Below, in pieces: positions 1 through 64,000 of a DNA stretch of 64,000 nucleotides. The position numbers and the translations under genes are program-made. This stretch comes from Propionibacteriales bacterium (lineage in GTDB: Bacteria; Actinomycetota; Actinomycetes; Propionibacteriales; Nocardioidaceae), in NCBI GenBank assembly GCA_038198775.1, contig JBBPZV010000043.1, positions 54,405 through 118,404 on the forward strand, in the 5' to 3' direction. Position 1 is the stretch's first letter. Every line of letters begins with the position of its first letter. Under the pieces are notes generated by a model. The model had not been told where the DNA came from. It saw nothing but the letters and a program-made list of their open reading frames with translations, and ran no database searches.

Positions 1-112
1 GCTGAGCCGCGCTGATCAGCATCAGCGCGAGGCCGAGGTTGTGCTGCTGGCCTTGCGGGGATTCGTCGGCGGGCGGAGGGGAAGCGCCGGCGGCGGCGGA
101 TTCCACGGACAT
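1..112 (-). CDS. MFS transporter, first ~37 codons only (mirror copy of 19255..19366). Cut by the window or arm edge.
   Basis: Mirror of the start of the 19255..20811 MFS gene. It runs off position 1. Confidence 0.5.
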   Translation of the reverse strand, partial: MSVESAAAGASPPPADESPQGQQHNLGLALMLISAAQ

Positions 113-134
113 GCGGGGCGTTCCTTTCGGTCGT

Positions 135-749
135 TCAGGGAGCTTCGTTCTCGGCGGTGTGGCATGCCGCGGGCACGACGACGTGCTCGATGGCGCGGCG
201 GACGAAGTCGTCGTCGATCTCGCCACCGAGTACGAACTCGTGGTAGCTGCACAGGGCCGGCAGGACGGTAGCGACCAGGTCGAGGTCGGCGTCTTCGGAT
301 ATCTCGCCCCTGGCCTGGGCGCGGGCGAACAGCTCGCGGGTGATCGCCATCCGTGGCAGCAAGAACCGCTGTCGGAAGGCGTGCGAGAGCTCGTCGTCGG
401 TGTGCAACGCCGTCATCACAGCACCGAGTACCGACATCGGCAGCTCGGCCGCCCAGCCGTGCTTGCCGCACGCCGTCGCCAGCAGGTCACCGCGCAACGT
501 GCCGGTGTTGGGCGAGGCGGCGTCAGGCATGCCCTTGGCGCGGGAGACCGCATCGACGACCAGGTCGGCCTTGCTCGACCAGCGGCGGTACAGCGTCGCC
601 TTGCTCGCCCTGGCTTCGGCGGCGACCTGGTCCATGGTGAGACGGTCGTAGCCGACCTCGGCCAGGGCCCTCAGTGTGGCGTTGAGCAGCTCGGTCTCGC
701 GGTCGCCGGTGACACGCGGGCGGCGCGGCCCGGTCGGAGTGGCCGGCAT
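135..749 (-). CDS. TetR/AcrR family transcriptional regulator (mirror copy of 18618..19232)
   Basis: 204 aa. The N-terminal HTH region reads TELLNATLRALAEVGYDRLTMDQVAAEARASKATLYRRWSSKADLV, which is typical of TetR_N. Confidence 0.85.
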   Translation of the reverse strand: MPATPTGPRRPRVTGDRETELLNATLRALAEVGYDRLTMDQVAAEARASKATLYRRWSSKADLVVDAVSRAKGMPDAASPNTGTLRGDLLATACGKHGWAAELPMSVLGAVMTALHTDDELSHAFRQRFLLPRMAITRELFARAQARGEISEDADLDLVATVLPALCSYHEFVLGGEIDDDFVRRAIEHVVVPAACHTAENEAP

Positions 750-765
750 GGGGGGTCCTCCAGTT

Positions 766-786
766 GGTACGAAACCGTTCTGTACC
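766..786. promoter_or_regulatory. Imperfect 21-bp palindrome, candidate TetR operator (mirror of 18581..18601)
   Basis: GGTACAGAAC-G-GTTTCGTACC, with 8/10 arm matches, lies 17 nt upstream of the tetR ATG and just 5' of a GGAGG RBS. Confidence 0.3.
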
Positions 787-855
787 GTGACAGCAAGGTA
801 GTGTCGGCTCGTGGCCGACGCAAGCTCAGCTGAACCAGACTCCAGGGACCGGCTG

Positions 856-957
856 ATGCCGCTGGTGGCGGGGGATGAGACCGCGGCGGCCTGGGGTGAC
901 CCGGAGGACGACCGGGACGAGGAGCTGCTGCGCGAGGTGCCGCCGCATCACGGTTGA
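856..957 (+). CDS. Small acidic hypothetical protein, 33 aa (MPLVAGDETAAAWGDPEDDRDEELLREVPPHHG)
   Basis: ATG..TGA ORF read by hand. It is below the ORF-track length cutoff and convergent with mscL. There is no other support. Confidence 0.2.
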   Translation: MPLVAGDETAAAWGDPEDDRDEELLREVPPHHG

Positions 958-960
958 CGC

Positions 961-1344
961 TCAGGCGTCGGATGCCTGCCGGCGCGCCAGGTGGTCCCGG
1001 ATTTCGCGCAGCAGCACGATCTCCTCCGAAGCCGCCTCGGCGGTCACCTCGCCGGGCTTCTTGAAGCGTTCCATGAGCTTGTTGTACGGAACGACGACGA
1101 GGAAATAGACCGCCGCGGCGATGACGAAAAAGGCCACGAGGTCGTTGATGAAGGCGCCGAGCGGGATGCCGTCGACCGTGACGGCGCCGAAGTCCGGACG
1201 GCCTCCGATACTGCCGATGAGCGGCATCATCAGGTTGGTGACGAAGGACGAAACGACGGTGGCGAACGCGGCCCCGACCACGAACGCGACCGCCAGCTCG
1301 ATGAGGTTGCCGCGCACGATGAAGTCCCGAAATCCCTTGAGCAT
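961..1344 (-). CDS. mscL: Large-conductance mechanosensitive channel (mirror copy)
   Basis: 127 aa. The sequence MLKGFRDFIVRGNLIELAVAFVVGAAF...MPLIG... is the hallmark MscL N-terminus and TM1. Confidence 0.9.
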   Translation of the reverse strand: MLKGFRDFIVRGNLIELAVAFVVGAAFATVVSSFVTNLMMPLIGSIGGRPDFGAVTVDGIPLGAFINDLVAFFVIAAAVYFLVVVPYNKLMERFKKPGEVTAEAASEEIVLLREIRDHLARRQASDA

Positions 1345-1388
1345 TGAGCGCCTCCTGACCGCCGGGACTCATCTTGCCAGTGAGCGGT

Positions 1389-2021
1389 TCAGGTCAACAG
1401 CAGGCTGAGCTGCTCGCGTACGGCCGCGTCTGCGAGCTCGAGTGCTGTCGGCTCGTCGACGGCGACCACGACCGCGGTGCCCTCGCTTCCCGCGGTCGCG
1501 GTGGCGGCTGGCGGCATGGCCACGACTCGGACGCCGCTGGCCACCACGTGGGCCGTGCCGCGGGCCTGCGGGTCTGCACCGACCACGTCGACGACGTCCC
1601 CGACGTGGACGAGGCTCTCCGCTGCGGGGTCCGCCACCCGGATCGTGGTGAGAACCGAGCCCTCCGGATAACCGGCGAGCAGGTCCGGCCGCAGCAGTCG
1701 GACGTCTGTCAGCGGCTCACCGGACCGCATCGGAGCGGCCACGACCGAGCCGAGCGTGGACTGGAATCCGGTGAGGGTGCCAGCGGGGACGCCGCCGGCC
1801 GGCCAGGCCACCCGCTCCACGTCTGCTGCCCGCAGGACCGCACCTGCTTGCAGGTCCCGCGCAGCCACCAGCACGGGCGTCGTCGCCGGTGGCGGGGGCC
1901 GGGCCGCCGAGATGGCGGTGACGACGGCCAGCGCGGCGCAGATCGCTGCCAGCGGTCGCCGCCGCACCACCACTGCGCGCCGAACCCCGGTTCCGAACGT
2001 CCGGAATCTGCTGGGGATCAC
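1389..2021 (-). CDS. SAF domain protein (CpaB/RcpC-like N-terminal domain), mirror copy
   Basis: 210 aa with an N-terminal TM segment, followed by VLVAARDLQAGAVLRAADVERVAWPAGGVP...PMRSGEPLTDVRLL, which is a SAF-domain pattern. Confidence 0.6.
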   Translation of the reverse strand: MIPSRFRTFGTGVRRAVVVRRRPLAAICAALAVVTAISAARPPPPATTPVLVAARDLQAGAVLRAADVERVAWPAGGVPAGTLTGFQSTLGSVVAAPMRSGEPLTDVRLLRPDLLAGYPEGSVLTTIRVADPAAESLVHVGDVVDVVGADPQARGTAHVVASGVRVVAMPPAATATAGSEGTAVVVAVDEPTALELADAAVREQLSLLLT

Positions 2022-2069
2022 ACCGCGACGCTAGCGCCGACAGGCCCTCTCGGCCCGCTGTCCACAGGC

Positions 2070-2399
2070 TCAGTCGGCCGAGTCCTTGGCAGGGGAGGAG
2101 GCAGCCTTTGTCGCGGCCGCGCCGGATTGCTTCGGCTTCCCGTCCTTGCCGCCGCCGGTCTCGTTCCCGGTCTTGGCCGGCTCCTGCGAGCCGGTGCCGT
2201 TCTCGGCCGCTGCCGACGCAGCGGCCCGGCTGTCGGTGCGATAGAAGCCGGAGCCCTTGAAGACCACTCCGACCGCACCGAACACCTTGCGAAGCCGACC
2301 CGCACATTCGGGGCACGTCGTCAGCGGGTCGTCGCGGAACGCCTGGCGGGCCTCCAGGGAGTGACCGCAGGATGTGCAGGCGTACTGGTAGGTGGGCAA
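2070..2399 (-). CDS. FmdB family zinc-ribbon protein (mirror copy)
   Basis: TTG start preceded by GAGGAGAG. The sequence (L)PTYQYACTSCGHSLEARQAFRDDPLTTCPECAGRLRKVFGAVGVVFKGSGFYRTD has a CxxC...CxxC ribbon and is followed by a Ser/Ala/Gly-rich tail. Confidence 0.8.
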   Translation of the reverse strand: MPTYQYACTSCGHSLEARQAFRDDPLTTCPECAGRLRKVFGAVGVVFKGSGFYRTDSRAAASAAAENGTGSQEPAKTGNETGGGKDGKPKQSGAAATKAASSPAKDSAD

Positions 2400-2559
2400 C
2401 GTCTCTCCTCGCTGGCACTGCGTCACTTCGACTGCCAATTGTGCCCGAGCGGTCAAGGCCAGGCCCGCCCATCGCCCAGATCTCGGACGGCCTCGCCGCG
2501 GCAGTGCGGCAAGGCTGGCGTTGTCGGCACCGCCGCCACCACCGAGACGCAGCATTCGG

Positions 2560-3219
2560 ATGCTGGGCACGGTCCACAATGGCGCTGTGACCGGGATCGT
2601 CGACCACATCGCCGGCCTGCCGGACCCGGTCGTCTACCTCGTCATCGCCGCGCTCGTCTTCGGTGAGGCGGCGATCTTCTTGGGGTTCGTGCTCCCAGGG
2701 GAGACGGCGGTGCTGCTGGGCGGGGTGCTCGCCGCCGGCGGCCGGCTCACGCTGTCGACGCTGCTGGTGCTGGTGGTCGTGGCGGCGATCGTCGGGGACT
2801 CCGTGGGATACGAGGTGGGCCGGCGGTTCGGACCCCGCGTGCTGGCCTGGCGACCGTTGCGCCGCCACGAGGCCAGACTCGGGGAGGCCCGCACGTACCT
2901 GCGCACCCGCGGCGGATGGGCGGTGATGCTCGGCCGGTGGACCGCGTTCCTACGAGCGGTCATGCCCGGTCTCGCTGGTGCCAGCCGGATGCCGTACCCA
3001 CGGTTCTTGTTCTTCAACGCCGTTGGCGGGGCGGTCTGGGCGGTGGCGATCGCGCTGCTCGGCTACTTCGCGGCGGCCTCCTACGGGCGGGTCCACGCCG
3101 CTCTCGGCCAGATCGGCGCCCTGGTGCTTGTGGCGGTGGTCGTGGTCGTGGTGATCGTCGCTCGCCGCCGACGGCGCGCCGGGCAAACTGGCCGTCCCGG
3201 TAGTCGGCCGGGTCCCTGA
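2560..3219 (+). CDS. DedA family membrane protein (mirror copy)
   Basis: ATG at 2560. The sequence VYLVIAALVFGEAAIFLGFVLPGETAVLLGGVLAA...GR.TAFLRAVMPGLAG is the SNARE-associated/DedA signature. The ORF-track N-terminal extension was rejected. Confidence 0.8.
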   Translation: MLGTVHNGAVTGIVDHIAGLPDPVVYLVIAALVFGEAAIFLGFVLPGETAVLLGGVLAAGGRLTLSTLLVLVVVAAIVGDSVGYEVGRRFGPRVLAWRPLRRHEARLGEARTYLRTRGGWAVMLGRWTAFLRAVMPGLAGASRMPYPRFLFFNAVGGAVWAVAIALLGYFAAASYGRVHAALGQIGALVLVAVVVVVVIVARRRRRAGQTGRPGSRPGP

Positions 3220-4059
3220 TGGGTCCAGCGCCTCGAAGGTGGCGAAGATGTCACCGGCCAGCGGCCGACTTGGCGGGCGGCCCTGCTCGACGAACCACTC
3301 GCGTCGCATCACCTGCCGATAGACCGGCCCTGGCAACCTCAGCAGCAGCCCGAGCGTACGCATACCGACGTCGGCGCTGGCCTGGCTGGCATGCGCCGCC
3401 ATCGCCGCGCGCTTGTTCGACAGGTACTCGCTGACGTCGATGCAGTGCGTCAGCCTCTGGTGCGCGGTGTACGCCGAGGACAGGTCTGGGATGTCGAGCC
3501 GTCGACCCGGCGGCAACCCGATGCGCAGCAGCCGGGCCGCTGCCTGCAGGGGGCGCCGATCCACGGTGGCGGCAAGCACGACCGGCGTCCGGGCGCGCGC
3601 AGCGGCGAGGATGCCGGCCCGGTGCACCATGACATGGTCGGGATGCCCATAACCTCCGGCCGGGTCGTAGCAGGTGAGCACGTCCGCGTTCTCCTCTCGC
3701 AGGATCGCGGCGAGTCGCTCCGCCACCTCCTCGACGTCGGCGCCGGCGAAGCCGTCGGCGGCGGGCGCTGTGCCCGGGTCCACGGACCAGCCCGAGTCGG
3801 CGTAGCCCCAGACGTCCACCCGGGCGCAGCCGATGGCTGCCGCCGAGCGCTGGAGCTCGACGCCGCGGTGCCGGCCGAGGTCCCCGGCGGCGGCTCCGGT
3901 GGCTGCCAGGCCTGCCTCGCCGGCGGTCGCGACCACGAGGACGACGCGGTGCCCCTCGGCGGCCGCCTTCGCCAGCGTGCCGGCGGTGAGCAAGGCTTCG
4001 TCGTCGGGGTGGGCGTGAAACGACACCACGGTCCGGCGGGGGGAGCACCCGGCGCTCAT
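2950..4059 (-). CDS. PIG-L/LmbE family N-acetylglucosaminyl deacetylase (mirror copy). The last ~90 codons are doubtful.
   Basis: VVSFHAHPDDEALLTAGT ... GGYGHPDHVMVH motifs. The C-terminal tail overlaps the convergent dedA gene by 270 nt. Confidence 0.7.
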   Translation of the reverse strand: MSAGCSPRRTVVSFHAHPDDEALLTAGTLAKAAAEGHRVVLVVATAGEAGLAATGAAAGDLGRHRGVELQRSAAAIGCARVDVWGYADSGWSVDPGTAPAADGFAGADVEEVAERLAAILREENADVLTCYDPAGGYGHPDHVMVHRAGILAAARARTPVVLAATVDRRPLQAAARLLRIGLPPGRRLDIPDLSSAYTAHQRLTHCIDVSEYLSNKRAAMAAHASQASADVGMRTLGLLLRLPGPVYRQVMRREWFVEQGRPPSRPLAGDIFATFEALDPSGTRPTTGTASLPGAPSAASDDHHDHDHRHKHQGADLAESGVDPPVGGRREVAEQRDRHRPDRPANGVEEQEPWVRHPAGTSETGHDRS

Positions 4060-5240
4060 GCCGAGGTGGGCAGGACGTCCTCTTCCGGCTCCTCCTCGGC
4101 CGTGACCGCGTCGACCGAGTGGCCGACCACACCCAGCGCCTGGTGGTACAGCTCCTCCGTCCGCTGCCAGGTCTCCTCCCAGGTGTAGCGGGTGGGGATC
4201 CGCCGGTTGTGCGCAGCGAGCGAACAGCGCAGCTCCCGGTCGCGCACCAGCCTGGTCAGCTGGTCGACCATGTCGTCGTCGGAGCCGGCCAGCAGGCCCT
4301 CCTCCCCGTGGGCGATGATCTCCGCGACCCCGCCACGGGTGCTCGCCAGCACCGGGACTCCCGCGCTCCTTGCCTCCAGGGCCGCTATTCCGAACGACTC
4401 CAGCGAGGCCGGAGCAACGTAGACACCCGTGCGGGAGAACAGTGCCGCGATGTCGGCGCGCGGCAGCACACCGGTCAGCCGCACCCAGCCGGCCATGTCG
4501 TGGCGACGCAGGTAGGCCGCAACCTTGGCGTGCTGTGGGCCGTCGCCTACGATGACCGCCTCCATTGCGACGTCGCCGGGCACCGCGGCGCGCACTCGGG
4601 CGAGCATGCGGACCAGCGGCAGCGGCCTTTTGCGACCCGCCAGCCGCATCACGCTGGCGATCACCACCGGATCCCCCGGCTCAGGGACGGCTGCCGGCAG
4701 CTGCCACTGGCTCAGGTCGATCGCGTTGGGCAGCACCGCCACCTCGCGACGCCCCCCCAGCATCCGCGCCAACGGCTGCGCTGCGGTCTCGCTCACCGCC
4801 GACCAGATGATCGGCAGCGATCCGATCCGGATCAGGCTCGCGATGGAGCCGACGAGCGCCCCGTACCCGGTGATCACCGAGTGCATCGTCACGACCACGG
4901 GGATCTCGTTGCGCCCGGCCGCGTGCGCGGCGGCAACTGCCACCGGTGAGGCGATCGAGGCATGGACGTGGACGACGTCGTAGCCGCCTGCGTTCACCGC
5001 CGCCGCGACTCCGGCAGCGGCACGCAGCGTCCGCAGCGTCGGCGAGGCGACATCGGGGCACAGCCTGCGCACCGCCGGCAGGCCGATGCCGACGGGCGCC
5101 TTCCCTGGTATCGGTGGGGTGGCCGTGATCACCTCGACCTCGTGGCCGGCCGCCAGCTGCCGGCAGGCGAGGTCGCGGACGTGCATCTCGATGCCGCCCA
5201 CCCGGGGCAGGTAGCAGTCGCTGACATGGGCGATGCGCAT
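4056..5240 (-). CDS. Glycosyltransferase family 4 (GT-B), mirror copy
   Basis: Start MRIAHVSDCYLPRVGGIEMHV, and a C-terminal ESFGIAALEARSAGVPVLASTRGGVAEII (EX7E). TGATG overlap with the upstream gene. Confidence 0.8.
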   Translation of the reverse strand: MRIAHVSDCYLPRVGGIEMHVRDLACRQLAAGHEVEVITATPPIPGKAPVGIGLPAVRRLCPDVASPTLRTLRAAAGVAAAVNAGGYDVVHVHASIASPVAVAAAHAAGRNEIPVVVTMHSVITGYGALVGSIASLIRIGSLPIIWSAVSETAAQPLARMLGGRREVAVLPNAIDLSQWQLPAAVPEPGDPVVIASVMRLAGRKRPLPLVRMLARVRAAVPGDVAMEAVIVGDGPQHAKVAAYLRRHDMAGWVRLTGVLPRADIAALFSRTGVYVAPASLESFGIAALEARSAGVPVLASTRGGVAEIIAHGEEGLLAGSDDDMVDQLTRLVRDRELRCSLAAHNRRIPTRYTWEETWQRTEELYHQALGVVGHSVDAVTAEEEPEEDVLPTSA

Positions 5241-6316
5241 CAAGCGCCTTCCGCCGTGGCCCAACGTCGAGCGATCAGCGCATGGCGGTGGCTCCAGGCC
5301 CAACCGAGCAGCACGGCGGAGCCGACCGGAATCTCCAGGCCGAAGGTGAAGGCGCGATAGAGCAGCACCCCTGCGGTGCTGAGCACCGGGTCGCCGTGCA
5401 GGGCGATGAGCAGCGAGGTCATGCCGATCTCGGCAAAACCCGTGCCTCCGGGGGTGACGAACGCCAGCGTTAGCACGCGCTCGAGGGCGTACGCGGCGAC
5501 CAGAGGAACCAGCCCGAGGTCGACACCGAGCACATGGAAGGTCAGCCAGAGCAGCTCGAGCTGGAGCAGGCAGTAGCCGATCATGCCGAACGAAAGCGCC
5601 GGCCAGGCCGTTTTGATCCGGCCGACGGCGACCGTACGGAATTCCGCCAGCGCCGCCTGGAATCGGTGCTCCGGCACCCCCGAGCCACCCGGAAGCTGGC
5701 ACCTGACCCGGTCGGCGAACGACCCGAGCCGAGCGGCGGCGTCGGCGTGCACCAGCACCACCGCGGCCAGCAGTACGAGAAGGCCGACCGCCACCATTGC
5801 CGCTGCGGCCGCGACCATCAGGTGCGCCGCCAGGTTGCCGGCCAGCAGCACGAGGAGCAGCCCGGCGATGGCGAGGGCGAACTTGGCGGCGATGTCGCAC
5901 AGGTTCGTGATCGCCGTGTACACGGCGAACGACTGGGCGCTGAACCCCCAGACCCGCGCCATCAGGTAGTTCAGTCCGACGCCCGCGGCGCCGCCGAGGG
6001 GTACGAGTCCGGCCACGGCGCTGCCGGTGAGGTTCAGCGTCAGTGCCCGCCGGTGCGTCAACCTCGGCTGCGCCGCCGTCAAGACGATGGTGTGCACGCA
6101 CAACCCGGCCAGCCAGACGGTGGCCAGCAGTGCCAGGCGACCGGGGGTCAGCGCGGCCAGCGGACTCAGGACGGCACTCCACGGCACCGAGGTCACCCGC
6201 GGGAGTACGGTGACCAGCAGGGCGGCTGCCAGGGCCGCGCCGGCAACGGCGCCGACCACCCGACGGACCCGTCGGGTGGCGGCGCGGGGTTCGCCCTCGA
6301 CCAGCGACGATCTCAC
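5240..6316 (-). CDS. UPF0104 / lysylphosphatidylglycerol-synthase TM-region family membrane protein (mirror copy)
   Basis: 358 aa polytopic membrane protein translationally coupled to the GT4. The family call rests on overall pattern only. Confidence 0.55.
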   Translation of the reverse strand: MRSSLVEGEPRAATRRVRRVVGAVAGAALAAALLVTVLPRVTSVPWSAVLSPLAALTPGRLALLATVWLAGLCVHTIVLTAAQPRLTHRRALTLNLTGSAVAGLVPLGGAAGVGLNYLMARVWGFSAQSFAVYTAITNLCDIAAKFALAIAGLLLVLLAGNLAAHLMVAAAAAMVAVGLLVLLAAVVLVHADAAARLGSFADRVRCQLPGGSGVPEHRFQAALAEFRTVAVGRIKTAWPALSFGMIGYCLLQLELLWLTFHVLGVDLGLVPLVAAYALERVLTLAFVTPGGTGFAEIGMTSLLIALHGDPVLSTAGVLLYRAFTFGLEIPVGSAVLLGWAWSHRHALIARRWATAEGA

Positions 6317-6438
6317 GGGCTCTCCCTCGGGGCCGCCGTCCAGCCGGTGGTCTCCAGCCGGGTACTACATGGTCGATAGTAGCGCCGCGCCGCCGGGACC
6401 GCTCTCCCGCACGGAGGCTACGCAGGGAGAATAGCGGG

Positions 6439-8970
6439 ATGCGCCGGTCCTGGAGAGTCGCCGCGGCCGTCCTGGCGGTCGTGGCGCTCGCATTGGCCGC
6501 GGCCGTGGGCTACGTGGTCGCCTCGGTGCGCCAGTCGTACCCGCTGACGTCGGGGGAGCTCTCGGTCCCTGGTCTGCAGCAGCCGGTGGAGGTGCTGCGC
6601 GACCGAGCCGGCGTCCCGCAGGTCTACGCCGACACCGCACACGACCTGTTCTTCGCGCAGGGGTACGTCAGCGCTCAGGATCGCTTCTTCGAGATGGACT
6701 TCCGCCGGCACGTCACCTCGGGTCGCCTGAGCGAGCTGTTCGGCCCGAGCGCGCTCCAGACCGACATGGTGGTGCGCACCCTGGGGTGGCGCCGGGTCGC
6801 CGAGCGAGAGCTGGCCATCCTCGACCCCATGACGCGCCGCTACCTGCAGGCGTACTCGGACGGCGTCAACGCCTATCTGCGGGGCAAGTCGGGTCCGGAC
6901 CTCTCGTTCGAGTACGCAGTGCTGTCGCTGACCGGGCCCGACTACGCGCCAGAGGGGTGGTCGCCGGCGGACTCCGTGGCCTGGCTCAAGGCGATGGCGT
7001 GGGACCTGCGCAGCAACGTCTCCGACGAGATCGACCGGGCCCTCGCGAATCAGACGCTGTCGCCGACCCAGGTCGAGCAGCTATACCCGCGCTACCCGTA
7101 CACCCGGCACTACCCGATCGTGACCGCGGGACAGGTCGGACAGGCCGGGTTACGTTCCGCCCAGGTCCGCCGGCTGCACCGGTCGGCGGCACGGCTGCCG
7201 CTGCGGGCGGGCCGTGTGATGTCAGCCATCCCCGGCCTGCTCGACGCGGTGCCCGCACTGCTGGGCACCGGGGGCGGGCTCGGGTCGAACTCGTGGGCGG
7301 TGTCCGGGCGGCGCTCGGCGACCGGCGGCCCGATCCTCGCCAACGACCCCCACCTGGCCCCCTCGATGCCCGCCGTGTGGTACCAGATGGGGCTGCACTG
7401 TCGTCACGTCGGCGCCGGCTGCCCCTTCGACGTGTCCGGGTTCACGTTCGCCGGCATGCCCGGGGTCGTCATCGGCCACAACCAGCGCATCGCGTGGGGC
7501 TTGACCACGATGTACGCAGACGTCAGCGACCTCTACCTCGAGCGCGTCGACGACCAGGCCGGGACGTACCTGTTCGACGGCCGGCAACGGCGACTGAGGA
7601 CGCGGCCGGAGTCGATCCGGGTCGAGGGTCGCGACCAGCCGGTAACCATCACCGTACGATCCACCCGGGACGGCCCACTGCTCTCCGACGTCGTCGACGA
7701 GTTCGCCGCCGCCGGCCGAGCGTCGGCGACGGGCCGCAGCACCGGGGCCAACGCGGTGGCGCTGCGGTGGACGGCACTCACCCCCGGCCACACCATGGAC
7801 GCGGTCTTCGGCATCGACAAGGCGACGTCGTGGTCGCGGTTCCGGCAGGCGGCGAAGTCGTTCGACGTGCCGTCTCAGAACCTCGTCTACGCCGACGTCG
7901 ACGGTCACATCGGCTACCAGGCTCCCGGGCAGATCCCGGTCCGATCCGGCTACGACGGCCGCTGGCCGGTGCCCGGCTGGAACCCCCGCTACGACTGGAC
8001 CGGCTACGTCCCCTTCGCGGCGCTGCCGTCGGTCCTCGACCCGGCGTCGGGGTACGTCGTCACCGCCAACCAGGCCGTCGTCGCACCCGGCTACCCCTAC
8101 CGGCTCGGAGGTGACACCTCGTACGGCTACCGCAGTCAGCGGATTATCGAGCTGCTCAACGCCAAGGCCACCCACGACGTCGCCGACATGGCGGCCCTGC
8201 AGCGTGACAGCTACAACGCCAACGCCGCCGAGCTGGTGCCGTACCTGCGACGGATCGAGGTTTCGACGACCTACTACCGGCAGGGCCAGCGGGTGTTGCG
8301 CGGCTGGGACTTCACTCAGCCGGCGGACTCGGGCGCCGCGGCGTACTTCAACGTGGTCTGGCGGGACCTGCTGGCGCGCACGTTCCACGACCAGCTGCCG
8401 CCGGCGGTGTGGCCGGACGGCGACGAGCGGTGGTTCGAGGTGGTGCGCCGGCTGCTGCACGACCCGACCAGCCCCTGGTGGGACGACGTCAACACCGACG
8501 CCGTCGTGGAGACGCGGAACGACATCCTGCTGGCGGCGCTGGAGGAGGGTCGCGACGACATGACGCGGTTGCAGGCCCGGGATCCCACCCAGTGGAGCTG
8601 GGGACACCTGCACCGGCTCGAGCTGGTCAACCCGACCCTCGGGACCTCCGGTACCGGGCTCGTCGAGTCGCTGTTCAACCGCGGGCCCTACCAGCTCGGT
8701 GGCGGGAGCGGCACCGTCGACGCCACAGCGTGGGACGCGGCGCAGGGGTTCGCCGTGACCGCCGTGCCGTCTATGCGGATGGTGGTGTCGCTGGCCGACC
8801 TCGACAGCTCGCGCTGGGCGATGATCGCAGGTGAGTCGGGGCACGCGTACTCCGCCCACTACAGCGACCAGATGCCGCTGTGGGTCGACGGCGAGACCCG
8901 GCCGTGGGCCTTCAGCCGGGGCGCCGTCGAAGCGTCGACCCAGGACCGGCTGGTGTTGCAGCCGTCCTGA
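6439..8970 (+). CDS. Penicillin acylase family Ntn-hydrolase (mirror copy)
   Basis: 843 aa with an N-terminal TM anchor. It contains RFFEMDFRR and the GLGSNSWAVSGRRSATGGPILANDPHL nucleophile region. Confidence 0.85.
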   Translation: MRRSWRVAAAVLAVVALALAAAVGYVVASVRQSYPLTSGELSVPGLQQPVEVLRDRAGVPQVYADTAHDLFFAQGYVSAQDRFFEMDFRRHVTSGRLSELFGPSALQTDMVVRTLGWRRVAERELAILDPMTRRYLQAYSDGVNAYLRGKSGPDLSFEYAVLSLTGPDYAPEGWSPADSVAWLKAMAWDLRSNVSDEIDRALANQTLSPTQVEQLYPRYPYTRHYPIVTAGQVGQAGLRSAQVRRLHRSAARLPLRAGRVMSAIPGLLDAVPALLGTGGGLGSNSWAVSGRRSATGGPILANDPHLAPSMPAVWYQMGLHCRHVGAGCPFDVSGFTFAGMPGVVIGHNQRIAWGLTTMYADVSDLYLERVDDQAGTYLFDGRQRRLRTRPESIRVEGRDQPVTITVRSTRDGPLLSDVVDEFAAAGRASATGRSTGANAVALRWTALTPGHTMDAVFGIDKATSWSRFRQAAKSFDVPSQNLVYADVDGHIGYQAPGQIPVRSGYDGRWPVPGWNPRYDWTGYVPFAALPSVLDPASGYVVTANQAVVAPGYPYRLGGDTSYGYRSQRIIELLNAKATHDVADMAALQRDSYNANAAELVPYLRRIEVSTTYYRQGQRVLRGWDFTQPADSGAAAYFNVVWRDLLARTFHDQLPPAVWPDGDERWFEVVRRLLHDPTSPWWDDVNTDAVVETRNDILLAALEEGRDDMTRLQARDPTQWSWGHLHRLELVNPTLGTSGTGLVESLFNRGPYQLGGGSGTVDATAWDAAQGFAVTAVPSMRMVVSLADLDSSRWAMIAGESGHAYSAHYSDQMPLWVDGETRPWAFSRGAVEASTQDRLVLQPS

Positions 8971-8997
8971 GCCCCGACCTGCTGCCGTGCTTGCGCT

Positions 8998-9597
8998 CTA
9001 GGGTTGGCGTTCCTGCCCGGAAGCCAACCGGTCGGGCGCGACGTCGTCGGCCGCTGGAGCGGGTACGGCAAGCGTCCGGGTCGGGGTCACAATCACATGC
9101 ACGCGCTGGTCGTGGGCGCTGGCAGGGACGGCCTCGAGCAGCTCGCCGTCGTGGAGGAGCAGTACCCGCAGCGTCGCGCGCCCGCAGCGGGCAAGAGCCC
9201 GGTCGTACGAGCCGCCGCCTCGACCCAGCCGGCCGCCGGCCACGTCGCCCGCCAGGCCGGGGCAGACGACGACGCGGGCCCGGGCGACCGTCCCGACGCC
9301 GAGGCGCTCGTCCGGGGCATCGGCCGGCACCCAGTCCAGGTCGCGGTCGGGAAGCAGCACGGGCAGCAGCACCCGGTGACCGAGCGCTGCGAGGCCCGCC
9401 AACAGCGGCCCGGTGCCCGGCTCGGTGCCGAGGGACGAGAACGCAGCGACCGTCGCCGGCTCGCGCAGCTCGGGGAGCCCCAGCACCCGGTGGGCGATCG
9501 CCTCGCTGACGGCGCAGCGATCCTTCGGCGACATGGCGAGACGGGTCGCCTGGACGTACAGGCGCAACTGCGCCTTGGCGTCGACAACGTCGGGCAC
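8998..9597 (-). CDS. 5-formyltetrahydrofolate cyclo-ligase (mirror copy)
   Basis: GTG start chosen so that the CDS does not cross the palindrome axis. GRLGRGGGSYDR motif. Confidence 0.7.
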   Translation of the reverse strand: MPDVVDAKAQLRLYVQATRLAMSPKDRCAVSEAIAHRVLGLPELREPATVAAFSSLGTEPGTGPLLAGLAALGHRVLLPVLLPDRDLDWVPADAPDERLGVGTVARARVVVCPGLAGDVAGGRLGRGGGSYDRALARCGRATLRVLLLHDGELLEAVPASAHDQRVHVIVTPTRTLAVPAPAADDVAPDRLASGQERQP

Positions 9598-9649
9598 GCG
9601 GTCACGGTAGTGCGAGGTTGGATGTCTTGCCGCTTCCGATCGGCCGGTG

Positions 9650-9717
9650 CTTCCAATGGCGCAGCGGCACTTCCAACGGGTTGCAACCCGTTGGAAGTGC
9701 CGCTGCGCCATTGGAAG
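9650..9717. repeat. Copy A of the three-box element, made perfectly symmetric by the palindrome (box3'-box2' | box2-box3)
   Basis: CTTCCAATGG(9650-9659) ... CTTCCAACGG(9670-9679) GGTTGCAA CCGTTGGAAG(9688-9697) ... CCATTGGAAG(9708-9717). Confidence 0.9.
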
Positions 9718-9769
9718 CACCGGCCGATCGGAAGCGGCAAGACATCCAACCTCGCACTACCGTGACCGC

Positions 9770-10369
9770 GTGCCCGACGTTGTCGACGCCAAGGCGCAGT
9801 TGCGCCTGTACGTCCAGGCGACCCGTCTCGCCATGTCGCCGAAGGATCGCTGCGCCGTCAGCGAGGCGATCGCCCACCGGGTGCTGGGGCTCCCCGAGCT
9901 GCGCGAGCCGGCGACGGTCGCTGCGTTCTCGTCCCTCGGCACCGAGCCGGGCACCGGGCCGCTGTTGGCGGGCCTCGCAGCGCTCGGTCACCGGGTGCTG
10001 CTGCCCGTGCTGCTTCCCGACCGCGACCTGGACTGGGTGCCGGCCGATGCCCCGGACGAGCGCCTCGGCGTCGGGACGGTCGCCCGGGCCCGCGTCGTCG
10101 TCTGCCCCGGCCTGGCGGGCGACGTGGCCGGCGGCCGGCTGGGTCGAGGCGGCGGCTCGTACGACCGGGCTCTTGCCCGCTGCGGGCGCGCGACGCTGCG
10201 GGTACTGCTCCTCCACGACGGCGAGCTGCTCGAGGCCGTCCCTGCCAGCGCCCACGACCAGCGCGTGCATGTGATTGTGACCCCGACCCGGACGCTTGCC
10301 GTACCCGCTCCAGCGGCCGACGACGTCGCGCCCGACCGGTTGGCTTCCGGGCAGGAACGCCAACCCTAG
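9770..10369 (+). CDS. 5-formyltetrahydrofolate cyclo-ligase
   Basis: GTG at 9770 (VPDVVDAKAQLR...), with GRLGRGGGSYDR and about 199 aa. The ORF-track start at 9647 lies across the artefactual axis. Confidence 0.7.
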   Translation: MPDVVDAKAQLRLYVQATRLAMSPKDRCAVSEAIAHRVLGLPELREPATVAAFSSLGTEPGTGPLLAGLAALGHRVLLPVLLPDRDLDWVPADAPDERLGVGTVARARVVVCPGLAGDVAGGRLGRGGGSYDRALARCGRATLRVLLLHDGELLEAVPASAHDQRVHVIVTPTRTLAVPAPAADDVAPDRLASGQERQP

Positions 10370-10396
10370 AGCGCAAGCACGGCAGCAGGTCGGGGC

Positions 10397-12928
10397 TCAG
10401 GACGGCTGCAACACCAGCCGGTCCTGGGTCGACGCTTCGACGGCGCCCCGGCTGAAGGCCCACGGCCGGGTCTCGCCGTCGACCCACAGCGGCATCTGGT
10501 CGCTGTAGTGGGCGGAGTACGCGTGCCCCGACTCACCTGCGATCATCGCCCAGCGCGAGCTGTCGAGGTCGGCCAGCGACACCACCATCCGCATAGACGG
10601 CACGGCGGTCACGGCGAACCCCTGCGCCGCGTCCCACGCTGTGGCGTCGACGGTGCCGCTCCCGCCACCGAGCTGGTAGGGCCCGCGGTTGAACAGCGAC
10701 TCGACGAGCCCGGTACCGGAGGTCCCGAGGGTCGGGTTGACCAGCTCGAGCCGGTGCAGGTGTCCCCAGCTCCACTGGGTGGGATCCCGGGCCTGCAACC
10801 GCGTCATGTCGTCGCGACCCTCCTCCAGCGCCGCCAGCAGGATGTCGTTCCGCGTCTCCACGACGGCGTCGGTGTTGACGTCGTCCCACCAGGGGCTGGT
10901 CGGGTCGTGCAGCAGCCGGCGCACCACCTCGAACCACCGCTCGTCGCCGTCCGGCCACACCGCCGGCGGCAGCTGGTCGTGGAACGTGCGCGCCAGCAGG
11001 TCCCGCCAGACCACGTTGAAGTACGCCGCGGCGCCCGAGTCCGCCGGCTGAGTGAAGTCCCAGCCGCGCAACACCCGCTGGCCCTGCCGGTAGTAGGTCG
11101 TCGAAACCTCGATCCGTCGCAGGTACGGCACCAGCTCGGCGGCGTTGGCGTTGTAGCTGTCACGCTGCAGGGCCGCCATGTCGGCGACGTCGTGGGTGGC
11201 CTTGGCGTTGAGCAGCTCGATAATCCGCTGACTGCGGTAGCCGTACGAGGTGTCACCTCCGAGCCGGTAGGGGTAGCCGGGTGCGACGACGGCCTGGTTG
11301 GCGGTGACGACGTACCCCGACGCCGGGTCGAGGACCGACGGCAGCGCCGCGAAGGGGACGTAGCCGGTCCAGTCGTAGCGGGGGTTCCAGCCGGGCACCG
11401 GCCAGCGGCCGTCGTAGCCGGATCGGACCGGGATCTGCCCGGGAGCCTGGTAGCCGATGTGACCGTCGACGTCGGCGTAGACGAGGTTCTGAGACGGCAC
11501 GTCGAACGACTTCGCCGCCTGCCGGAACCGCGACCACGACGTCGCCTTGTCGATGCCGAAGACCGCGTCCATGGTGTGGCCGGGGGTGAGTGCCGTCCAC
11601 CGCAGCGCCACCGCGTTGGCCCCGGTGCTGCGGCCCGTCGCCGACGCTCGGCCGGCGGCGGCGAACTCGTCGACGACGTCGGAGAGCAGTGGGCCGTCCC
11701 GGGTGGATCGTACGGTGATGGTTACCGGCTGGTCGCGACCCTCGACCCGGATCGACTCCGGCCGCGTCCTCAGTCGCCGTTGCCGGCCGTCGAACAGGTA
11801 CGTCCCGGCCTGGTCGTCGACGCGCTCGAGGTAGAGGTCGCTGACGTCTGCGTACATCGTGGTCAAGCCCCACGCGATGCGCTGGTTGTGGCCGATGACG
11901 ACCCCGGGCATGCCGGCGAACGTGAACCCGGACACGTCGAAGGGGCAGCCGGCGCCGACGTGACGACAGTGCAGCCCCATCTGGTACCACACGGCGGGCA
12001 TCGAGGGGGCCAGGTGGGGGTCGTTGGCGAGGATCGGGCCGCCGGTCGCCGAGCGCCGCCCGGACACCGCCCACGAGTTCGACCCGAGCCCGCCCCCGGT
12101 GCCCAGCAGTGCGGGCACCGCGTCGAGCAGGCCGGGGATGGCTGACATCACACGGCCCGCCCGCAGCGGCAGCCGTGCCGCCGACCGGTGCAGCCGGCGG
12201 ACCTGGGCGGAACGTAACCCGGCCTGTCCGACCTGTCCCGCGGTCACGATCGGGTAGTGCCGGGTGTACGGGTAGCGCGGGTATAGCTGCTCGACCTGGG
12301 TCGGCGACAGCGTCTGATTCGCGAGGGCCCGGTCGATCTCGTCGGAGACGTTGCTGCGCAGGTCCCACGCCATCGCCTTGAGCCAGGCCACGGAGTCCGC
12401 CGGCGACCACCCCTCTGGCGCGTAGTCGGGCCCGGTCAGCGACAGCACTGCGTACTCGAACGAGAGGTCCGGACCCGACTTGCCCCGCAGATAGGCGTTG
12501 ACGCCGTCCGAGTACGCCTGCAGGTAGCGGCGCGTCATGGGGTCGAGGATGGCCAGCTCTCGCTCGGCGACCCGGCGCCACCCCAGGGTGCGCACCACCA
12601 TGTCGGTCTGGAGCGCGCTCGGGCCGAACAGCTCGCTCAGGCGACCCGAGGTGACGTGCCGGCGGAAGTCCATCTCGAAGAAGCGATCCTGAGCGCTGAC
12701 GTACCCCTGCGCGAAGAACAGGTCGTGTGCGGTGTCGGCGTAGACCTGCGGGACGCCGGCTCGGTCGCGCAGCACCTCCACCGGCTGCTGCAGACCAGGG
12801 ACCGAGAGCTCCCCCGACGTCAGCGGGTACGACTGGCGCACCGAGGCGACCACGTAGCCCACGGCCGCGGCCAATGCGAGCGCCACGACCGCCAGGACGG
12901 CCGCGGCGACTCTCCAGGACCGGCGCAT
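10397..12928 (-). CDS. Penicillin acylase family Ntn-hydrolase
   Basis: As for 6439..8970 (identical sequence). Confidence 0.85.
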   Translation of the reverse strand: MRRSWRVAAAVLAVVALALAAAVGYVVASVRQSYPLTSGELSVPGLQQPVEVLRDRAGVPQVYADTAHDLFFAQGYVSAQDRFFEMDFRRHVTSGRLSELFGPSALQTDMVVRTLGWRRVAERELAILDPMTRRYLQAYSDGVNAYLRGKSGPDLSFEYAVLSLTGPDYAPEGWSPADSVAWLKAMAWDLRSNVSDEIDRALANQTLSPTQVEQLYPRYPYTRHYPIVTAGQVGQAGLRSAQVRRLHRSAARLPLRAGRVMSAIPGLLDAVPALLGTGGGLGSNSWAVSGRRSATGGPILANDPHLAPSMPAVWYQMGLHCRHVGAGCPFDVSGFTFAGMPGVVIGHNQRIAWGLTTMYADVSDLYLERVDDQAGTYLFDGRQRRLRTRPESIRVEGRDQPVTITVRSTRDGPLLSDVVDEFAAAGRASATGRSTGANAVALRWTALTPGHTMDAVFGIDKATSWSRFRQAAKSFDVPSQNLVYADVDGHIGYQAPGQIPVRSGYDGRWPVPGWNPRYDWTGYVPFAALPSVLDPASGYVVTANQAVVAPGYPYRLGGDTSYGYRSQRIIELLNAKATHDVADMAALQRDSYNANAAELVPYLRRIEVSTTYYRQGQRVLRGWDFTQPADSGAAAYFNVVWRDLLARTFHDQLPPAVWPDGDERWFEVVRRLLHDPTSPWWDDVNTDAVVETRNDILLAALEEGRDDMTRLQARDPTQWSWGHLHRLELVNPTLGTSGTGLVESLFNRGPYQLGGGSGTVDATAWDAAQGFAVTAVPSMRMVVSLADLDSSRWAMIAGESGHAYSAHYSDQMPLWVDGETRPWAFSRGAVEASTQDRLVLQPS

Positions 12929-13050
12929 CCCGCTATTCTCCCTGCGTAGCCTCCGTGCGGGAGAGCGGTCCCGGCGGCGCGGCGCTACTATCGACCATGT
13001 AGTACCCGGCTGGAGACCACCGGCTGGACGGCGGCCCCGAGGGAGAGCCC

Positions 13051-14127
13051 GTGAGATCGTCGCTGGTCGAGGGCGAACCCCGCGCCGCCACCCGACGGGT
13101 CCGTCGGGTGGTCGGCGCCGTTGCCGGCGCGGCCCTGGCAGCCGCCCTGCTGGTCACCGTACTCCCGCGGGTGACCTCGGTGCCGTGGAGTGCCGTCCTG
13201 AGTCCGCTGGCCGCGCTGACCCCCGGTCGCCTGGCACTGCTGGCCACCGTCTGGCTGGCCGGGTTGTGCGTGCACACCATCGTCTTGACGGCGGCGCAGC
13301 CGAGGTTGACGCACCGGCGGGCACTGACGCTGAACCTCACCGGCAGCGCCGTGGCCGGACTCGTACCCCTCGGCGGCGCCGCGGGCGTCGGACTGAACTA
13401 CCTGATGGCGCGGGTCTGGGGGTTCAGCGCCCAGTCGTTCGCCGTGTACACGGCGATCACGAACCTGTGCGACATCGCCGCCAAGTTCGCCCTCGCCATC
13501 GCCGGGCTGCTCCTCGTGCTGCTGGCCGGCAACCTGGCGGCGCACCTGATGGTCGCGGCCGCAGCGGCAATGGTGGCGGTCGGCCTTCTCGTACTGCTGG
13601 CCGCGGTGGTGCTGGTGCACGCCGACGCCGCCGCTCGGCTCGGGTCGTTCGCCGACCGGGTCAGGTGCCAGCTTCCGGGTGGCTCGGGGGTGCCGGAGCA
13701 CCGATTCCAGGCGGCGCTGGCGGAATTCCGTACGGTCGCCGTCGGCCGGATCAAAACGGCCTGGCCGGCGCTTTCGTTCGGCATGATCGGCTACTGCCTG
13801 CTCCAGCTCGAGCTGCTCTGGCTGACCTTCCATGTGCTCGGTGTCGACCTCGGGCTGGTTCCTCTGGTCGCCGCGTACGCCCTCGAGCGCGTGCTAACGC
13901 TGGCGTTCGTCACCCCCGGAGGCACGGGTTTTGCCGAGATCGGCATGACCTCGCTGCTCATCGCCCTGCACGGCGACCCGGTGCTCAGCACCGCAGGGGT
14001 GCTGCTCTATCGCGCCTTCACCTTCGGCCTGGAGATTCCGGTCGGCTCCGCCGTGCTGCTCGGTTGGGCCTGGAGCCACCGCCATGCGCTGATCGCTCGA
14101 CGTTGGGCCACGGCGGAAGGCGCTTGA
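13051..14127 (+). CDS. UPF0104 / lysylphosphatidylglycerol-synthase TM-region family membrane protein
   Basis: As for 5240..6316 (identical sequence). Confidence 0.55.
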   Translation: MRSSLVEGEPRAATRRVRRVVGAVAGAALAAALLVTVLPRVTSVPWSAVLSPLAALTPGRLALLATVWLAGLCVHTIVLTAAQPRLTHRRALTLNLTGSAVAGLVPLGGAAGVGLNYLMARVWGFSAQSFAVYTAITNLCDIAAKFALAIAGLLLVLLAGNLAAHLMVAAAAAMVAVGLLVLLAAVVLVHADAAARLGSFADRVRCQLPGGSGVPEHRFQAALAEFRTVAVGRIKTAWPALSFGMIGYCLLQLELLWLTFHVLGVDLGLVPLVAAYALERVLTLAFVTPGGTGFAEIGMTSLLIALHGDPVLSTAGVLLYRAFTFGLEIPVGSAVLLGWAWSHRHALIARRWATAEGA

Positions 14128-15311
14128 TGCGCATCGCCCATGTCAGCGACTGCTACCTGCCCCGGGTGGGCGGCATCGAGATGCACGTCCGCGACCTCGC
14201 CTGCCGGCAGCTGGCGGCCGGCCACGAGGTCGAGGTGATCACGGCCACCCCACCGATACCAGGGAAGGCGCCCGTCGGCATCGGCCTGCCGGCGGTGCGC
14301 AGGCTGTGCCCCGATGTCGCCTCGCCGACGCTGCGGACGCTGCGTGCCGCTGCCGGAGTCGCGGCGGCGGTGAACGCAGGCGGCTACGACGTCGTCCACG
14401 TCCATGCCTCGATCGCCTCACCGGTGGCAGTTGCCGCCGCGCACGCGGCCGGGCGCAACGAGATCCCCGTGGTCGTGACGATGCACTCGGTGATCACCGG
14501 GTACGGGGCGCTCGTCGGCTCCATCGCGAGCCTGATCCGGATCGGATCGCTGCCGATCATCTGGTCGGCGGTGAGCGAGACCGCAGCGCAGCCGTTGGCG
14601 CGGATGCTGGGGGGGCGTCGCGAGGTGGCGGTGCTGCCCAACGCGATCGACCTGAGCCAGTGGCAGCTGCCGGCAGCCGTCCCTGAGCCGGGGGATCCGG
14701 TGGTGATCGCCAGCGTGATGCGGCTGGCGGGTCGCAAAAGGCCGCTGCCGCTGGTCCGCATGCTCGCCCGAGTGCGCGCCGCGGTGCCCGGCGACGTCGC
14801 AATGGAGGCGGTCATCGTAGGCGACGGCCCACAGCACGCCAAGGTTGCGGCCTACCTGCGTCGCCACGACATGGCCGGCTGGGTGCGGCTGACCGGTGTG
14901 CTGCCGCGCGCCGACATCGCGGCACTGTTCTCCCGCACGGGTGTCTACGTTGCTCCGGCCTCGCTGGAGTCGTTCGGAATAGCGGCCCTGGAGGCAAGGA
15001 GCGCGGGAGTCCCGGTGCTGGCGAGCACCCGTGGCGGGGTCGCGGAGATCATCGCCCACGGGGAGGAGGGCCTGCTGGCCGGCTCCGACGACGACATGGT
15101 CGACCAGCTGACCAGGCTGGTGCGCGACCGGGAGCTGCGCTGTTCGCTCGCTGCGCACAACCGGCGGATCCCCACCCGCTACACCTGGGAGGAGACCTGG
15201 CAGCGGACGGAGGAGCTGTACCACCAGGCGCTGGGTGTGGTCGGCCACTCGGTCGACGCGGTCACGGCCGAGGAGGAGCCGGAAGAGGACGTCCTGCCCA
15301 CCTCGGCATGA
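14127..15311 (+). CDS. Glycosyltransferase family 4
   Basis: As for 4056..5240. The 314-codon N-terminal extension in the ORF track (13185..) overlaps the upstream gene and was rejected. Confidence 0.8.
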   Translation: MRIAHVSDCYLPRVGGIEMHVRDLACRQLAAGHEVEVITATPPIPGKAPVGIGLPAVRRLCPDVASPTLRTLRAAAGVAAAVNAGGYDVVHVHASIASPVAVAAAHAAGRNEIPVVVTMHSVITGYGALVGSIASLIRIGSLPIIWSAVSETAAQPLARMLGGRREVAVLPNAIDLSQWQLPAAVPEPGDPVVIASVMRLAGRKRPLPLVRMLARVRAAVPGDVAMEAVIVGDGPQHAKVAAYLRRHDMAGWVRLTGVLPRADIAALFSRTGVYVAPASLESFGIAALEARSAGVPVLASTRGGVAEIIAHGEEGLLAGSDDDMVDQLTRLVRDRELRCSLAAHNRRIPTRYTWEETWQRTEELYHQALGVVGHSVDAVTAEEEPEEDVLPTSA

Positions 15312-16417
15312 GCGCCGGGTGCTCCCCCCGCCGGACCGTGGTGTCGTTTCACGCCCACCCCGACGACGAAGCCTTGCTCACCGCCGGCACGCTGGCGAAG
15401 GCGGCCGCCGAGGGGCACCGCGTCGTCCTCGTGGTCGCGACCGCCGGCGAGGCAGGCCTGGCAGCCACCGGAGCCGCCGCCGGGGACCTCGGCCGGCACC
15501 GCGGCGTCGAGCTCCAGCGCTCGGCGGCAGCCATCGGCTGCGCCCGGGTGGACGTCTGGGGCTACGCCGACTCGGGCTGGTCCGTGGACCCGGGCACAGC
15601 GCCCGCCGCCGACGGCTTCGCCGGCGCCGACGTCGAGGAGGTGGCGGAGCGACTCGCCGCGATCCTGCGAGAGGAGAACGCGGACGTGCTCACCTGCTAC
15701 GACCCGGCCGGAGGTTATGGGCATCCCGACCATGTCATGGTGCACCGGGCCGGCATCCTCGCCGCTGCGCGCGCCCGGACGCCGGTCGTGCTTGCCGCCA
15801 CCGTGGATCGGCGCCCCCTGCAGGCAGCGGCCCGGCTGCTGCGCATCGGGTTGCCGCCGGGTCGACGGCTCGACATCCCAGACCTGTCCTCGGCGTACAC
15901 CGCGCACCAGAGGCTGACGCACTGCATCGACGTCAGCGAGTACCTGTCGAACAAGCGCGCGGCGATGGCGGCGCATGCCAGCCAGGCCAGCGCCGACGTC
16001 GGTATGCGTACGCTCGGGCTGCTGCTGAGGTTGCCAGGGCCGGTCTATCGGCAGGTGATGCGACGCGAGTGGTTCGTCGAGCAGGGCCGCCCGCCAAGTC
16101 GGCCGCTGGCCGGTGACATCTTCGCCACCTTCGAGGCGCTGGACCCATCAGGGACCCGGCCGACTACCGGGACGGCCAGTTTGCCCGGCGCGCCGTCGGC
16201 GGCGAGCGACGATCACCACGACCACGACCACCGCCACAAGCACCAGGGCGCCGATCTGGCCGAGAGCGGCGTGGACCCGCCCGTAGGAGGCCGCCGCGAA
16301 GTAGCCGAGCAGCGCGATCGCCACCGCCCAGACCGCCCCGCCAACGGCGTTGAAGAACAAGAACCGTGGGTACGGCATCCGGCTGGCACCAGCGAGACCG
16401 GGCATGACCGCTCGTAG
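15308..16417 (+). CDS. PIG-L/LmbE family deacetylase (C-terminal ~90 codons doubtful)
   Basis: As for 2950..4059. ATGA-type 4-nt overlap with the GT4 stop. Confidence 0.7.
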   Translation: MSAGCSPRRTVVSFHAHPDDEALLTAGTLAKAAAEGHRVVLVVATAGEAGLAATGAAAGDLGRHRGVELQRSAAAIGCARVDVWGYADSGWSVDPGTAPAADGFAGADVEEVAERLAAILREENADVLTCYDPAGGYGHPDHVMVHRAGILAAARARTPVVLAATVDRRPLQAAARLLRIGLPPGRRLDIPDLSSAYTAHQRLTHCIDVSEYLSNKRAAMAAHASQASADVGMRTLGLLLRLPGPVYRQVMRREWFVEQGRPPSRPLAGDIFATFEALDPSGTRPTTGTASLPGAPSAASDDHHDHDHRHKHQGADLAESGVDPPVGGRREVAEQRDRHRPDRPANGVEEQEPWVRHPAGTSETGHDRS

Positions 16418-16807
16418 GAACGCGGTCCACCGGCCGAGCATCACCGCCCATCCGCCGCGGGTGCGCAGGTACGTGCGGGCCTCCCCGAGTCTGGCCTCGT
16501 GGCGGCGCAACGGTCGCCAGGCCAGCACGCGGGGTCCGAACCGCCGGCCCACCTCGTATCCCACGGAGTCCCCGACGATCGCCGCCACGACCACCAGCAC
16601 CAGCAGCGTCGACAGCGTGAGCCGGCCGCCGGCGGCGAGCACCCCGCCCAGCAGCACCGCCGTCTCCCCTGGGAGCACGAACCCCAAGAAGATCGCCGCC
16701 TCACCGAAGACGAGCGCGGCGATGACGAGGTAGACGACCGGGTCCGGCAGGCCGGCGATGTGGTCGACGATCCCGGTCACAGCGCCATTGTGGACCGTGC
16801 CCAGCAT
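16148..16807 (-). CDS. DedA family membrane protein
   Basis: As for 2560..3219. Confidence 0.8.
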   Translation of the reverse strand: MLGTVHNGAVTGIVDHIAGLPDPVVYLVIAALVFGEAAIFLGFVLPGETAVLLGGVLAAGGRLTLSTLLVLVVVAAIVGDSVGYEVGRRFGPRVLAWRPLRRHEARLGEARTYLRTRGGWAVMLGRWTAFLRAVMPGLAGASRMPYPRFLFFNAVGGAVWAVAIALLGYFAAASYGRVHAALGQIGALVLVAVVVVVVIVARRRRRAGQTGRPGSRPGP

Positions 16808-16967
16808 CCGAATGCTGCGTCTCGGTGGTGGCGGCGGTGCCGACAACGCCAGCCTTGCCGCACTGCCGCGGCGAGGCCGTCCGAGATCTGGGCGATGGGC
16901 GGGCCTGGCCTTGACCGCTCGGGCACAATTGGCAGTCGAAGTGACGCAGTGCCAGCGAGGAGAGACG

Positions 16968-17297
16968 TTGCCCACCTACCAGTACGCCTGCACATCCTGC
17001 GGTCACTCCCTGGAGGCCCGCCAGGCGTTCCGCGACGACCCGCTGACGACGTGCCCCGAATGTGCGGGTCGGCTTCGCAAGGTGTTCGGTGCGGTCGGAG
17101 TGGTCTTCAAGGGCTCCGGCTTCTATCGCACCGACAGCCGGGCCGCTGCGTCGGCAGCGGCCGAGAACGGCACCGGCTCGCAGGAGCCGGCCAAGACCGG
17201 GAACGAGACCGGCGGCGGCAAGGACGGGAAGCCGAAGCAATCCGGCGCGGCCGCGACAAAGGCTGCCTCCTCCCCTGCCAAGGACTCGGCCGACTGA
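16968..17297 (+). CDS. FmdB family zinc-ribbon protein
   Basis: As for 2070..2399. Confidence 0.8.
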   Translation: MPTYQYACTSCGHSLEARQAFRDDPLTTCPECAGRLRKVFGAVGVVFKGSGFYRTDSRAAASAAAENGTGSQEPAKTGNETGGGKDGKPKQSGAAATKAASSPAKDSAD

Positions 17298-17345
17298 GCC
17301 TGTGGACAGCGGGCCGAGAGGGCCTGTCGGCGCTAGCGTCGCGGT

Positions 17346-17978
17346 GTGATCCCCAGCAGATTCCGGACGTTCGGAACCGGGGTTCGGCGCGCAGTGGTGG
17401 TGCGGCGGCGACCGCTGGCAGCGATCTGCGCCGCGCTGGCCGTCGTCACCGCCATCTCGGCGGCCCGGCCCCCGCCACCGGCGACGACGCCCGTGCTGGT
17501 GGCTGCGCGGGACCTGCAAGCAGGTGCGGTCCTGCGGGCAGCAGACGTGGAGCGGGTGGCCTGGCCGGCCGGCGGCGTCCCCGCTGGCACCCTCACCGGA
17601 TTCCAGTCCACGCTCGGCTCGGTCGTGGCCGCTCCGATGCGGTCCGGTGAGCCGCTGACAGACGTCCGACTGCTGCGGCCGGACCTGCTCGCCGGTTATC
17701 CGGAGGGCTCGGTTCTCACCACGATCCGGGTGGCGGACCCCGCAGCGGAGAGCCTCGTCCACGTCGGGGACGTCGTCGACGTGGTCGGTGCAGACCCGCA
17801 GGCCCGCGGCACGGCCCACGTGGTGGCCAGCGGCGTCCGAGTCGTGGCCATGCCGCCAGCCGCCACCGCGACCGCGGGAAGCGAGGGCACCGCGGTCGTG
17901 GTCGCCGTCGACGAGCCGACAGCACTCGAGCTCGCAGACGCGGCCGTACGCGAGCAGCTCAGCCTGCTGTTGACCTGA
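17346..17978 (+). CDS. SAF domain protein (CpaB/RcpC-like)
   Basis: As for 1389..2021. Confidence 0.6.
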   Translation: MIPSRFRTFGTGVRRAVVVRRRPLAAICAALAVVTAISAARPPPPATTPVLVAARDLQAGAVLRAADVERVAWPAGGVPAGTLTGFQSTLGSVVAAPMRSGEPLTDVRLLRPDLLAGYPEGSVLTTIRVADPAAESLVHVGDVVDVVGADPQARGTAHVVASGVRVVAMPPAATATAGSEGTAVVVAVDEPTALELADAAVREQLSLLLT

Positions 17979-18022
17979 ACCGCTCACTGGCAAGATGAGT
18001 CCCGGCGGTCAGGAGGCGCTCA

Positions 18023-18406
18023 ATGCTCAAGGGATTTCGGGACTTCATCGTGCGCGGCAACCTCATCGAGCTGGCGGTCGCGTTCGTGGTCGGGGCCGCG
18101 TTCGCCACCGTCGTTTCGTCCTTCGTCACCAACCTGATGATGCCGCTCATCGGCAGTATCGGAGGCCGTCCGGACTTCGGCGCCGTCACGGTCGACGGCA
18201 TCCCGCTCGGCGCCTTCATCAACGACCTCGTGGCCTTTTTCGTCATCGCCGCGGCGGTCTATTTCCTCGTCGTCGTTCCGTACAACAAGCTCATGGAACG
18301 CTTCAAGAAGCCCGGCGAGGTGACCGCCGAGGCGGCTTCGGAGGAGATCGTGCTGCTGCGCGAAATCCGGGACCACCTGGCGCGCCGGCAGGCATCCGAC
18401 GCCTGA
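18023..18406 (+). CDS. mscL: Large-conductance mechanosensitive channel
   Basis: As for 961..1344. Confidence 0.9.
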   Translation: MLKGFRDFIVRGNLIELAVAFVVGAAFATVVSSFVTNLMMPLIGSIGGRPDFGAVTVDGIPLGAFINDLVAFFVIAAAVYFLVVVPYNKLMERFKKPGEVTAEAASEEIVLLREIRDHLARRQASDA

Positions 18407-18409
18407 GCG

Positions 18410-18511
18410 TCAACCGTGATGCGGCGGCACCTCGCGCAGCAGCTCCTCGTCCCGGTCGTCCTCCGGGTCACCCCAGGCCGCCGCGGTCTCATCCCCCGCC
18501 ACCAGCGGCAT
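18410..18511 (-). CDS. Small acidic hypothetical protein, 33 aa
   Basis: Mirror of 856..957. Confidence 0.2.
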   Translation of the reverse strand: MPLVAGDETAAAWGDPEDDRDEELLREVPPHHG

Positions 18512-18580
18512 CAGCCGGTCCCTGGAGTCTGGTTCAGCTGAGCTTGCGTCGGCCACGAGCCGACACTACCTTGCTGTCAC

Positions 18581-18601
18581 GGTACAGAACGGTTTCGTAC
18601 C
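18581..18601. promoter_or_regulatory. Imperfect palindrome GGTACAGAACGGTTTCGTACC, candidate TetR operator
   Basis: Lies immediately upstream of the RBS and ATG (18618) of tetR. The tetR-MFS genes are co-oriented with a 22-nt gap. Confidence 0.3.
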
Positions 18602-18617
18602 AACTGGAGGACCCCCC

Positions 18618-19232
18618 ATGCCGGCCACTCCGACCGGGCCGCGCCGCCCGCGTGTCACCGGCGACCGCGAGACCGAGCTGCTCAACGCCACACTGAGGGC
18701 CCTGGCCGAGGTCGGCTACGACCGTCTCACCATGGACCAGGTCGCCGCCGAAGCCAGGGCGAGCAAGGCGACGCTGTACCGCCGCTGGTCGAGCAAGGCC
18801 GACCTGGTCGTCGATGCGGTCTCCCGCGCCAAGGGCATGCCTGACGCCGCCTCGCCCAACACCGGCACGTTGCGCGGTGACCTGCTGGCGACGGCGTGCG
18901 GCAAGCACGGCTGGGCGGCCGAGCTGCCGATGTCGGTACTCGGTGCTGTGATGACGGCGTTGCACACCGACGACGAGCTCTCGCACGCCTTCCGACAGCG
19001 GTTCTTGCTGCCACGGATGGCGATCACCCGCGAGCTGTTCGCCCGCGCCCAGGCCAGGGGCGAGATATCCGAAGACGCCGACCTCGACCTGGTCGCTACC
19101 GTCCTGCCGGCCCTGTGCAGCTACCACGAGTTCGTACTCGGTGGCGAGATCGACGACGACTTCGTCCGCCGCGCCATCGAGCACGTCGTCGTGCCCGCGG
19201 CATGCCACACCGCCGAGAACGAAGCTCCCTGA
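18618..19232 (+). CDS. TetR/AcrR family transcriptional regulator
   Basis: As for 135..749. Confidence 0.85.
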   Translation: MPATPTGPRRPRVTGDRETELLNATLRALAEVGYDRLTMDQVAAEARASKATLYRRWSSKADLVVDAVSRAKGMPDAASPNTGTLRGDLLATACGKHGWAAELPMSVLGAVMTALHTDDELSHAFRQRFLLPRMAITRELFARAQARGEISEDADLDLVATVLPALCSYHEFVLGGEIDDDFVRRAIEHVVVPAACHTAENEAP

Positions 19233-19254
19233 ACGACCGAAAGGAACGCCCCGC

Positions 19255-20811
19255 ATGTCCGTGGAATCCGCCGCCGCCGGCGCTTCCCCTCCGCCCGCCG
19301 ACGAATCCCCGCAAGGCCAGCAGCACAACCTCGGCCTCGCGCTGATGCTGATCAGCGCGGCTCAGCTGATGGTGGTGCTCGACGCCACGGTGGTCAACAT
19401 CGCACTGCCCCACATCAAGGCAGAACTCGGCTTCAGTGCCTCTAACCTGACCTGGGTCGTCACCTCATACAGCATCGCCTTCGGCGGCCTGCTGCTGCTC
19501 GGTGGCCGGATGGGGGACATCCTCGGGCGCCGCAAGGTGTTCATGGCGGGTGTGCTGATCTTTGCGCTGGCCTCGCTTTTCGGCGGGCTCGCGCAGTCGG
19601 AGTGGCAGATCTTGTCCGCCCGGGCGCTGCAGGGGCTCGGAGCGGCCGCGGCCTCGCCCACGGCGCTGGCGCTTATCACGACCACCTTCCCGGCGGGACC
19701 TCCTCGTAACCGGGCCTTCGCCGTCTACGCCGCGATGTCTGGTGCCGGCGCGGCCGTCGGCCTTATCGTCGGCGGGGCGCTCACCGAGGCGTCCTGGCGT
19801 TGGACGATGCTCATCAACGTCCCGATCGGCGTGCTCGCCGCCGCCTTGGCACCGCGGTTGTTGAACGAGTCGGAGCCGCGGCCCGGAAGGTTCGACGTTG
19901 CCGGCGCCGTCACCGCCACCTTGGGCCTGGTCGGGATCGTGTACGGCTTCAACCACAAGGCGCAGACGATTCCGGGGACCACTCCGCCGCAGCCGTACGC
20001 CTGGACCGACTCTTGGACTGTGGGCCCCATCGTCGCCGGAGTCGTGCTGCTGACCTCCTTCTTCGTGATCGAGGCGCGCTCTCGCCACCCGCTGCTGCCG
20101 ATGAGGATCATCCGCGACCGCACCCGCGGCATCAGCTTCGTCTCGATGCTGCTGATCGGCACGGCGCTGTTCGCGATGTTCTTGTTCCTCTCGCTCTACA
20201 TCCAAGACGTGCTGGGCTACAGCCCGATCAGGGCCGGACTGGCGTTCTTGCCGTTCAGCTTCGCGATCGTGGCGTCGGCCCAGCTGGCGTCCGCGCTGGC
20301 CTCCCGGGTCGACCCACGCTGGATCGCCGGCGGTGGCGGTTCCCTCGCAGCCCTCGGGATGTGGGGCTTCAGCCGGCTCGAGTACGACTCGTCGTATTGG
20401 GTGCACCTGCTCCCGTGGATCTTGGTGATGGCGGCCGGCATGGGGTTGGTCTTCGTGCCGTTGACCCTCACCGCGCTCAGTCGCGTCGACGCGGCCGACT
20501 CCGGAGTCGGCTCCGCGGTGTTGAACACCGTCCAACAGATCGGCGGGGCGGTGGGGATCGCGCTGCTCGGCACCGTCTACGCCAACGGCATCAGCGACAA
20601 GTTCACCCAGCTGCGAGCTGCCGGGACCGGCGCGCCGCCGTCGCGCGAGCAGATGCAGACGAGCAGCCTGATCGCGCAGACCTACGGCTCCACCCAGGCC
20701 TTCACCGTCGCCATCCTCATCGTGGCCGCGTCAGCCGTTATCACACTGATACTGCTCGACATCAAGCACGAGCGGCTAGCCACCGACGGGGCGCCCGGCG
20801 CTCCTGGCTGA
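19255..20811 (+). CDS. MFS transporter, DHA2 (EmrB/QacA-like, 14-TMS type) drug:H+ antiporter
   Basis: ATG at 19255. The sequence LALMLISAAQLMVVLDATVVNIALPHI ... LLGGRMGDILGRRKVF is typical of DHA2, and the product is about 518 aa. The palindrome ends inside this gene at 19366. Confidence 0.85.
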   Translation: MSVESAAAGASPPPADESPQGQQHNLGLALMLISAAQLMVVLDATVVNIALPHIKAELGFSASNLTWVVTSYSIAFGGLLLLGGRMGDILGRRKVFMAGVLIFALASLFGGLAQSEWQILSARALQGLGAAAASPTALALITTTFPAGPPRNRAFAVYAAMSGAGAAVGLIVGGALTEASWRWTMLINVPIGVLAAALAPRLLNESEPRPGRFDVAGAVTATLGLVGIVYGFNHKAQTIPGTTPPQPYAWTDSWTVGPIVAGVVLLTSFFVIEARSRHPLLPMRIIRDRTRGISFVSMLLIGTALFAMFLFLSLYIQDVLGYSPIRAGLAFLPFSFAIVASAQLASALASRVDPRWIAGGGGSLAALGMWGFSRLEYDSSYWVHLLPWILVMAAGMGLVFVPLTLTALSRVDAADSGVGSAVLNTVQQIGGAVGIALLGTVYANGISDKFTQLRAAGTGAPPSREQMQTSSLIAQTYGSTQAFTVAILIVAASAVITLILLDIKHERLATDGAPGAPG

Positions 20812-21049
20812 ACGCCGTCCACATCGACCGGCGTACTCACCGGCGGAGCCGGCCGTTTGCCCCGCCCAGTCGGGGGTACGCCGGTGGCGCCAAGCCAGCC
20901 ACACCGTCGCGAGGAGCACCACCGTGAACAACCCGCTGCAGGGGCAGGACCAGGCGTTCAACCACCTCGACAACCGCTCGGCCTGACGCGCGTCCCGGCG
21001 CGTCAGGGCACCGCGCTCAAGGCATTGTGGGTGACCAGGGAGGTCAGGA

Positions 21050-21874
21050 GTGGCTGGTAGGACCGCGCGGCAGCAGGGCCGCAACGCCGGCCGGCAGGTG
21101 AAGAACAGCCGGGCCCTCGAGATCGGAGTCCGGGTCGGGCTGGTTTCTTATGGCCTCGTTCACCTGCTTATCGCCTGGATCGCGCTGCAGGTCGCCTGGA
21201 CCCACGAGAACCGCAAGGCCAACAGCTCGGGCGCCCTGCGCCAGCTCGCCAGCAATGCCCTCGGCGGCCTGCTGCTCTGGGTCGTCGCGTTCGGGCTGAT
21301 CGCGCTGGTGATCTGGCAGCTGAGCGAGGCGGCCTGGGGGCATACGGCCGAGGAGGGTGGCAAGCGCACCGCCAAACGTCTCGCTTCGGTCGGGCGCGCC
21401 GTCATCTACGGTGCGCTGGCGTACACCGCGTTCGGCATCGTGACCGGGTCCAAGAGCGGGTCGAGCACCGACTCCCTGACCGCGCAGGTGATGAAGCAGA
21501 CCGGCGGCCGGTTCCTTGTCGGTCTCATCGGCGTCGGCATCGTCGGGCTCGGGGTCGCGCTGGTCGTGCGAGGTGTCAAGGCGTCGTTCACCAACCATCT
21601 GCAGCCTGAGGCGACCTCCGGCCGCAGCGGCCACGTCATCGTCAGGCTCGGGCAGGCGGGGTACGCCGCCAAAGGCGTCTCGCTGGTCGTCGTGGGCGGG
21701 TTGTTCGGGTGGGCGGCCTGGACGTACGACCCGCACAAGGCCGGAGGGCTCGACGTCGCCTTGCAGACCCTGCTCGACCAGGCGTTCGGCGCGTGGCTGC
21801 TCACGCTCGTCGCGCTCGGGTTCGCAGCGTTCGCGGTGTACTGCTTCGCCTGGGCCCGCTATCCGCGGGAGTGA
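21050..21874 (+). CDS. DUF1206 domain membrane protein
   Basis: Repeated paired-TM modules (VRVGLVSYGLVHLLIAWIALQVA..., AVIYGALAYTAFGIV..., YAAKGVSLVVVGGLFGWAAW...). Confidence 0.6.
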   Translation: MAGRTARQQGRNAGRQVKNSRALEIGVRVGLVSYGLVHLLIAWIALQVAWTHENRKANSSGALRQLASNALGGLLLWVVAFGLIALVIWQLSEAAWGHTAEEGGKRTAKRLASVGRAVIYGALAYTAFGIVTGSKSGSSTDSLTAQVMKQTGGRFLVGLIGVGIVGLGVALVVRGVKASFTNHLQPEATSGRSGHVIVRLGQAGYAAKGVSLVVVGGLFGWAAWTYDPHKAGGLDVALQTLLDQAFGAWLLTLVALGFAAFAVYCFAWARYPRE

Positions 21875-24498
21875 GACTGGGCGTGCTCGAGCGCCTCGGC
21901 CGCCGACCAGCGGCGTCCGATCTCCTCCTCGACAGCCCACTCCTGCCGGCTCATGACATCGCGGGCGGGAGCCAGCATCCTGTCGAAGAAGGCAAGGTCG
22001 GGTTCGGGCAACGGGATGCCTGACTGCTTGCGGAGCGTCGCGGCGGCGCTGCTGAGCCGCGCGGCACGGTGTGGTTCGGCCATGGCCGCTGAGCATGCGG
22101 CGAACAGCTCGATGATGTTGACGGTCAGGTCGATGTCGCCCAGCGCCAGCGCTCGAGCCGCCATCGAGCACAGCAGCGCCTGCCCCTCCCCGGGCCGCCC
22201 GGCCACCAGCAGGGCACCCACCCGGTTGGTCTGGTCGGCAACAACGCCCCACTCGTCGCCGAGCTCGCGGTCGACGGCTTCGGCCTCGGTGAAGATCTCG
22301 ATGGCGCGGTCGGCTCGGCCGGCATCCACCTCGAGCACACCGAGGTTGGCCAGGGCCGTGGCCAACCGTCGCGGGTCCCCGACCGTCCGCGCCGTGGCGA
22401 TGCTCTCCTCGAACAGTTCTCGCGCTCGCGCCTCGTCCTGCAGCGCCCGGTACGCGACGCCGAGGCTGTTCAGCTCCATCGCGACCTTGTGCTGGTCACC
22501 GAGCCGGCGCCAGATCCTGAGGCACTTGGCGAGGATGTCGCGGCCGTCTTGGTTCTCACCCTGCTGCAGCAACAAGATCGCCAACGTGTGGAGCACCGAG
22601 GCAAGTTCGGGGCCTTGCTGGCCGGACGCGAGCGCGCTCGCACGCTGAGCCCAGCCACGGCCCTCGGCGACGTATCCCGAGGTGTACCAGAACCAGCTCA
22701 GCGCGGTGCAAAGGCGCAGGCCGGTCGACACCCGCTCGGCGTCGGTCTGCTCGGGGCCGGAGGTCGGCAACGTCCAGGCCAGCGCCTCGCGCAGGTTGGC
22801 GAGATCGGTTTCGATCGTCTCCCGGGCGGTCATCAACCGCGGCCCTCGCAGCTCCTCCGCGGCGGCCTCGGCACGGGCCAGGTAGTGACCGGCGTGGCGG
22901 CGCCGCAGCTGGTCGGTCTCCGAAGCGACTTCGAGCTGCTCCAGCGCGTAGCCGCGAATCGTCTCCAGCAGCCGTAGCCGCGGTGATCCCTGCGACCGCT
23001 CGTCGACGCGGACAAGGCTGGCGTCGACCAGCTCGGCCAACAGCTCGACCGGGTCCTGGACACCCGTCACCGCGGTGACCGCATCGAAGTCTGCACCCTC
23101 GGCAAGCACGCCGAGGGACCGGAACGCCGCCTGCAGCTGCGGCCGCAGCAGCTGGTAGCTCCAGGCCACCGTGGCTCGCACGGTCTGCTGGCGTTCGGGC
23201 AGCCGAGAACCCGCGACTGCGACTTCCATCACCGGATCGAGCCGCTCCAGCAGCGCCCGCGGGCCCAACAGCTTGCTCCGCGCCGCCGCCAGCTCCAACG
23301 CCAGCGGCAGCCCGTCCAGGCGGCGACACAGCGCGACGACGTCGGCGACGTTGCCAGTCTCCAGCTCGAAGTCCCGGCGCACCAAACGGGCCAGCGACAC
23401 GAACAACGCCACCGCCCCGGTCTGCTGCGCCCGCTCAACCGTGGCGCCGGCGGGGGGCAGCTCCAGGGTCTCGACCGCGTACTCCTGCTCTCCTCCCACG
23501 TGCAGCGGCCGGCGACTGGTCGCCAGCACGGCGACGTCGGGGCCGGCGGCCAGCAGGCCCGACACCACCTCCGCGCCGGCGTCCGGCAGTTGCTCGAGGT
23601 TGTCCAGGACCAGCAGCAGCCGGCGACCAGCCAGGTGGTCGAAGAACGTCGGCGGGGCCTTGCTCTCCCCGGTCAACCCCATGGCCTCGGCGATCGTCGT
23701 CCACATCACGTCGGGGTCCGTGACGGCGGCCAGCGAAACGAAGTAGACACCGTCGGGGAACTGCTCGGCGACCGCCGCGGCGACCGGCAGCGCCAGCCGG
23801 GTCTTGCCGGACCCGCCGGGTCCGGTCAGCGTGAGCAGCCGGGTATCGGGTGCACTCAGCAGTGCGGTCAGCTCGGCGACCTCGCGGTCGCGGCCGACCA
23901 GCGAGTGCGCGGGCCGGGGCAGGTTGGTCGCCGTGCCGAGGCTTCGCAGCGGGGGAAACCGCTGCGGCAGGCCGGGGGCCACCAGCTGGTGCAGGCGTTG
24001 AGCCTCCGCGATGTCCTTGAGCCGGTGCGCACCCAGCGGACGCAGCGAGACCGCTTCCGGCAGCTGCCCCGCCACCAGCCGCGCGGTCGAGTCCGACAGC
24101 ACGACCTGACCCCCGTGCGCGGTCGCCGCCACCCGGGCCGCCAGGTGCACGTCGAGGCCGACGTAGCCGTCCTCGTACGCCTCCGGCTCGCCGGTGTGCA
24201 GCCCCATCCTTACCCGGATCGCGGCCCCGGCCGGCCACGGGTGCTCGGCCAGTTCTCGCTGCGCCTGCGCGCAGGCGTTGACAGCGTCGCGGGCCGAGGA
24301 GAAGACCACGAAGAAGCTGTCGCCCTCGGTGCCGAGCTCATGGCCGTTCCAGCGGCCGTATGCCGACCGCTGCAGCCGCCGCTGCTCCCCGAGCACGGAG
24401 CCGTACTGCGCGGTCCCGAGCTGCCGCAGCAGCTGGGTCGACCCCTGCACATCGGCGAACAGCATCGTCACGGTGCCGGTCGGGACGGTGCCGCTCAC
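21859..24498 (-). CDS. Class III adenylate/guanylate cyclase domain fused to a STAND-type P-loop ATPase and C-terminal TPR repeats
   Basis: N-terminus TVTMLFADVQGSTQLL...GDSFFVVF...RVRMGLHTGE. Walker A LTGPGGSGKTRLA. The C-terminal third has TPR-like repeats (LNSLGVAYRALQDEARARELFEESI...). Confidence 0.8.
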   Translation of the reverse strand: MSGTVPTGTVTMLFADVQGSTQLLRQLGTAQYGSVLGEQRRLQRSAYGRWNGHELGTEGDSFFVVFSSARDAVNACAQAQRELAEHPWPAGAAIRVRMGLHTGEPEAYEDGYVGLDVHLAARVAATAHGGQVVLSDSTARLVAGQLPEAVSLRPLGAHRLKDIAEAQRLHQLVAPGLPQRFPPLRSLGTATNLPRPAHSLVGRDREVAELTALLSAPDTRLLTLTGPGGSGKTRLALPVAAAVAEQFPDGVYFVSLAAVTDPDVMWTTIAEAMGLTGESKAPPTFFDHLAGRRLLLVLDNLEQLPDAGAEVVSGLLAAGPDVAVLATSRRPLHVGGEQEYAVETLELPPAGATVERAQQTGAVALFVSLARLVRRDFELETGNVADVVALCRRLDGLPLALELAAARSKLLGPRALLERLDPVMEVAVAGSRLPERQQTVRATVAWSYQLLRPQLQAAFRSLGVLAEGADFDAVTAVTGVQDPVELLAELVDASLVRVDERSQGSPRLRLLETIRGYALEQLEVASETDQLRRRHAGHYLARAEAAAEELRGPRLMTARETIETDLANLREALAWTLPTSGPEQTDAERVSTGLRLCTALSWFWYTSGYVAEGRGWAQRASALASGQQGPELASVLHTLAILLLQQGENQDGRDILAKCLRIWRRLGDQHKVAMELNSLGVAYRALQDEARARELFEESIATARTVGDPRRLATALANLGVLEVDAGRADRAIEIFTEAEAVDRELGDEWGVVADQTNRVGALLVAGRPGEGQALLCSMAARALALGDIDLTVNIIELFAACSAAMAEPHRAARLSSAAATLRKQSGIPLPEPDLAFFDRMLAPARDVMSRQEWAVEEEIGRRWSAAEALEHAQSHSRG

Positions 24499-24550
24499 CC
24501 GCTCATTATCTGCCAGTCGAGCGGCCAGCGTACTTCGAAAGGCTGGGGGT

Positions 24551-24602
24551 CACTCCCCATGGGATGTGCACCGTTGGAAGCGCAGCTCAGCCATTGGAAG
24601 TG
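24551..24602 (+). repeat. Copy B of the three-box element
   Basis: CACTCCCCATGG gatgtgca CCGTTGGAAGCG cagctcag CCATTGGAAGTG. Intergenic, between the sulfatase stop (24644) and the cyclase start (24498). Confidence 0.85.
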
Positions 24603-24643
24603 CGGGGGAAGTGGCGCGCGGGTCGCCGGCACTCTGGGCCCGG

Positions 24644-26161
24644 CTAGGGACAGGGGTCGGCCGCAGTCGGTCCGACACCGGCACAGCCACGGGCGGCCTG
24701 CAACCGGGCGTGCAGCTGCCGGAGCCGGCCGGGCGGTGGGTCGTTGCCGGGATTGCCGTCGCCGAGCAGGTTGCGGTTTTGTCGCGGGTCCTGACGCAGG
24801 TCGTAGTACTCGGTGAAGACGTCACCGGAGGGAAGATCGTCTTCGATGTAGGCCCAGCTGTCGGGTTTCAGCAGCTGGAACCACTGAGGGATCCGGTCGG
24901 CGCCGTCCTTGGTGACGAACGACTCGCTGTACTGCACCCGGCGCCGGGACGAGACGAGCAGCGACGTTCCGTCCATGACATGGTTAGGAGTGGTCCCGGT
25001 CGCGTCCAGGATCGTGGGGGTGAGGTCCACGTTGGTAGCCAGCCGATGGTCGACGGCGGGTTGCAGGTGCCCCGGCCACGCCACGAACATCGGCACCTTG
25101 ACGCTCGGCAGGTAAGGCACGGTCTTTCCGATGCGGTTGTGCTGACCGGTGAGCACACCGTTGTCGCTCCAGAAGATGACGATGGTGTTGCGTTCGTCGT
25201 GGCGGCGCAGCCACTGCTCGGTCCTGGCGATCTCGTCGTCGAGGCTGATCAGGGCCCGTTCCGCGCTCTTGCAGAAGTGCCTGACGCGGTCGGGGTTCAG
25301 GTTGTGGTTGCGCAGGTACGGCAGCTTGTCGCCCATGAAGCGCTCCCCCGGCGCGACGCAGTCCGGCACCGGCGTGCCGCGGTACTTCGGCTCCGGCTCT
25401 GCCACGTTGCCGAACGCGGCGCTCTTGTGGGACACGTGCGGGGCCCAGTAGGCGTACCAGGGTCGTCGGTCCGCGGTCGACTCGAACTGGCGCAGGCAGC
25501 CGCGCAGTTGTTGCCCGGAGTACGTGGTGGAGTAGCGGTGCACCCGGCGTGTCACGCCGTCCACGTTGACCTTGTAGTCGAAGTAGTTGGTGCTGAGCCA
25601 GCTGCGGGCACAGTCGAAGTACGGCGGGCGGGCCGCGTTGGGGATGCCCTGCAGGTACTTGCCGACGATCGTGGTGAAGTAGCCGGCCCGCTGCAGGGCG
25701 TACTGCACGGTCGTGCGCGGATCGAGGTTTCCGCCGGTGGTCAGGTCGGTGACCCCGCTGTTGTGGGGATAGCGGCCGCTCATCGCGGTGGCCCGAGACG
25801 GGCAGCACAGCGGGTCGCTGACGATCGCCTCGGGAAAGCTGACGCCGCGGCGCATCAGCCGCGCGGTGTGCGGCATGTACTGCGCGAGGTCCTTCGGCTG
25901 GTCGACCGGCTGGTCGTCGGTGACCACCATCAACACGTTGGGCTTGCCGACCACCTGGGGGATCGCCGGCCGGTCCGACACGGTCTTGACCGGCGACGGT
26001 GTCGGGGCCTGCTCGCGGCGCGGGGCGGCGGCCGGGGAGCGGGGGGTTCCGGCGGCGGGCTGTGGGCCTGCCGTGCACCCGCTGGCGAGCACGAGCGCGA
26101 CCACCGCAATCGCAGCTCCCCACCATCGCGTGCACACGGAAGCGGACCTTACGGGACGCAC
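24644..26161 (-). CDS. Sulfatase (formylglycine-dependent arylsulfatase family), probable lipoprotein
   Basis: PNVLMVVTDDQ ... CCPSRATAMSGRYPHNSG (C-x-P-x-R). N-terminal lipobox-like ALVLASGC. Confidence 0.85.
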   Translation of the reverse strand: MRPVRSASVCTRWWGAAIAVVALVLASGCTAGPQPAAGTPRSPAAAPRREQAPTPSPVKTVSDRPAIPQVVGKPNVLMVVTDDQPVDQPKDLAQYMPHTARLMRRGVSFPEAIVSDPLCCPSRATAMSGRYPHNSGVTDLTTGGNLDPRTTVQYALQRAGYFTTIVGKYLQGIPNAARPPYFDCARSWLSTNYFDYKVNVDGVTRRVHRYSTTYSGQQLRGCLRQFESTADRRPWYAYWAPHVSHKSAAFGNVAEPEPKYRGTPVPDCVAPGERFMGDKLPYLRNHNLNPDRVRHFCKSAERALISLDDEIARTEQWLRRHDERNTIVIFWSDNGVLTGQHNRIGKTVPYLPSVKVPMFVAWPGHLQPAVDHRLATNVDLTPTILDATGTTPNHVMDGTSLLVSSRRRVQYSESFVTKDGADRIPQWFQLLKPDSWAYIEDDLPSGDVFTEYYDLRQDPRQNRNLLGDGNPGNDPPPGRLRQLHARLQAARGCAGVGPTAADPCP

Positions 26162-26190
26162 CGGCCCGCACAGCGCACTAACCTGATCCC

Positions 26191-27180
26191 ATGCGTGTCC
26201 AGAGCGCCGTCACCGCGGTCTCATGGATCCCGAGCGAGGCCGTGACCGGCATCGCCTTCAAGGTGCCGTTCCGCGTCGGAGTCGCCCACTACGACGAGCC
26301 GCCGCCGGCCCGGCTCGGCGACCTCGCGGAGCTCGTCGCCGCCGACCGGTGCCGGTTCGTGAACCGGTTGCAGGCCTGGATCGAGGTGGACGACGGCCGG
26401 ATCACCGCCCACGGACAGTCCGGCGGCGGCCAGATCGGAGCCACCACGATGAGGGTCGGGCGCTCGGCGATGACGTTCGCGGCCGTCTCGCTGCCGGATC
26501 GTCAGGACACCGAGCGGCGCGGCGACACCGAGGTCCGTTTCGTGCAGACCTCCGGCGGTCGTACCGGCGTCCCCGCCCCCCGGCGGGTCTCGCACCCGCC
26601 GTACGTGCAGCTGAGCGCGCCCGTCGCCTGGACGACGCTGTCGTTGACATTGCGAGCGAACGGCTCGTCGGCGGGACACCTGGAGGGGGCCAGCCCGTTC
26701 CCCCGGCACTGGGTCTACGACGCACAGGGCGAGTTGGTGTCCAAGTCGGCCGTGATCAGCTATGCGACGTGGAGCACCACCGCCTTCGGCCGCCGTACAC
26801 CGTGGGGTGAGGAGGACTCGCCCGCCATGGTCAGCGCCGTCGAGTCGGCGCTGGAGCGGGAGCTGTCCCGGCAGGTGATGGCGGGGGCCCGACCCCGGAT
26901 CCGCCGCCTGGCGGCCGGGGCGACGCTGACAGAGCAGGGCCAGCCGGGCGAGGAGCTGTACGTACTGCTCGACGGGGTGCTACGTGTCGAGGTCGACCAG
27001 GAGCCGGTCGCCGAGGTGGGTCCGGGCGCGGTGCTCGGCGAGCGGGCTCTGCTGGAGGGCGGCCGCCGCACCTCGACCCTGCGCGCGGTCACCAAGTGCG
27101 CGGTTGCGGTCGCCGGCCGCGAGGCGATCGACGTGGCCGCGCTGCGAACTCTCGCGGAGGGGCACCGCCGCGAGGAGTGA
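26191..27180 (+). CDS. Protein with a C-terminal cyclic-nucleotide-binding domain. The N-terminal ~220 aa are of unknown function.
   Basis: GEELYVLLDGVLRVEV...GPGAVLGERALLEGGRRTSTLRAV matches the cNMP-binding beta-barrel/phosphate-binding-cassette pattern. Confidence 0.65.
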   Translation: MRVQSAVTAVSWIPSEAVTGIAFKVPFRVGVAHYDEPPPARLGDLAELVAADRCRFVNRLQAWIEVDDGRITAHGQSGGGQIGATTMRVGRSAMTFAAVSLPDRQDTERRGDTEVRFVQTSGGRTGVPAPRRVSHPPYVQLSAPVAWTTLSLTLRANGSSAGHLEGASPFPRHWVYDAQGELVSKSAVISYATWSTTAFGRRTPWGEEDSPAMVSAVESALERELSRQVMAGARPRIRRLAAGATLTEQGQPGEELYVLLDGVLRVEVDQEPVAEVGPGAVLGERALLEGGRRTSTLRAVTKCAVAVAGREAIDVAALRTLAEGHRREE

Positions 27181-27192
27181 GAGGACGGCCTG

Positions 27193-27696
27193 TCAGCGGC
27201 GCGGCGGCAGCCGGTGCAGCTCGACGCTGTGCAGCATGGCGTTCTCGGCCACCGCGCTCAGGTAGGTGCAGTACGGCTGGCGCCGCCGGTCCGTCGGCGA
27301 CCCGGGATTGAGCAGGCGCAGCCCGGTGGCTGTGGTCGTGTCCCATGGGATGTGGCTGTGCCCGAACACCAGCAGGTCCACGTCCGGGTATGCCGCGGCA
27401 CAGCGGCGCTCGCGCCCGCGGGCGGGTCCGGTCTCGTGCACGACCGCGAGGCGCAGCCCGTCGACGTCGGCGCGGGCGACCTCGGGCAGCCTCGCCCGCA
27501 ACGCCGGTCCGTCGTTGTTGCCGAAGACCGCCACCAACCGAGACGACCGCTCCAGGAACTCATCGAGCAGGCACCCGTCCACCCAGTCGCCGGCGTGGAC
27601 GACCACGTCCGCCTCGCCCACCGCGTGCCACACCTGCGGCGGCAGCTCACGGGCCCGCTTGGGCACGTGGGTGTCGGCGAGCAGGAGCAGCCTCAT
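27193..27696 (-). CDS. YfcE/MJ0936 family metallophosphoesterase
   Basis: MRLLLLADTH...HAGD...VFGNND...VHE...FGHSH motif series. ATGA overlap with the upstream ORF. Confidence 0.8.
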   Translation of the reverse strand: MRLLLLADTHVPKRARELPPQVWHAVGEADVVVHAGDWVDGCLLDEFLERSSRLVAVFGNNDGPALRARLPEVARADVDGLRLAVVHETGPARGRERRCAAAYPDVDLLVFGHSHIPWDTTTATGLRLLNPGSPTDRRRQPYCTYLSAVAENAMLHSVELHRLPPRR

Positions 27697-28130
27697 CCCA
27701 GCGGGGTCGGTTCCCCGCCGCCGAGGTTGTCCCCGGAGGCCCCCGCCTCGGCGACCTCCGGCGGGCCCTGCGTCGCCAGCTCCGGCTGGCCCGGCTTGCC
27801 GTGGGTGGCGTGCGTACGCCCGAACGTGCGGTGGTGCACGATCACGTTTCCCGAGCTGTGCTCGAGGTCGTTGTCGGTACCGAAGCCGAAGTAGTTGTGC
27901 TCCAGCTTCGACGACGCATAGACCCACCGCCGCTGGTCACGGCTGAACGGGCGCTCCTCGTCGTGGCCGGCCACGATGTACTGCCGCAGCTCCGGACCGA
28001 CCGCCTCCAGCAGGTAGCGGCCGTGCCCGATGATCGGGAAGTTCCGCAAGATCGCGTGCCGGCGTTGGGCGACGTCGTGGGCGGCCACGGCGGCGAGCGC
28101 CGCTACCGGGGCACCCCACAGCTTCTTCAC
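27693..28130 (-). pseudogene. N-terminal remnant of an FMN-binding glutamate-synthase-family protein
   Basis: HAILRNFPIIGHGRYLLEAVGPELRQYIVAGHDEERPFSRDQRRWVYASSKLEHNYFGFGTDND matches the N-terminus of this family. Family members are usually about 500 aa (from memory), but this ORF stops at 145 aa with an unrelated tail. Confidence 0.45.
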
Positions 28131-28156
28131 CGCGTCAGTCTGCCCGGTCGGCCCGC

Positions 28157-29578
28157 TCAGCGCAGCAGCGGAGCGTCGACCATCGCCCAGACCAGCCCGG
28201 ACCCGAGGCCAACGAGCAAGGCCGCCGCGGCAGCGACCAGGGCGGCCGCCTCCGCGTACGGCCGCGAGGCCCCGCTCGTCGCGCCGGCCCCGGACGGCGA
28301 GGACATGCCGAACGCCGGCCCCAGCCAGCGCAGGTAGTAGAACAGGCTGGCCACGGTGTTCACCGCCGCGACCACCGTCAGCCAGGGCAGGCCGCCGTCC
28401 CAGGCAGCCGCGAACGTCGTCAGCTTGCCGACGAACACCCCGGCCGGCGGCGTCCCCACCAGTCCCAGCAGGCTGACCAGCAGTGCCCCGGCCAGCCAGG
28501 GTCGACAGCTGCTCAGCCGCTCGTACGAAGCGAGGCTGCGCCGCTCCGGCAGCGCCGCCACGACTGCAAAGGCCGCCAGGTTCGTGGCGGCGTAGGCGGC
28601 CAGGTACAGCAGCAGCGCCGGGAGGGCGAGGTCGCTGCGGCCGGCGACCGCAACCGGCAACAACAGGTAACCGACCTGGCTGACCGTGGACCAGCCGAGC
28701 AGCCGGCGCGCGTCGGTCTGGGCGAAGGCGGCCAGGTTGCCCAGCGTCATGCTGGCCGCGGCCAGCAGCGCCATCAGCAGCGGCCAGTCGACGCTGGGAG
28801 GCAGGGCGTCCAGCAACCGGTAGGCCGCCACCAGAGCACCGATCTTGGGCACGGTGGTGAGGAAGGCGGCAACGGTGGTGCTCGCCGCCTGCGCGGCGTC
28901 GGGGACCCAGAAGTGCGCGGGCACCCCGCCGGCCTTGAACATCAGCCCCGCCACGACCGCGACGCCGCCGGTCGCCAGCGCAGCCGGCGGCTGGGCGGCC
29001 AGCTGCGTCGCCAGCTGCGAGTAGGCGGTGGCGCCCGCCAGCCCGGAGAGCACGCTCACCCCAAGCAGCATCGTGATGCCGAACAGCGCCCCGAGCAGGT
29101 AGGTCTTGAGCGCCGCCTCGGCGGCCGCCGCCGAACGCTCCAGCCCGACCAGCGCATAGAGCGGGATGCTGCCGAGCAGGTAGCCGACCGCCAGGATCAG
29201 CAGGTCGTTCGCTCCGGCCATCACCACCGCCCCCAACCCCGACAGCAGCAGCAGCGCGTACGTCTCGCTCTCCCGCGCCCGCCCGGCCAGCTCGTCGCCG
29301 CCCAGCCAGATCACCAGCAGCGTGGAGCCGATGACCAGCAGCCGGGCCGCCGTGGTCGCGGTGTCGGCCGCGTAGGTGCCGTCGAAGCCCAGCCGGTCAC
29401 CCCCGCCCGCCGGAACGGCCGCGATGCCAGCCGCCACCGCCAGGGCTGCCACCGCGATCAGGCGCGCCACGTACTGCCTACGCCGCGGCAGGAACGACCC
29501 GCTCAACAGCGCCGCCACCGCGCCGAGGAGGATCGCCGCCTCCGGCAGCAGCACCGCCGGCGCCATCGCGGTCCGCAC
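28157..29578 (-). CDS. nuoN: NuoN-like antiporter-type subunit of the complex-I-like module
   Basis: 473 aa polytopic protein. FKAGGVPAHFWVPDA ... STVSQVGYLL. Confidence 0.8.
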   Translation of the reverse strand: MRTAMAPAVLLPEAAILLGAVAALLSGSFLPRRRQYVARLIAVAALAVAAGIAAVPAGGGDRLGFDGTYAADTATTAARLLVIGSTLLVIWLGGDELAGRARESETYALLLLSGLGAVVMAGANDLLILAVGYLLGSIPLYALVGLERSAAAAEAALKTYLLGALFGITMLLGVSVLSGLAGATAYSQLATQLAAQPPAALATGGVAVVAGLMFKAGGVPAHFWVPDAAQAASTTVAAFLTTVPKIGALVAAYRLLDALPPSVDWPLLMALLAAASMTLGNLAAFAQTDARRLLGWSTVSQVGYLLLPVAVAGRSDLALPALLLYLAAYAATNLAAFAVVAALPERRSLASYERLSSCRPWLAGALLVSLLGLVGTPPAGVFVGKLTTFAAAWDGGLPWLTVVAAVNTVASLFYYLRWLGPAFGMSSPSGAGATSGASRPYAEAAALVAAAAALLVGLGSGLVWAMVDAPLLR

Positions 29579-29584
29579 GCGCGG

Positions 29585-31075
29585 CTACCGCCCCACCTGG
29601 TGCACGAGCGTGGCCGCCGCTGGCTCGATGATCCCCAGCAGTGGCCGCGGCAGCACACCGATGAACACCACCAGGGCCAGCAGCAACCCGGTCGACCAGG
29701 TCTCGGCCGGCGAGATGTCGACGAAGCCGGCGGACTGCCGGCGCAACGGCCCGGTGAACACCCGCTGCAGCGCCCGCAAGAACAGCGCCGCCGTCACCAC
29801 GATGCCCGGAAGTGCCACGGCCACCACCGGGGCGGCACCGATCCCCCCGGTGAAGATCTGGAACTCGGCGATGAAGCCGCTGAACGCCGGCAGGCCCAGC
29901 GAGGCGAACGCGGCCACGCCGAAGAAGGTGGCGTAGCGGGGCGCCACCTGCGCCAACCCTCCGTACCCGTCGATCTGGTAGCTGCGGTGCCGCTCCTGCA
30001 TCACCCCGGCGAGCAGGAACAGTGCTCCGGTGATCAGCCCGTGGCTGACCATCTGGGTGACCGCCCCCGTCACGGCGAGCTGCCGCGCCGCGGTGGTGTC
30101 CGGGGCGACGACTCCGGCCGCGCCGACCGCGAGCACGACGTATCCCATGTGGTTGACCGAGGTGTAGGCGATCATCCGCTTCAGGTCGCGTTGCGCGAGC
30201 GCCACCAGCGCGCCGTACAGCACCGAGACGATGCCGACCGCTATCAGCACCCAGGCCCAGGCACGCCAGGAGTCCGGCAGCATGGGCATCGCGATCCGGA
30301 CGAAGCCGTAGGTCCCCATCTTCAGCAGCACCCCGGCCAGCACCGCCGACCCGACCGCCGGGGCGTCGGTGTGCGCCGGCGGGAGCCAGGTGTGGAACGG
30401 GACCGTCGGTGTCTTCACGGCGAGCCCGAGCAGCAGTGCCGCAAGCACCAGCCCGCCGACCAACGGGCTGTCTCGCAGCGGCGGGTTCCGGGTCAGCGTC
30501 ACCATGTCGAACGTGTGCGGTGCCGCGGCGAGGTAGAGGCCGATGAAGCCGAGCAGCAGCGCCAGCGAGCCGAGGAAGGTGTAGAGGAAGAACTTCAGCG
30601 CCGAGCGGGCCGCGTCGCCGTGGCCCCAACCGGCGATGACGAAGTACATGCCGACGATCGACAGGTCGAAGAACACGAAGAACACCAGCAGGTCCTGCGC
30701 CGCGAACAGCCCGAGGCAGGTGGTCTGCAAGAACAAGTTCAGGGCCGCCTGCTGGCGCGGTCGCCGCTGTTCCCGCAATGCGTACACCGCACAGGCGACG
30801 AACACCACCCCGGTGAGCGCAAGCAGCGGCAGCGACAGCCCGTCCACGCCGACGTGGTAGCTGCTGCCGACGCTCGGGATCCAGCGCAGCTGCTCCTCGT
30901 ACGCCAGGCCGGGCCGGTCCGCGGTCGCGTACCGCACCCACACGTAGCCCAGCAGGCCGAGGTCCGCGGCCGTGACGGCGACCCAGGTCCAGCGGGCGGT
31001 GGCGTCCCCGATCCGCGGCACGGCCACGAGCGGCAGCGCGGCCGCCAGCGGCAGGAACACCACCAGGCTGAGCAC
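29585..31075 (-). CDS. nuoM: NuoM-like antiporter-type subunit
   Basis: 496 aa. VDGLSLPLLALT..., VKTPTVPFHTWLPPAHTDAP, AYTSVNHMGYV. Confidence 0.85.
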   Translation of the reverse strand: MLSLVVFLPLAAALPLVAVPRIGDATARWTWVAVTAADLGLLGYVWVRYATADRPGLAYEEQLRWIPSVGSSYHVGVDGLSLPLLALTGVVFVACAVYALREQRRPRQQAALNLFLQTTCLGLFAAQDLLVFFVFFDLSIVGMYFVIAGWGHGDAARSALKFFLYTFLGSLALLLGFIGLYLAAAPHTFDMVTLTRNPPLRDSPLVGGLVLAALLLGLAVKTPTVPFHTWLPPAHTDAPAVGSAVLAGVLLKMGTYGFVRIAMPMLPDSWRAWAWVLIAVGIVSVLYGALVALAQRDLKRMIAYTSVNHMGYVVLAVGAAGVVAPDTTAARQLAVTGAVTQMVSHGLITGALFLLAGVMQERHRSYQIDGYGGLAQVAPRYATFFGVAAFASLGLPAFSGFIAEFQIFTGGIGAAPVVAVALPGIVVTAALFLRALQRVFTGPLRRQSAGFVDISPAETWSTGLLLALVVFIGVLPRPLLGIIEPAAATLVHQVGR

Positions 31076-31076
31076 C

Positions 31077-32855
31077 TCAGCTCACCAGCCACAAGACGGC
31101 GACGGCGACGACCAGCACCGCCACCGCTTGGGTGTAGTACTGGTGCAGCTGTCCGGTCTGGGGGCGGCGGGCCAGCGCCGCCAGCGCTCGGGTGCCGCGC
31201 CCGAGCGCCGAGACCGCGCCGTCGACGACCCGGTCGTCGGCCAAGGCTGCGGTGTCGGCGAAGCGCAGTGTGGAGCCGGAGATGGCGACGACCCCGCCGT
31301 CGACCCAGCGGTCGTCGAACCGCGCCAACGCCGCCGCCAGGCCGAGCACCGGGTTCACGACCACGGCGTTCGCCGCTCGCTCCAGCCCCAGCCAGTGCCG
31401 GGCCCAGTCGGGCTCGGGGACGCCCCAGCGGTGGACCGCGGCCAACGTGCCCAGCGCGATGACCGCGGCGACTGCCAGCCCGACCGGGTCGGCGGTGGCC
31501 AGCGGTGGCAGTGCCAGCACTCCCAGGGTCGCCGCCCCGGTTGCGAGCACGGCGATGGGCACCGTACGCCCGGCACCGACCCGGTCCGCGCCGGCTGGCC
31601 GGGCGTCGTCACCCCACAGTACGAACAGCGCCTTGCCCGCATAGGCCGCCGAGAGCAGCGACGCCACGAGCCCGGCGGCATAGAGCGGGGCGGAGAACTC
31701 CCGGGCCGCGGAGAGCACGCCCTCCTTGGTGGCCCACAGGGACAGCGGAGGGGCGCCGGCCAACGCCAGCGCGGCGACGCCGAAGGCGACCCCGACCAGC
31801 GGCCACCGCCGGGCGGCGCCGCGCAGCGCGACCAGCCGCTTGGTCCCCAGGGCGGAAAGCCAAGCACCGGCGGCCAGGAACAGCGCGGCCTTCGTGGCCG
31901 CGTGAGCGACCAGCTGGGCGGTGCCTCCGGTGACCGCACCCACCCCGGCGGCAAGCACGACGAACCCGAGCTGCGCCGACGTGGACGCCGCCAGCAGCTG
32001 CTTGAGGTCCCGCTGCCCGACCGCGACCGCACCCAGCGCCACGGCGGTGAGCGCACCGGCCCAGGCGACCGTCACGTCCGCCCATCGCGTGCTGGCCAGC
32101 AGCGGCTGCACGCGCAACAGCAGGTAGCCGCCCATCGCGACCATGGCGGCCGAGTGCAGCAACGCGCTGACCGCGCTCGGCCCCTCCATGGCCCGCGACA
32201 GCCAGTAGCTGAACGGCAGCTGGGCCGCCTTGCCGAGTGCCGCCACCACGACACCGGCGCAGACGACGTCCCGCCACCCCGGGCTCGCCGCTGCCAGGCC
32301 GCTCAGATCCAGGCCGCTACCGCCGGCCAGCGCCGCACCCGCGGCCAGATACAGCCCGAGGTCCGCGGTCCGGGTGGTGAGGAACGCGACCGCGCCCGCG
32401 CCGACGCGCTCCTCGGACTGCCACTCGAAGCCGATCAGCGCGTACGACGTCGCTCCCATGACCTCCCAGGCGACCAGCAGGGCCGGCAGCGTGGTAGCGG
32501 TGGCGGTGAGCGTCACCGCCGCGGCGAAGATCAGCATCAAACCGTGGAAACGTGCCGGTGACCTGGCTATGTCGGCCGCGGCGAAGACCAGAACCAGTAG
32601 CGTGACCGCGGCGATCGTCGGCAGCACGGCGGCCGAGAGTGCGTCGACGCCCAGCCCGAACCCTGCCTGCGGAAGGAACGGCATCGACACCGCCGGCCGG
32701 GTCAGCGCCGCGCCGACTGCCAGGCCCAGGCCGACGGCTGCCGTCGCGAGCGACAGCGACCGCGCGACCCGGTCGGCGGCCGCGCCGCAAAGTGCCAGCC
32801 CCGCGCCCACCAGGGCGGGGAGCAGCACCAACAGCCCCAGGACCGCCGCGCTCAT
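31077..32855 (-). CDS. nuoL: NuoL-like antiporter-type subunit
   Basis: ATGA overlap with the nuoK stop. GKAAQLPFSYWLSRAMEGPSAVSALLHSAAMVAMG. The ORF-track 51-codon extension was rejected. Confidence 0.85.
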   Translation of the reverse strand: MSAAVLGLLVLLPALVGAGLALCGAAADRVARSLSLATAAVGLGLAVGAALTRPAVSMPFLPQAGFGLGVDALSAAVLPTIAAVTLLVLVFAAADIARSPARFHGLMLIFAAAVTLTATATTLPALLVAWEVMGATSYALIGFEWQSEERVGAGAVAFLTTRTADLGLYLAAGAALAGGSGLDLSGLAAASPGWRDVVCAGVVVAALGKAAQLPFSYWLSRAMEGPSAVSALLHSAAMVAMGGYLLLRVQPLLASTRWADVTVAWAGALTAVALGAVAVGQRDLKQLLAASTSAQLGFVVLAAGVGAVTGGTAQLVAHAATKAALFLAAGAWLSALGTKRLVALRGAARRWPLVGVAFGVAALALAGAPPLSLWATKEGVLSAAREFSAPLYAAGLVASLLSAAYAGKALFVLWGDDARPAGADRVGAGRTVPIAVLATGAATLGVLALPPLATADPVGLAVAAVIALGTLAAVHRWGVPEPDWARHWLGLERAANAVVVNPVLGLAAALARFDDRWVDGGVVAISGSTLRFADTAALADDRVVDGAVSALGRGTRALAALARRPQTGQLHQYYTQAVAVLVVAVAVLWLVS

Positions 32856-33154
32856 CCGGCCAGGTCCGCGGCCATGTCGGTCATGTCGGCGCCGCGGGAT
32901 CGATGCAGCAGCGTCGCCACCGCGAAGCCCATCGCCATCTCCACGGTCATCGCCGAGATCACTACCAGCAGCAGCACCTGACCGTCCGGGGACGGCGCCA
33001 GGAACCACCAGAAACCACCGGCGGCGAGGATCACGCCGTTGAGCATCAGCTCCAGACCCATCATCACCATCACGACGACCTGCTGGGACAGCGCGCCGTA
33101 GATGCCGACGGCGAACAGCGCCGCGGCCACGAGTAGGACCGTCTGCAACGTCAC
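32852..33154 (-). CDS. nuoK: NuoK-like subunit
   Basis: 100 aa with 3 TMS. GLELMLNGVIL...VVISAMTVEMAMGFA. GTGA overlap with the nuoJ stop. Confidence 0.8.
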   Translation of the reverse strand: MTLQTVLLVAAALFAVGIYGALSQQVVVMVMMGLELMLNGVILAAGGFWWFLAPSPDGQVLLLVVISAMTVEMAMGFAVATLLHRSRGADMTDMAADLAG

Positions 33155-33723
33155 CGGTTCACCCCTCCCGGCGCTGGGTCGTCCGCCGGCCGGCGACTCA
33201 GGTCGTCACCGAAGCGGTCGTAGCGGCCGCGAGCCGACGCCAGCACCACGGCCGCCACCAAGGTGGCGAACAGCACCGGGCTGACCGTGAGCATCACCAG
33301 CATCTTGGAGCCCATGATGGCGTTGCCGAGGGCTGTGGTGACGTCCACCGGGGGCGCTCCACGACGTGCCGGCCAGGGCACGAGCAGCGCCAATGCGGCG
33401 AGGCCGACGAACGTCGTGGCGGCGACGCCGGCCGCCCACCGGGGGGAGTGCACCATGTTCATCGGCATCAGGGCGGGGTTCATCCCCATGTACATGACCA
33501 TGAAGACGGCCATGATCGCCATCTCCATCACCATCATCAGGACGGTCACGATGCCGACGTACTCCAGGCCGAGCAGCAGCAACGCCAGCCCCACGGCGAC
33601 GAACGACACGGCCAGGGCGTACGTGGCCCGGGCCATCGAGTCGACCCGGAAGACCAGGGCACCGAAGCCGACAGCCGCCACCGACAGGACCCAGAACGCG
33701 ACGTCCACGAACACCGCGCTCAT
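33151..33723 (-). CDS. nuoJ: NuoJ-like subunit
   Basis: ATG at 33723 in an ATGA overlap with the nuoH stop. MSAVFVDVAFWVLSVAAVGFGALVF...YVGIVTVLMM. The first 239 codons of the ORF-track entry overlap nuoH and were rejected. Confidence 0.75.
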   Translation of the reverse strand: MSAVFVDVAFWVLSVAAVGFGALVFRVDSMARATYALAVSFVAVGLALLLLGLEYVGIVTVLMMVMEMAIMAVFMVMYMGMNPALMPMNMVHSPRWAAGVAATTFVGLAALALLVPWPARRGAPPVDVTTALGNAIMGSKMLVMLTVSPVLFATLVAAVVLASARGRYDRFGDDLSRRPADDPAPGGVNR

Positions 33724-34622
33724 CTGGCCACCGCGAGCACGGCAACCACCAGGACCTGCACCAGCACCAGCGGCAACAGCACCAGCCAGCCGACCTCCGC
33801 AAGGCGGTCCGCGCGCACCGACGGCGCGTGCCGGCGCGCTGCCACCAGGACCGCGAGCAGCGCCAGCGTCTTTGTCAGCGACCACGCCCACGCGGGCAGC
33901 AGCGGCCCGTTGCCGCCACCGAGGAACAGCGTGGCCCCGAACGCGGCACCGGCGGCGAGCAGCGCGTAACGCCCGGCCAGCACCAGCAGCCGGTCCACCC
34001 CGGAGAGCTCCTCCAGGACGCCGCCGGCCACGTCGCTCCCGGCCGGGTGCCCGAGCGGACCCCAGACGGAGAAGGCGACGACGCCGGTCAGGAACACCAG
34101 GAGGGCCACCGGCATCGAGACCACGAACCACAGCGGTTGCTGGGCGCGGACCACGTCGGCGATCCGCAGGCTGCCGGCCGCGACGGCCGGGGTGGTGATC
34201 GCGAACATCAGCGGCAGCTCGTACGACAGCGCCTGGGCGAGGAAGCGATAGCCGCCGACCAGCGAGTGCACGCTGTTCGGCCCCCAGCCGGCCAGCCAGA
34301 CCATCGCCCAGACCACGACGTCCATGGCGTTGAACCACACCACCCCCACGGAGAGGTCGGCCACCGTCCACCGCCCGAGCGGGACCACGACCACCATCAG
34401 CAGTGCGACCACCAGCAGGCCGGCCCCGCCGATGCGCCACAGCGGCCGGTCGGCGGCGACGGTGCGGCGCCGGCGCTGCCGCACCAACCGAGCCACCTCG
34501 ACCAGCGGTGAGCAGCGCGCCGCCAGCACGCCGTCCAACCCGGCGCCTGCCCCGGCGACCGCGAACAGCACCAGCGCGGCCACCACAACCCAGCCCACAC
34601 CCACCTGGCCGACCTCACCCAT
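33720..34622 (-). CDS. nuoH: NuoH-like subunit (divergent)
   Basis: GWGPNSVHSLVGGYRFLAQALSYELPLMF ... TLFLGG ... RRHAPSVRADRL resembles NuoH/ND1, but several normally acidic loop positions differ. Confidence 0.7.
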   Translation of the reverse strand: MGEVGQVGVGWVVVAALVLFAVAGAGAGLDGVLAARCSPLVEVARLVRQRRRRTVAADRPLWRIGGAGLLVVALLMVVVVPLGRWTVADLSVGVVWFNAMDVVVWAMVWLAGWGPNSVHSLVGGYRFLAQALSYELPLMFAITTPAVAAGSLRIADVVRAQQPLWFVVSMPVALLVFLTGVVAFSVWGPLGHPAGSDVAGGVLEELSGVDRLLVLAGRYALLAAGAAFGATLFLGGGNGPLLPAWAWSLTKTLALLAVLVAARRHAPSVRADRLAEVGWLVLLPLVLVQVLVVAVLAVAR

Positions 34623-35628
34623 GCGCGGACTCCCGAACCGAGACGACGGAGTCCGGCTCGTGCGCGGCCACGACCAGCCGGGCGGCGCCCAGGTCAAGAC
34701 CGGCCACCAGGTCGGGCAGTGTCTCGGTCACCGAACCGGGCGGCGCGACCCTGGGATCGGTCTCCCGCTCGCCGCGGGCAGCGGCCGCGGCTTCGGCCAA
34801 CCACCGCACCAGACGCCGGTGGACATCCCCCGGGGGCAGGTCCCGCAGCAGCCAGCGCAGCGAGACCGACCGCTCGACCCTGCGCCGCAGCCGGTCGAGG
34901 CGGGATGCGCAGTCCGACATCGGTGCACCGGTCAGCAGCTGGTCCCTGACGTGCCGCGCCGAGTCGGCGGCCGCGTCCCAACCTGCGACCGCCAGCAGCC
35001 GGTAGCTGGCGTCGCACCGCATCACCGCTCGGCGGCGGTCCCCGGCCGGTGCTCCCGTGGGGTCCTCCGGTTCCGCCGCCGGCAGCATCCGAGCCTGCGC
35101 CGCCACGACGACGTCGCCCTGGAGCCGGCAGTCGAGCCGAAGCCCCGCCGGCCAGTGCGGCAGCACCGGCCCCAGCGGGACGTGCAGCACGTCGAGGTCG
35201 ACGCCGTCACGGTCTGGCCCCTCGCCGGCCAGCTGGATACCGGCCGGGGTCATCTCGTCCTCGTCGGCCGCGTTCACCGCGTACGACGTGCGGCTGCGGG
35301 CGTCCCGGCGCTGCGACCCGGCGTCGAGCAGCTCCGCGGCCAGGGAGTCCAGCAACGCGTCCGCGTTCGCCGGCGTCGTGAGCACCCCGCGGGCACGCGG
35401 ACCCGGGAGCTGCGCCCACACCCGGTCGGCGGCGCCCCGCAGCTCCGCTCCCGGCCGCCCGCAGACGACGAGGGCGTCGGCGTCGGCCGCTGACCTCGCC
35501 AGCCGCCAGGAACGGGCGAAGACCGCTTGTTCCAGCGACATCCGCACCGTGGGCCACTCCGGGACCGCGACGACCAGCAGGTGGACGCCTCGTACCGCGA
35601 GCCGTCCGACTGCCTCGCTCAGGCCCAT
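34615..35628 (-). CDS. Hypothetical protein. By-eye resemblance to a Cys-less NuoB-like N-terminal half fused to a truncated NuoD-like segment.
   Basis: Occupies the nuoB/C/D slot between nuoA and nuoH, with overlaps on both sides. ADALVVCGRPGAELRGAADRVWAQLPGPRARGVLTTPANADA resembles the NuoB core. LGPVLPHWPAGLRLDCRLQGDVVVAA resembles the NuoD N-terminal motif. Confidence 0.4.
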   Translation of the reverse strand: MGLSEAVGRLAVRGVHLLVVAVPEWPTVRMSLEQAVFARSWRLARSAADADALVVCGRPGAELRGAADRVWAQLPGPRARGVLTTPANADALLDSLAAELLDAGSQRRDARSRTSYAVNAADEDEMTPAGIQLAGEGPDRDGVDLDVLHVPLGPVLPHWPAGLRLDCRLQGDVVVAAQARMLPAAEPEDPTGAPAGDRRRAVMRCDASYRLLAVAGWDAAADSARHVRDQLLTGAPMSDCASRLDRLRRRVERSVSLRWLLRDLPPGDVHRRLVRWLAEAAAAARGERETDPRVAPPGSVTETLPDLVAGLDLGAARLVVAAHEPDSVVSVRESAHG

Positions 35629-35969
35629 CGCAACGCGCCCTCGCGCCATGCCCACACCACCGCGAGCATCAGCAGACCGAGGAACCCGAACATCTCCACG
35701 ACGGCCTCGGCTCCCACGTCGGCGACCACGACCGCCCAGGGGTACATGAACAGCATCTCGACGTCGAAGGCCAAGAAGACCAGCGAAAGCAGATACCAAC
35801 GAGCGTGGTAGCGCGACAGGGCGTGTTCGGTGGGCTCGTTGCCGGACAGGAACGGGAGGACCTCCAGCGGCTCCCGGTGGACACCGAGCACGAGGCCGGT
35901 CGCGTAGACGCCTCCGACCGCCCCGACTCCGACGCCGAGCATCGACAACAGCCCGAGGTAGGCCTCCAT
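35619..35969 (-). CDS. nuoA: NuoA-like subunit
   Basis: 116 aa. FLSGNEPTEHALSRYHARWYLLSLVFLAFDVEMLFMYPWA. Its ATG shares one nucleotide with the copA TGA (TGATG). Confidence 0.85.
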   Translation of the reverse strand: MEAYLGLLSMLGVGVGAVGGVYATGLVLGVHREPLEVLPFLSGNEPTEHALSRYHARWYLLSLVFLAFDVEMLFMYPWAVVVADVGAEAVVEMFGFLGLLMLAVVWAWREGALRWA

Positions 35970-38215
35970 CAGCGGCTCCCCCCGACGTCGGCCGGGTCCG
36001 AGCGCAGCGACACCGGCCGGAACCGGCGCAGCCGCAGACTGTTGGAGACCACGAAGACCGACGAGAACGCCATCGCGGCGCCGGCGATCAACGGGTTCAG
36101 CAGCCCGGAGACCGCCAGCGGCAGCGCGGCCACGTTGTAGCCGAAGGCCCAGACCAGGTTTCCCTTGATCGTTCGCAACGTCCGTCGGGACAGCGCGATG
36201 GCGTCCGCCGCCGTCCGCAGGTCTCCCCGGACCAGGGTCAGGTCGCTGGCTTCGATCGCGACCTGGGTGCCGGTTCCCATCGCGATACCGAGATCGGCCT
36301 GGGCCAGAGCCGGTGCGTCGTTGATGCCATCCCCCACCATGGCGACGACACAGCCACTGCGCTGAAGGCTGCGTACGGCTTCGACCTTCGCCGCCGGCAG
36401 CACCTCCGCGATCACCTCGGCGATGCCGACCTCGCCCGCAACGCTCGCGGCGGCACGCCGGTTGTCACCGGTCAGCAGCACGGGACGCAGGCCCAGTGAC
36501 CTCAGCTCGGAGACGGCCTGCGCGCTGGTCGGCTTCACGGTGTCGGCGACCACGAGCAGACCGCGCGCGACCCCGTCCCAGCCGACGACGACTACGGTGT
36601 GGCCGGCCGACTCCGCCGCCTCCCGGTGCGGCTCCAGGTCCGCCGGGAGCGTGGCGGCACCAGCCCGCCATTGCGCCCGCCCGACGCTGACCCGATGCCC
36701 AGCGACGACTCCGTCGACCCCCAGCCCCGAGGTGGCCAGGAACTGCCCGGCGGGAGGAAGGTCGCCGAACCTGTCGTGGGCGGCGGCCGCGACGGCGGCC
36801 GCGATCGGGTGCTCGGAGGCGACCTCGACCGCGCCGGCGAGCCGCAGCACCTCCGCGGCGCTCTCGCCCGCCGCCGGAACCACGTCGACCAGCCGCATCC
36901 GGCCCTCGGTGACGGTGCCGGTCTTGTCGAGGACGATCGTGTCGACCCGCCGGGTCGACTCGAGGACCTGGGGGCCCTTGATGAGCACGCCTATCTGGGC
37001 GCCTCGTCCGGTGCCGACCAGCAGGGCGGTCGGGGTGGCCAGCCCGAGCGCGCAGGGGCAGGCGATGATCAGCACCGCCACCGCCGCACCGAACCCGACC
37101 TGCGGATCGGCACCGACGGCGAGCCAGCCCAGCAGCGTGAGCACGGCCAGAGCCATGACCACCGGCACGAAGATCGCCGAGACGCGGTCGGCGAGGCGCT
37201 GCACCGGCGCCTTCCCCGACTGCGCCTGCTCGACGAGCCGCGCCAGCTGCGCCAAGGAGGTCTCGGTCCCGACGCGGGTCGCGCGGACGACGAGCCGACC
37301 GCCGGCGTTCACCGCGGCCCCGACCACCGCGTCGCCCGGCGCGACCTCCACGGGCACGGGTTCACCGGTGAGCAGGCTGGTGTCGACCGCCGAGGAGCCC
37401 TCGACGACCTCCCCGTCCGTTGCGACCTTCTCCCCCGGTCGCACCACGAAGACGTCGCCCACAGCCAGCGCCTCGATCGGGATCCGCTGTTCGCGGCCGG
37501 ACCGGAGCACTGCGACGTCCTTCGCTCCCAGCTCGAGCAGGGCGCGCAGCGCCGCGCCGGAGCGGCGCTTGGCGCGTGCCTCGAAGTAGCGCCCGGAGAG
37601 GATGAAGACCGTGACCGCCGAGGCCACCTCCAGGTAGATGTGGTCGGAGGCACCGGTCGAGGGGACGAGGTCCAGGCGCATGCGCATCCCGGCGGCCCCG
37701 GCATCCCCGAGGAACAGCGCGTACAGCGACCAGCCGTACGCCGCCAGCACACCGAGGCTGATCAGGCTGTCCATGGTGGCGCTCAGGTGCCGGGCGTTGG
37801 CCCAGGCGGCCCGGTGGAAGGGCAGGGCGCCCCAGGTCACCACTGGGGTGGCGAGGGCCAGCGAGAGCCACTGCCAGAAGTCGAACTGCAGGAAGGGGAG
37901 CATAGCCAGCAGCACCACCGGCACCGCGAGCACGACCGAGACCAGCAGTCGGCGACGGAGCTCGCGCGCCTCACCACCCGGGTCGGGCTCCCCCGGCGCG
38001 GTGACCGGCTGGGGGAGCCTCGCGGTATAGCCGGTGGCCTCGACAGTGGCGATGGCGTCCGCGACGCTGACGCCCGCAGGCAGCGTGAGGGTGGCCTTCT
38101 CGGTGGCGTAGTTGACGCTGGCGTCGACGCCGGGCAGGCGCTTCAGCTTCTTCTCTATCCGGGCGGCGCACGAGGCGCAGGTCATGCCGCCGATCTGCAG
38201 GTCGACGGTGCTCAT
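35969..38215 (-). CDS. copA: Copper-translocating P1B-type ATPase
   Basis: [24 protein letters not shown] (HMA domain), CPC ([13 protein letters not shown]), [17 protein letters not shown] overlap with the copZ stop. The 192-codon ORF-track extension was rejected. Confidence 0.92.
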
Positions 38216-38427
38216 GCCAGCTGATAACCCGCCTCTTCGACGGCGTCGCCCACGACCTCTCGGTCCAAAGGCGCCTGGCTGCTCACGCGCACCGTGGACG
38301 CCGCGTCCACGACGAGATCCACGTGGACGGCGAGGACACCCTCGATCGCCGAAAGCTCCCCCACGACGGCGTTGACGCAGTGGCTGCAGGTCATGCCGTC
38401 GACGGCGTACGTCGTGGTGATGGACAC
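38212..38427 (-). CDS. copZ: Copper chaperone, heavy-metal-associated domain
   Basis: 71 aa, with [15 protein letters not shown] (MxCxxC). Confidence 0.88.
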
Positions 38428-38439
38428 GAAATGCTCCTC

Positions 38440-38721
38440 TCAGGACCGGACCAGGCGGGCAATGGCCTGCTGGGCCTCTCGTACCTTGACGTCGGCCTCC
38501 GCACCACCCTTGGCGGCTGCCGCCACCACGCAGTGCGCCAGGTGGGCGTCGAGCAGGCTGAGCGAGAAGGACTGCAGCGCTCGGGTGGCGGCGGAGACCT
38601 GCGTCAAGATGTCGATGCAGTAGTCGTCGGCCTCCACCATCCGCTGCAGGCCACGCACCTGTCCCTCGATGCGACGGAGCCGGGCCAGGTGTGCCTGGCG
38701 GTCTTCGCTGTAGCCCTGCAC
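38440..38721 (-). CDS. csoR: CsoR/RcnR family metal-sensing transcriptional repressor
   Basis: GTG at 38721 preceded by [22 protein letters not shown]...[11 protein letters not shown]...H..HC pattern (C-H-C ligand set). Confidence 0.85.
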
Positions 38722-38736
38722 GGCGCCTCCTACACT

Positions 38737-38756
38737 TACGGTACCCCTGTACGGTA
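38737..38756 (-). promoter_or_regulatory. CsoR-box-like operator TACCGTACAGGGGTACCGTA (minus strand)
   Basis: Lies 16 nt upstream of the csoR GTG. It contains the 13-bp perfect palindrome CTGTAC-G-GTACAG (38748..38760). It resembles the G/C-tract-centred TACC...GGTA CsoR operators recalled from B. subtilis copZA and Streptomyces. Confidence 0.55.
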
Positions 38757-38821
38757 CAGGCACACCCCCCCTGCCCAGCATCCGTTCCCATGAGCCCGCC
38801 CTACGGCAGTGTCCGCCCCCG

Positions 38822-39679
38822 TCAGGTCCGGGCTCTCACCTGGATGCGGTCCTCGACGGTGCGAACGTCGTAGCCGGGCTGCGGCGCGGTCGCGGGTCCC
38901 CTGGCGACGCTGCCGTCTCGGAGGCGGAACGTGCTGCCGTGCCACGGACAGACCACGCAACCCTCGCGGAGCTCCCCCTCGTCGAGTGGTCCTTCGTAGT
39001 GGCTGCACACGGCGTGCAGCGCGTAGAGCTCACCCTCGGTGTGCGCCAGCAGGATCGGCTCGCCGCCGACATCGGCGCGCAGCAGCTGCCCCTCCGACAG
39101 GTCTGTCGCCGCGGCGGCGTCCGTCCAGTCGAGTGGTGCCTTGTCCACACCGTAGTTGCGGTTCACCCCGACGGCCTCGCTGTAGCTCAGGTGGCCACCC
39201 AGGTAGCCGCCCAACGAGACCGTGGTGGCGCCGAGCAGCGCCAGCCGCCTCCCCCGCCGGTGGTCACCGCGGGCGCGCGCGAGCCAGCTGGCGCTGTACA
39301 GCAGCGTGCTGGCGACGTTGAACGCGGCGTGCGCCAGACCGACCCGTTTGGGCTGGCGGTCCAGACCCAGCTCCGACCAGTCCGCCAGCCCCGCAGCTGC
39401 GGTTGCCGGGACGCTGAGAATCCCCGCCCCCACGAGTCGCTGCGCCGCCTCGCGAGCTCCCGGGCCGCCCAGGTAGTCCAGCAGCGAGGCCCCCGACCAG
39501 AGCCCGATCGGCATCGTGACCAGCAGCGGGTGGACCGGATGGCCGAGCCAGCGCCCGTGAAGGGCATCCTTGACCGGTCCCCGCGGCACCACGGCCGTCA
39601 CGACCCCCGCGACCGCGTCGACTGCCGGGTCAAGGGCTTGCGCCTGCTCCAGCCTGCCGGTCAGCTTCGACCACAACAT
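38822..39679 (-). CDS. DUF2231-type membrane domain fused to a Rieske [2Fe-2S] domain
   Basis: N-terminus LHGRWLGHPVHPLLVTMPIGLW. C-terminus CSHYEGPL...CVVCPWHGSTF (CxH...CxxH). Confidence 0.75.
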   Translation of the reverse strand: MLWSKLTGRLEQAQALDPAVDAVAGVVTAVVPRGPVKDALHGRWLGHPVHPLLVTMPIGLWSGASLLDYLGGPGAREAAQRLVGAGILSVPATAAAGLADWSELGLDRQPKRVGLAHAAFNVASTLLYSASWLARARGDHRRGRRLALLGATTVSLGGYLGGHLSYSEAVGVNRNYGVDKAPLDWTDAAAATDLSEGQLLRADVGGEPILLAHTEGELYALHAVCSHYEGPLDEGELREGCVVCPWHGSTFRLRDGSVARGPATAPQPGYDVRTVEDRIQVRART

Positions 39680-39755
39680 CGGTGCTCCTCGACGCTCGTT
39701 GGGATTGGGCCGTCGTACCCTGCGGTCACCGGTCTAACCCACGTCAGGCCGGGTC

Positions 39756-41450
39756 TTAGTGCGGGCGGAAGGTCGCCGCGGCGGTCTGGAACACGGGCCG
39801 GCTGGCGCTCTCCCAGGTGGCGTCCGGGCCGGACATGTACAGCGCGAAGCCTCGCGGGTCGGTGACGATTCCTCGGTTGAGCACGTGGATGGTGCCACCC
39901 GGGGCCTGCCAGGTGAACTCCCAGTCGGCCGCCGGATACCGGTAGTCGACCGGTGCGATGCTGATGCGCTGGTAGCCGGGCAGCCGCGCGGCGACCGCCG
40001 GTTCCGCGTCGAGCCAGGCCTGCTCGGCACTGGGTTCGGCCTGCGGCTGCTGGTCGACCCGCAGGAACTGGGTGCCGTCCGGTGACACGTAGTCCACCCG
40101 GGTGGGTGCCGCCAGTCGGCGGGTCCATCCGTCGGGTACGGCGACGGTGAAGCCGAGCGGGTCGTGCACTCGCTGGTAGCCCGCCGGGACCCCGCGACCG
40201 GGACGGGCCTCCGGCGCTGCCGGTGAGGTGCTGGCTGGCGGAGACGGTGAGGCAGAGGCAGAGGGGTTGCTGGCCGACGGGCGGCGGGTAGGGGCCCGAC
40301 CCGGGTTGCCCTGCCCCGTCGCGCCGGTGCCGGACGTCGAACCGCTGCGCTGGGTGGCCGTCGTCGAGCCCGGGTCACCTCCGCCGAGCTGGCCGGCGAG
40401 GACGAGACCCCCTCCTAGCAGCACCACCACGGCTGCCAGCAGCAGCAGCGGTCGTCCCAGCTGGCGCTCGGGCGTCTCGGGCGCCGCCACGAAGAAGTCC
40501 TCGAGCTGCGACGGCGGCGCCACCGGCGCCATCACCGGGGCGACCGGGAGGTGGATCGTCGTGGTGTCCCCGTCGGGCGCCGGGACGACCAACGGAGGCG
40601 GCGGTGCGGTCACCGCCTGCATCAGCAACTGCCGGGCCGGGCGGCTGCGAAGTCGGCGGTCGGGCTCCTTGTCCAGCAGTCCGAGCAGCACGCTGCGCAG
40701 CGGCCCTTCGACGTGTGGAGGCGGGACCTCGTCGGCGAGGACGGCGGTGATGGTTCCCATCGTCGTCTCGGCGCGAAACGGCGGTCTCGCCTCCAGTGCC
40801 GCGTACAGCGTCGCCCCCAGCGACCACAGGTCCGCCGGTGGCCCGATGTGCTTGGCGCGCAACCGCTCCGGCGACATGTAGGTGGGCGACCCGACCAGGA
40901 GCCCGGTACTCGTCAACGTGACGTCGCTCTCGCTGGTGGCGATCCCGAAGTCGGTGAGCACCACCCGGTCCCCGTCGAGCAGCACGTTGCTGGGTTTGAC
41001 ATCACGGTGCAGCACGCCGGCTGCATGCGCGGCCTCGAGCGCGTCGATCAGGGCCACCCCGATCGCCGCCGCCCGTCCCGGCTCGACGGGGCCGTCCGCA
41101 TCGATGACCTGCGCGAGGCTGGGCGCCGCTACCAGCTCCATCACGATGCACGGCTGTCCGTCGGCCGACACCACGTCGTAGACGGTGACGATCGCGGGAT
41201 GGCTGAGGCGGGCGGTCAGACGCGCCTCCCGCATGGTGCGTTCGCAGCGGATGTCACGCTCCTCCGGTGAGATGCCGGGCGGGAACCGCACCTGCTTGAC
41301 CGCGACTGGACGGCCGAGCGTCTCGTCGCGAGCCTGCCAGACCTCACCCATTCCGCCACGCCCGAGCAGCCGCTCGAGCCGGTAGCGGCCGGCGAGCAGC
41401 CGAGCCTCCTCCGCCACCCCGTCGTCGTACCCGTTTCCCGGGGTGGTCAC
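39756..41450 (-). CDS. Ser/Thr protein kinase with one TM segment and an extracytoplasmic C-terminal domain of unknown family
   Basis: GTGA overlap with the upstream esterase stop. GRGGMGEVW..AVK..HRDVKPSNVLL..DFG..SPE. Then a Pro/Ser-rich linker, a TM segment (LLLLAAVVVLLGGGLVLA) and a ~170-aa C-terminal domain. Confidence 0.88.
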   Translation of the reverse strand: MTTPGNGYDDGVAEEARLLAGRYRLERLLGRGGMGEVWQARDETLGRPVAVKQVRFPPGISPEERDIRCERTMREARLTARLSHPAIVTVYDVVSADGQPCIVMELVAAPSLAQVIDADGPVEPGRAAAIGVALIDALEAAHAAGVLHRDVKPSNVLLDGDRVVLTDFGIATSESDVTLTSTGLLVGSPTYMSPERLRAKHIGPPADLWSLGATLYAALEARPPFRAETTMGTITAVLADEVPPPHVEGPLRSVLLGLLDKEPDRRLRSRPARQLLMQAVTAPPPPLVVPAPDGDTTTIHLPVAPVMAPVAPPSQLEDFFVAAPETPERQLGRPLLLLAAVVVLLGGGLVLAGQLGGGDPGSTTATQRSGSTSGTGATGQGNPGRAPTRRPSASNPSASASPSPPASTSPAAPEARPGRGVPAGYQRVHDPLGFTVAVPDGWTRRLAAPTRVDYVSPDGTQFLRVDQQPQAEPSAEQAWLDAEPAVAARLPGYQRISIAPVDYRYPAADWEFTWQAPGGTIHVLNRGIVTDPRGFALYMSGPDATWESASRPVFQTAAATFRPH

Positions 41451-42616
41451 TCGTAGACGAGCTTGTGCGGGCCGGGGTAGACGTACGACAGCGCATCGCG
41501 GAGCCGGTCGCGCCAGTTCTCCCAGCTGTGACCGTCGCGAGCCTCCACGAACGCGACGTCCATGCCGGCTGCGCGCAGCGTCAACACCATGGACCTGTTG
41601 GGGACGATCAGGGGCTCGTAGACGCCGCACGACACGAACACCCGGTCGGCCACCCGGCGCGGGCGGGCTCGGTAGCGGTTGACGAACCTCACCACCGGGT
41701 CGAACGCCGGCCCGCCGCCGTGGTCGGTGGGAATGTCGGTGAACACGAACGACCCCGACATCAACACCATCGACCCGTACGTCTGCGGCGACCGGTTGGC
41801 GGTGGCCAGCGACGCGACCGCGCCGAAGCTGGAACCCAGCAGGCAGCGCCCCGAGCGTTGCCCGGCCAGCGGCAGACTTGCCTCCAGGCTGGGGACCAGC
41901 TCGGTGGTCACGAAGCGCGAGTGGGCGGTGGAGTTGGCGTACTCCACGAGCCGGTCCCCCGGGTGCACGAAGGCGACGATCGTCTCCGCGACGTCGAACC
42001 GGTGGATCAGGTTGTCGAGGACGACCTTGAACGCCGCATACTGCAGGAAGTCCCCGCCGTCATGGACGATCAGCAGCGGGTACGTCGTCGTGCGCCGGAA
42101 CCGGGCCGGGAGATACAGGGTCACCGGGCAGTCGCGGCCGAGGAAGCGGCTGGCCAAGCTGATCTCGGTGAGCTCCCCGGCCCGGGCGTCCGGGTCCGGC
42201 TCGGTCCACTCGGGGGTCAGATAGCCGTGGCCGAAGCACACCGACGAGCTGCCCACAGGGCTGTGCGAACGGTGCGGGTTCAGCGGGTCGTTGACCTGCA
42301 CGACCTGCTCGCCGCGACGGATCTGGAGCTGGTACTCGATCCTGGACCCCTCAGGGAGCTCGAGCACGAGGTGCCACAGGTCGGTGCCGCGGAGCTGGCG
42401 CAGCGGCATCCGGCTCGGCAGCCCCACGATCCGATGCAGGAGGTGCACCTCGTCGGCTTCCCCCCGGAACACGAAGGTGCACCGGGTGCCTTCGATGATC
42501 GGCACCTCGTGCCCGGTGATGAAGTCGTCGACCGCGTCGGGGCCCACCGGCAGCCGCTCCTTGAGCCGGTTGATGGCCAGCCGACCGGCGGAGGGGGGAA
42601 GCGAGCGGGTCGTCAC
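41447..42616 (-). CDS. Esterase family protein (enterochelin-esterase/esterase-D-like, PF00756 type) with an N-terminal beta-sandwich-like domain
   Basis: GTGA overlap with the upstream stop. YPLLIVHDGGDFL...LLGSSFGAVASL (G-x-S-x-G). Confidence 0.65.
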   Translation of the reverse strand: MTTRSLPPSAGRLAINRLKERLPVGPDAVDDFITGHEVPIIEGTRCTFVFRGEADEVHLLHRIVGLPSRMPLRQLRGTDLWHLVLELPEGSRIEYQLQIRRGEQVVQVNDPLNPHRSHSPVGSSSVCFGHGYLTPEWTEPDPDARAGELTEISLASRFLGRDCPVTLYLPARFRRTTTYPLLIVHDGGDFLQYAAFKVVLDNLIHRFDVAETIVAFVHPGDRLVEYANSTAHSRFVTTELVPSLEASLPLAGQRSGRCLLGSSFGAVASLATANRSPQTYGSMVLMSGSFVFTDIPTDHGGGPAFDPVVRFVNRYRARPRRVADRVFVSCGVYEPLIVPNRSMVLTLRAAGMDVAFVEARDGHSWENWRDRLRDALSYVYPGPHKLVYE

Positions 42617-43548
42617 AGCTCCTCCAGGGCGACGATGCGCCCGTCGGGGGAGATCACGCGAGCCGAGGGCGGGAGCCGTCCCCGCCCGGTCAGCCGGACG
42701 CACATCCCGTCGTCGAGCACGACACAGCGGGCGGGCGCGAACCGGCTCGCCAGCACCGCCATCCCGGTCCGGTCGTCGGTACGCAGCCGGCGGCGCGCAT
42801 GCGGAAGCGCCACGACACCGGGCAGCAGTCCGAGCCCGTCGTCGTGTACCTCGGCGGCCCCCGCACCCTGGGGAGCCCGGTCGTGGAACAACACGACGCG
42901 TTCGGTCAAGGTCATCGCCCCCGCCGACCACGCGAGCACGACCGGTGGCACCCGCGCTGCCACGTCGAACAGCCGCAACACCACCAGCAGGTCGCCCACG
43001 TGACCTCCGGCGACCACCAGCCCGGCCGAGCGGGCCAGGTGTTCACCCACCTCGGCGCGGTGCTCGGCGACTGCTGACCTGTGCGCCGGGACCCAGGCGG
43101 CGGCGAACTCGCCGTTCGCGTTCCGCACCCGGTCCAGGTGCGAGCTGTCCACCAGCCGCACCACCGCCTCCGCGTCGGCGACCGCCGCGGCGTACGCCCG
43201 GGGCTGCTGCGTGGTCCTGCGGAGCAGGGCGTAGAGCACCTCGAGCGCCGACTCCAGCTGCACCAGGTGGGTGTGCCGAAGCTCCGCAAGGACCGCACGG
43301 TGGTCGAGCTCGGCGGCGGCGTACGAAGGGTCTCGCTCCTGCACGTCCTGCCAGCGCCCGTAGAGACCGAGGTTGGTGCAGGGCCTGGCGAGCAGCCCGT
43401 GCAACTCGCCTACGTCGGGCTCCCGCTCCTGCCAGCCGGCCGTCACCGTGACCAAGGGGGCCGACGGGGGGAGGTCGCGCACGACCTGGTCGAGCGTCGG
43501 GCGCCGCTGCGGCCCCAGCAGCGTCACCTGGGCCCGGTCACCCGGCAT
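42613..43548 (-). CDS. Hypothetical protein. The C-terminal half looks like peptidase S51 (cyanophycinase/dipeptidase E).
   Basis: LVVAGGHVGDLLVVLRL...VVLAWSAGAMTL resembles the GGN...G-x-SAGA nucleophile elbow of S51. The N-terminal half is of unknown family. Confidence 0.35.
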   Translation of the reverse strand: MPGDRAQVTLLGPQRRPTLDQVVRDLPPSAPLVTVTAGWQEREPDVGELHGLLARPCTNLGLYGRWQDVQERDPSYAAAELDHRAVLAELRHTHLVQLESALEVLYALLRRTTQQPRAYAAAVADAEAVVRLVDSSHLDRVRNANGEFAAAWVPAHRSAVAEHRAEVGEHLARSAGLVVAGGHVGDLLVVLRLFDVAARVPPVVLAWSAGAMTLTERVVLFHDRAPQGAGAAEVHDDGLGLLPGVVALPHARRRLRTDDRTGMAVLASRFAPARCVVLDDGMCVRLTGRGRLPPSARVISPDGRIVALEEL

Positions 43549-43682
43549 GGACGTGGATGGTGCGACCGACGTCGTCGAGCCTGCCGCGGATGCCCAGCTC
43601 GACGACGCGCACCGACCGCAGACTAGCCGCCCCCACCCCCCAGCGCCGGCGGCCGCTTTCCCATGTTCACCTGGGAAGGCAG

Positions 43683-43734
43683 CACTCCCAGTGGCGCAAA
43701 TCCCGTTTGAAGTGCCACCAAGCCATTGGAAGTA
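43683..43734 (+). repeat. Copy C of the three-box element
   Basis: CACTCCCAGTGG cgcaaatc CCGTTTGAAGTG ccaccaag CCATTGGAAGTA. Intergenic, between the stop at 43817 and the start at 43548. Confidence 0.85.
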
Positions 43735-43816
43735 CGCCGCCGGCGCCGCTGCTCAGCGGTCGGCCCGCGAGCCGGGGCCTTGTCGGGCGAACGCCCCCGG
43801 CGTCCCCAGAGCGCAG

Positions 43817-44542
43817 TCAGCAGAGCTCGTCGAGGTAGCGCGGCAGCATCGCCCGCCAGGTGTGCCACTCGTGCGGCCACTCGGGCCCCCACGAGTCGAC
43901 CCGGTTGGGGATGCCCTTGCTGCCCAGGACGTGGCCGGCATGCCAGGACTCGTCGACGTTCTCCCAGGCGCCCTCCCCCGAGGCCAGGATCGCGAACCGC
44001 TCACGCAGCGCCCCCAACTGGGAACCGTCCAGTCCCGGCAGGAACTGCAGCGGCGAGGAGAAGTAGAGCGCATCACCGGAGTGCCCGTCGTAGAGGCGCT
44101 CGATGCGATACGTGCCACTCATCGCGATCGCGACGCGGAACCACTGGGGGTAGCGGCAGAGCACCGCGAGCGCGTTGAAGGCACCGATGGACGCCCCGGT
44201 CGTGACCAGCGGCAGCGCCCGTCCACCGAGGTCGGCGTGGACCGCGGGCACGACCTCAGCCGCGATGCAGGCGTGGAACTGGTTGAGCAGCCACATCCGG
44301 TACGCCGAGGAGCCCGTCCCCGACACCATCGCCCGGCCCGCGACGCTGTCGCAGGAGTAGAGCTTGACCCGCCCCGCGTCCAGGAGCTCACCGCAGGCGG
44401 CGACGAGATGGTTCCGCTCCACCTCCTCGGCGTCCCCCCCGGCGGTCGGGAACACGAGCACGGGGGCGCCGACATGGCCCCAGCGGACCAGCGTGATGTG
44501 CTGCTGCATGCGCGACGAGAACCATCGCTCGGCCACCTTCAT
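43817..44542 (-). CDS. Esterase family protein (PF00756-like)
   Basis: ATG at 44542 (MKVAERWFSS...). VLVFPTAGGDAEE ... TTGASIGAFNAL (G-x-S-x-G). Confidence 0.6.
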   Translation of the reverse strand: MKVAERWFSSRMQQHITLVRWGHVGAPVLVFPTAGGDAEEVERNHLVAACGELLDAGRVKLYSCDSVAGRAMVSGTGSSAYRMWLLNQFHACIAAEVVPAVHADLGGRALPLVTTGASIGAFNALAVLCRYPQWFRVAIAMSGTYRIERLYDGHSGDALYFSSPLQFLPGLDGSQLGALRERFAILASGEGAWENVDESWHAGHVLGSKGIPNRVDSWGPEWPHEWHTWRAMLPRYLDELC

Positions 44543-44609
44543 GCCGTGGCAGGCTACCGACGTGCGGCGGTAGCCTGCGCCGGCCCGCCGTGACCGCGAC
44601 AATGTACGC

Positions 44610-45659
44610 ATGCCGCGACTGCGGACGGTCTCGCCGAACGGCCCGGGGTGGCGGCGGCGTCGAGCCGGACGGGGATGGACCTATCTCGACGACCGAGGGG
44701 GCAGGCTGGCGCCGTACGACGCCGACCGCTGCCGTCGCCTGGTCATCCCGCCGGCCTGGCAGGAGGTGTGGATCTGCCCGGCGGCCAACGGTCACATCCA
44801 GGCGGTCGGGACTGACGCCGCCGGGCGGCGGCAGTACCTCTACCACGCACAATGGCGCCGGCTGCGCGACGCCGACAAGTTCGACCGCGTCCTGACCGTC
44901 GCCCGCCGGCTGCCGCCAGCGCGAGAGCAGGTCATGCATGACGTCTCCCTCGCCGGCGTACCGCGGGAGCGGGCGCTCGCCACCGCCTTCCGGCTGCTCG
45001 ACCTCGGCTTCTTCCGTGTCGGCGGGGAGACGTACGCCGAGGAGAACGGCAGCTACGGGCTGGCGACCTTGCGGAAGGAGCACGTCCACCTCGAACACGG
45101 GCAGCTGCGGTTCCGCTTCGTGGCGAAGTCGGGCAAGGAGCAGGACGTAGTGCTGGACGACGAGCCGCTGCGGGCGTCGATCACGGCAATGCGCCGGCGC
45201 CGCAGCGGAGGCGAGGAGCTGTTGGCCTACCGCGACCGCGGGCGCTGGCGCGACATCACGTCCGACGACATCAACGCCTACCTCAAAGACGTCATCGGCG
45301 CCGAGGTGTCCGCCAAGGACTTCCGCACCTGGCACGCCACCGTGCTGGCGACGGTGGCGCTCGCGGTCAGCACCCACGTGGCGGACACTCCGGCGGCGCG
45401 CAAGCGGGCGGTCTCCCGGGCCATGAGCGAGGTGGCGAGCTATCTCGGAAACACACCGGCGGTGGCGCGGGCCTCATACGTCGACCCCCGGGTGATCGAC
45501 CTCTTCGAGGACGGGCTCACGATCGAAGGTGCGCTGCGCCGCCTGGGCGAGGACACCGACTACGGCAGCCCCGCAACTCACGGGGTAGCCGAACGCGCCG
45601 TGCTCACCATGCTCAGCAAGGCGCCCGAGTCGGCCGGCAGGGCACGCCGCAGGAGGTGA
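44610..45659 (+). CDS. DNA topoisomerase IB (bacterial poxvirus-like type)
   Basis: GWTYLDDRG...IPPAWQEVWICPAANGHIQAVGTDAAGRRQYLYH..W, KDFRTWHATV, and a C-terminal ARASYVDPRV (active-site Tyr context). Confidence 0.8.
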   Translation: MPRLRTVSPNGPGWRRRRAGRGWTYLDDRGGRLAPYDADRCRRLVIPPAWQEVWICPAANGHIQAVGTDAAGRRQYLYHAQWRRLRDADKFDRVLTVARRLPPAREQVMHDVSLAGVPRERALATAFRLLDLGFFRVGGETYAEENGSYGLATLRKEHVHLEHGQLRFRFVAKSGKEQDVVLDDEPLRASITAMRRRRSGGEELLAYRDRGRWRDITSDDINAYLKDVIGAEVSAKDFRTWHATVLATVALAVSTHVADTPAARKRAVSRAMSEVASYLGNTPAVARASYVDPRVIDLFEDGLTIEGALRRLGEDTDYGSPATHGVAERAVLTMLSKAPESAGRARRRR

Positions 45660-45720
45660 GCATGCCGGCACGGCCGGGTGCGATCGTGTCAGCTCGCCGC
45701 GCAGTCACCGCGGTGCTCGC

Positions 45721-46155
45721 TCAGCTCGGCGCCATCCCGTAGACCCGTTCCACGTGCAGCCGCAGCACCAGCCGCTTGTCGCGCACCATCGCGGCGCGGT
45801 AGTCGTCCCAGTCGGGGTGCTCGCCCTGCACGGCGCGGAACAGCTCGACGAGCTCGTCGACCGCGGGGTCGTCCGGCGCCTGGGCCACCGCGCTCAGCTC
45901 GGCGGTCGCGTCGGCCACGACGTAGGACCACCCACCCGAGCCACTGACGTGGAAGGCCGCGCGCGGGTCGCGCCGCAGGTTGCGCGTCTTTGCCCGATCG
46001 TCGGTGATCGACACCGAGACGACCTCCGCATCCTCGTCGTAGGAGTAGCTGATGTTGGACAGCTGCGGCCTGCCGTCGCGGCGGATCGTCGCCAGCGTCC
46101 CGAGGTGGTGCGAGGCGAGCAGCGAGACCAAGGTCGGGTCCATCGAATCCGTCAT
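45721..46155 (-). CDS. Pyridoxamine 5'-phosphate oxidase family (PPOX class, likely F420-dependent) protein
   Basis: LGTLATIRRDGRPQLSNISY...K.RNLRRDPRAAFHV pattern. Confidence 0.65.
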   Translation of the reverse strand: MTDSMDPTLVSLLASHHLGTLATIRRDGRPQLSNISYSYDEDAEVVSVSITDDRAKTRNLRRDPRAAFHVSGSGGWSYVVADATAELSAVAQAPDDPAVDELVELFRAVQGEHPDWDDYRAAMVRDKRLVLRLHVERVYGMAPS

Positions 46156-46172
46156 GGGTGCATCATGGACCC

Positions 46173-46577
46173 ATGCCAGGTCGGGACGAGATGCCGTCGA
46201 CGCTCGAGCGCTCACCCGAGCATGCCCAGGATGTCTGGGCCGCCACCCACGACTCGGCCGCGGAGACGTACGGCGAGGGTGCCCGGGCCCACCAGACCGC
46301 GTTCGCGGCGGTGAAGCACCAGTTCGAGAAGGTCGGTGACCACTGGGAGCCGAAGCAGGCTCCGGGCCCGTCCGACCCGCAGGCGGAACGGACCGTCAGC
46401 GACCCGGGCGGACCCCGAGAGACCGCCGGCGGTGTCGACGCCAACGCCTCCAAGCGGCACCTGTACGAGCTCGCTCAGCGGTTGGGCGTACGCGGGCGCT
46501 CCCGGATGACCAAGGCGGAGCTGATCGAGGCGCTGCAGCGGGCCAACGAGCGGGAGACCCGTCGGGCGCGCGAGTAG
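46173..46577 (+). CDS. ChaB family protein with a C-terminal Rho_N-like helix
   Basis: MPGRDEMPSTLERSPEHAQDVWAATHDSAAETYGEGARAHQTAFAAVKHQFEKVGDHW, then RSRMTKAELIEALQRA. Confidence 0.7.
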   Translation: MPGRDEMPSTLERSPEHAQDVWAATHDSAAETYGEGARAHQTAFAAVKHQFEKVGDHWEPKQAPGPSDPQAERTVSDPGGPRETAGGVDANASKRHLYELAQRLGVRGRSRMTKAELIEALQRANERETRRARE

Positions 46578-46675
46578 GCATTCTTCGGGCTGCACCGGGT
46601 ACTGGGCCGCAATCATCGCCGGGGAGGGCGGGCCGAAAGGCGGCGCCGTCCGCCGCGCTGAATCGCGCCGCTTTG

Positions 46676-47353
46676 TCAGCCGCTGGTCAGGGCGAGGTCG
46701 GTCATCTTGCCGGAGAAGAAGTCGTCGCCACCGCTCGGCGTCTTCGCGCCGATCACCAAGGCGGCAGAGTTGGAGATCGATCCGAGCCGGGTCACCCGCT
46801 TGGTCCGGACGGCGCCCGACCCGCTGTTCAGCGTCACGCCGGTCGACGTCTTGGTGCAGGTGAGGGTGTGCGCTTTGCCGTCGTCGAGGCTCGTCGTTCC
46901 GCGGATGGACGCGACCACCTTGTTGGAGTCCTTGACCAGGCACAAGGCCCGGGCCTGGCCGTTGACGTTGATGATCTCGAGCTTGTACTCGCCACCATTG
47001 GTCCCGGAAAGTCCCTTCCGGACCAGGTCGTAGTCCTTGCCGCCGGCCGGGGTATCGGTGATGACCGTCACCGTCATCGTGAAGTCCGCCGAGCCCGGGT
47101 CGAGGGACGCATCATCCGGCGCCACGACCCACGAGTTGTTGCCGTTGAACTCGTACCCCTCCCCAGTGCCCTTGATGTTGTGGTTCGTGCCGGTGTTGCC
47201 GTTCCCGGAGGAATCGGCAGCGGTCTTCGGGGTGCCGGATTCGTCGAATTTCCAGTGCGCGCCGAAGCCCGCGGCGCCGGCGGCCGTGGAGGTGAGGACG
47301 ACGGTGGCCAGGCCGGCGGTCAGTGACCCAAATGCGGCGGATGAGAGTTTCAC
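46676..47353 (-). CDS. Secreted LamG / concanavalin-A-like lectin domain protein
   Basis: Signal peptide MKLSSAAFGSLTAGLATVVLTSTAAGAA. HWKFDESG...SSGNGNTGT...FNGNNSWVV...DFTMTV...GKMTDL is a Laminin_G_3 pattern. Confidence 0.65.
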   Translation of the reverse strand: MKLSSAAFGSLTAGLATVVLTSTAAGAAGFGAHWKFDESGTPKTAADSSGNGNTGTNHNIKGTGEGYEFNGNNSWVVAPDDASLDPGSADFTMTVTVITDTPAGGKDYDLVRKGLSGTNGGEYKLEIINVNGQARALCLVKDSNKVVASIRGTTSLDDGKAHTLTCTKTSTGVTLNSGSGAVRTKRVTRLGSISNSAALVIGAKTPSGGDDFFSGKMTDLALTSG

Positions 47354-47453
47354 GGCGAGCTCCCGAGCTGACGTGGTTGTGTTTCCCCTGGTTCGGTCCC
47401 GGCAACAGTACCGTGCGAGCCATTGCCCGGTCTACCCCGCAAACAATGCAAAG

Positions 47454-47492
47454 GCCGCCGCGTCCCCCCGGGGGGGGGATAACGCGGCGGCC
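47454..47492 (-). terminator. GC-rich hairpin, probable intrinsic terminator downstream of the Ca-binding-repeat gene
   Basis: GGCCGCCGCGT / ACGCGGCGGCC 11-bp stem enclosing C6/G8 tracts. On the minus strand it is followed by TTTGCATTGTTTG. Confidence 0.5.
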
Positions 47493-47529
47493 CATTTCCG
47501 TCAGCCGGTCGTGACCGACCGATCGGTTA

Positions 47530-48397
47530 TCACAGCTCGCAGGTGGTCGCCGTGTCGCCTGGGTCGATCTCGCAGACGTCGGTTCCCCCCACCGGTGAGG
47601 ACGTCGTTCGGCGCGCCATCGAGGCCATGGAGCTGGTCGTCGCCGAACCCGCCGTACATGTGGTCGGCGCCCGGTCCGCCGTAGATGACGTCGTCGTAGG
47701 CGCTGCCGTAGACGTAGTCGTCGCCCCGACCGCCCCACAAGTGGTCGGCCATGGCGCCGCCGGCAACGATGCCGATGCCACCGGCCACCCGATCGAGACC
47801 GCTGCCGCCGGAGACCCGATCGGCACCCTTGCCACCGTTGCTGCCGTCGTTGCCGCCTCCGCCGCGGATGACGTCGATCTTGGGACCACCCCGGAGCTTG
47901 TCGTTCCCGTTGTCGCAGTTGATGAGGCCCTTGCCGAGGCCGCCCTTGATGGGGTCGTCCCCGTCGCGCCCGCAGATGATGTCGCGGCCCCGACCACCGG
48001 TGATGGTGTCGTTGCCACCGAGCCGGCTGATCACGTCTCGCCGCTTGGTGCCGGCGAGGACGTCGTCGCCCGACGTGCCCTGGATCGTGACCGCGTGGGT
48101 CGTCGACGAGAGTACGGGACGCTGGTGCACGGTTGTCCGGAGACGCACAAATTCGCCGCTGGTGGCAGCGGTCAATCGCCAACCGACACCCCGGCGCGCC
48201 GTGGCCCCAAACGGCCCGTCACCGCCTTCCCCCCGTCTACCGTTGATGTGTGCTGACCGGCCTGCTCGTAGCGGGTATCTGGATATGCGTCGCCGGCGCG
48301 ATACTGCTGAGCTGGGTGCTGATCCGCTGCATGCCCTCCGACTACCGCCGAGACTCCGCCGAACCGCCGGATGTTGTAGATCCGCGGGGCACGTCAT
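47530..48397 (-). pseudogene. Hemolysin-type Ca-binding-repeat protein, frameshifted at a homopolymer near 47585-47590. The N-terminus is unclear.
   Basis: GGNDTITGGRGRDIICG...GGxGxD repeats. The expected C-terminus GGTDVCEIDPGDTATTCEL (compare paralog GAGTDLCSADPGDTLKNCP) lies in a different frame, ending at 47530. No signal peptide is found upstream. Confidence 0.55.
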
Positions 48398-48454
48398 GGC
48401 CGGCGAGGGCCACGCCGGGGACCGGCAACTACCCTGCCGCGGGACGGCGCGCGA

Positions 48455-48674
48455 TCACGGCGCGGCGAGACCGTTAACACCGGATATACCACAATGAGTA
48501 GCCGTTAATATGCAGTCAGTAGTAGACCACTGCTGACTGCATGTAATTGATCCGCAACGATCCGTAATACCTCGCGGAACGGTAGTCGAACCGTCGCAGA
48601 GTCGGTATATATTCATCCCCTGGCGCCGCGGATTTACCTGCCGGCACCGCTGTGCCTGCTCGGGAGGAAAAGAA
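48455..48674. promoter_or_regulatory. AT-rich island upstream of the priming glycosyltransferase, containing a 10-bp perfect inverted repeat (48510..48519 / 48533..48542)
   Basis: Composition visibly drops in gttaacaccggatataccacaatgagtagccgttaatatgcagtcag.... The repeat is ATGCAGTCAG-N13-CTGACTGCAT. Confidence 0.5.
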
Positions 48675-50123
48675 ATGTCGGTAAGCAATATTACTCAGCG
48701 CGATCAATTGGTCACGGCCGCTCCTAAGGTGCGGCACGGCTCAACCATAGCTGCCAGCGACCGCCCGTGGCAGCGACCGGGCCGGCGCATTGGGCGTCTC
48801 GGCATCGACGTCGTTCCGCTCGTCCTCTTCATCGACATCGCGGCGCTCCTCACCGCCGGCACGATCATCCCGTTGGGAAGGACCGCCGCGGGAGGACTCG
48901 CGTTGTGCGTCCTCGCGCTCAACGCCGGCGGCGGCCACTACCGTGCCCGGATAGCCCCCTCCCTCCTCGATGAGCTGCCCGGGCTCGCCGCCCGGGCCTT
49001 GATTGGCGGGGCGTTGCTGTTGGCGTTCCGGCTCGTCGTTTGGGGCCAGGAAGTGCACAACCTGCCGGTGCTCGCGGCGTTGCTGTTCATCCCCCTGGCC
49101 GCATTGGGCCGGGCCGTCGGGTACGCGGTTATCCGGCGCAACCGCGTCAGTGGTCGGCTGAGCGAGCCCACGCTCATCGTCGGCTGCGGTCACATCGGCA
49201 TGCAGCTCGCGACTGCGCTTCGGGAGCACCCGGAGTACGGCCTTAACCCGATCGGGTTCGTCGACGACGAACCGTTGATCCCGATCGAGGACCGGCATGT
49301 CCCGCTGGTCGGCCCGACATCGGAGCTGACGAACCTTCTCGTCGACCACCGGGTCCGCAACGTGATCTTCGCGTTCACGAACAGCCGCGAGTCGGTCCTG
49401 GTGGACCTGGTCCGGGCGTGTGACCGCATGGCCTGCGAGGTCTTCTTCGTGCCGCGGCTCTTCGAGCTTTGCGCGACCGGGCGGGACACCGAGCTCATCT
49501 GGGGCCTCCCGATGACCCGGCTCCGGCGGGCGTCCTACCGGACCATCAGCTGGCACGCGAAGCGGGTCTTCGACACCGTCGCTGCCACCGCGGGACTTCT
49601 GTTGGCGAGCCCGATAATGCTCGCCTGCGCCGTGGCTGTTCGGATGGAGGGTGGTCCCCACGTCATCTTCCGACAGGAGCGGGTCGGCCTCGACGGCCGC
49701 AGCTTCGAGATCTTCAAGTTCCGCTCTCTCCAGCCCTCCAGCGCGGACGAGTCGGCGCAGCGCTGGAACATCAGCCACGACGAGCGGCTGGGCCCGGTCG
49801 GGAGGCTCATGCGGCGCCTCTCGCTCGACGAGCTCCCGCAGCTGTGGAACGTTGTCCGCGGAGACATGAGCCTGGTGGGCCCACGCCCGGAGCGCCCGCT
49901 GTTCGTCGACCAGTTCCGCCAGCAGTTCCCCCGCTACATGGCTCGGCACCGGGTGCCGGCGGGCCTGACGGGTTGGGCCCAGGTAAACGGTCTGCGCGGC
50001 GACACAGACATCGCCGATCGCGCCAGCTTCGACAACTACTACATCGAGAACTGGTCGCTGTGGGCGGACATCAAGATCCTTGTCCGCACTGCCGGCCAGG
50101 TATTCGGCGGCCGCGGCGGCTGA
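48675..50123 (+). CDS. Exopolysaccharide polyprenyl glycosylphosphotransferase (bacterial sugar transferase, WbaP/EpsB-like initiating enzyme)
   Basis: KRVFDTVAATAGLLLASPIML...IFRQERVGLDGRSFEIFKFRS...LDELPQLWNVVRGDMSLVGPRPERP...GLTGWAQVNG. Confidence 0.88.
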   Translation: MSVSNITQRDQLVTAAPKVRHGSTIAASDRPWQRPGRRIGRLGIDVVPLVLFIDIAALLTAGTIIPLGRTAAGGLALCVLALNAGGGHYRARIAPSLLDELPGLAARALIGGALLLAFRLVVWGQEVHNLPVLAALLFIPLAALGRAVGYAVIRRNRVSGRLSEPTLIVGCGHIGMQLATALREHPEYGLNPIGFVDDEPLIPIEDRHVPLVGPTSELTNLLVDHRVRNVIFAFTNSRESVLVDLVRACDRMACEVFFVPRLFELCATGRDTELIWGLPMTRLRRASYRTISWHAKRVFDTVAATAGLLLASPIMLACAVAVRMEGGPHVIFRQERVGLDGRSFEIFKFRSLQPSSADESAQRWNISHDERLGPVGRLMRRLSLDELPQLWNVVRGDMSLVGPRPERPLFVDQFRQQFPRYMARHRVPAGLTGWAQVNGLRGDTDIADRASFDNYYIENWSLWADIKILVRTAGQVFGGRGG

Positions 50124-50130
50124 ACCCGGG

Positions 50131-51375
50131 TCACCGCTGGGCGATGTGGGCGAACGCCTGAGCAGCGACCACAGCCGCAGGTTGGGTGGCATCGAGGCGG
50201 TGCACCGGGCGCAACCGCGGGAGTGACCGCTCGTAGGCTGCGATCTGGCTGGCGATCGCCGCGCCACCGATGAGGTCGTCGGGCTTGCGGGCGGTGGCCT
50301 CGGCGGCGGAGATCTCGAGGTAGAAGGCGGCATCGGCGGCCGGCAGCAGCCTGGTGACCATCCATCGTTGCAGCCGCAAGCCGCTGCCGGCGTACGCGAA
50401 GTCCAGCGTGGCGAGCGCGTCGGCTACGTGGCGGTCGAACAGCACCACCCCCCGGCTCTGCGCGTACTGGCGCCGTACGCCAGCGACGAAACTGAGCGTA
50501 ACCAGCGCCGACCATGCCCAGCCCAGCGCCCCGCTTCGGGATCGCAGCTGCGCGTCTGGCTGGGCCGCGATGACCCCGACTCCCGGCCGCGGGTCGAGCC
50601 GCAACAGGCGCTTCACCCGCTCCGCCAGCGCGGCGAGCCAGCCCAGCCCCATGCCGGGGCGCAGCCACACCCGGCTGACCGGCACGCCGGCGTTCGCGAG
50701 ATCTCTGGCGAGGTTGTCCAGCAGCGTGGTCTTGCCCGCACCGTCGACCCCGCTACAGGCGATCACCAGCCGGGAGCGCCGGTGGGGAGCCCTCGCCCCG
50801 AGCGGCACGGGGGCCGGTCGTCGGCGTCCGGTCGTCCACCGGACGAGGTCGCGGCCGCCCAGTGCGGCTTCGGCGTCTGCGGCGGCCTGCACCACCGGCG
50901 ACGCCGCCGGCGGCCGGGCACCTTGTCGTACCAGGACCCGCAGCTCGAGCACCTCGCGCAGCCGGACCTCGCCGCGATTGTTCGCCCGGTCGAGCACGTC
51001 ACGAACGGGGTCTGGCGATGCCCCGACACCGATGCGCACGCCGGCGAGGACGCGCCCCGAAGACGTCACGGCCCAGTGCCGCCAGCGGGGCTGCCCGAGC
51101 GCTGCCATCAGGCCGGTGAGGTCGAGCCAGCCCAGCCCAGTGAGGGCTCGTGGGTCCGGCTCGGCGGAGACAGGGGCGGCGAAGACGTCGGTCCAGCCCG
51201 TTCCCAAGGGTGAGACACGCAGACCCTCGCTGCCCAGCAGGTCCCCGAGCGCCGCGCGGATCAGGTCCAGCGCCGCCTCCCGGTCAGAGATCTCCACGGC
51301 GCTCGGGACGGCGTTGCGAGCGAGGTGGTCCTGGGCCGTCGCCGCCACCAGCTCCTCATCGTCGGTGGCGCTCAT
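50131..51375 (-). CDS. Two-domain protein. The N-terminal ~200 aa are unknown, and the C-terminal part is a dTMP-kinase-like P-loop domain.
   Basis: LVIACSGVDGAGKTTLLDNLARDL (G-x-D-G-x-GKTT P-loop as in thymidylate kinase family). ATGA overlap with the upstream ATP-grasp gene. Confidence 0.5.
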   Translation of the reverse strand: MSATDDEELVAATAQDHLARNAVPSAVEISDREAALDLIRAALGDLLGSEGLRVSPLGTGWTDVFAAPVSAEPDPRALTGLGWLDLTGLMAALGQPRWRHWAVTSSGRVLAGVRIGVGASPDPVRDVLDRANNRGEVRLREVLELRVLVRQGARPPAASPVVQAAADAEAALGGRDLVRWTTGRRRPAPVPLGARAPHRRSRLVIACSGVDGAGKTTLLDNLARDLANAGVPVSRVWLRPGMGLGWLAALAERVKRLLRLDPRPGVGVIAAQPDAQLRSRSGALGWAWSALVTLSFVAGVRRQYAQSRGVVLFDRHVADALATLDFAYAGSGLRLQRWMVTRLLPAADAAFYLEISAAEATARKPDDLIGGAAIASQIAAYERSLPRLRPVHRLDATQPAAVVAAQAFAHIAQR

Positions 51376-52454
51376 CCGGCTCCCCGGCGCAGGGCGTAGG
51401 ACAACCGGAGGATGCCGGGGACGGGGTCGGTGAGGCTCTCGATGCTGTGCGCGGTGCCGGGTCGCGGGAGCAGCTGGCGCAGGACCTCACGGGTCCCTAC
51501 CTGACGGTTGCGGCGCTGGTCCATCAGATTGCGCAGGTCCCCCTCCAGCCACCGGTATCGCACGCCCACCCGGGCTCGCACGATCGCCCCGACCCACCCC
51601 CGTGCGGCGTCGGCGGCGATCGCCGGCAGGTTGGCTCCTGCGGCCACCGCCAGGGACAGGGAGCCGTAGACCCGCGGGTTGACGTCGACGAGGTAGGGGC
51701 CGACGAACTGGGCCTGGAAGATGCCGTCGTGCCCGGACAGGAGCGCGCGCAGCGGCTCCTCGAGGGCGAGGTCGGGTTCCACGGTCATCGCGACCGCCCC
51801 CACCCCGGCCTGCGGCGGCCAGAGCCGTTCATAGCGCTGGTGGGCGAGCGCCAGGAACGCGCCCCCCCACGTCACCCCCGCGACGGCCCGCAGCGGCTGC
51901 GCAACGAAGGGCTGCACGATCACCGAGCCGGCATCCGGGAGCTCCCCCACCTGCTCGGGGAGGTCGACGCGCAGTGCCTGGACGTCGCCCTGCCCGCTCT
52001 TGACGGCGGACTTGACCAGGAGCGGGTACGCCTGCTGGTCGGCTTTCGCGCGCAGGTCGGCGACCGAGTCGAAGACGCGACCGGGCAGGGTGACCAGCCC
52101 GGCCGCCTGTGCGCGCTCGGCCAGCACCCCCTTGTGCGCCAGGTCCCCGCCAGGGCCACCGACGGCGAGCAGCGCCACGTCGCTGGCCGGCAGCACGGTC
52201 AGGTATCTCCCGCCCTGCAGCTCGCGATGCAGGGCGGCGGCGTACCCCGGCCCCCCGGCGGCGGGAAGCCGGATCCGACCCGTGCAGAAGCGCGAGGCAG
52301 CAGCGACCGAGTAGCGCCCGCACGTGCTGACCACCGGCCGGAAGCCCGCCTGAGCGAGCGCGCGTACCGCGGAGACCGCCGAGCGGTTCTGACCGTTGAC
52401 GTCGTCGGTGACGAGGACCTGCGGACCGACCTCGGTTCTGGGAAGCGACCTCAT
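51372..52454 (-). CDS. ATP-grasp domain protein
   Basis: VLVTDD...RSAVSAVRALAQAGF ... YPLLVKSAVKSG ... VIVQPFV ... FQAQFVGPYLVDVNPRVYGS fits the pre-ATP-grasp plus ATP-grasp layout. Confidence 0.5.
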   Translation of the reverse strand: MRSLPRTEVGPQVLVTDDVNGQNRSAVSAVRALAQAGFRPVVSTCGRYSVAAASRFCTGRIRLPAAGGPGYAAALHRELQGGRYLTVLPASDVALLAVGGPGGDLAHKGVLAERAQAAGLVTLPGRVFDSVADLRAKADQQAYPLLVKSAVKSGQGDVQALRVDLPEQVGELPDAGSVIVQPFVAQPLRAVAGVTWGGAFLALAHQRYERLWPPQAGVGAVAMTVEPDLALEEPLRALLSGHDGIFQAQFVGPYLVDVNPRVYGSLSLAVAAGANLPAIAADAARGWVGAIVRARVGVRYRWLEGDLRNLMDQRRNRQVGTREVLRQLLPRPGTAHSIESLTDPVPGILRLSYALRRGAG

Positions 52455-53681
52455 CTAGACCTGGGAGGTCCGCAGCGAGTCGAGGGCGGCGGAGCTGACC
52501 GCGCGTCCGAGCTCGTGGATGTCGCACGGGTACGGGTGGAGCACCTTGGATCCGGGCCGGGCGTTCAGCATCGAGCCGAGCAGCTCGCGCTCGACCGCTT
52601 CGGCGGCGGAGATGACGGCGCTGGTTCGGTCGGGAAACGCGAAGCAGAACTGGTGGTAGTGGGAGAGAAATGCGGTGCGCTCCTCGACCAGCGATCCCGC
52701 CATCCGCCCCGCGATCTCCGCCGTCTCGACGTCTCGAGCCACGATCTGCGGGCTGTCGTGGTTGACGACCAGCACGATGGCGTCACAGTGGCCGCGCAGG
52801 TCCATGGCGGCTGGCCCGAAGAGCTCTGCGGGGGGCACCTGCAGGTAGGCCTGGCGGGCGACCAGCGGGGCGCCCCGGCGCACCAGGCCCGCCCCTGGCC
52901 ACGTGGTGGCGGCCGCCTTGTCCACCGTGGCGGCAGCGACCTGCCACGCCGACAGCACCATCCGGTCCCGGCGCGGCCGCGCCGCCAGCAACGACGACAT
53001 CTGCCGCAGGTGCCACGCCCACAGCCGGATGGGTTCGGGCAGACCCACCATGTAGCCGTCCGAGGCCAGATAGATCCACTCGTCTCCGACGTAATGCGCT
53101 CCGGCGGTCATGTTTCCCAACAGGCTCTCGGTCTTGCCGCCCTTGGCCCAGCCCACCACCAGTACGCCGGTGCCCTCAGCCGTAGTGAAGGCGGACGCGT
53201 GCAGCGGCAGCACCCCCTTGCTGAGCGCGGTCTGGTTGATCACGGCCAGCAGGTGCGGCACGGCGGGCAGGCGCCGCTCGCACACGAGCTCGGGGCGCCG
53301 ACCGATGCGGTCGAACGGGATCTTGGCCTTCCCCGGGGCGCCGCCCTTGCCGCGCAGGACGAAGAAGCCGTCCGCGTTGAAGCCCCCGTCCCCCAGGCCG
53401 GCGTACGTCAGCGGCGCTTCGGTCGCCGAGTCCACGAACCGAACGGTGATGTCCGGGTCACGTTCCAGCGTGCCCCGCAGCGGCCCGAGCTGCCGCTCGA
53501 CCTTGGCCGCATCTTCTGGTGACGCGTCCAGCAGCCGCACCCCGACCAGGCCGTGCAGGTCGAAGTCGTACGACGCCCCCGGCGTATTAGCCGCGGCAGG
53601 TCGCGAGGCCGGCTCGGTCACTGCCTTCTCCCATCGAGACGGGCTCGCCACGGTGGGCGATGGACGGTCGGCAGCACACAT
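52455..53681 (-). CDS. HPr-kinase-like (HprK-related) P-loop protein
   Basis: LPLHASAFTTAEGTGVLVVGWAKGGKTESLL resembles the HprK C-terminal catalytic core (LHG..V.G.GVLI.G.SG.GKSE). Its stop directly abuts the ATP-grasp ATG. Confidence 0.5.
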   Translation of the reverse strand: MCAADRPSPTVASPSRWEKAVTEPASRPAAANTPGASYDFDLHGLVGVRLLDASPEDAAKVERQLGPLRGTLERDPDITVRFVDSATEAPLTYAGLGDGGFNADGFFVLRGKGGAPGKAKIPFDRIGRRPELVCERRLPAVPHLLAVINQTALSKGVLPLHASAFTTAEGTGVLVVGWAKGGKTESLLGNMTAGAHYVGDEWIYLASDGYMVGLPEPIRLWAWHLRQMSSLLAARPRRDRMVLSAWQVAAATVDKAAATTWPGAGLVRRGAPLVARQAYLQVPPAELFGPAAMDLRGHCDAIVLVVNHDSPQIVARDVETAEIAGRMAGSLVEERTAFLSHYHQFCFAFPDRTSAVISAAEAVERELLGSMLNARPGSKVLHPYPCDIHELGRAVSSAALDSLRTSQV

Positions 53682-53903
53682 TAGCCGCTGCGGTTCGGGA
53701 TCGGCCGGGGAATGCGCCGGTCTTGCCTTCGGCGCGGCGGCTGGCCGGGTAGCCTGCTCGCGCCGAGAGTCTTGGGGACGAAGGGTGTGCGCCAGCCGAT
53801 GTCAGGACGTGGGGGGTTTCCCGCGCCGCCCGGCGCAGGCCCGTCCGGCGACGCCGGTATGAGCGGGGACGCCGTACCCGGCCAGCCGCAGGACAGCACC
53901 GTG

Positions 53904-55403
53904 ATGGGGCGGCGCCAGGTGCGCGGGTCGGCCCTGCTGCTCGTCGGCCGGGGCCTCTCCATGGTCCTCGGGCTGGCGACGCAGGTGCTCATCGTCCGCT
54001 CGCTGTCGAAGGGGGACTACGGCGCGTTCGCGTACGCCCTGGCGCTGTCGAGTGCGGGCTCGACGATCCTCAGCCTGGGACAGGGAAAGCTGCTCAGCCG
54101 CTTCATGGCGATGTACGACGAGCAGAAGGACTACGCCCGGATGTTCGGGGCGATGTTCCTCGCGATCGGGACGATCCTGATCACCAGTGTCCTCGGCATC
54201 GGCGCGATGTTCCTATTCCGGGGCGCTCTGATCGGGTCGGCGGTGGACAGCTCGACGGCGATGACCATGGTGCTGATCTTGGTGTTCTTGTCACCGCTCG
54301 AGGCGCTGGACCTGGTCTTCGTCGCGCTGTTCGCGGTCTTCAGCAAGCCCCGGGCGATCTTCTTCCGCAAGTTCCTGCTCGCGCCGGGCCTGCGACTGAC
54401 CGTCGTCCTGCTCCTGATAGCCACCGGCGCCAGCGTGACCTTCCTCGCGGTTGGCTACCTGGTGGCGTCGGTGCTCGGGGTATCGCTGTACATCGGCCTG
54501 CTCATCAAGATGCTGCGGGACCGGGACCTGCTCCAGCACTTCTCGCTGCGCCGTGTCATCCTCCCGTACCGGGCGGTGTTCGCCTTCTCCTTCCCGCTGA
54601 TCACCGGCGAGCTGGCGCTGCTCTCGCTCAACGTGGGTGGCGTGCTCGTGCTCGGCGCATCCCACTCGGTGGTGGAGGTCGCGAACTACCGAGCGGTCTT
54701 CAACTCCGCCCGGCTCAACACCGCCGTCACCGGTTCCTTCGCCACTTTGTTCCTCCCGGTGATCGCCCGCTTGTACGAGCGGTCCGACATCGACGGGCTG
54801 CGCCGCACGTACTGGCACACGGCGCTGTTCGCCGCCGTGCTCACCTTCCCGATCTTCGCCCTCACCGCTCCGATGGCTCCGGAGACGACAGTCCTGCTGT
54901 TCGGTGCCCGCTACTCGGAGTCGGCGACGGTGCTGGGCCTGCTGGCGCTCGGGTACTACCTCAACGTGATCGTCGGCTTCAACGCGTACACGCTGCAGGT
55001 CTGCGGTCGCATCCGATACCTGGTCTGGGTCAACATGTCGGTCATCGCGCTCAACATCGCGCTGAGCATCCTGCTGGCCCCTCGGTTCGCCGCCGCCGGC
55101 GTCGCCGGAGCCAACTGCATTGCGCTGGTCACGCAGAACCTGCTCAACCAGTGGGCGCTTCGCTCCAGCATGCAGACCGCGCTGATCGACCGGGCGTACT
55201 GGCGCCCGTACCTGCTCATCCTCGGGCTCGCGCTGGCGCTGTGGGGGTTCCAGCTGGTGGTCCACCCCGGTCTCGTCGTGACCCTGGTTGTGGTGGCGGC
55301 GGCGTCGGCGTACCTGCTGCTCGCGACCCGGCGCAACCTGGAGCTCGCGGAGACCTTCCCCGAGCTCCGGCGCCTGCCGCTGCTGGGACGGCTCGTCGGC
55401 TAG
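53904..55403 (+). CDS. Polysaccharide/oligosaccharide flippase (MOP superfamily, Wzx-like)
   Basis: About 12-14 TMS. SALLLVGRGLSMVLGLATQVLIVRSLSKGDYGAFAYAL. The start is uncertain (in-frame candidates at 53712, 53799, 53859 and 53904). Confidence 0.75.
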   Translation: MGRRQVRGSALLLVGRGLSMVLGLATQVLIVRSLSKGDYGAFAYALALSSAGSTILSLGQGKLLSRFMAMYDEQKDYARMFGAMFLAIGTILITSVLGIGAMFLFRGALIGSAVDSSTAMTMVLILVFLSPLEALDLVFVALFAVFSKPRAIFFRKFLLAPGLRLTVVLLLIATGASVTFLAVGYLVASVLGVSLYIGLLIKMLRDRDLLQHFSLRRVILPYRAVFAFSFPLITGELALLSLNVGGVLVLGASHSVVEVANYRAVFNSARLNTAVTGSFATLFLPVIARLYERSDIDGLRRTYWHTALFAAVLTFPIFALTAPMAPETTVLLFGARYSESATVLGLLALGYYLNVIVGFNAYTLQVCGRIRYLVWVNMSVIALNIALSILLAPRFAAAGVAGANCIALVTQNLLNQWALRSSMQTALIDRAYWRPYLLILGLALALWGFQLVVHPGLVVTLVVVAAASAYLLLATRRNLELAETFPELRRLPLLGRLVG

Positions 55404-56359
55404 CCGACGACCCCTAGCCAGGCGGGCAGGTCCCGGTAGCCGTGCGCGAGCAGGGCATCTCGGGTTTCGCGGTTCGAGGGTCGGTAGACGTCCTCCAGGT
55501 GGCGGCGGACCTCCGGCTCGAGGCGTTCGGACATCCGGCCCGAGTTCACGCGTTGGTACACGCGGCGCAGCCGGTCGCGTACGGCGGGGGGGAGCAGGTT
55601 CCTTCGGTCCGCTGACCGCTTCACCGCGTAAGCCACGCCGGCGATCCTGGTGCTGCGCGCGTAGTTCGTCTTGTTGCGGCGCGCCAGGTCGAGCTGCGGG
55701 AGGACGTCGGTGTCTATCCCCAGCCACCCGAATACCGCGGCCATCACCGGCGCCGGGTCCGCCGCCAGCTGCTCGGTGAAGACGATCCTGAGGTCCGCGC
55801 CGAACGCGTCGAGCCAGTGCCCCACATAGTTGGAGTAGAAGCCGATGTAGAGCCCGTGCAGATGGTCCCTCGGCACCAGGTCCGCGGCCTCCCGCCTGGT
55901 CCGTTCGCACACCGCGACGTACTCCTCGAACGTCTTCAGGTGGGTGAGGTTTCCCAGCTCCCGCTGGAACGTGTACGCCGACCAGAGGCGGTCCACCGGG
56001 TCGCGCAGCGCGAGGATGACCTTTGGTTGCGGCAGCACGCGCTGGATCGCCTGGATCACCGGCGTGCCACCGTAGGAGTAAGTCGGCGTCGCCTCGAACC
56101 GGTAGCGCTGCGGCCCGCAATGGGCGAAGTGCTCCGCGTACGTCTCGATCGGCGGGGGTTCTCCGCTGTGACGCAGCGGGTTGAAGTAGTTGAAGTATCC
56201 CACTTCCTTCTCGTCCGAACCGCAGATCTCGGGGTGCTGGGTGAGGTACGCGAACAACGACCCCGTCCCGGCCTTCGGGACGCCCACCACCAGCAGGTTC
56301 GGCAGTCGACCGGCGGCCACTCGGCCCTCCTCCAGGTGCTCGGCGCGGGCATCGGCCAA
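55400..56359 (-). CDS. Sulfotransferase (PAPS-dependent, Sulfotransfer_1-like)
   Basis: LPNLLVVGVPKAGTGSLFAYL (5'-PSB loop PKxGT), with RDPVDRLWSAY (3'-PB) downstream. Its stop shares a CTAG with the flippase stop. Confidence 0.75.
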   Translation of the reverse strand: MADARAEHLEEGRVAAGRLPNLLVVGVPKAGTGSLFAYLTQHPEICGSDEKEVGYFNYFNPLRHSGEPPPIETYAEHFAHCGPQRYRFEATPTYSYGGTPVIQAIQRVLPQPKVILALRDPVDRLWSAYTFQRELGNLTHLKTFEEYVAVCERTRREAADLVPRDHLHGLYIGFYSNYVGHWLDAFGADLRIVFTEQLAADPAPVMAAVFGWLGIDTDVLPQLDLARRNKTNYARSTRIAGVAYAVKRSADRRNLLPPAVRDRLRRVYQRVNSGRMSERLEPEVRRHLEDVYRPSNRETRDALLAHGYRDLPAWLGVVG

Positions 56360-56660
56360 AGCTGTCCGACCCTATCCTGCGGGGACCGGTCCGGGACCGG
56401 ATTCGCCACCCGAGGTAGGCCCTCGTCGACGTCGCCTCGGCACCGGCTTCCAGACCGGTCTGAGTGCGCAGTGTGACCTGGTATGTACCCAAAGTTGTAA
56501 CACTGGTAACACCCCCGGTTCGTGTGTCATTCTGCCGGAGTGACCACTTGTCTCGGGGAGTGGGCCGACATGGCAAGCCCCGCTCGCCAGGTTCCGCGTT
56601 GAACGTCCGCTGGCAACACACCGAGACACCTCGAAAGCCGAGATCTCTTGGAGGATCCAA

Positions 56661-57338
56661 ATGATGCTTACCAGCCTGGGCACCATCGCAGCGGCAGCGC
56701 TCGTGGTGGCGACGCCGGCCGCGCCCACCACTGCGTACGCCCTGCAACAGCCCACCTGCCGCGGGCAACAGGTGACCATCATGGGCACCGATGGGCCTGA
56801 CGTGATCCTCGGCACCCGGGGCAAGGACGTGATCGCCGGCCTGGGCGGCAGCGACGTGATCAAGGGCAGGCGCGGGCCCGACGTCATCTGCGGCGACGGC
56901 GGGAACGACCGGATCCGCGGCGGGCAGGGCCGTGACCTCATCAACGGGTCACGGGGGAACGACCGGATCCGCGGCGGACGAAACGGAGACATCGTTCGCG
57001 GGGGGCTCGGCAACGACACCATTCGCGGCGGCCAACGAGGTGACCGGATCTCCGGAGGGCCCGGCCGCGACACGCTTCTCGGCGGCAGGGGCGGCGACCG
57101 GGTGGCGGGCGGGATCCGGACCGACAACCTGTCCGGTGGCAGGGGCAACGACTTCATCTACGGCAGCGGGGGCAAGGACATCCTGCGCGGTGGGCCGGGC
57201 GCGGACCACATGCTCGGCGGCAACGGCGACGACAACCTCGACGGCCTGGACGGGGCGAGCACCGATGTGCTCAACGGTGGGGCGGGGACCGACCTGTGCA
57301 GCGCCGACCCCGGCGACACGCTGAAGAACTGCCCCTAG
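56661..57338 (+). CDS. Secreted hemolysin-type Ca-binding-repeat protein
   Basis: Signal peptide MMLTSLGTIAAAALVVATPAAPTTAYA. Contiguous GGxGxDxIx repeats. C-terminus GAGTDLCSADPGDTLKNCP. GGAGGA RBS. Confidence 0.75.
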   Translation: MMLTSLGTIAAAALVVATPAAPTTAYALQQPTCRGQQVTIMGTDGPDVILGTRGKDVIAGLGGSDVIKGRRGPDVICGDGGNDRIRGGQGRDLINGSRGNDRIRGGRNGDIVRGGLGNDTIRGGQRGDRISGGPGRDTLLGGRGGDRVAGGIRTDNLSGGRGNDFIYGSGGKDILRGGPGADHMLGGNGDDNLDGLDGASTDVLNGGAGTDLCSADPGDTLKNCP

Positions 57339-57410
57339 CAGACCGGGAGGATCGAACGTGCGGCCCACCGCGACCGCGATGCTGAGCGGTTCCTCTGAAG
57401 GGGAGCGCCC

Positions 57411-58172
57411 ATGACCCGAGCCGGATCGTCTCGTCGTCTCGCGTTTGTGGGTCTGGTCAGCGTGTCTCTGGCGGCCGTTTTCGTCGGTGGCCCGGCCGAT
57501 GCGGGGCTCAGGACCCACACCTGCTTCGGTCAGGCGCTCACGCAGCCGGCCGGGACGTCGGCCGATGACACCTTCTTGACCACGGACGGCCAGCAGGACG
57601 TGATCTACGGGGGCGGCGGAAACGACACGATCGTCAGCCTCGGCGAAGATGGCGTCGCCGACCAGGTGCCGGACTACCTGTGTGGCGGCCCCGGCGCGGA
57701 CTACATCCGCGGCCACGACGGCCCGGACCTGATCCGGGGAGGCGCCGGCGCAGATGTCGTCGAAGGGTGGCGCGGTACGGACCTCGTCCAAGGAAACCGG
57801 GGCGCCGACAAGGTGTCCGACGACTCCATCTACTCCAACGACGCGGCGAACGACACGCTGCGCGGGGGCGCCGGTCACGACACCGTCCTCGGCGGCTGGG
57901 GCGCCGATGTCCTGTACGGCGGCCGGGGGCCGGACCGCCTCTTCGACCAGGAGTGCGACGGGCCCACTGTGGTGCATGGCGGCCTCGGCGCCGACTACAT
58001 GGACTCGTACCGATCGAGCTACGAGGGGTGGACGACGTCGTACTGCGACGACCGGTCCGGCGCGACTCCCGACCACCTGACCGGCGGCAAGGGCAGGGAC
58101 CGGGCCCGGGCCAGTCTCGCCGACGTGGTGCACAAGGTGGAGTCCCTGCACCGGATTCGCGGCGTCAACTAG
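57411..58172 (+). CDS. Secreted hemolysin-type Ca-binding-repeat protein (paralog)
   Basis: Signal peptide, then GGGGNDTIV..GGPGADYIRGHDGPDLIRGGAGADVV... repeats. The C-terminus differs from the other two paralogs. Confidence 0.7.
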   Translation: MTRAGSSRRLAFVGLVSVSLAAVFVGGPADAGLRTHTCFGQALTQPAGTSADDTFLTTDGQQDVIYGGGGNDTIVSLGEDGVADQVPDYLCGGPGADYIRGHDGPDLIRGGAGADVVEGWRGTDLVQGNRGADKVSDDSIYSNDAANDTLRGGAGHDTVLGGWGADVLYGGRGPDRLFDQECDGPTVVHGGLGADYMDSYRSSYEGWTTSYCDDRSGATPDHLTGGKGRDRARASLADVVHKVESLHRIRGVN

Positions 58173-59211
58173 CCCGACCGCTCGGAGGGCTCCCGGGTCG
58201 CTTGTTGGCGGCAGGGTGGGCGCGGCGGCCGGCAGCGCTGAGCGCACCCGACCAGAACCCCAGTCCCCAGCCGCAGTGCATCGCGGCGAACGCCGGAGCC
58301 GTGAGCAGCCGTTCGCGTCGGCTGTCCAGCCGGCGGCCCACCTGGGCCGAGGCTGCCCCGACCGCCGCCAGGTAGACCCCGAATAGGCCCGCCGCAAACC
58401 CCGGTGAGCGTCGTGCCGTGAGCGCCGCCCCCGCCAGGTAGGCGATCAATGTCGGCGGCGCGAGATGGCGTGGGCTCAGCGACTCCGGGTGCAACAATGC
58501 CACGTCGAGCTTCCCCCGGCCGTAGCGCAGGTACTGCCGGAAGAGGTCCGGGATCGATTGCCGGCAGTACCACTCGATGCACATGTTGGGGTCGAACAGC
58601 AGCCGGGCACCGCCTCGGCGCAAGCGGTAGTCCAGCTCGTAGTCCTCGTTGGCCACCAGGCGCTCGTCCCACCCGCCGAAGCGCCGCAGCAGCTCCACCG
58701 GATAGGCACCGAAGGGGATGTGGTCGACCTCGGACGGCCGGGTGCCGTGGTGGTAGGTGGAGTTCCCGACGCCGAATCGGCTGCCCATCGCGACCGCGAT
58801 GGCTCGGCCGGCGGGCGTCACGCCCACTCCGTCCTTGCGCCCCCCGACACCACCCCACCGCTCCTCCTGCAACCGCTCCAGCGCGACGCTCACGTACGAC
58901 CGCGGCACGACCGAGTGGGCGTCCACCCGAACCAACCACCGGCCTACGGCCCGGGCCAGACCCAGGTTCATCGACACCGGGATGGACCGCCGGGGGTTGT
59001 GTAGCAGCTCCACCCGGCCGTCGTCGGCGCGGTGCTTGGCGACGATCTCGGCGGTGGCGTCGGTCGAGTTCCCGTCGACCACGATGATCTGCAGGTCGGC
59101 ATGGGACTGCGCCCGCAAGGAGTCCAGGCACCTGCCTATGAACTGCTCCTCGTTGAGGGCCGGCACCACCACGCTGACGAGCTCGCCGCTGGCGGGGCGC
59201 GGCACGGCCAT
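58165..59211 (-). CDS. Glycosyltransferase family 2 with a C-terminal membrane segment
   Basis: ATG at 59211 after GGAAAGGAAGGGG. VSVVVPALNEEQFIGRCLDSLRAQ...IIVVDGNSTD...VRVDAH...NEDYEL. Confidence 0.85.
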   Translation of the reverse strand: MAVPRPASGELVSVVVPALNEEQFIGRCLDSLRAQSHADLQIIVVDGNSTDATAEIVAKHRADDGRVELLHNPRRSIPVSMNLGLARAVGRWLVRVDAHSVVPRSYVSVALERLQEERWGGVGGRKDGVGVTPAGRAIAVAMGSRFGVGNSTYHHGTRPSEVDHIPFGAYPVELLRRFGGWDERLVANEDYELDYRLRRGGARLLFDPNMCIEWYCRQSIPDLFRQYLRYGRGKLDVALLHPESLSPRHLAPPTLIAYLAGAALTARRSPGFAAGLFGVYLAAVGAASAQVGRRLDSRRERLLTAPAFAAMHCGWGLGFWSGALSAAGRRAHPAANKRPGSPPSGRAS

Positions 59212-59423
59212 GGCCCCTTCCTTTCCGTCCTCGAGAGGCCCCGATCCTAGCGGGACTAGGGAGGCAGGCCGAAGGCGCGCGCATCCCCCCTTCGGCGGGC
59301 AGGCGCATCCCCCGTTCGCGCGACGACCCCCGCCGTGCGGTCGAATACCCCCGGAATCGCTTGCATGTCCCACCCGTCACGTGGGCAGACTCAGCCACTG
59401 TCATCTACGGAGAGTGGCTTAAT

Positions 59424-60791
59424 ATGTACACACCGTCACATCGTGCATCTCGGGAACGAGTGCGGGGTCGCCACGTTGCAGAGCCAATCACAGCCGAGGC
59501 GGACGCCGGACGGCGCTGCTTCCTCAAGTCGGGTCTCACGGTCGCCACGATCGGAGCTACCGGACTCTGGCTGGCCGAGCCGGCCGCCGCTGCAGGCAAC
59601 GGTTTCCGGATCAGCCTGGACAAGCGCAGCTATCAAGCCGGTGAAGTCGCCCGGGTCGTCATCCACGAGGGCGTCGACTTCAAACGGCGCATGCTGGTCT
59701 CCGGTCCCAATGGGCTCGCCTGGCACAAGGTCGGCGGCGGCCGGAACCAATCGGTGTTCGCCGCCCGGGTCCAGGACAGCGGAACGATCACCGTTCAGCT
59801 GCAGGACCGAATCACCGGCGTCATCCAGGACACCGCAACCCTCAGCCTCGACGTCCAGGCCGGCTCAGGCCGAAACCCGAGCGGCGCTGCGCCGTTCGTG
59901 GCGTACGAGGCCGGGTCGTTCTTCAAGTCCCAGGTGCTCGGAGCCCCGGTGGACAACGCCGCGACCACCGCCTTCCGCAGCTTCATGAAGTCGCATCCCG
60001 ACCAGCGCGCGGTCCCGTTCCCCACCATCCGCGGCACGAACGGAAACGCCTGGGGCATGCCTTTCGCGATGTCGGGAACCGCAGACCCGCAATGGCGGCT
60101 CACCGGCAGCGTGCCGTCGCCGGTCTCGAAGCTGGCCAGCGAGGGCTTCGCCGCGCCGGACTGGTTCGATCAGGTGCTCACCGGGACCAGCGACTCGCCC
60201 ATGGTCATCCTCGATCGCAAGTCCGGGCGGAGCATCTGGGCGGCGAACGCGAAGAAGGCCGGGACAAGGGTAATCTCGGTCAGTGCGGCCGGCTACTTCG
60301 ACCATGCGTCCAACGGGCTGGACCAGCGCAACCCGCGCTCGGACAACTCGGCCAACTTCCGCTCCCGTGGCGCGATCCCAGATGCCATGGTCATCCGCAA
60401 GGACCTGGTCGACTACGCCATCCAGACCGGCGGCGACCTCGGGCACGTGCTGCACATGATGTTCGTCGAGACGAACAGTGCCGCCGGCTTCTGCCACCCC
60501 ATGGTGGGCGCCGAGCACGGCAAGTCCGGATTCGGCGCCGAGGGCCTGCGGATCGCGATCGCCCCGGACGTGGACGTTACGGCCCGGGGGATGACCCCGG
60601 AGGGCGTCGTTCTCGCCCGCACCCTGCAGCGCCACGGCTGCTACCTCGGCGACAACTCGGGCTCCGGCTCGGGGCTGAAGGCCGAGCAGGAGAGCCCCGG
60701 GCGCAACGTCTGGGGCGGTCGGATGCCAACCACGGTGCTGAGCGGCATCCGGTGGGACGACTTCGTCGTGCTGCCTAAGGGCTGGCAGTAG
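59424..60791 (+). CDS. Tat-signal secreted protein of unknown function
   Basis: RRCFLKSGLTVATIGATGLWLAEPAAAAG is a twin-arginine-type leader. No family was recognised for the ~420-aa mature part. Confidence 0.6.
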   Translation: MYTPSHRASRERVRGRHVAEPITAEADAGRRCFLKSGLTVATIGATGLWLAEPAAAAGNGFRISLDKRSYQAGEVARVVIHEGVDFKRRMLVSGPNGLAWHKVGGGRNQSVFAARVQDSGTITVQLQDRITGVIQDTATLSLDVQAGSGRNPSGAAPFVAYEAGSFFKSQVLGAPVDNAATTAFRSFMKSHPDQRAVPFPTIRGTNGNAWGMPFAMSGTADPQWRLTGSVPSPVSKLASEGFAAPDWFDQVLTGTSDSPMVILDRKSGRSIWAANAKKAGTRVISVSAAGYFDHASNGLDQRNPRSDNSANFRSRGAIPDAMVIRKDLVDYAIQTGGDLGHVLHMMFVETNSAAGFCHPMVGAEHGKSGFGAEGLRIAIAPDVDVTARGMTPEGVVLARTLQRHGCYLGDNSGSGSGLKAEQESPGRNVWGGRMPTTVLSGIRWDDFVVLPKGWQ

Positions 60792-60849
60792 GAGCCGAAA
60801 CCTGACCGGTTGGCCCGTGCGAGCGGCCGACGGCCGGTAGCGTGACGCC

Positions 60850-61587
60850 ATGGGCTGGCAGCGTGCGGCGGACCGGGTCCGCCACCACGCTCGCCGGCCC
60901 GTGGCGCGCACGCCCTACCTGTGGGACGCGGCGATGTACGTCCGGCCGGGCAAGCGCGCCACGCTGGCCGGGCCGGGGACCGCGATCGTCATCGACGGCT
61001 TCCTGCGGTCTGGTAACACCTTCAGCGTGGCCGCGTTCGCGGTCGCCAACGGCGCAGACGTCCCGGTCGGCCGCCACCTGCACGGGGCTCCGCACATCCT
61101 GCGGGCGGTGCGTCTCGGCCTGCCGACGGTGGTGCTCATCCGCCACCCGGGGGAGGCGGTCCCGTCGTACCTGGTGCGGAGGCCGACGCTGACCCCGAGC
61201 GACGCCCTCACCGAGTACGAGGACTTCTACCGCACGGCGTGGCGGGTCCGCGACGACTTCGTCGTCGGGCTGTTCGAGGACGTCGTGAGCAACTTCGGCA
61301 ACGTCATCGAACGTGTCAACGACCGCTTCTCCACCGCGTTCGTCCCCTACCAGCCCACCCCGGCGAACGAGGCGGCCGCGTTCGCGCTGGTCGAGGAGAT
61401 GAACCGCAAGGAGTGCCGCGGGGAGGTCGTCGAGACCCACGTCGGCCGGCCCTCGCAGGCCCGCGCCGAGCGCACCGCCGAGATCAAGCAGGCGCTGAGC
61501 CAACCGCGCACGGCTGAGCGGGTGCGGCGGGCCGAGGAGCTGTACTCCGACTACGCCCGGCTCTCGCAGCGAGCGGCGCAGCCATGA
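60850..61587 (+). CDS. Hypothetical protein, possibly a sulfotransferase-like P-loop fold
   Basis: AIVIDGFLRSGNTF resembles the RSGST 5'-PSB loop of Sulfotransfer_3-type enzymes. It is the first gene of a four-gene string with 4-nt overlaps. Confidence 0.35.
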   Translation: MGWQRAADRVRHHARRPVARTPYLWDAAMYVRPGKRATLAGPGTAIVIDGFLRSGNTFSVAAFAVANGADVPVGRHLHGAPHILRAVRLGLPTVVLIRHPGEAVPSYLVRRPTLTPSDALTEYEDFYRTAWRVRDDFVVGLFEDVVSNFGNVIERVNDRFSTAFVPYQPTPANEAAAFALVEEMNRKECRGEVVETHVGRPSQARAERTAEIKQALSQPRTAERVRRAEELYSDYARLSQRAAQP

Positions 61588-62666
61588 GCCGGGTCCTTCT
61601 GGTCGGCAAGGGCGCGCCGGACCGCGGCGGGATCCCGACGTTCCTGCACATCCTGCAGCGCAGCGAGCTCGCCCGCCGCCACCAGCTCGAGTTCCTCAAC
61701 GTGGCGCACACCAGCACCCCGGAGGGCGGGAAGGCCTCCGCGTCCAACGTTGGGCGCACTCTCCACGACGCGGCCAGGGTGTGGCGGCACGCGAAGAGCC
61801 ACGACATCGTCCACATCCACACCGCGCTCGCGCCGACCGTCACCGTGCTGCGCGCCGCCCTGCTGGCCTTCGCGGCACGGCTGCGCGGCTGCGCGGTCAT
61901 CGTGCACGCCCATGGCAGCGAGCTGGAGTCCTGGCTGAGCGGCGGATTTCGCAGGCGGGTGCTGCGGCTGGCCATGGCCCCCGCGCACCGGATTGCCGCC
62001 TGCTGGAGCAACGGGGAGCAGCTCCTCGGTGAGGCGCTGGGCCACGACCGGGTGCAGCTGGTCGACAACGGCGTCGAGGTGCCCGACCAGCCCCCGGCCC
62101 GCGAGGAGCACCAGCCGCCACGCATCCTGTACGTCGGGCTGCTGACCGCCCGGAAGGGGGTGCTGGACCTGCTGGAGGCGTCCCGGCTGCTTCGAGCCAA
62201 CGGCGTCGACCACGAGCTCTGGCTCGTCGGCGGCACGCCGGACGAGGGACCGGAGGCGGAGCTACCGGTGCGCGAGGCCGCGGCAGGTACGGCGACCCTG
62301 CTCGGCCGGCGGCCACCTGAGGAGATGGCCGCCGCGTACGCCGCCGTCGACGTGTTCTGCCTGCCTTCGTGGTACGAGGCGATGCCGCTGTCGGTGCTGG
62401 AAGCGATGGCGTACGGCTTGCCGGTGGTCGCCAGCGATGTCGGCGACGTCTGTCGCGCGGTTGAGGACGGGGCCACGGGGTTCGTCACCCCGGCCCGGTG
62501 CCCCCACCCGATGGCGGTGGCCTTCGAAAAACTGCTAGGCGACGCCGAGCGGCGCCGGCGGATGGGAGCGGCAGGGCGCGAACGCGTACAGGAGCACTTC
62601 TCGAGCACCGCCACCGCGCGCGCCGTCGCCGACCTCTACGACTCCGTCCTGCAGGACTCGCGGTGA
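61584..62666 (+). CDS. Glycosyltransferase family 4
   Basis: VLLVGKGAPDRGGIPTFL... and a C-terminal PSWYEAMPLSVLEAMAYGLPVVASDVGDV. Confidence 0.85.
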   Translation: MSRVLLVGKGAPDRGGIPTFLHILQRSELARRHQLEFLNVAHTSTPEGGKASASNVGRTLHDAARVWRHAKSHDIVHIHTALAPTVTVLRAALLAFAARLRGCAVIVHAHGSELESWLSGGFRRRVLRLAMAPAHRIAACWSNGEQLLGEALGHDRVQLVDNGVEVPDQPPAREEHQPPRILYVGLLTARKGVLDLLEASRLLRANGVDHELWLVGGTPDEGPEAELPVREAAAGTATLLGRRPPEEMAAAYAAVDVFCLPSWYEAMPLSVLEAMAYGLPVVASDVGDVCRAVEDGATGFVTPARCPHPMAVAFEKLLGDAERRRRMGAAGRERVQEHFSSTATARAVADLYDSVLQDSR

Positions 62667-63439
62667 CGATCTTGTGCTACCACTCGGTCGAGCCCGAGTG
62701 GGAGTCCCCGCTCGCCGTCCGACCCGGTGACTTCGCGGCCCACTGCGCCTGGCTCGCCCGGCACCGAGACGTCCTGCCGCTGGGAGCGGCGATCGAGCGG
62801 CTCGACCGGTCGGGTCACCTTCCTCGTGGTGAGGCTGCACTGACCCTCGATGACGGGTTCGCGGCGCTCCACGAGCACGCGCTGCCGGTCCTCACCCGTC
62901 ACCGCCTCCCGGCCACGGTCTTCCTGGTGGCGCAGACGCTGGCGCCGCAGGGCCAGCCGGTCGACTGGGTCCGGACGGCGCCACCGTGGCCGTTGCGGAC
63001 CCTCACGGTGGACCAGGTGCGCGAGATGCAGTCGGCCGGGGTGGACTTCCAGTCCCACAGCTGGGCCCACCGCGACCTGCCCGACCTGGACCCGGACGCC
63101 TGTGTCGAGGACCTGCGGAGCAGCCGGGAGCTGCTGGAGGACCTGCTCGGCGGGCCGGTCCGCCTCCTCGCCTATCCCCGCGGGCTTCACGACGACCGGG
63201 TGCGCAGTGCCGCGTCCCGGGCCGGCTACACCCATGCCCTGGCGCTGCCGGAAGGGCCGGAACCGGCCGGTCGCTATGCGATCCCGCGGGTGGGCGTCTA
63301 CCGCGGAAACGGTCTGGTGAGCCTGCGGGCCAAGGCTTCCCGACGGTACCTGGCGGTGCGCACCGGGCGGGCCCACGCGCTGGCCAGGCGTGGTCGACTG
63401 GCGATGCGCGGCGCTCACCCGCGACAATCGGCACCATGA
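62663..63439 (+). CDS. Polysaccharide deacetylase (NodB/CE4 type)
   Basis: GTGA overlap start. ILCYHSV...ALTLDDGFAALHEHALPVL..LPATVFLV...HSWAH. Confidence 0.8.
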   Translation: MTILCYHSVEPEWESPLAVRPGDFAAHCAWLARHRDVLPLGAAIERLDRSGHLPRGEAALTLDDGFAALHEHALPVLTRHRLPATVFLVAQTLAPQGQPVDWVRTAPPWPLRTLTVDQVREMQSAGVDFQSHSWAHRDLPDLDPDACVEDLRSSRELLEDLLGGPVRLLAYPRGLHDDRVRSAASRAGYTHALALPEGPEPAGRYAIPRVGVYRGNGLVSLRAKASRRYLAVRTGRAHALARRGRLAMRGAHPRQSAP

Positions 63440-64000
63440 CCGACGCCGCGGCGGGCTCCCCTCCGGGGCGAGGGCCGATCTTCGTGGTGGGTTCGATGCG
63501 ATCCGGCTCGACCATGCTCCGGCTGATCCTCGACAGCCACCCGAACATCGCCATCGGAGCCGAGACCGGCTTCGTCGGGGCCCTGGAGGCGACCAAGGTC
63601 ATCCCGAACTGGCGCTACGGGGCCGAGTGGTACACCCGGATCGGCTGGACCGAGCCGGAGCTGGACCAGCGGCTGCGCGGCTTCTACGCGGGGATGTTCG
63701 AACGCTACGCCGCCTCCCAGGGCAAGCCGCGGTGGGGGGAGAAGACCCCCTTCCACACCTCACACATCCCGACGATGGCCAGGGTCTTCCCCGACGCCGT
63801 CTTCGTCGGGATCGTCCGCCACCCCGGTGGGGTGGCTGCGTCGCTGCGCAAGAACTTCAACTACACGTTCTCCGACGGGCTGTCCTACTGGGAGGCGACC
63901 AACCTCGAGATGGTGCGAGCGGCGAGCGAGCTGGGCTGCCGATTCACCCTCTGCCGCTACGAGGAGCTCGTCCAGGTAGGGCAGCCGGTGCTGCGCGAGC
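63436..64000 (+). CDS. Sulfotransferase (Sulfotransfer_3/Stf0-like), 5' part only because it runs off the window
   Basis: Translated by hand: MTDAAAGSPPGRGPIFVVGSMRSGSTMLRLILDSHPNIAIGAETGF...VRHPGGVAASL. ATGA overlap with the deacetylase stop. Not in the ORF track because there is no stop inside the window. Confidence 0.75.
   Translation, partial: MTDAAAGSPPGRGPIFVVGSMRSGSTMLRLILDSHPNIAIGAETGFVGALEATKVIPNWRYGAEWYTRIGWTEPELDQRLRGFYAGMFERYAASQGKPRWGEKTPFHTSHIPTMARVFPDAVFVGIVRHPGGVAASLRKNFNYTFSDGLSYWEATNLEMVRAASELGCRFTLCRYEELVQVGQPVLRE

Follow-up and report, generated by a model that had tools for sequence, protein, structure and literature searches.

The 64,000 nt stretch of DNA analysed here (the window) carries a copper-efflux operon that runs directly into an eight-gene module which, judged from its sequence, is a redox-cofactor-free relative of complex I, without iron-sulfur ligands. 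From the loss of the Fe-S ligands, the Met-rich inner subunits and the recurrent copper genes and operators, we consider it probable that the module uses protons to drive copper handling, a type of machine that has not been studied so far. Our tentative proposal for its function is a copper-induced, redox-cofactor-free, proton-coupled Cu(I) exporter within a copper-stress operon.

The gene run and its junctions

The run comprises eleven genes on the minus strand: csoR, copZ, copA, nuoA, a 337-aa ORF (below BD) and nuoH, nuoJ, nuoK, nuoL, nuoM and nuoN. A first-pass annotation of the window had read it as a cop operon continuing into a complex I-like module, and the ORFs, their families and the junctions bear this out; all eleven ORFs lie where it had placed them, and every overlap and gap it had listed was the same on re-reading. 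A gap of 12 nt separates csoR from copZ, copZ and copA overlap in an ATGA (38212-38215), and the copA stop and nuoA start have one base in common in the TGATG at 35967-35971. The nuoA gene overlaps BD by 10 nt and BD overlaps nuoH by 8 nt. Further along, ATGA joins nuoH to nuoJ and nuoK to nuoL, GTGA joins nuoJ to nuoK, and gaps of 1 nt and 6 nt lie between nuoL and nuoM and between nuoM and nuoN. From the overlapping reading frames we infer co-transcription of csoR through to nuoN.

A scan of positions 27000-40000 revealed no sigma-70-like promoter and two terminator-like matches, both within coding sequence, where 2.2 would be expected by chance; no Rfam family matched in the scanned region. 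Two further minus-strand ORFs follow nuoN (27193..28130), a 145-aa ORF starting 26 nt past nuoN and a metallophosphoesterase, joined to each other by an ATGA overlap. Their adjacency to the module is not conserved in the other loci, and their membership in the unit is uncertain.

The copper genes and a candidate operator

The csoR gene (38440..38721, minus strand) encodes a predicted Cu(I)-sensing repressor of the CsoR/RicR family (Pfam PF02583, Trns_repr_metal, E = 1.6e-27), and its translation shows the Cys...His-x3-Cys ligand pattern; against the RicR-like model of NCBIfam it scored 130 bits, under the 175-bit cutoff. The likely start is the GTG at 38721, which has a GGAGG Shine-Dalgarno sequence ahead of it, while the longest ORF extends to 38781. 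The HMA copper chaperone gene copZ (38212..38427, minus strand; Pfam HMA, E = 2.6e-11) has an MTCSHC motif and matches the NCBIfam CopZ models below their cutoffs. The P1B-type Cu(I)-ATPase gene copA (35969..38215, minus strand) scored 527 bits with TIGR01511 (cutoff 397) and 590 bits with TIGR01525, and its product has E1-E2_ATPase, Hydrolase and HMA domains in Pfam, with a single N-terminal HMA domain and a CPC motif.

Within the 100-nt gap 5' of the likely csoR start lies a candidate CsoR/RicR-type operator, TACCGTACAGGGGTA on the minus strand (38742..38756), so named from its match to operators of related loci. Its right half matches TACCCC-N3-GGGGTA perfectly and its left half has two mismatches. 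The same motif occurs at a comparable position 5' of csoR in four other loci (L041, L077, L036 and L072), with a near-match in a fifth (L026). The candidate falls inside the CsoR-box proposed earlier at 38737..38756.

The membrane subunits

All seven membrane subunits of the module lie on the minus strand and were recognised by profile searches. The nuoA-like gene (35619..35969) matched Pfam Oxidored_q4 (E = 5e-25) and keeps the FDVE motif. The nuoH-like gene (33720..34622) matched NADHdh (E = 3.8e-44); aligned to E. coli NuoH, its product is shorter in the TM1-2 loop and differs in the TM5-6 loop, and these are the loops that line the quinone cavity in complex I. The nuoJ-like gene (33151..33723) matched Oxidored_q3 (E = 1.1e-11), and the nuoK-like gene (32852..33154) matched Oxidored_q2, its product keeping both membrane Glu residues within Met-rich helices.

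The NuoJ-like protein was aligned to E. coli NuoJ and T. elongatus NdhG. Its TM3 and the following loop (LMMVMEMAIMAVFMVMYMGMNPALMPMNMVH, 33448..33540) are Met-rich and conserved over 74 loci, most columns having at least 95% identity, and the motif LMMVMEMAxMAVxMVMxMGMNPALMPMxMVH is nearly invariant in the family. Across the family, Met accounts for 9.7% of J, 9.6% of K and 4.6% of A. H, L, M and N have 1.4-2.2%, neighbouring proteins 1.8% and canonical NuoJ/NdhG 2.5-2.9% (E. coli NuoJ 2.9%). The enrichment might have a different role, for instance in oxidant buffering or in packing.

The three antiporter-type subunits all matched Pfam Proton_antipo_M. The nuoL-like gene (31077..32855) includes the C-terminal lateral-helix region, and its product scored 236 bits with the NuoL model of NCBIfam versus 168 bits with MrpA; the TM5 Glu, TM7 Lys, TM8 His, TM11 Lys and TM12 Lys are conserved. 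The nuoM-like gene (29585..31075) scored 479 bits with TIGR01972 (cutoff 263.8); the acidic TM5 residue of its product is an invariant Asp, and the Lys, Lys and Glu are kept. For the nuoN-like gene (28157..29578) the Pfam E-value was 4.9e-49 and the best PDB match was Paracoccus NuoN (E = 6.8e-48); here Leu replaces the TM5 Glu and three Lys are kept. The TM5 Leu of NuoN and Asp of NuoM hold throughout the family, so that pumping may be altered. Nearly every proton-pump residue is retained in L, M and N, and those of K are conserved too. In phmmer comparisons NuoH and NuoN scored closer to proteobacterial chains than to those of M. smegmatis, which argues against a recent origin of the module by duplication of the host complex.

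In Pfam and NCBIfam searches no gene for NuoC, E, F, G or I was found in the run, as the first-pass annotation had held, nor were they found among the Pfam-scanned called genes of the remaining window. The complete standard nuo operon, which it had named as a competing identity, is thereby rejected; the other, an Mrp antiporter, is rejected because NuoH and NuoA are present and MrpE/F/G genes absent. With neither Fe-S ligands nor flavin- or NADH-binding subunits, the module cannot be an NADH:quinone oxidoreductase.

BD, a fused NuoB-NuoD relative

The BD protein (34615..35628, minus strand) had no match in Pfam or NCBIfam. Its AF2 model (pLDDT 89.4, pTM 0.87) matched almost exclusively NuoD- and NuoB-family chains in a Foldseek search of PDB folds, with E-values that were individually weak (0.03-0.3), and the NuoB part gave a profile match to T. 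thermophilus Nqo6 (E = 1.7e-5). The single degenerate remnant of NuoB and NuoD suggested before is thus upheld by the profile match for the NuoB part and by the structure comparison for the whole protein. We place the NuoB-like domain at about 35293-35628, the linker at about 35245-35292 and the NuoD-like domain at 34615-35244. In the alignments the Fe-S ligand cysteines, including those of cluster N2, are absent. The model, a confident one, shows a NuoB and a NuoD reduced in size and fused into one chain that has lost the N2 ligands. At the quinone-binding His position of NuoD there appears to be no conservation, going by an alignment read by eye against the canonical NuoD motif.

We found 363 BD homologs, all 'hypothetical' or unnamed, and the family has 1219 representatives at 50% identity. 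The linker is His/Met/Asp-rich in most homologs, often with MDHG repeats, whereas that of the window copy is short and without histidine; of 98 homologs, 57 have at least three His and 69 at least three Met in the linker.

Distribution across Actinobacteria

BD relatives are encoded in 409 species-representative genomes, and the module spans many actinobacterial orders. The order nuoA-BD-H-J-K-L-M-N was identical in all 80 fetched loci as far as the contigs reach, and the membrane subunits have intact frames with 50-89% identity across many orders. BD also occurs on 16 actinobacterial plasmids, the four contexts inspected all having the whole module; mobilisable plasmids carry it, and Pseudonocardia plasmids and one Streptomyces genome are among the carriers. 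On this comparative evidence the conserved entity is an autonomous eight-gene module, a selected unit.

The adjacency of copA and nuoA is not unique to the window assembly. Same-strand csoR-copZ-copA-nuoA recurs in three loci (L026, L036 and L041) and copA-nuoA in three more (L060, L068 and L073), the junction being an ATGA overlap in L036 and a 9-nt gap in L060. Tight coupling is, on the other hand, confined to a minority, roughly 6 of the 66 informative loci, and in other lineages the module lies beside an ArsR-family regulator or two-component genes, or is divergent from csoR-copZ-copA.

Association with copper genes

Copper-family genes (copA, copZ, csoR, DUF305, DUF326, DUF3105 and multicopper oxidase) make up 15.2% of the genes up to 3.2 kb upstream of the module versus 2.2% at 6.4-9.6 kb (Fisher p = 1e-4). 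Such a gene was present within 6 kb in 23 of 66 loci, and about half of the surveyed loci have no recognisable metal gene or operator nearby. On plasmid 1 of Arthrobacter FB24 a cupredoxin, DUF305, a multicopper oxidase and then the module follow on one strand. A csoR-HMA-ATPase set is divergent from nuoA in L077 and on a P. autotrophica plasmid, as is an HMA-ATPase pair from the module on pMAH135.

CsoR-type operators (ATACCC-N3/5-GGGTAT) were found 47-156 nt 5' of nuoA, with no cop gene between, in six loci (L004, L021, L032, L048, L054 and L071), and 5' of copZ-nuoA in three others (L031, L037 and L047); the motif had only 34 matches in 1.42 Mb overall. Control by CsoR, as first proposed for the window, is plausible, and the operators directly 5' of nuoA in other lineages support it separately. 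Gene neighbourhoods and operators together indicate that the copper link of the module is general and extends beyond the tight copA fusion.

Proposed function and alternatives

In the proposed mechanism, binding of Cu(I) would make the CsoR-family repressor release the operator 5' of csoR, giving one long message for csoR-copZ-copA and then the eight-gene complex I-derived membrane machine. The cytoplasmic BD cap would capture cytoplasmic Cu(I) and hand it into the former quinone cavity and the 'E-channel', now thioether-lined; the remodelled region is the part that links the quinone site to the pumps in complex I. Proton influx via L, M and N would drive Cu(I) from the cell, and the assembly would act as a Cu(I)(/Ag(I))/H+ antiporter beside the ATP-driven CopA. 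What we infer from the sequences is that the module is copper-induced, which substrate it transports and in which direction. Copper RNA-seq has been published for just one strain with apparently the same cluster, S. lividans 66, and it counts against copper induction: SLI1027-SLI1034 were not among the genes induced at least 2-fold, while the adjacent SLI1026 was (PMC3698927).

The module might instead be a copper-independent, Mrp-like cation/proton antiporter that moves Na+, K+ or H+, stabilises pH or membrane potential under metal stress and travels with metal islands only because it is useful there. The residues kept in L, M, N and K are common to Mrp antiporters and complex I, redox cofactors are absent, and in about half of the loci no copper gene could be recognised in the vicinity. 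We nevertheless regard this as unlikely, if worth keeping in mind, since Mrp has no NuoH or NuoA and needs the MrpE/F/G that the module does not have, and since the near-invariant Met-rich helices of J and K, the His/Met-rich BD linker and the CsoR operators directly 5' of nuoA would go unexplained. Copper import, insertion or sequestration, supplying exported cuproenzymes (multicopper oxidases, cupredoxins) or buffering Cu at the membrane, seems improbable to us. Multicopper oxidase, cupredoxin, DUF305 and DUF326 storage-type proteins do adjoin the module, and Met/His motifs do not indicate direction; yet the junctions and operators point to translational coupling and co-regulation with CopA, an exporter, and CsoR repressors let go of their operators when Cu(I) is high, which argues for detoxification.

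We are equally doubtful of a quinol-linked copper redox enzyme, a Cu(II) reductase or Cu(I) oxidase with copper in BD and the NuoH cavity replacing the Fe-S chain. A 'copper-reducing NADH-ubiquinone reductase' was suggested for S. lividans SLI1027-SLI1034 (PMC3698927). The module retains NuoH and a NuoD-like fold, the components of the quinone site in complex I, and multicopper oxidases frequently adjoin it. However, the published analogy was to NDH-2, an unrelated flavoenzyme, the NADH-binding module is absent and no redox cofactor site is predicted; the rewritten quinone-cavity loops of NuoH and the apparent loss, in an alignment read by eye, of the quinone-binding His position also speak against it. 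An alternative membrane arm, onto which the canonical peripheral arm (NuoB, C, D, E, F, G and I encoded elsewhere) would dock once the normal complex is damaged by copper, would agree with the presence of all seven membrane subunits and with the description of the S. lividans cluster as a duplicate of the main system (PMC3698927). It is very unlikely, as BD takes the positions of NuoB and NuoD, the docking loops of NuoH are changed and the phmmer scores of NuoH and NuoN favour proteobacterial chains over those of M. smegmatis. Least credible is a decaying, non-functional nuo remnant adjoining the cop genes by chance in the window assembly. The peripheral arm is indeed lost and BD lies outside all curated profiles, but the intact frames, the membrane-subunit identity and gene order kept across orders, the mobilisable plasmids and the confident BD model (pLDDT 89) oppose decay, and the conservation data effectively refute it.

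Comparison with known systems

Like complex I (NuoA-N), the module encodes a homolog of each of the seven membrane subunits, arranged canonically as A, H, J, K, L, M, N, keeps the NuoL lateral-helix region and most proton-pump Lys/Glu, and has a NuoB-like and NuoD-like fold between nuoA and nuoH. It differs in the missing NuoC, E, F, G and I genes, in the fusion of NuoB and NuoD into 337 aa without N2 cysteines, in the rewritten NuoH cavity loops, in the Met-rich J, K and A, in the TM5 Glu to Leu change of NuoN, and in adjoining metal-sensor genes and CsoR-type operators in place of respiratory regulators.

Mrp antiporters share with the module a redox-independent assembly of NuoL/M/N-like and NuoK-like subunits. 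They are thought to exchange a cation for protons, and the working model for the module is the same, Cu(I) taking the place of the cation. What sets Mrp apart is its MrpB, E, F and G and the lack of NuoH, NuoA and a NuoB/D-like cap, and the NCBIfam scores of the module favour the Nuo models (NuoL over MrpA, and NuoM).

Streptomyces has a partial nuo cluster, nuoA2-N2, without nuoC/E/F/G and second to a complete nuoA-N. It resembles the module as a second, incomplete nuo cluster in Actinobacteria but has NuoB2 and NuoI2 as separate genes with Fe-S motifs, of which the window module has no counterpart.

A 2013 paper mentions S. lividans SLI1027-SLI1034 in one passing sentence as a "duplicate NADH-ubiquinone reductase", assigns Cu(II) reduction to it by analogy with NDH-2 and reports the same context in a Pseudonocardia plasmid (PMC3698927). 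This is likewise an eight-gene nuo-like cluster in a copper-rich mobile island, and its identity with the family studied here is suggested by gene count and context. The module is therefore not wholly undescribed, though never analysed: the absence of the peripheral arm, the fusion in BD, the richness of subunits in Met and the CsoR operators go unmentioned there (PMC3698927). The first-pass annotation knew of no described coupling of copA to nuo genes, and as far as the searchable literature shows, no cop operon continuing into nuo-like genes has been described. The csoR-copZ-copA set and the GC-rich palindromic operator are those of CsoR/RicR-controlled cop operons.

In sequence the module is unrelated to RND pumps such as those of CusCBA. 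CusA is a Met-rich membrane protein that uses the proton gradient to move Cu(I), and pmf-driven movement of Cu(I) by a Met-rich membrane protein is what we propose for the module.

Gene content of the copper operon and the adjoining module

Eleven minus-strand ORFs between 28157 and 38781, in a window of about 72% G+C, all show the third-position G+C bias typical of real genes. We re-derived their junctions, and every value of the tightly packed run claimed in the first-pass annotation was reproduced: 12 nt separate the csoR stop from the copZ start, copZ and copA overlap by ATGA, the copA stop TGA and the nuoA start ATG have one base in common at 35969, and the ORF following nuoA (34615..35628, minus strand, 337 aa; BD below) overlaps nuoA by 10 nt and nuoH by 8 nt. 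The remaining junctions are ATGA (H/J), GTGA (J/K) and ATGA (K/L), followed by gaps of 1 nt (L/M) and 6 nt (M/N).

Pfam and NCBIfam searches identified the copper genes as a CsoR/RicR-family repressor, an HMA chaperone and a P1B copper ATPase, the last scoring 527 bits against TIGR01511 (cutoff 397). The translations carry the CsoR-family Cu(I) ligands, the CopZ MxCxxC and the P1B-1 ATPase CPC, and on these profiles and motifs csoR-copZ-copA is assigned the gene set of a CsoR-regulated cop operon. NuoA, H, J, K, L, M and N all scored above the Pfam gathering cutoffs, and NuoL, NuoM and NuoN were the best-fitting models for the three Proton_antipo_M proteins; among these seven subunits NuoM alone reached the cutoff of an NCBIfam equivalog or subfamily model (TIGR01972). 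The BD ORF gave no Pfam or NCBIfam match, no ORF for NuoC, NuoI or full-length NuoD lies between nuoA and nuoH, and Pfam scans of the other genes covered in the 64-kb window revealed none for NuoB, C, D, E, F, G or I. The NADH-oxidising N-module (NuoE, F, G) is missing from the operon and from those scanned genes alike, and within the window the Pfam scans bear out the earlier description of a membrane module without NuoC, E, F, G and I.

A consensus scan of 27000-40000 found no sigma-70-type promoter, and the two terminator-like sites in this interval lie inside coding sequence, at a frequency not above chance. Rfam gave no family match. We infer that the cop genes and the module are co-transcribed.

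Directly upstream of csoR a DUF2231 membrane domain is fused to a Rieske [2Fe-2S] domain (38822-39679, minus strand); a 100-nt gap containing the candidate operator parts this gene from csoR, and a Ser/Thr kinase (39756-41450) comes after it. Neighbour clustering of the other loci showed no recurrence of the DUF2231-Rieske gene next to the module. At the opposite end a 145-aa ORF without Pfam match (27693-28130, minus strand) begins 26 nt after nuoN and has an ATGA overlap with a metallophosphoesterase gene (27193-27696, minus strand). In another locus a full-length FMN-binding glutamate-synthase-family protein is encoded beside the module; its N-terminus looks similar by eye to the first ~100 residues of the 145-aa ORF, which may be a truncated remnant of such a protein.

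Elsewhere in the window, 1-9683 and 9684-19366 form a perfect (100%) inverted repeat from base 1, with no spacer and with mirrored gene calls (TetR, MscL, SAF-domain protein, PIG-L deacetylase, GT4 glycosyltransferase, penicillin amidase and 5-FTHF cyclo-ligase). The likeliest cause is a fold-back artefact of assembly at a contig end; alternatively the repeat may be a hairpin replicon end. Three small RTX calcium-binding-repeat proteins (47501-48175 and 56661-58172), unrelated to the copper module, lie inside a polysaccharide-biosynthesis region with genes for a sugar transferase, a flippase-like protein, GT2/GT4, sulfotransferases and a deacetylase.

Distribution and origin of the module

When each species was represented by a single genome, 409 of the genomes scanned proved to encode a BD relative. 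In 80 related loci that were fetched and searched by tblastn with the window's proteins, the order nuoA-BD-H-J-K-L-M-N was present on one strand in every locus where the contig was long enough, with membrane-subunit identities of 50-89%. The hosts include Cryobacterium, Arthrobacter, Kocuria, Kineococcus, Modestobacter, Pseudonocardia, Nocardioides, Kribbella, Micromonospora, Salinispora, Nocardiopsis, Streptomyces carminius, Rhodococcus and Mycobacterium, and by gene order and J/K motifs we place the window module in a conserved actinobacterial nuoA-BD-HJKLMN family.

The BD protein was also detected on 16 actinobacterial plasmids, mostly predicted to be mobilisable or conjugative, among them M. 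avium pMAH135 and its relatives and plasmids of M. intracellulare, Gordonia, Rhodococcus and Arthrobacter sp. FB24 (plasmid 1); the matches did not include P. dioxanivorans pPSED01. The module was present in all three plasmid contexts inspected, with BD annotated in pieces on the P. autotrophica plasmid.

In phmmer searches the window's NuoH (33720-34622) scored 115 bits against E. coli NuoH versus 58 bits against that of M. smegmatis, and its NuoN (28157-29578) 167 bits against Paracoccus NuoN versus 130 bits against M. smegmatis NuoN. As both chains are nearer to the E. coli or Paracoccus proteins than to those of M. smegmatis, the module is not a recent copy of a host nuo operon, and the scores suggest that it arose from a complex I lineage other than that of the host.

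The BD protein

We detected 363 BD homologs in many actinobacterial genera, all unnamed or 'hypothetical'. An exhaustive profile search gave 1219 representatives at 50% identity, 963 of them with E <= 1e-10, and among the 150 matches listed nearly all cover most of the profile length. On M. avium and M. intracellulare plasmids the homologs bear the RefSeq name 'DUF4779 domain-containing protein' (pMAH135, 12007-13257 in our locus L083), which we suspect to be a spurious low-complexity match to the Asp/His/Met-rich linker and not true homology.

An AlphaFold2 model built from 98 homologs (pLDDT 89.4, pTM 0.87) has almost exclusively NuoD-family chains (49-kDa/NDUFS2, NdhH, MbsL, E. coli NuoCD) and NuoB-family chains (PSST/NDUFS7, NdhK, MbhJ) as Foldseek neighbours in the PDB. 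Probabilities reached 1.0 and individual E-values were only 0.03-0.3 for the whole two-domain model, as might be expected of a two-domain query. Independently of the fold search, the BD family profile matched Thermus Nqo6 (NuoB) with E = 1.7e-5; the homology is confined to one segment, SPADADVLVVCGxPG...VWxQLPGPRAR in the profile, which ends at WEQMPDPK in Nqo6, and the NuoB family PF01058 has no match in BD. The NuoD-like part comprises only ~210 aa and is recognisable by fold alone. Only two cysteines, C56 and C167, are conserved in the family and neither falls at an N2 ligand position in an alignment by eye, so that BD appears to lack the four Cys ligands for Fe-S cluster N2 that mark a NuoB. 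The linker between the two parts is variable and in most homologs rich in His, Met and Asp, with at least 3 His in 57 of the 98 homologs, at least 3 Met in 69 and frequent MDHG repeats; the window copy has a short linker with no His.

On model and profile BD is thus predicted to be a fused NuoB-NuoD remnant. The earlier label of a degenerate NuoBD is borne out by the fold and the Nqo6 match, but says too little, as the protein is also conserved and well folded.

Copper genes and candidate operators near the module

Among the 80 loci csoR-copZ-copA stands directly upstream of the module on the same strand in L026, L036 and L041, copA alone in L060, L068 and L073, and copZ alone in L031, L037 and L047. 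The spacing of copA and nuoA ranges from an ATGA overlap in L036 and 9 nt in L060 to 94-118 nt in L026, L041 and L068. In L077 and on the P. autotrophica plasmid csoR-copZ-copA is divergent from nuoA, on M. avium pMAH135 an HMA-ATPase pair is divergent from the module, and on Arthrobacter FB24 plasmid 1 genes for a cupredoxin-like protein, a DUF305 protein and a multicopper oxidase precede the module on one strand.

Clustering of the neighbours recovered DUF305, DUF326 Cys-rich four-helix proteins, multicopper oxidases and DUF3105 as recurrent families, together with copA, copZ, csoR, a histidine kinase/response regulator pair and an ArsR-family regulator gene, which in most cases directly precedes nuoA in divergent orientation. 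The leftover upstream neighbours looked by eye too heterogeneous for a useful bulk Pfam count. One group, cluster 6, was discarded as antisense ORFs over the BD gene, an artefact of the GC3-based gene caller. Copper-family genes made up 15.2% of the genes up to 3.2 kb upstream versus 2.2% at 6.4-9.6 kb (Fisher p = 1e-4), and 23 of the 66 informative loci had one within 6 kb. The copper operon leading into the module, as first noted in the window, does recur as csoR-copZ-copA-nuoA, and on these neighbourhoods the copper link appears to be general, but the tight fusion to copA is not.

A TACCCC-N3-GGGGTA palindrome lies upstream of csoR in L041, L077, L036 and L072, with a near-match in L026. 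In the window the candidate CsoR-type operator TACCGTACAGGGGTA (38742-38756) has one perfect half and one with two mismatches, and is placed 20 nt before the likely csoR GTG start at 38721. Extended palindromes of the same type, e.g. ATACCCCCTGGGGGTA, precede nuoA by 47-156 nt, without an intervening cop gene, in six loci (L004, L021, L032, L048, L054, L071) and precede copZ-nuoA in three more; the extended motif has 34 occurrences in 1.42 Mb of locus sequence. In L068, a Nocardioidaceae MAG, copA and nuoA lie 118 nt apart, and this spacer (~9541-9660) contains GGTACGGGGGTACC; its resemblance to the window box GTACCGTACAGGGGTACCGTA is a hint that some lineages may have an internal operator or promoter before nuoA.

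Depending on lineage, the module appears to have come to lie downstream of a CsoR-type operator or adjacent to either an ArsR-family regulator gene or a two-component pair. This placement supports the idea of copper control, as proposed from the window, without being proof for the window itself, where the box remains a candidate with one imperfect half.

Conserved and altered features of the membrane subunits

We compared the subunits by family alignments and by alignments to solved structures. The NuoL-like protein keeps the TM5 Glu, TM7 Lys, TM8 His, TM11 Lys, TM12 Lys and the C-terminal lateral-helix region. The NuoM-like protein keeps two Lys and the TM12 Glu, with an invariant Asp instead of Glu as the TM5 acidic residue, and the NuoN-like protein keeps three Lys, its TM5 Glu being replaced by Leu. 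The antiporter-like half of the module looks functional on these residues.

NuoA-like proteins retain the FDVE motif with moderate Met enrichment, NuoK-like proteins both membrane Glu within Met-rich helices, and NuoH-like proteins the SYE motif. In NuoH the TM1-2 loop is shortened and the PFDxPEAExELxxGYxxEYSG loop is changed to PLGHPAGSDVAGGVLEELSG; in complex I structures both of these loops border the quinone cavity. The methionine content stands out most among the changes. For TM3 and the next loop of NuoJ the family sequence is LMMVMEMAxMAVxMVMxMGMNPALMPMxMVH, most of its columns being at least 95% identical over 74 loci, and Met makes up 9.7% of NuoJ-like, 9.6% of NuoK-like and 4.6% of NuoA-like proteins, compared with 1.4-2.2% of the NuoH-, L-, M- and N-like proteins, 1.8% of neighbouring proteins, 2.9% of E. 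coli NuoJ and 2.5% of T. elongatus NdhG. The half of complex I that couples the quinone site to the pumps would seem to be rebuilt here with thioether and imidazole ligands, which are typical of Cu(I)-handling proteins (CusA/B/F, CopC/PcoC, CueO, Ctr1).

Discussion

The first observation on this window was real, generalises beyond it and was essentially right in its interpretation: the module represents a variant of the complex I family that is widespread, has gone unannotated and is tied to copper homeostasis, and its function is plausibly a new one. Ligand chemistry, copper-gene neighbourhood, CsoR operators and plasmid carriage make a copper-induced, proton-coupled exporter of Cu(I), and possibly also Ag(I), beside CopA the best-supported reading, one that we hold at somewhat under even confidence. 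The module would act like an Mrp antiporter with a soft-metal substrate, alongside CopA, with a substrate and a transport direction that we infer; the structural and regulatory features described above are observations. The ion would pass along the former 'E-channel' (NuoA/J/K/H), now lined with methionines, and the cytoplasmic NuoB-NuoD remnant would be a copper-collecting cap. Plasmids and islands, including clinical Mycobacterium avium complex plasmids, spread the system through Actinobacteria. That this is the first member of the complex I/Mrp superfamily repurposed for transition-metal transport, as a cofactor-free pmf-driven Cu(I)/Ag(I) exporter with a Met-lined path and a BD cap, we regard as a serious but rather doubtful possibility.

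In the searchable full-text literature we found no paper on a complex-I-derived copper system or on nuo genes in a CsoR regulon, except that Cruz-Morales et al. 2013 mention the S. lividans cluster SLI1027-1034, conserved on a Pseudonocardia plasmid, and suggest Cu(II) reduction by analogy with NDH-2 (PMC3698927). That cluster is probably of the same family as the window module. In the copper RNA-seq of that study the adjacent SLI1026 was up 3.6-fold and SLI1027-1034 were missing from the induced list (PMC3698927), which counts mildly against the cluster being strongly induced in this strain. The BD fusion, the loss of N2, the Met-rich J/K subunits, the CsoR boxes and the breadth of distribution appear to be new relative to this literature.

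A copper redox enzyme, the rival closest to that suggestion, would suit the multicopper oxidases nearby; the module has no Fe-S ligands, no flavin and no site for NADH, which excludes an NADH:quinone oxidoreductase. An antiporter independent of copper would suit the kept lysines and glutamates and leave the methionines of NuoJ and NuoK aside, and a device for copper delivery would suit the neighbouring multicopper oxidase, cupredoxin and DUF305 genes, but the coupling to the exporter CopA argues for detoxification. An alternative membrane arm is in keeping with the full set of membrane subunits, and sits beside altered NuoH loops and a BD protein without N2 ligands. A dead remnant would account for the reduced BD; we considered a pseudogene remnant of a nuo operon and rejected it, the gene order being kept across genera.

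If the exporter reading is confirmed, the coupling machinery of complex I can run without an electron-transfer chain, coupled to a different substrate, and the natural 'membrane arm plus minimal cap' offers a useful minimal system for how quinone-site events drive distant proton pumps. To our knowledge no proton-driven Cu(I) exporter has been described in monoderm bacteria, and the module would add one beside CopA. Carriage on mobilisable plasmids of M. avium, M. intracellulare, Rhodococcus, Gordonia and Arthrobacter gives it a possible practical bearing on how environmental and clinical Actinobacteria tolerate copper and silver. Should the transport idea prove wrong, BD remains a large unannotated family whose structural assignment is clear and whose regulatory link can be tested.

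The first-pass annotation had named an Mrp antiporter, a standard complete nuo operon and an adjacency unique to this assembly as readings that would overturn it, and none held on profile and locus searches. The module is like the Mbh/Mbs/Ech/FHL group in that MbsL and MbhJ are among the BD fold matches; a membrane-bound hydrogenase-type complex was rejected, as BD is without Fe-S/NiFe ligand cysteines and there are no NuoI/NuoC-like genes. It differs from Mrp in having NuoH and NuoA, which the MrpA-G set has not, and in having no MrpE/F/G-type ORFs, and with Nuo models outscoring Mrp models we rejected that identity as well. A complete nuo operon was rejected as NuoC, E, F, G and I are absent from the run and from the scanned genes of the window, and NuoB/NuoD are reduced to BD. 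While the module thus differs from complex I (Nuo/NDH-1) in being without an N2-ligand NuoB, full-length NuoD, NuoC, NuoI and the N-module, it resembles it in possessing all seven membrane subunits, NuoA, H, J, K, L, M and N.

Follow-up and report, generated by a model that had tools for sequence, protein, structure and literature searches.

A probable NuoB-NuoD relic joined to a complete complex I membrane arm in an actinobacterial copper operon: a candidate proton-driven Cu(I) exporter

How a signal passes from the quinone site of complex I to its antiporter-like subunits is a central open question for this enzyme, whose core subunits, at least 11 in number, carry an Fe-S chain to that site. 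The complex I scaffold also occurs without NADH in Mrp and in the MBH and MBS complexes, where an ion other than the proton passes near the NuoK-, NuoJ- and NuoN-like subunits. In CusA, an RND protein driven by the proton-motive force, and in the entry platform of CopA, Cu(I) is handled by Met clusters that have carboxylates nearby.

The cassette considered here, nuoA-X-nuoH-J-K-L-M-N, has appeared in the literature under the name 'NDH-1 partial 2 operon' or as the nuoAHJKLMN 'marine adaptation genes' (Penn & Jensen 2012; Ian 2014; Sun 2018; Almeida 2019), and Salinispora and Kocuria loci are among our cassette matches (L083 and L081). Those papers took the operon to encode a pump for protons or sodium that serves life in seawater, left its hypothetical protein without an identity, and did not report the copper context or the Met motifs described below. 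The eight genes SLI1027-1034 of S. lividans, located in a metal-resistance island and reported also on plasmid pPSED01 (PMC3698927), are probably the same cassette. Our literature searches returned no description of protein X or of the Met motifs.

Here we describe ORF X and its neighbors within a window of 64,000 nucleotides, the whole stretch of DNA analyzed, from a Propionibacteriales bacterium (Table 1). As the original prediction stated, X lies between nuoA and nuoH and overlaps both, its ATG at 35628 overlapping the nuoA stop by 10 nt (cgATGGGCCTGA) and its stop overlapping the nuoH ATG by 8 nt (ATGGGTGA). The ORF list also allows a longer frame of 394 aa from a TTG at 35799; X homologues begin at the MGL... 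methionine and not at this upstream TTG. Further upstream the copA stop overlaps the nuoA ATG (TGATG) and the copZ stop overlaps the copA ATG, while the GTG start of csoR is preceded by GGAGG, with a longer frame possible from an ATG at 38781. Together these genes form a tightly overlapping 11-gene operon, csoR-copZ-copA-nuoA-X-H-J-K-L-M-N, behind a CsoR-type box whose end lies 21 nt upstream of the GTG start of csoR.

Table 1. Coordinates of the operon, of the subdivisions of X and of the operator-like box within the window, with the evidence for each.
Feature	Position	Strand	Evidence or remark
CsoR/RicR-type operator-like box TACCGTACAGGGGTA	38742..38756	minus	inside palindrome CCTGTACCGTACAGG
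csoR, copper-sensing repressor	38440..38721	minus	PF02583, E = 1.6e-27
copZ, HMA-domain copper chaperone, MTCSHC motif	38212..38427	minus	PF00403, E = 2.4e-11
copA, P1B-type Cu+ ATPase, HMA domain, CPC motif	35969..38215	minus	PF00122, PF00702, PF00403
nuoA	35619..35969	minus	PF00507, E = 5e-25
ORF X	34615-35628	minus	337 aa, starts MGLSEAV
X residues 1-120, NuoB-like half	35269..35628	minus	profile, AlphaFold model, Foldseek, alignment
X linker, residues 121-140	35209..35268	minus	short, low-confidence in model
X residues 141-337 and stop, NuoD-like half	34615..35208	minus	Foldseek of model, hhalign
nuoH, 300 aa, ATG 34622	33720..34622	minus	PF00146, E = 5e-44
nuoJ	33151..33723	minus	Pfam family match
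nuoK	32852..33154	minus	Pfam family match
nuoL, 592 aa	31077..32855	minus	Pfam; NDH-1 L model best
nuoM	29585..31075	minus	TIGR01972, 479 bits, above cutoff
nuoN	28157..29578	minus	NDH-1 N model best

X is a real and widely conserved protein. A database clustered at 90% identity yielded 363 homologues at E <= 1e-3, the nearest sharing 54% identity (E = 5e-80), and a search of 1.84 billion representatives of 50%-identity clusters yielded 1216 clusters, the best 150 of which all belong to the X family. The family is found in the genomes of at least 445 actinobacterial species, where it carries no annotation, and always within the cassette; actinobacteria from soil, from glaciers and from clinical sources, for example Cryobacterium, Modestobacter and M. 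avium, are among its hosts. That X might be a pseudogene or a remnant in decay was rejected in view of the intact reading frames, the translationally coupled junctions, the 26 invariant columns and the 1216 clusters.

Scans of X against Pfam and NCBIfam gave no family at E <= 1, leaving it below threshold for NuoB/Oxidored_q6 (PF01058). The original prediction, that X is a Cys-less relic of NuoB fused to NuoD, had compared two short strings with consensus sequences; both strings are present (SAADADALVVCGRPGAELRGAADRVWAQLPGPRAR, residues 46-80, for NuoB, and LGPVLPHWPAGLRLDCRLQGDVVVAA, residues 152-177, for NuoD), and the quoted consensus matches real NuoB and NuoD sequences. With a profile built from 46 family members and run against all PDB sequences, 38 of 41 hits, nearly all of those down to E = 2, were NuoB-family chains (NuoB/Nqo6/NDUFS7). 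The best was T. thermophilus Nqo6 (E = 5.3e-5), pairing residues 45-78 of X with ...VWEQMPDPK, and E. coli NuoB aligned to the X profile over the same region in hhalign (E = 5.6e-4), such that homology to the NuoB core SPRQAD-x-V-x-G...QMP-P is detectable in X by both searches. In the AlphaFold model (AF2; pLDDT 87, pTM 0.85) this half looks like a truncated flavodoxin-like fold with only three beta-alpha units left. Its NuoB-family Foldseek matches have target-normalised TM scores of 0.42-0.53, an rmsd of 2.4-3.8 A for most and probabilities of 0.93-0.99 for most chains, but E-values of 0.1-0.4.

The NuoD-like half begins in a three-stranded sheet bearing the invariant motif GPV..WP.G...GD and continues as a helical bundle, and its C-terminal '..ARLVVA..D' appears to match the '..VASIDP' end of NuoD. 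X gave no Pfam match to NuoD/Complex1_49kDa (PF00346), and no NuoD chain appeared in the PDB sequence searches, where the C-terminal profile returned weak matches to XPA (E = 0.12-0.22) that we judged to be chance. Aligned by hhalign with E. coli NuoCD alone, that profile gave one 19-column match in the wrong place, and global mode against a NuoD profile gave a meaningless 15-column end match. In local mode against a profile of 9 NuoD-family sequences, hhalign produced two collinear matches, one pairing X 146-181 with NuoD 6-41 over 36 columns (P = 0.0018, at a probability of just 15%) and the other pairing X 299-325 with the NuoD C-terminus over 27 columns (E = 0.086, probability 0.7%); the first reproduces the motif alignment of the original prediction. 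When residues 126-337 were modelled alone (pLDDT 85), 48 of the best 50 Foldseek matches were NuoD, NDUFS2, NdhH, HycE, MbsL or MbhL chains, at query-normalised TM scores up to 0.56, probabilities up to 0.99 and a best E-value of 0.025, about half of the fold being present. The earlier statement that the rest of NuoD is largely missing goes too far, as a C-terminal '...VASLDPD' motif and a helical core appear to survive, with some 200 of about 400 residues remaining.

Overall, the model of X matches NuoB and NuoD chains almost exclusively, although none at E < 1e-3, and MbhJ, MbhL and MbsL are among the structural matches. Since the PDB profile, the two Foldseek lists and the collinear hhalign matches agree, in the right order and in the right gene slot, we regard X with high confidence as a degenerate single-chain fusion of a NuoB-like (1-120) and a NuoD-like (141-337) half, an assignment drawn from sequence profiles and predicted structure. 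That X is instead an unrelated accessory protein, resembling these subunits in motif and fold by chance or convergence, is highly improbable: the missing Pfam and NCBIfam match, the Foldseek E-values of 0.025-0.8, none reaching 1e-3, and the low hhalign probabilities (15-30%) speak in its favor, and against them stand four independent lines giving the same two subunits in the same order and slot.

Cluster N2 is gone from X, as are the His and Tyr that bind quinone and roughly half of either parent subunit. NuoB ligates the [4Fe-4S] cluster N2 by four Cys (in CC..E, G.C..GG and GCPP). Three of the N2 Cys positions are occupied by V20, A21 (Glu in the family) and P86 (a column that is variable in the family), and the fourth has no counterpart, falling in a helix. 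None of 120 homologues has a Cys at these columns; the predicted replacement of the N2 ligands is therefore correct, and as it extends across the family it is not a sequencing error. The more specific claim of TPAN in place of SCAN is a coincidence of one sequence, those columns varying among homologues. The quinone-site His of T. thermophilus Nqo4 (His38) aligns with the invariant Pro160 of X in the hhalign register, and the IGYLH segment carrying Nqo4 Tyr87 has no counterpart, because this loop is variable. The X of the window itself departs from the family in two columns that hardly vary elsewhere, with Ala for E21 and Glu for G24.

No gene for NuoB, C, D, I, E, F or G was found within 10 kb on either side of 87 cassette loci. 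As X is without redox sites, and NuoC, NuoI and NuoEFG are absent, the eight-protein module cannot accept electrons and is very probably not redox-driven. The suggestion that its membrane arm is not powered by NADH or ferredoxin is likewise very probably right, given the lack of N2 ligands (0/120) and of NuoE, F, G and I nearby (87 loci). Describing X as a decayed structural cap undersells it, since 26 invariant positions and three conserved Cys elsewhere in the protein (C56, C167 and C205) indicate an active role.

The complex I membrane arm of the cassette is complete. All seven of its subunits (NuoA, H, J, K, L, M and N) match their Pfam families, and it is the NDH-1 models for L, M and N, not the Mrp models, that give NuoL, NuoM and NuoN their best scores. 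Among 70 aligned homologues, the NuoL pump residues E144, K229, H254, K342 and K399 never vary, and 68 retain D400, which is Glu in the NuoL of the window. In NuoM, no homologue departs from K265, H322, H348 or E407 (70/70), 69 of 70 have K234, and all 70 have Asp in place of E144. Both E36 and E72 of NuoK are invariant (76/76), as are D79 and E81 (E. coli numbering) of NuoA (74/74). NuoN retains K158, K247 and K395; its position 217 is Lys in 50 homologues and Glu in 21, and the TM5 Glu (E133) has become Leu in 68 of 71.

The most conserved novelty of the cassette is the placement of Met, with invariant residues around each E-channel carboxylate of NuoA, NuoJ and NuoK. The stretch of NuoJ made up of TM3 and the loop after it (residues 62-92, nt 33448-33540) has the sequence LMMVMEMAIMAVFMVMYMGMNPALMPMNMVH, in which the Met positions are invariant among 74 homologues, and the residues equivalent to Y59 and G61 of E. 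coli NuoJ are both Met. E36 and E72 of NuoK each lie within a Met cluster (VMVMMGLELM and AMTVEMAMG), and Met adjoins Glu in the NuoA motif FDVEMLFMYPW. Met makes up 9.2% of NuoJ and 9.8% of NuoK, compared with 1.3-2.2% of NuoL, M, N and H from the same cassettes; in a canonical mycobacterial NuoJ the figure is 2.2%. In most X homologues, moreover, the linker between the two halves is an insert of 10-130 aa rich in Asp, Gly, His and Met (26% Asp, 11% His and 10.5% Met), with MDHGD-type repeats in 75 of 115; the X of the window has no such His/Met/Asp insert. Cytoplasmic Cu(I) sites are usually built from Cys, Met-rich sites being more typical of the periplasm.

The genomic setting of the cassette points to copper. 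Members of a CsoR/RicR regulon have an upstream operator of the type TACCC-N4-6-GGGTA and are derepressed by Cu(I). The predicted box is of the same type as the RicR box of M. tuberculosis, TACCCCGCTGGGTA (PMC3944814); the pattern TACCC-N6-GGGTA, whose spacing was wrong, had no match, and the boxes were found with a looser one. Of 81 other loci, 13 carry CsoR/RicR boxes in the 400 nt upstream of nuoA, where 0.58 would be expected, and genes for CopA, CsoR, Csp, DUF305 or CueP lie within 10 kb in 26 of 87, often directly upstream of nuoA. In total, about 40% of related loci have copper genes or CsoR/RicR boxes adjoining nuoA, and in more than half the probes used detected no copper gene or CsoR box. 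Among plasmid copies, that of Arthrobacter FB24 has as neighbors a multicopper oxidase, a DUF305 protein and a sulfocyanin-like protein, and that of M. avium pMAH135 has MerR, an ATPase for heavy metals and an HMA protein. In S. lividans 66, the neighboring SLI1026 and SLI1041 are among the copper-induced genes seen in Table 3 of PMC3698927, and the probably equivalent SLI1027-1034 were not seen among them. We consider a copper-related role for the module rather likely.

Because X appears to cap a complete arm inside an apparently copper-regulated operon, the reading that we consider most likely, at a probability of roughly 0.5, is that of a redox-dead, complex I-derived machine driven by the proton-motive force and probably exporting Cu(I). 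Under this proposal the module would run complex I in reverse: protons would enter by way of the Lys/Glu/His chains that NuoL and NuoM keep intact, and a conformational wave would drive a soft metal cation outward, most likely Cu(I), along an exit path lined with Met and Glu and made from what was once the E-channel (NuoA, NuoJ, NuoK and the altered NuoN). On the cytoplasmic side, the relic of NuoB and NuoD, together with its loop rich in Asp, His and Met and its MDHGD repeats, would serve as cap and copper acceptor. The docking of X on NuoH and NuoA, the direction of coupling and the transported ion are proposals of this account. Taken singly, a transport function is a tentative assignment, a little short of even odds, and Cu(I)/H+ antiport itself is more tentative again. 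Against the copper reading count the missing His/Met/Asp insert and the two substitutions in the X of the window, the many related loci in which the probes detected neither copper genes nor CsoR boxes, the preference of cytoplasmic Cu(I) sites for Cys, and the fact that SLI1027-1034 were not seen among the copper-induced genes.

The same scaffold could instead form an Mrp-like Na+(K+)/H+ antiporter acting under salt or alkaline stress, with X as an inert plug sealing the former quinone cavity, and both the intact antiporter-like subunits and the ability of the Mrp and MBH scaffold to move Na+ agree with this. It is also favored by the enrichment of nuoAHJKLMN in Salinispora, Streptomyces and Kocuria isolated from marine sources (Penn & Jensen 2012 and papers after it), and comparative genomics tying the cassette to marine and salt habitats (PMC3314556, PMC6676996) counts against the copper reading. 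However, the marine link is no more than a correlation, the cassette is also carried by actinobacteria of soil, glacier and clinical origin, its flanks hold CsoR boxes and copper genes rather than salt genes, and Met, whose clusters are the most conserved novelty, is a poor ligand for Na+ or K+; we therefore consider an antiporter of this kind unlikely.

Less likely still is an alternative membrane arm for ordinary complex I, used for instance under copper stress, to which the canonical operon would supply NuoB, C, D, I, E, F and G and in which X would be an assembly factor or temporary placeholder. Cyanobacteria swap NdhD/F paralogues. Genomes with the cassette usually possess a full nuo operon as well (PMC3314556). 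Against such an exchange, X bears NuoB and NuoD surfaces, which would be in competition for one docking site, it occupies the B/C/D slot under translational coupling at all 87 loci, the redox-coupled enzymes compared share a Tyr and a Gly that are missing from TM3 of this NuoJ, and the cassette travels alone on plasmids. The proposal, made for SLI1027-1034 in PMC3698927 by analogy with E. coli NDH-2, of an extra 'NADH-ubiquinone reductase system known to reduce Cu(II)' has the genuine copper context on its side. It is nevertheless close to refuted, because ligands for redox cofactors are absent: nothing in the cassette provides an NADH site, a flavin, an Fe-S cluster or a site for quinone, and NDH-2 is unrelated to complex I.

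Together these findings give a name to an unannotated family of more than 1200 clusters and would correct two published readings, those of a 'marine adaptation proton pump' and of a 'Cu(II) reductase'. In the cassette all redox chemistry is gone, while NuoH, NuoA, the NuoB/NuoD loops and the full proton chain are kept and only the E-channel is rewritten; if active, the module would be a minimal, cofactor-free coupling machine. Were Cu(I) export by proton-motive force borne out, it would represent a natural case of complex I coupling running backwards on a non-redox substrate, and would add a new copper-resistance determinant that at least 445 actinobacterial species possess and that mobile plasmids, M. 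avium pMAH135 among them, also carry. The corresponding classification, that of a new class of metal transporter in which a whole complex I membrane arm serves as a pmf-driven Cu(I)/Ag(I) exporter, is offered tentatively.

Compared with known systems, the cassette stands closest to complex I (NDH-1), including the 11-subunit form without NuoEFG, with which it shares homologous NuoA, H, J, K, L, M and N in canonical order, the Lys/Glu/His proton chain of NuoL and NuoM and the carboxylates of NuoA and NuoK. It differs from complex I in falling short of the core subunit set and Fe-S chain, in the absence of NuoC, NuoI and NuoE, F and G, in Q-module subunits that are fused and halved, in a NuoJ TM3 turned into a Met/Glu segment, in the loss of the NuoN TM5 Glu, and in the adjoining copper regulator and copper genes. 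Mrp (MrpA-G) lacks homologues of NuoH, NuoA, NuoB and NuoD, whereas the cassette has NuoH, NuoA and NuoJ and its subunits score as Nuo proteins, placing it outside that family. MBH and MBS, for their part, have kept the Fe-S clusters and catalytic site. The resemblance to CusA and the CopA platform is a functional analogy without homology.

The 337-aa ORF in the nuoB/C/D slot of the cassette nuoA-X-nuoH-J-K-L-M-N, here termed X, was found to lie between nuoA and nuoH as first noted, with a 10-nt overlap between the nuoA stop and its own ATG and an 8-nt overlap between its stop and the nuoH ATG, while junctions downstream of nuoH in the cassette either overlap or leave gaps of at most 6 nt. The window has a G+C content of ~72%, and the many homologues of X, together with the presence of the family in at least 445 species-level genomes, indicate that it is more than a chance ORF of GC-rich DNA. 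Homologues at E <= 1e-3 number 363 (nearest 54% identity, E = 5e-80), all labelled 'hypothetical' and none carrying a Pfam domain, and an exhaustive HMM search for the family returned 1216 representatives (50% clustering), 599 of them at E <= 1e-30. All 80 retrieved X loci derive from Actinomycetota, hosts including Kineococcus, Cryobacterium, Modestobacter, Micromonospora, Salinispora, Kocuria, Rhodococcus, Mycobacterium and Nocardioides. X is also present on 16 actinobacterial plasmids, including Arthrobacter sp. FB24 plasmid 1 (locus L088) and M. avium pMAH135 (L089). Actinobacterial plasmids bearing the whole cassette are conjugative or mobilizable, and in Klenkia (L002/L003) the cassette is flanked by a transposase.

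Features of the cassette and its upstream region in the window
Feature	Position	Strand	Remarks
X	34615-35628	minus	337 aa
nuoA	35619-35969	minus	PF00507, E = 5e-25
nuoH	ATG at 34622	minus	PF00146, E = 5e-44
X residues 18-25 region	35554-35577		VAVPEW; family VEVPGW
X cysteines	C56 ~35461, C167 ~35128, C205 ~35014	minus	outside N2 positions
csoR-copZ-copA	35969-38781	minus	directly upstream of nuoA
copA	upstream of nuoA	minus	HMA domain, CPC motif; PF00122, PF00702, PF00403
copZ	upstream of nuoA	minus	PF00403
csoR	upstream of nuoA	minus	PF02583
CsoR/RicR-type box TACCGTACAGGGGTA	38742-38756	minus	inside palindrome, ends 21 nt before csoR GTG
Membrane protein, DUF2231 + C-terminal Rieske [2Fe-2S]	38822-39679	minus	immediately upstream of copper operon
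Ser/Thr protein kinase gene	39756-41630		further upstream of copper operon
nuoM	29585-31075		E144 -> Asp in 70/70 cassette copies
nuoN	28157-29578		TM5 Glu (E133) -> Leu in 68/71; K217 = Lys 50, Glu 21
NuoJ residues 62-92	33448-33540		LMMVMEMAIMAVFMVMYMGMNPALMPMNMVH where canonical ..VYAGA..
NuoK Met clusters	33044-33073, 32927-32953		'VMVMMGLELM', 'AMTVEMAMG' around both glutamates
NuoA Met cluster	35736-35768		'FDVEMLFMYPW'

We regard X as a relic of NuoB and NuoD with a probability of about 0.85. Comparison of a profile built from 46 family members with every PDB sequence recovered the proposed NuoB-like core: 38 of the 41 matches were NuoB-family chains (Nqo6, NDUFS7/PSST, NUKM, NdhK, MbhJ), led by T. 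thermophilus Nqo6 (E = 5.3e-5, aligned span X 45-78), and hhalign against E. coli NuoB alone gave the same register (E = 5.6e-4). The second half was compared with a profile of nine NuoD-family members taken from E. coli and plasmid entries in public databases; two are large subunits of group-4 hydrogenases, and the others come from Mycobacterium, Sinorhizobium, E. coli, Neisseria, a haloarchaeon, Bacteroides and Allomeiothermus. In local mode, hhalign returned exactly the N-terminal alignment first proposed from the sequence alone, X 146-181 DVLHVPLGPVLPHWPAGLRLDCRLQGDVVVAAQARM against NuoD 6-41 (P = 0.0018), with a second, collinear match between X 299-325 '..ARLVVA..D' and the NuoD C-terminus '..AAVASIDP' (E = 0.086). 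Curated HMM libraries gave no match within X. In the confident AlphaFold2 model of full X (pLDDT 87, pTM 0.85), an N-domain of three alpha/beta units is followed by a disordered linker, a sheet of three strands and a bundle of helices. No Foldseek match to the PDB reached E <= 1e-3, every E-value being weak, but the leading matches were nearly all of the NuoD family (HycE, MbsL, NDUFS2, NdhH, NuoCD) or the NuoB family, the latter (HycG, NDUFS7, NdhK, MbhJ) with TM (target) of 0.42-0.53 and rmsd of 2.4-3.8 A for most. When residues 126-337 were modelled alone (pLDDT 85), 48 of the best 50 matches belonged to the NuoD family (TM (query) <=0.56, probability <=0.99). The two terminal matches and the model therefore suggest that X retains both NuoD ends and a helical core, some 200 of ~400 residues, and the view that the rest of NuoD is largely missing has to be revised.

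Using the NuoB register from the Nqo6 and E. coli NuoB alignments, we located in X the positions that ligate N2, the Fe-S cluster held by NuoB cysteines. The tandem Cys-Cys corresponds to V20 and A21, the third Cys to position 86, which is variable (P, A, E, T or G), and the fourth (GCPP) falls past the end of the truncated NuoB-like domain. No Cys occurs at these columns in any of 120 homologues, so that the predicted loss is kept family-wide and sequencing error is excluded as its source. Among the 120, only the window copy has Ala in place of Glu21 (Glu in 113), and it alone has Glu in place of Gly24 (Gly in 116); the family Glu21 stands where the second N2 cysteine would be. In the alignment to NuoD, invariant Pro160 takes the place of the quinone-ligating His, and a variable loop replaces the 'IGYLH' tyrosine loop. 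Other cysteines are conserved (C56 93%, C167 89%, C205 78%; all three in 81/120), C167 and C205 tending to be lost together, and the three may bind a metal where the B-like and D-like halves meet. With E. coli queries, tblastn detected NuoA, H, J, K, L, M and N at all 87 X loci and none of NuoB, CD, I, E, F or G within +-10 kb of X. Because the module thus has no visible route for electron uptake, the earlier proposal that its membrane arm is not driven by NADH- or ferredoxin-type electron transfer is upheld, and it is very probably not redox-driven at all.

The genes upstream point to copper. Stop and start codons overlap from copZ to nuoA in the window, and the box upstream of csoR, TACCGTACAGGGGTA, belongs to one class with the RicR operator TACCCCGCTGGGTA (PMC3944814); the cassette is therefore predicted to be the distal part of an 11-gene copper-responsive operon. 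Of 87 loci, 26 have a gene for CopA, CsoR, CueP, DUF305 or the copper storage protein Csp no more than 10 kb away. In several, nuoA is directly preceded by a copper gene of the same orientation: L036, L048 and L057 have csoR-copA there, the Kineococcus loci, L009 and L072 have Csp, and Nocardioides and Micromonospora have DUF305. A TACCCC-N-GGGGTA box occurs within 400 nt upstream of nuoA in 13 of 81 distinct loci versus 0.58 expected from its rate elsewhere in the same DNA, and these 13 mostly differ from the copper-gene loci. Both cassette copies of Arthrobacter echini P9, on separate contigs (L042, L064), have a CsoR-type box upstream of nuoA. With the limited probes used, more than half of the loci showed no copper link. 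Directly before nuoA, Arthrobacter sp. FB24 plasmid 1 encodes a sulfocyanin-like copper protein, DUF305 and a multicopper oxidase, and M. avium pMAH135 has a MerR regulator, a heavy-metal ATPase and an HMA protein just upstream of the cassette. Plasmid copies sit in metal-resistance regions, with a cadmium transporter among the neighbours.

Alignment of 70-76 cassette copies per subunit with E. coli, whose residue numbering is used, revealed both retention and change in the membrane arm. All 70 NuoL copies have E144, D178, K229, H254, H338, K342 and K399, and 68 of the 70 have D400, which is Glu in the window copy; NuoM K234, K265, H322, H348 and E407, NuoK E36 and E72, and NuoA D79 and E81 are likewise kept. 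NuoN, the antiporter-like subunit nearest the E-channel (the NuoA/J/K segment joining the former quinone site to the antiporter-like subunits), has lost its Glu-Lys pair, while NuoL is canonical throughout. The biggest alteration is in NuoJ, where the TM3 motif 'Y-[AV]-G-A', common to the NuoJ of E. coli, cyanobacteria and Paracoccus and to canonical mycobacterial NuoJ, is replaced by 'LMMVMEMA[IV]MA[IV][YF]M[VI]M[FY]MGMNPALMPM[SN]MVH', with at least 13 Met columns conserved in >=90% of 74 sequences and a new intramembrane Glu. Each E-channel carboxylate is ringed by invariant Met clusters, and mean Met content reaches 9.2% in NuoJ and 9.8% in NuoK versus 1.3-2.2% in NuoL/M/N/H of the matching cassettes (canonical mycobacterial NuoJ, 2.2%). 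As judged from residue conservation, the distal proton machinery is intact and the segment linking it to the former quinone site is rebuilt with Met and Glu. Most X homologues also carry a 10-130 aa insert between the halves (columns ~130-345 of the homologue alignment A1; P0003-P0120) that is rich in Asp (26%), Gly (19%), His (11%) and Met (10.5%) and contains stretches such as HGDMDHGDMD.. and MDMPMP; the window copy is nearly without it. Repeats of the MDHGD type are found in 75/115 and are reminiscent of the MDH/MXXM repeats with which Pseudomonas CopA/CopB bind copper. NCBI labels the M. avium plasmid copy a 'DUF4779 domain-containing protein', probably owing to the low-complexity insert.

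Given the Met/carboxylate sites, the nearby copper genes and the regulation by CsoR that is predicted, export of Cu(I) (or Ag(I)) would be the most likely activity. X would dock on NuoH/NuoA in the manner of a Q-module and, since there would be no redox input, the proton-motive force would be the sole energy source. Protons would enter via NuoL and NuoM, as in complex I run in reverse, and a wave of conformational and electrostatic change would perform its work at the remodelled E-channel, whose thioether-rich sites beside carboxylates would favour a soft monovalent cation. In standard topology the NuoJ TM3-TM4 loop 'MGMNPALMPM.MVH' and the NuoK tail 'DMTDMA' are cytoplasmic; the X insert would be likewise, and the three might together act as a funnel that accepts the metal, possibly supplied by CopZ. 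Against Cu(I) stands the usual use of Cys by cytoplasmic sites for this ion. In addition, the accessible text of PMC3698927 includes neighbours of SLI1027-1034 (S. lividans 66, probably equivalent to the cassette) in its copper-induced list and omits these genes themselves. On balance we lean towards a copper-related role, and put forward Cu(I)/H+ antiport itself more tentatively, at somewhat under even odds.

Other functions have been or could be proposed. In the published reading (PMC3314556, PMC4018334, PMC6002675, PMC6676996) the cassette pumps Na+ or H+ as an adaptation to the sea, but the basis of this reading is habitat correlation and it leaves the Met clusters and CsoR boxes unexplained, and we consider it unlikely. 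It is less probable still that the cassette provides canonical complex I with an exchangeable membrane arm, because X fills the docking slot and the cassette travels alone on plasmids. The 'Cu(II) reductase' suggested in PMC3698927, which places a likely cassette copy inside a metal island, is hardly credible for a module with no cofactor site of any kind.

The literature has listed the cassette since 2012 as a 'partial NDH-1 operon', one earlier paper recording the intervening 'hypothetical protein'. Our full-text searches returned no paper on X as a NuoB-NuoD relic, on the N2 loss, on the Met-rich NuoJ/K/A motifs or on the CsoR boxes. The cassette belongs to the complex I / Mrp / MBH superfamily and, if transport is confirmed, would represent a new class of metal transporter. 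Complete NuoB-C-D fusions are already known and retain their cofactors (PMC4758237), whereas X has dispensed with the N2 ligands.
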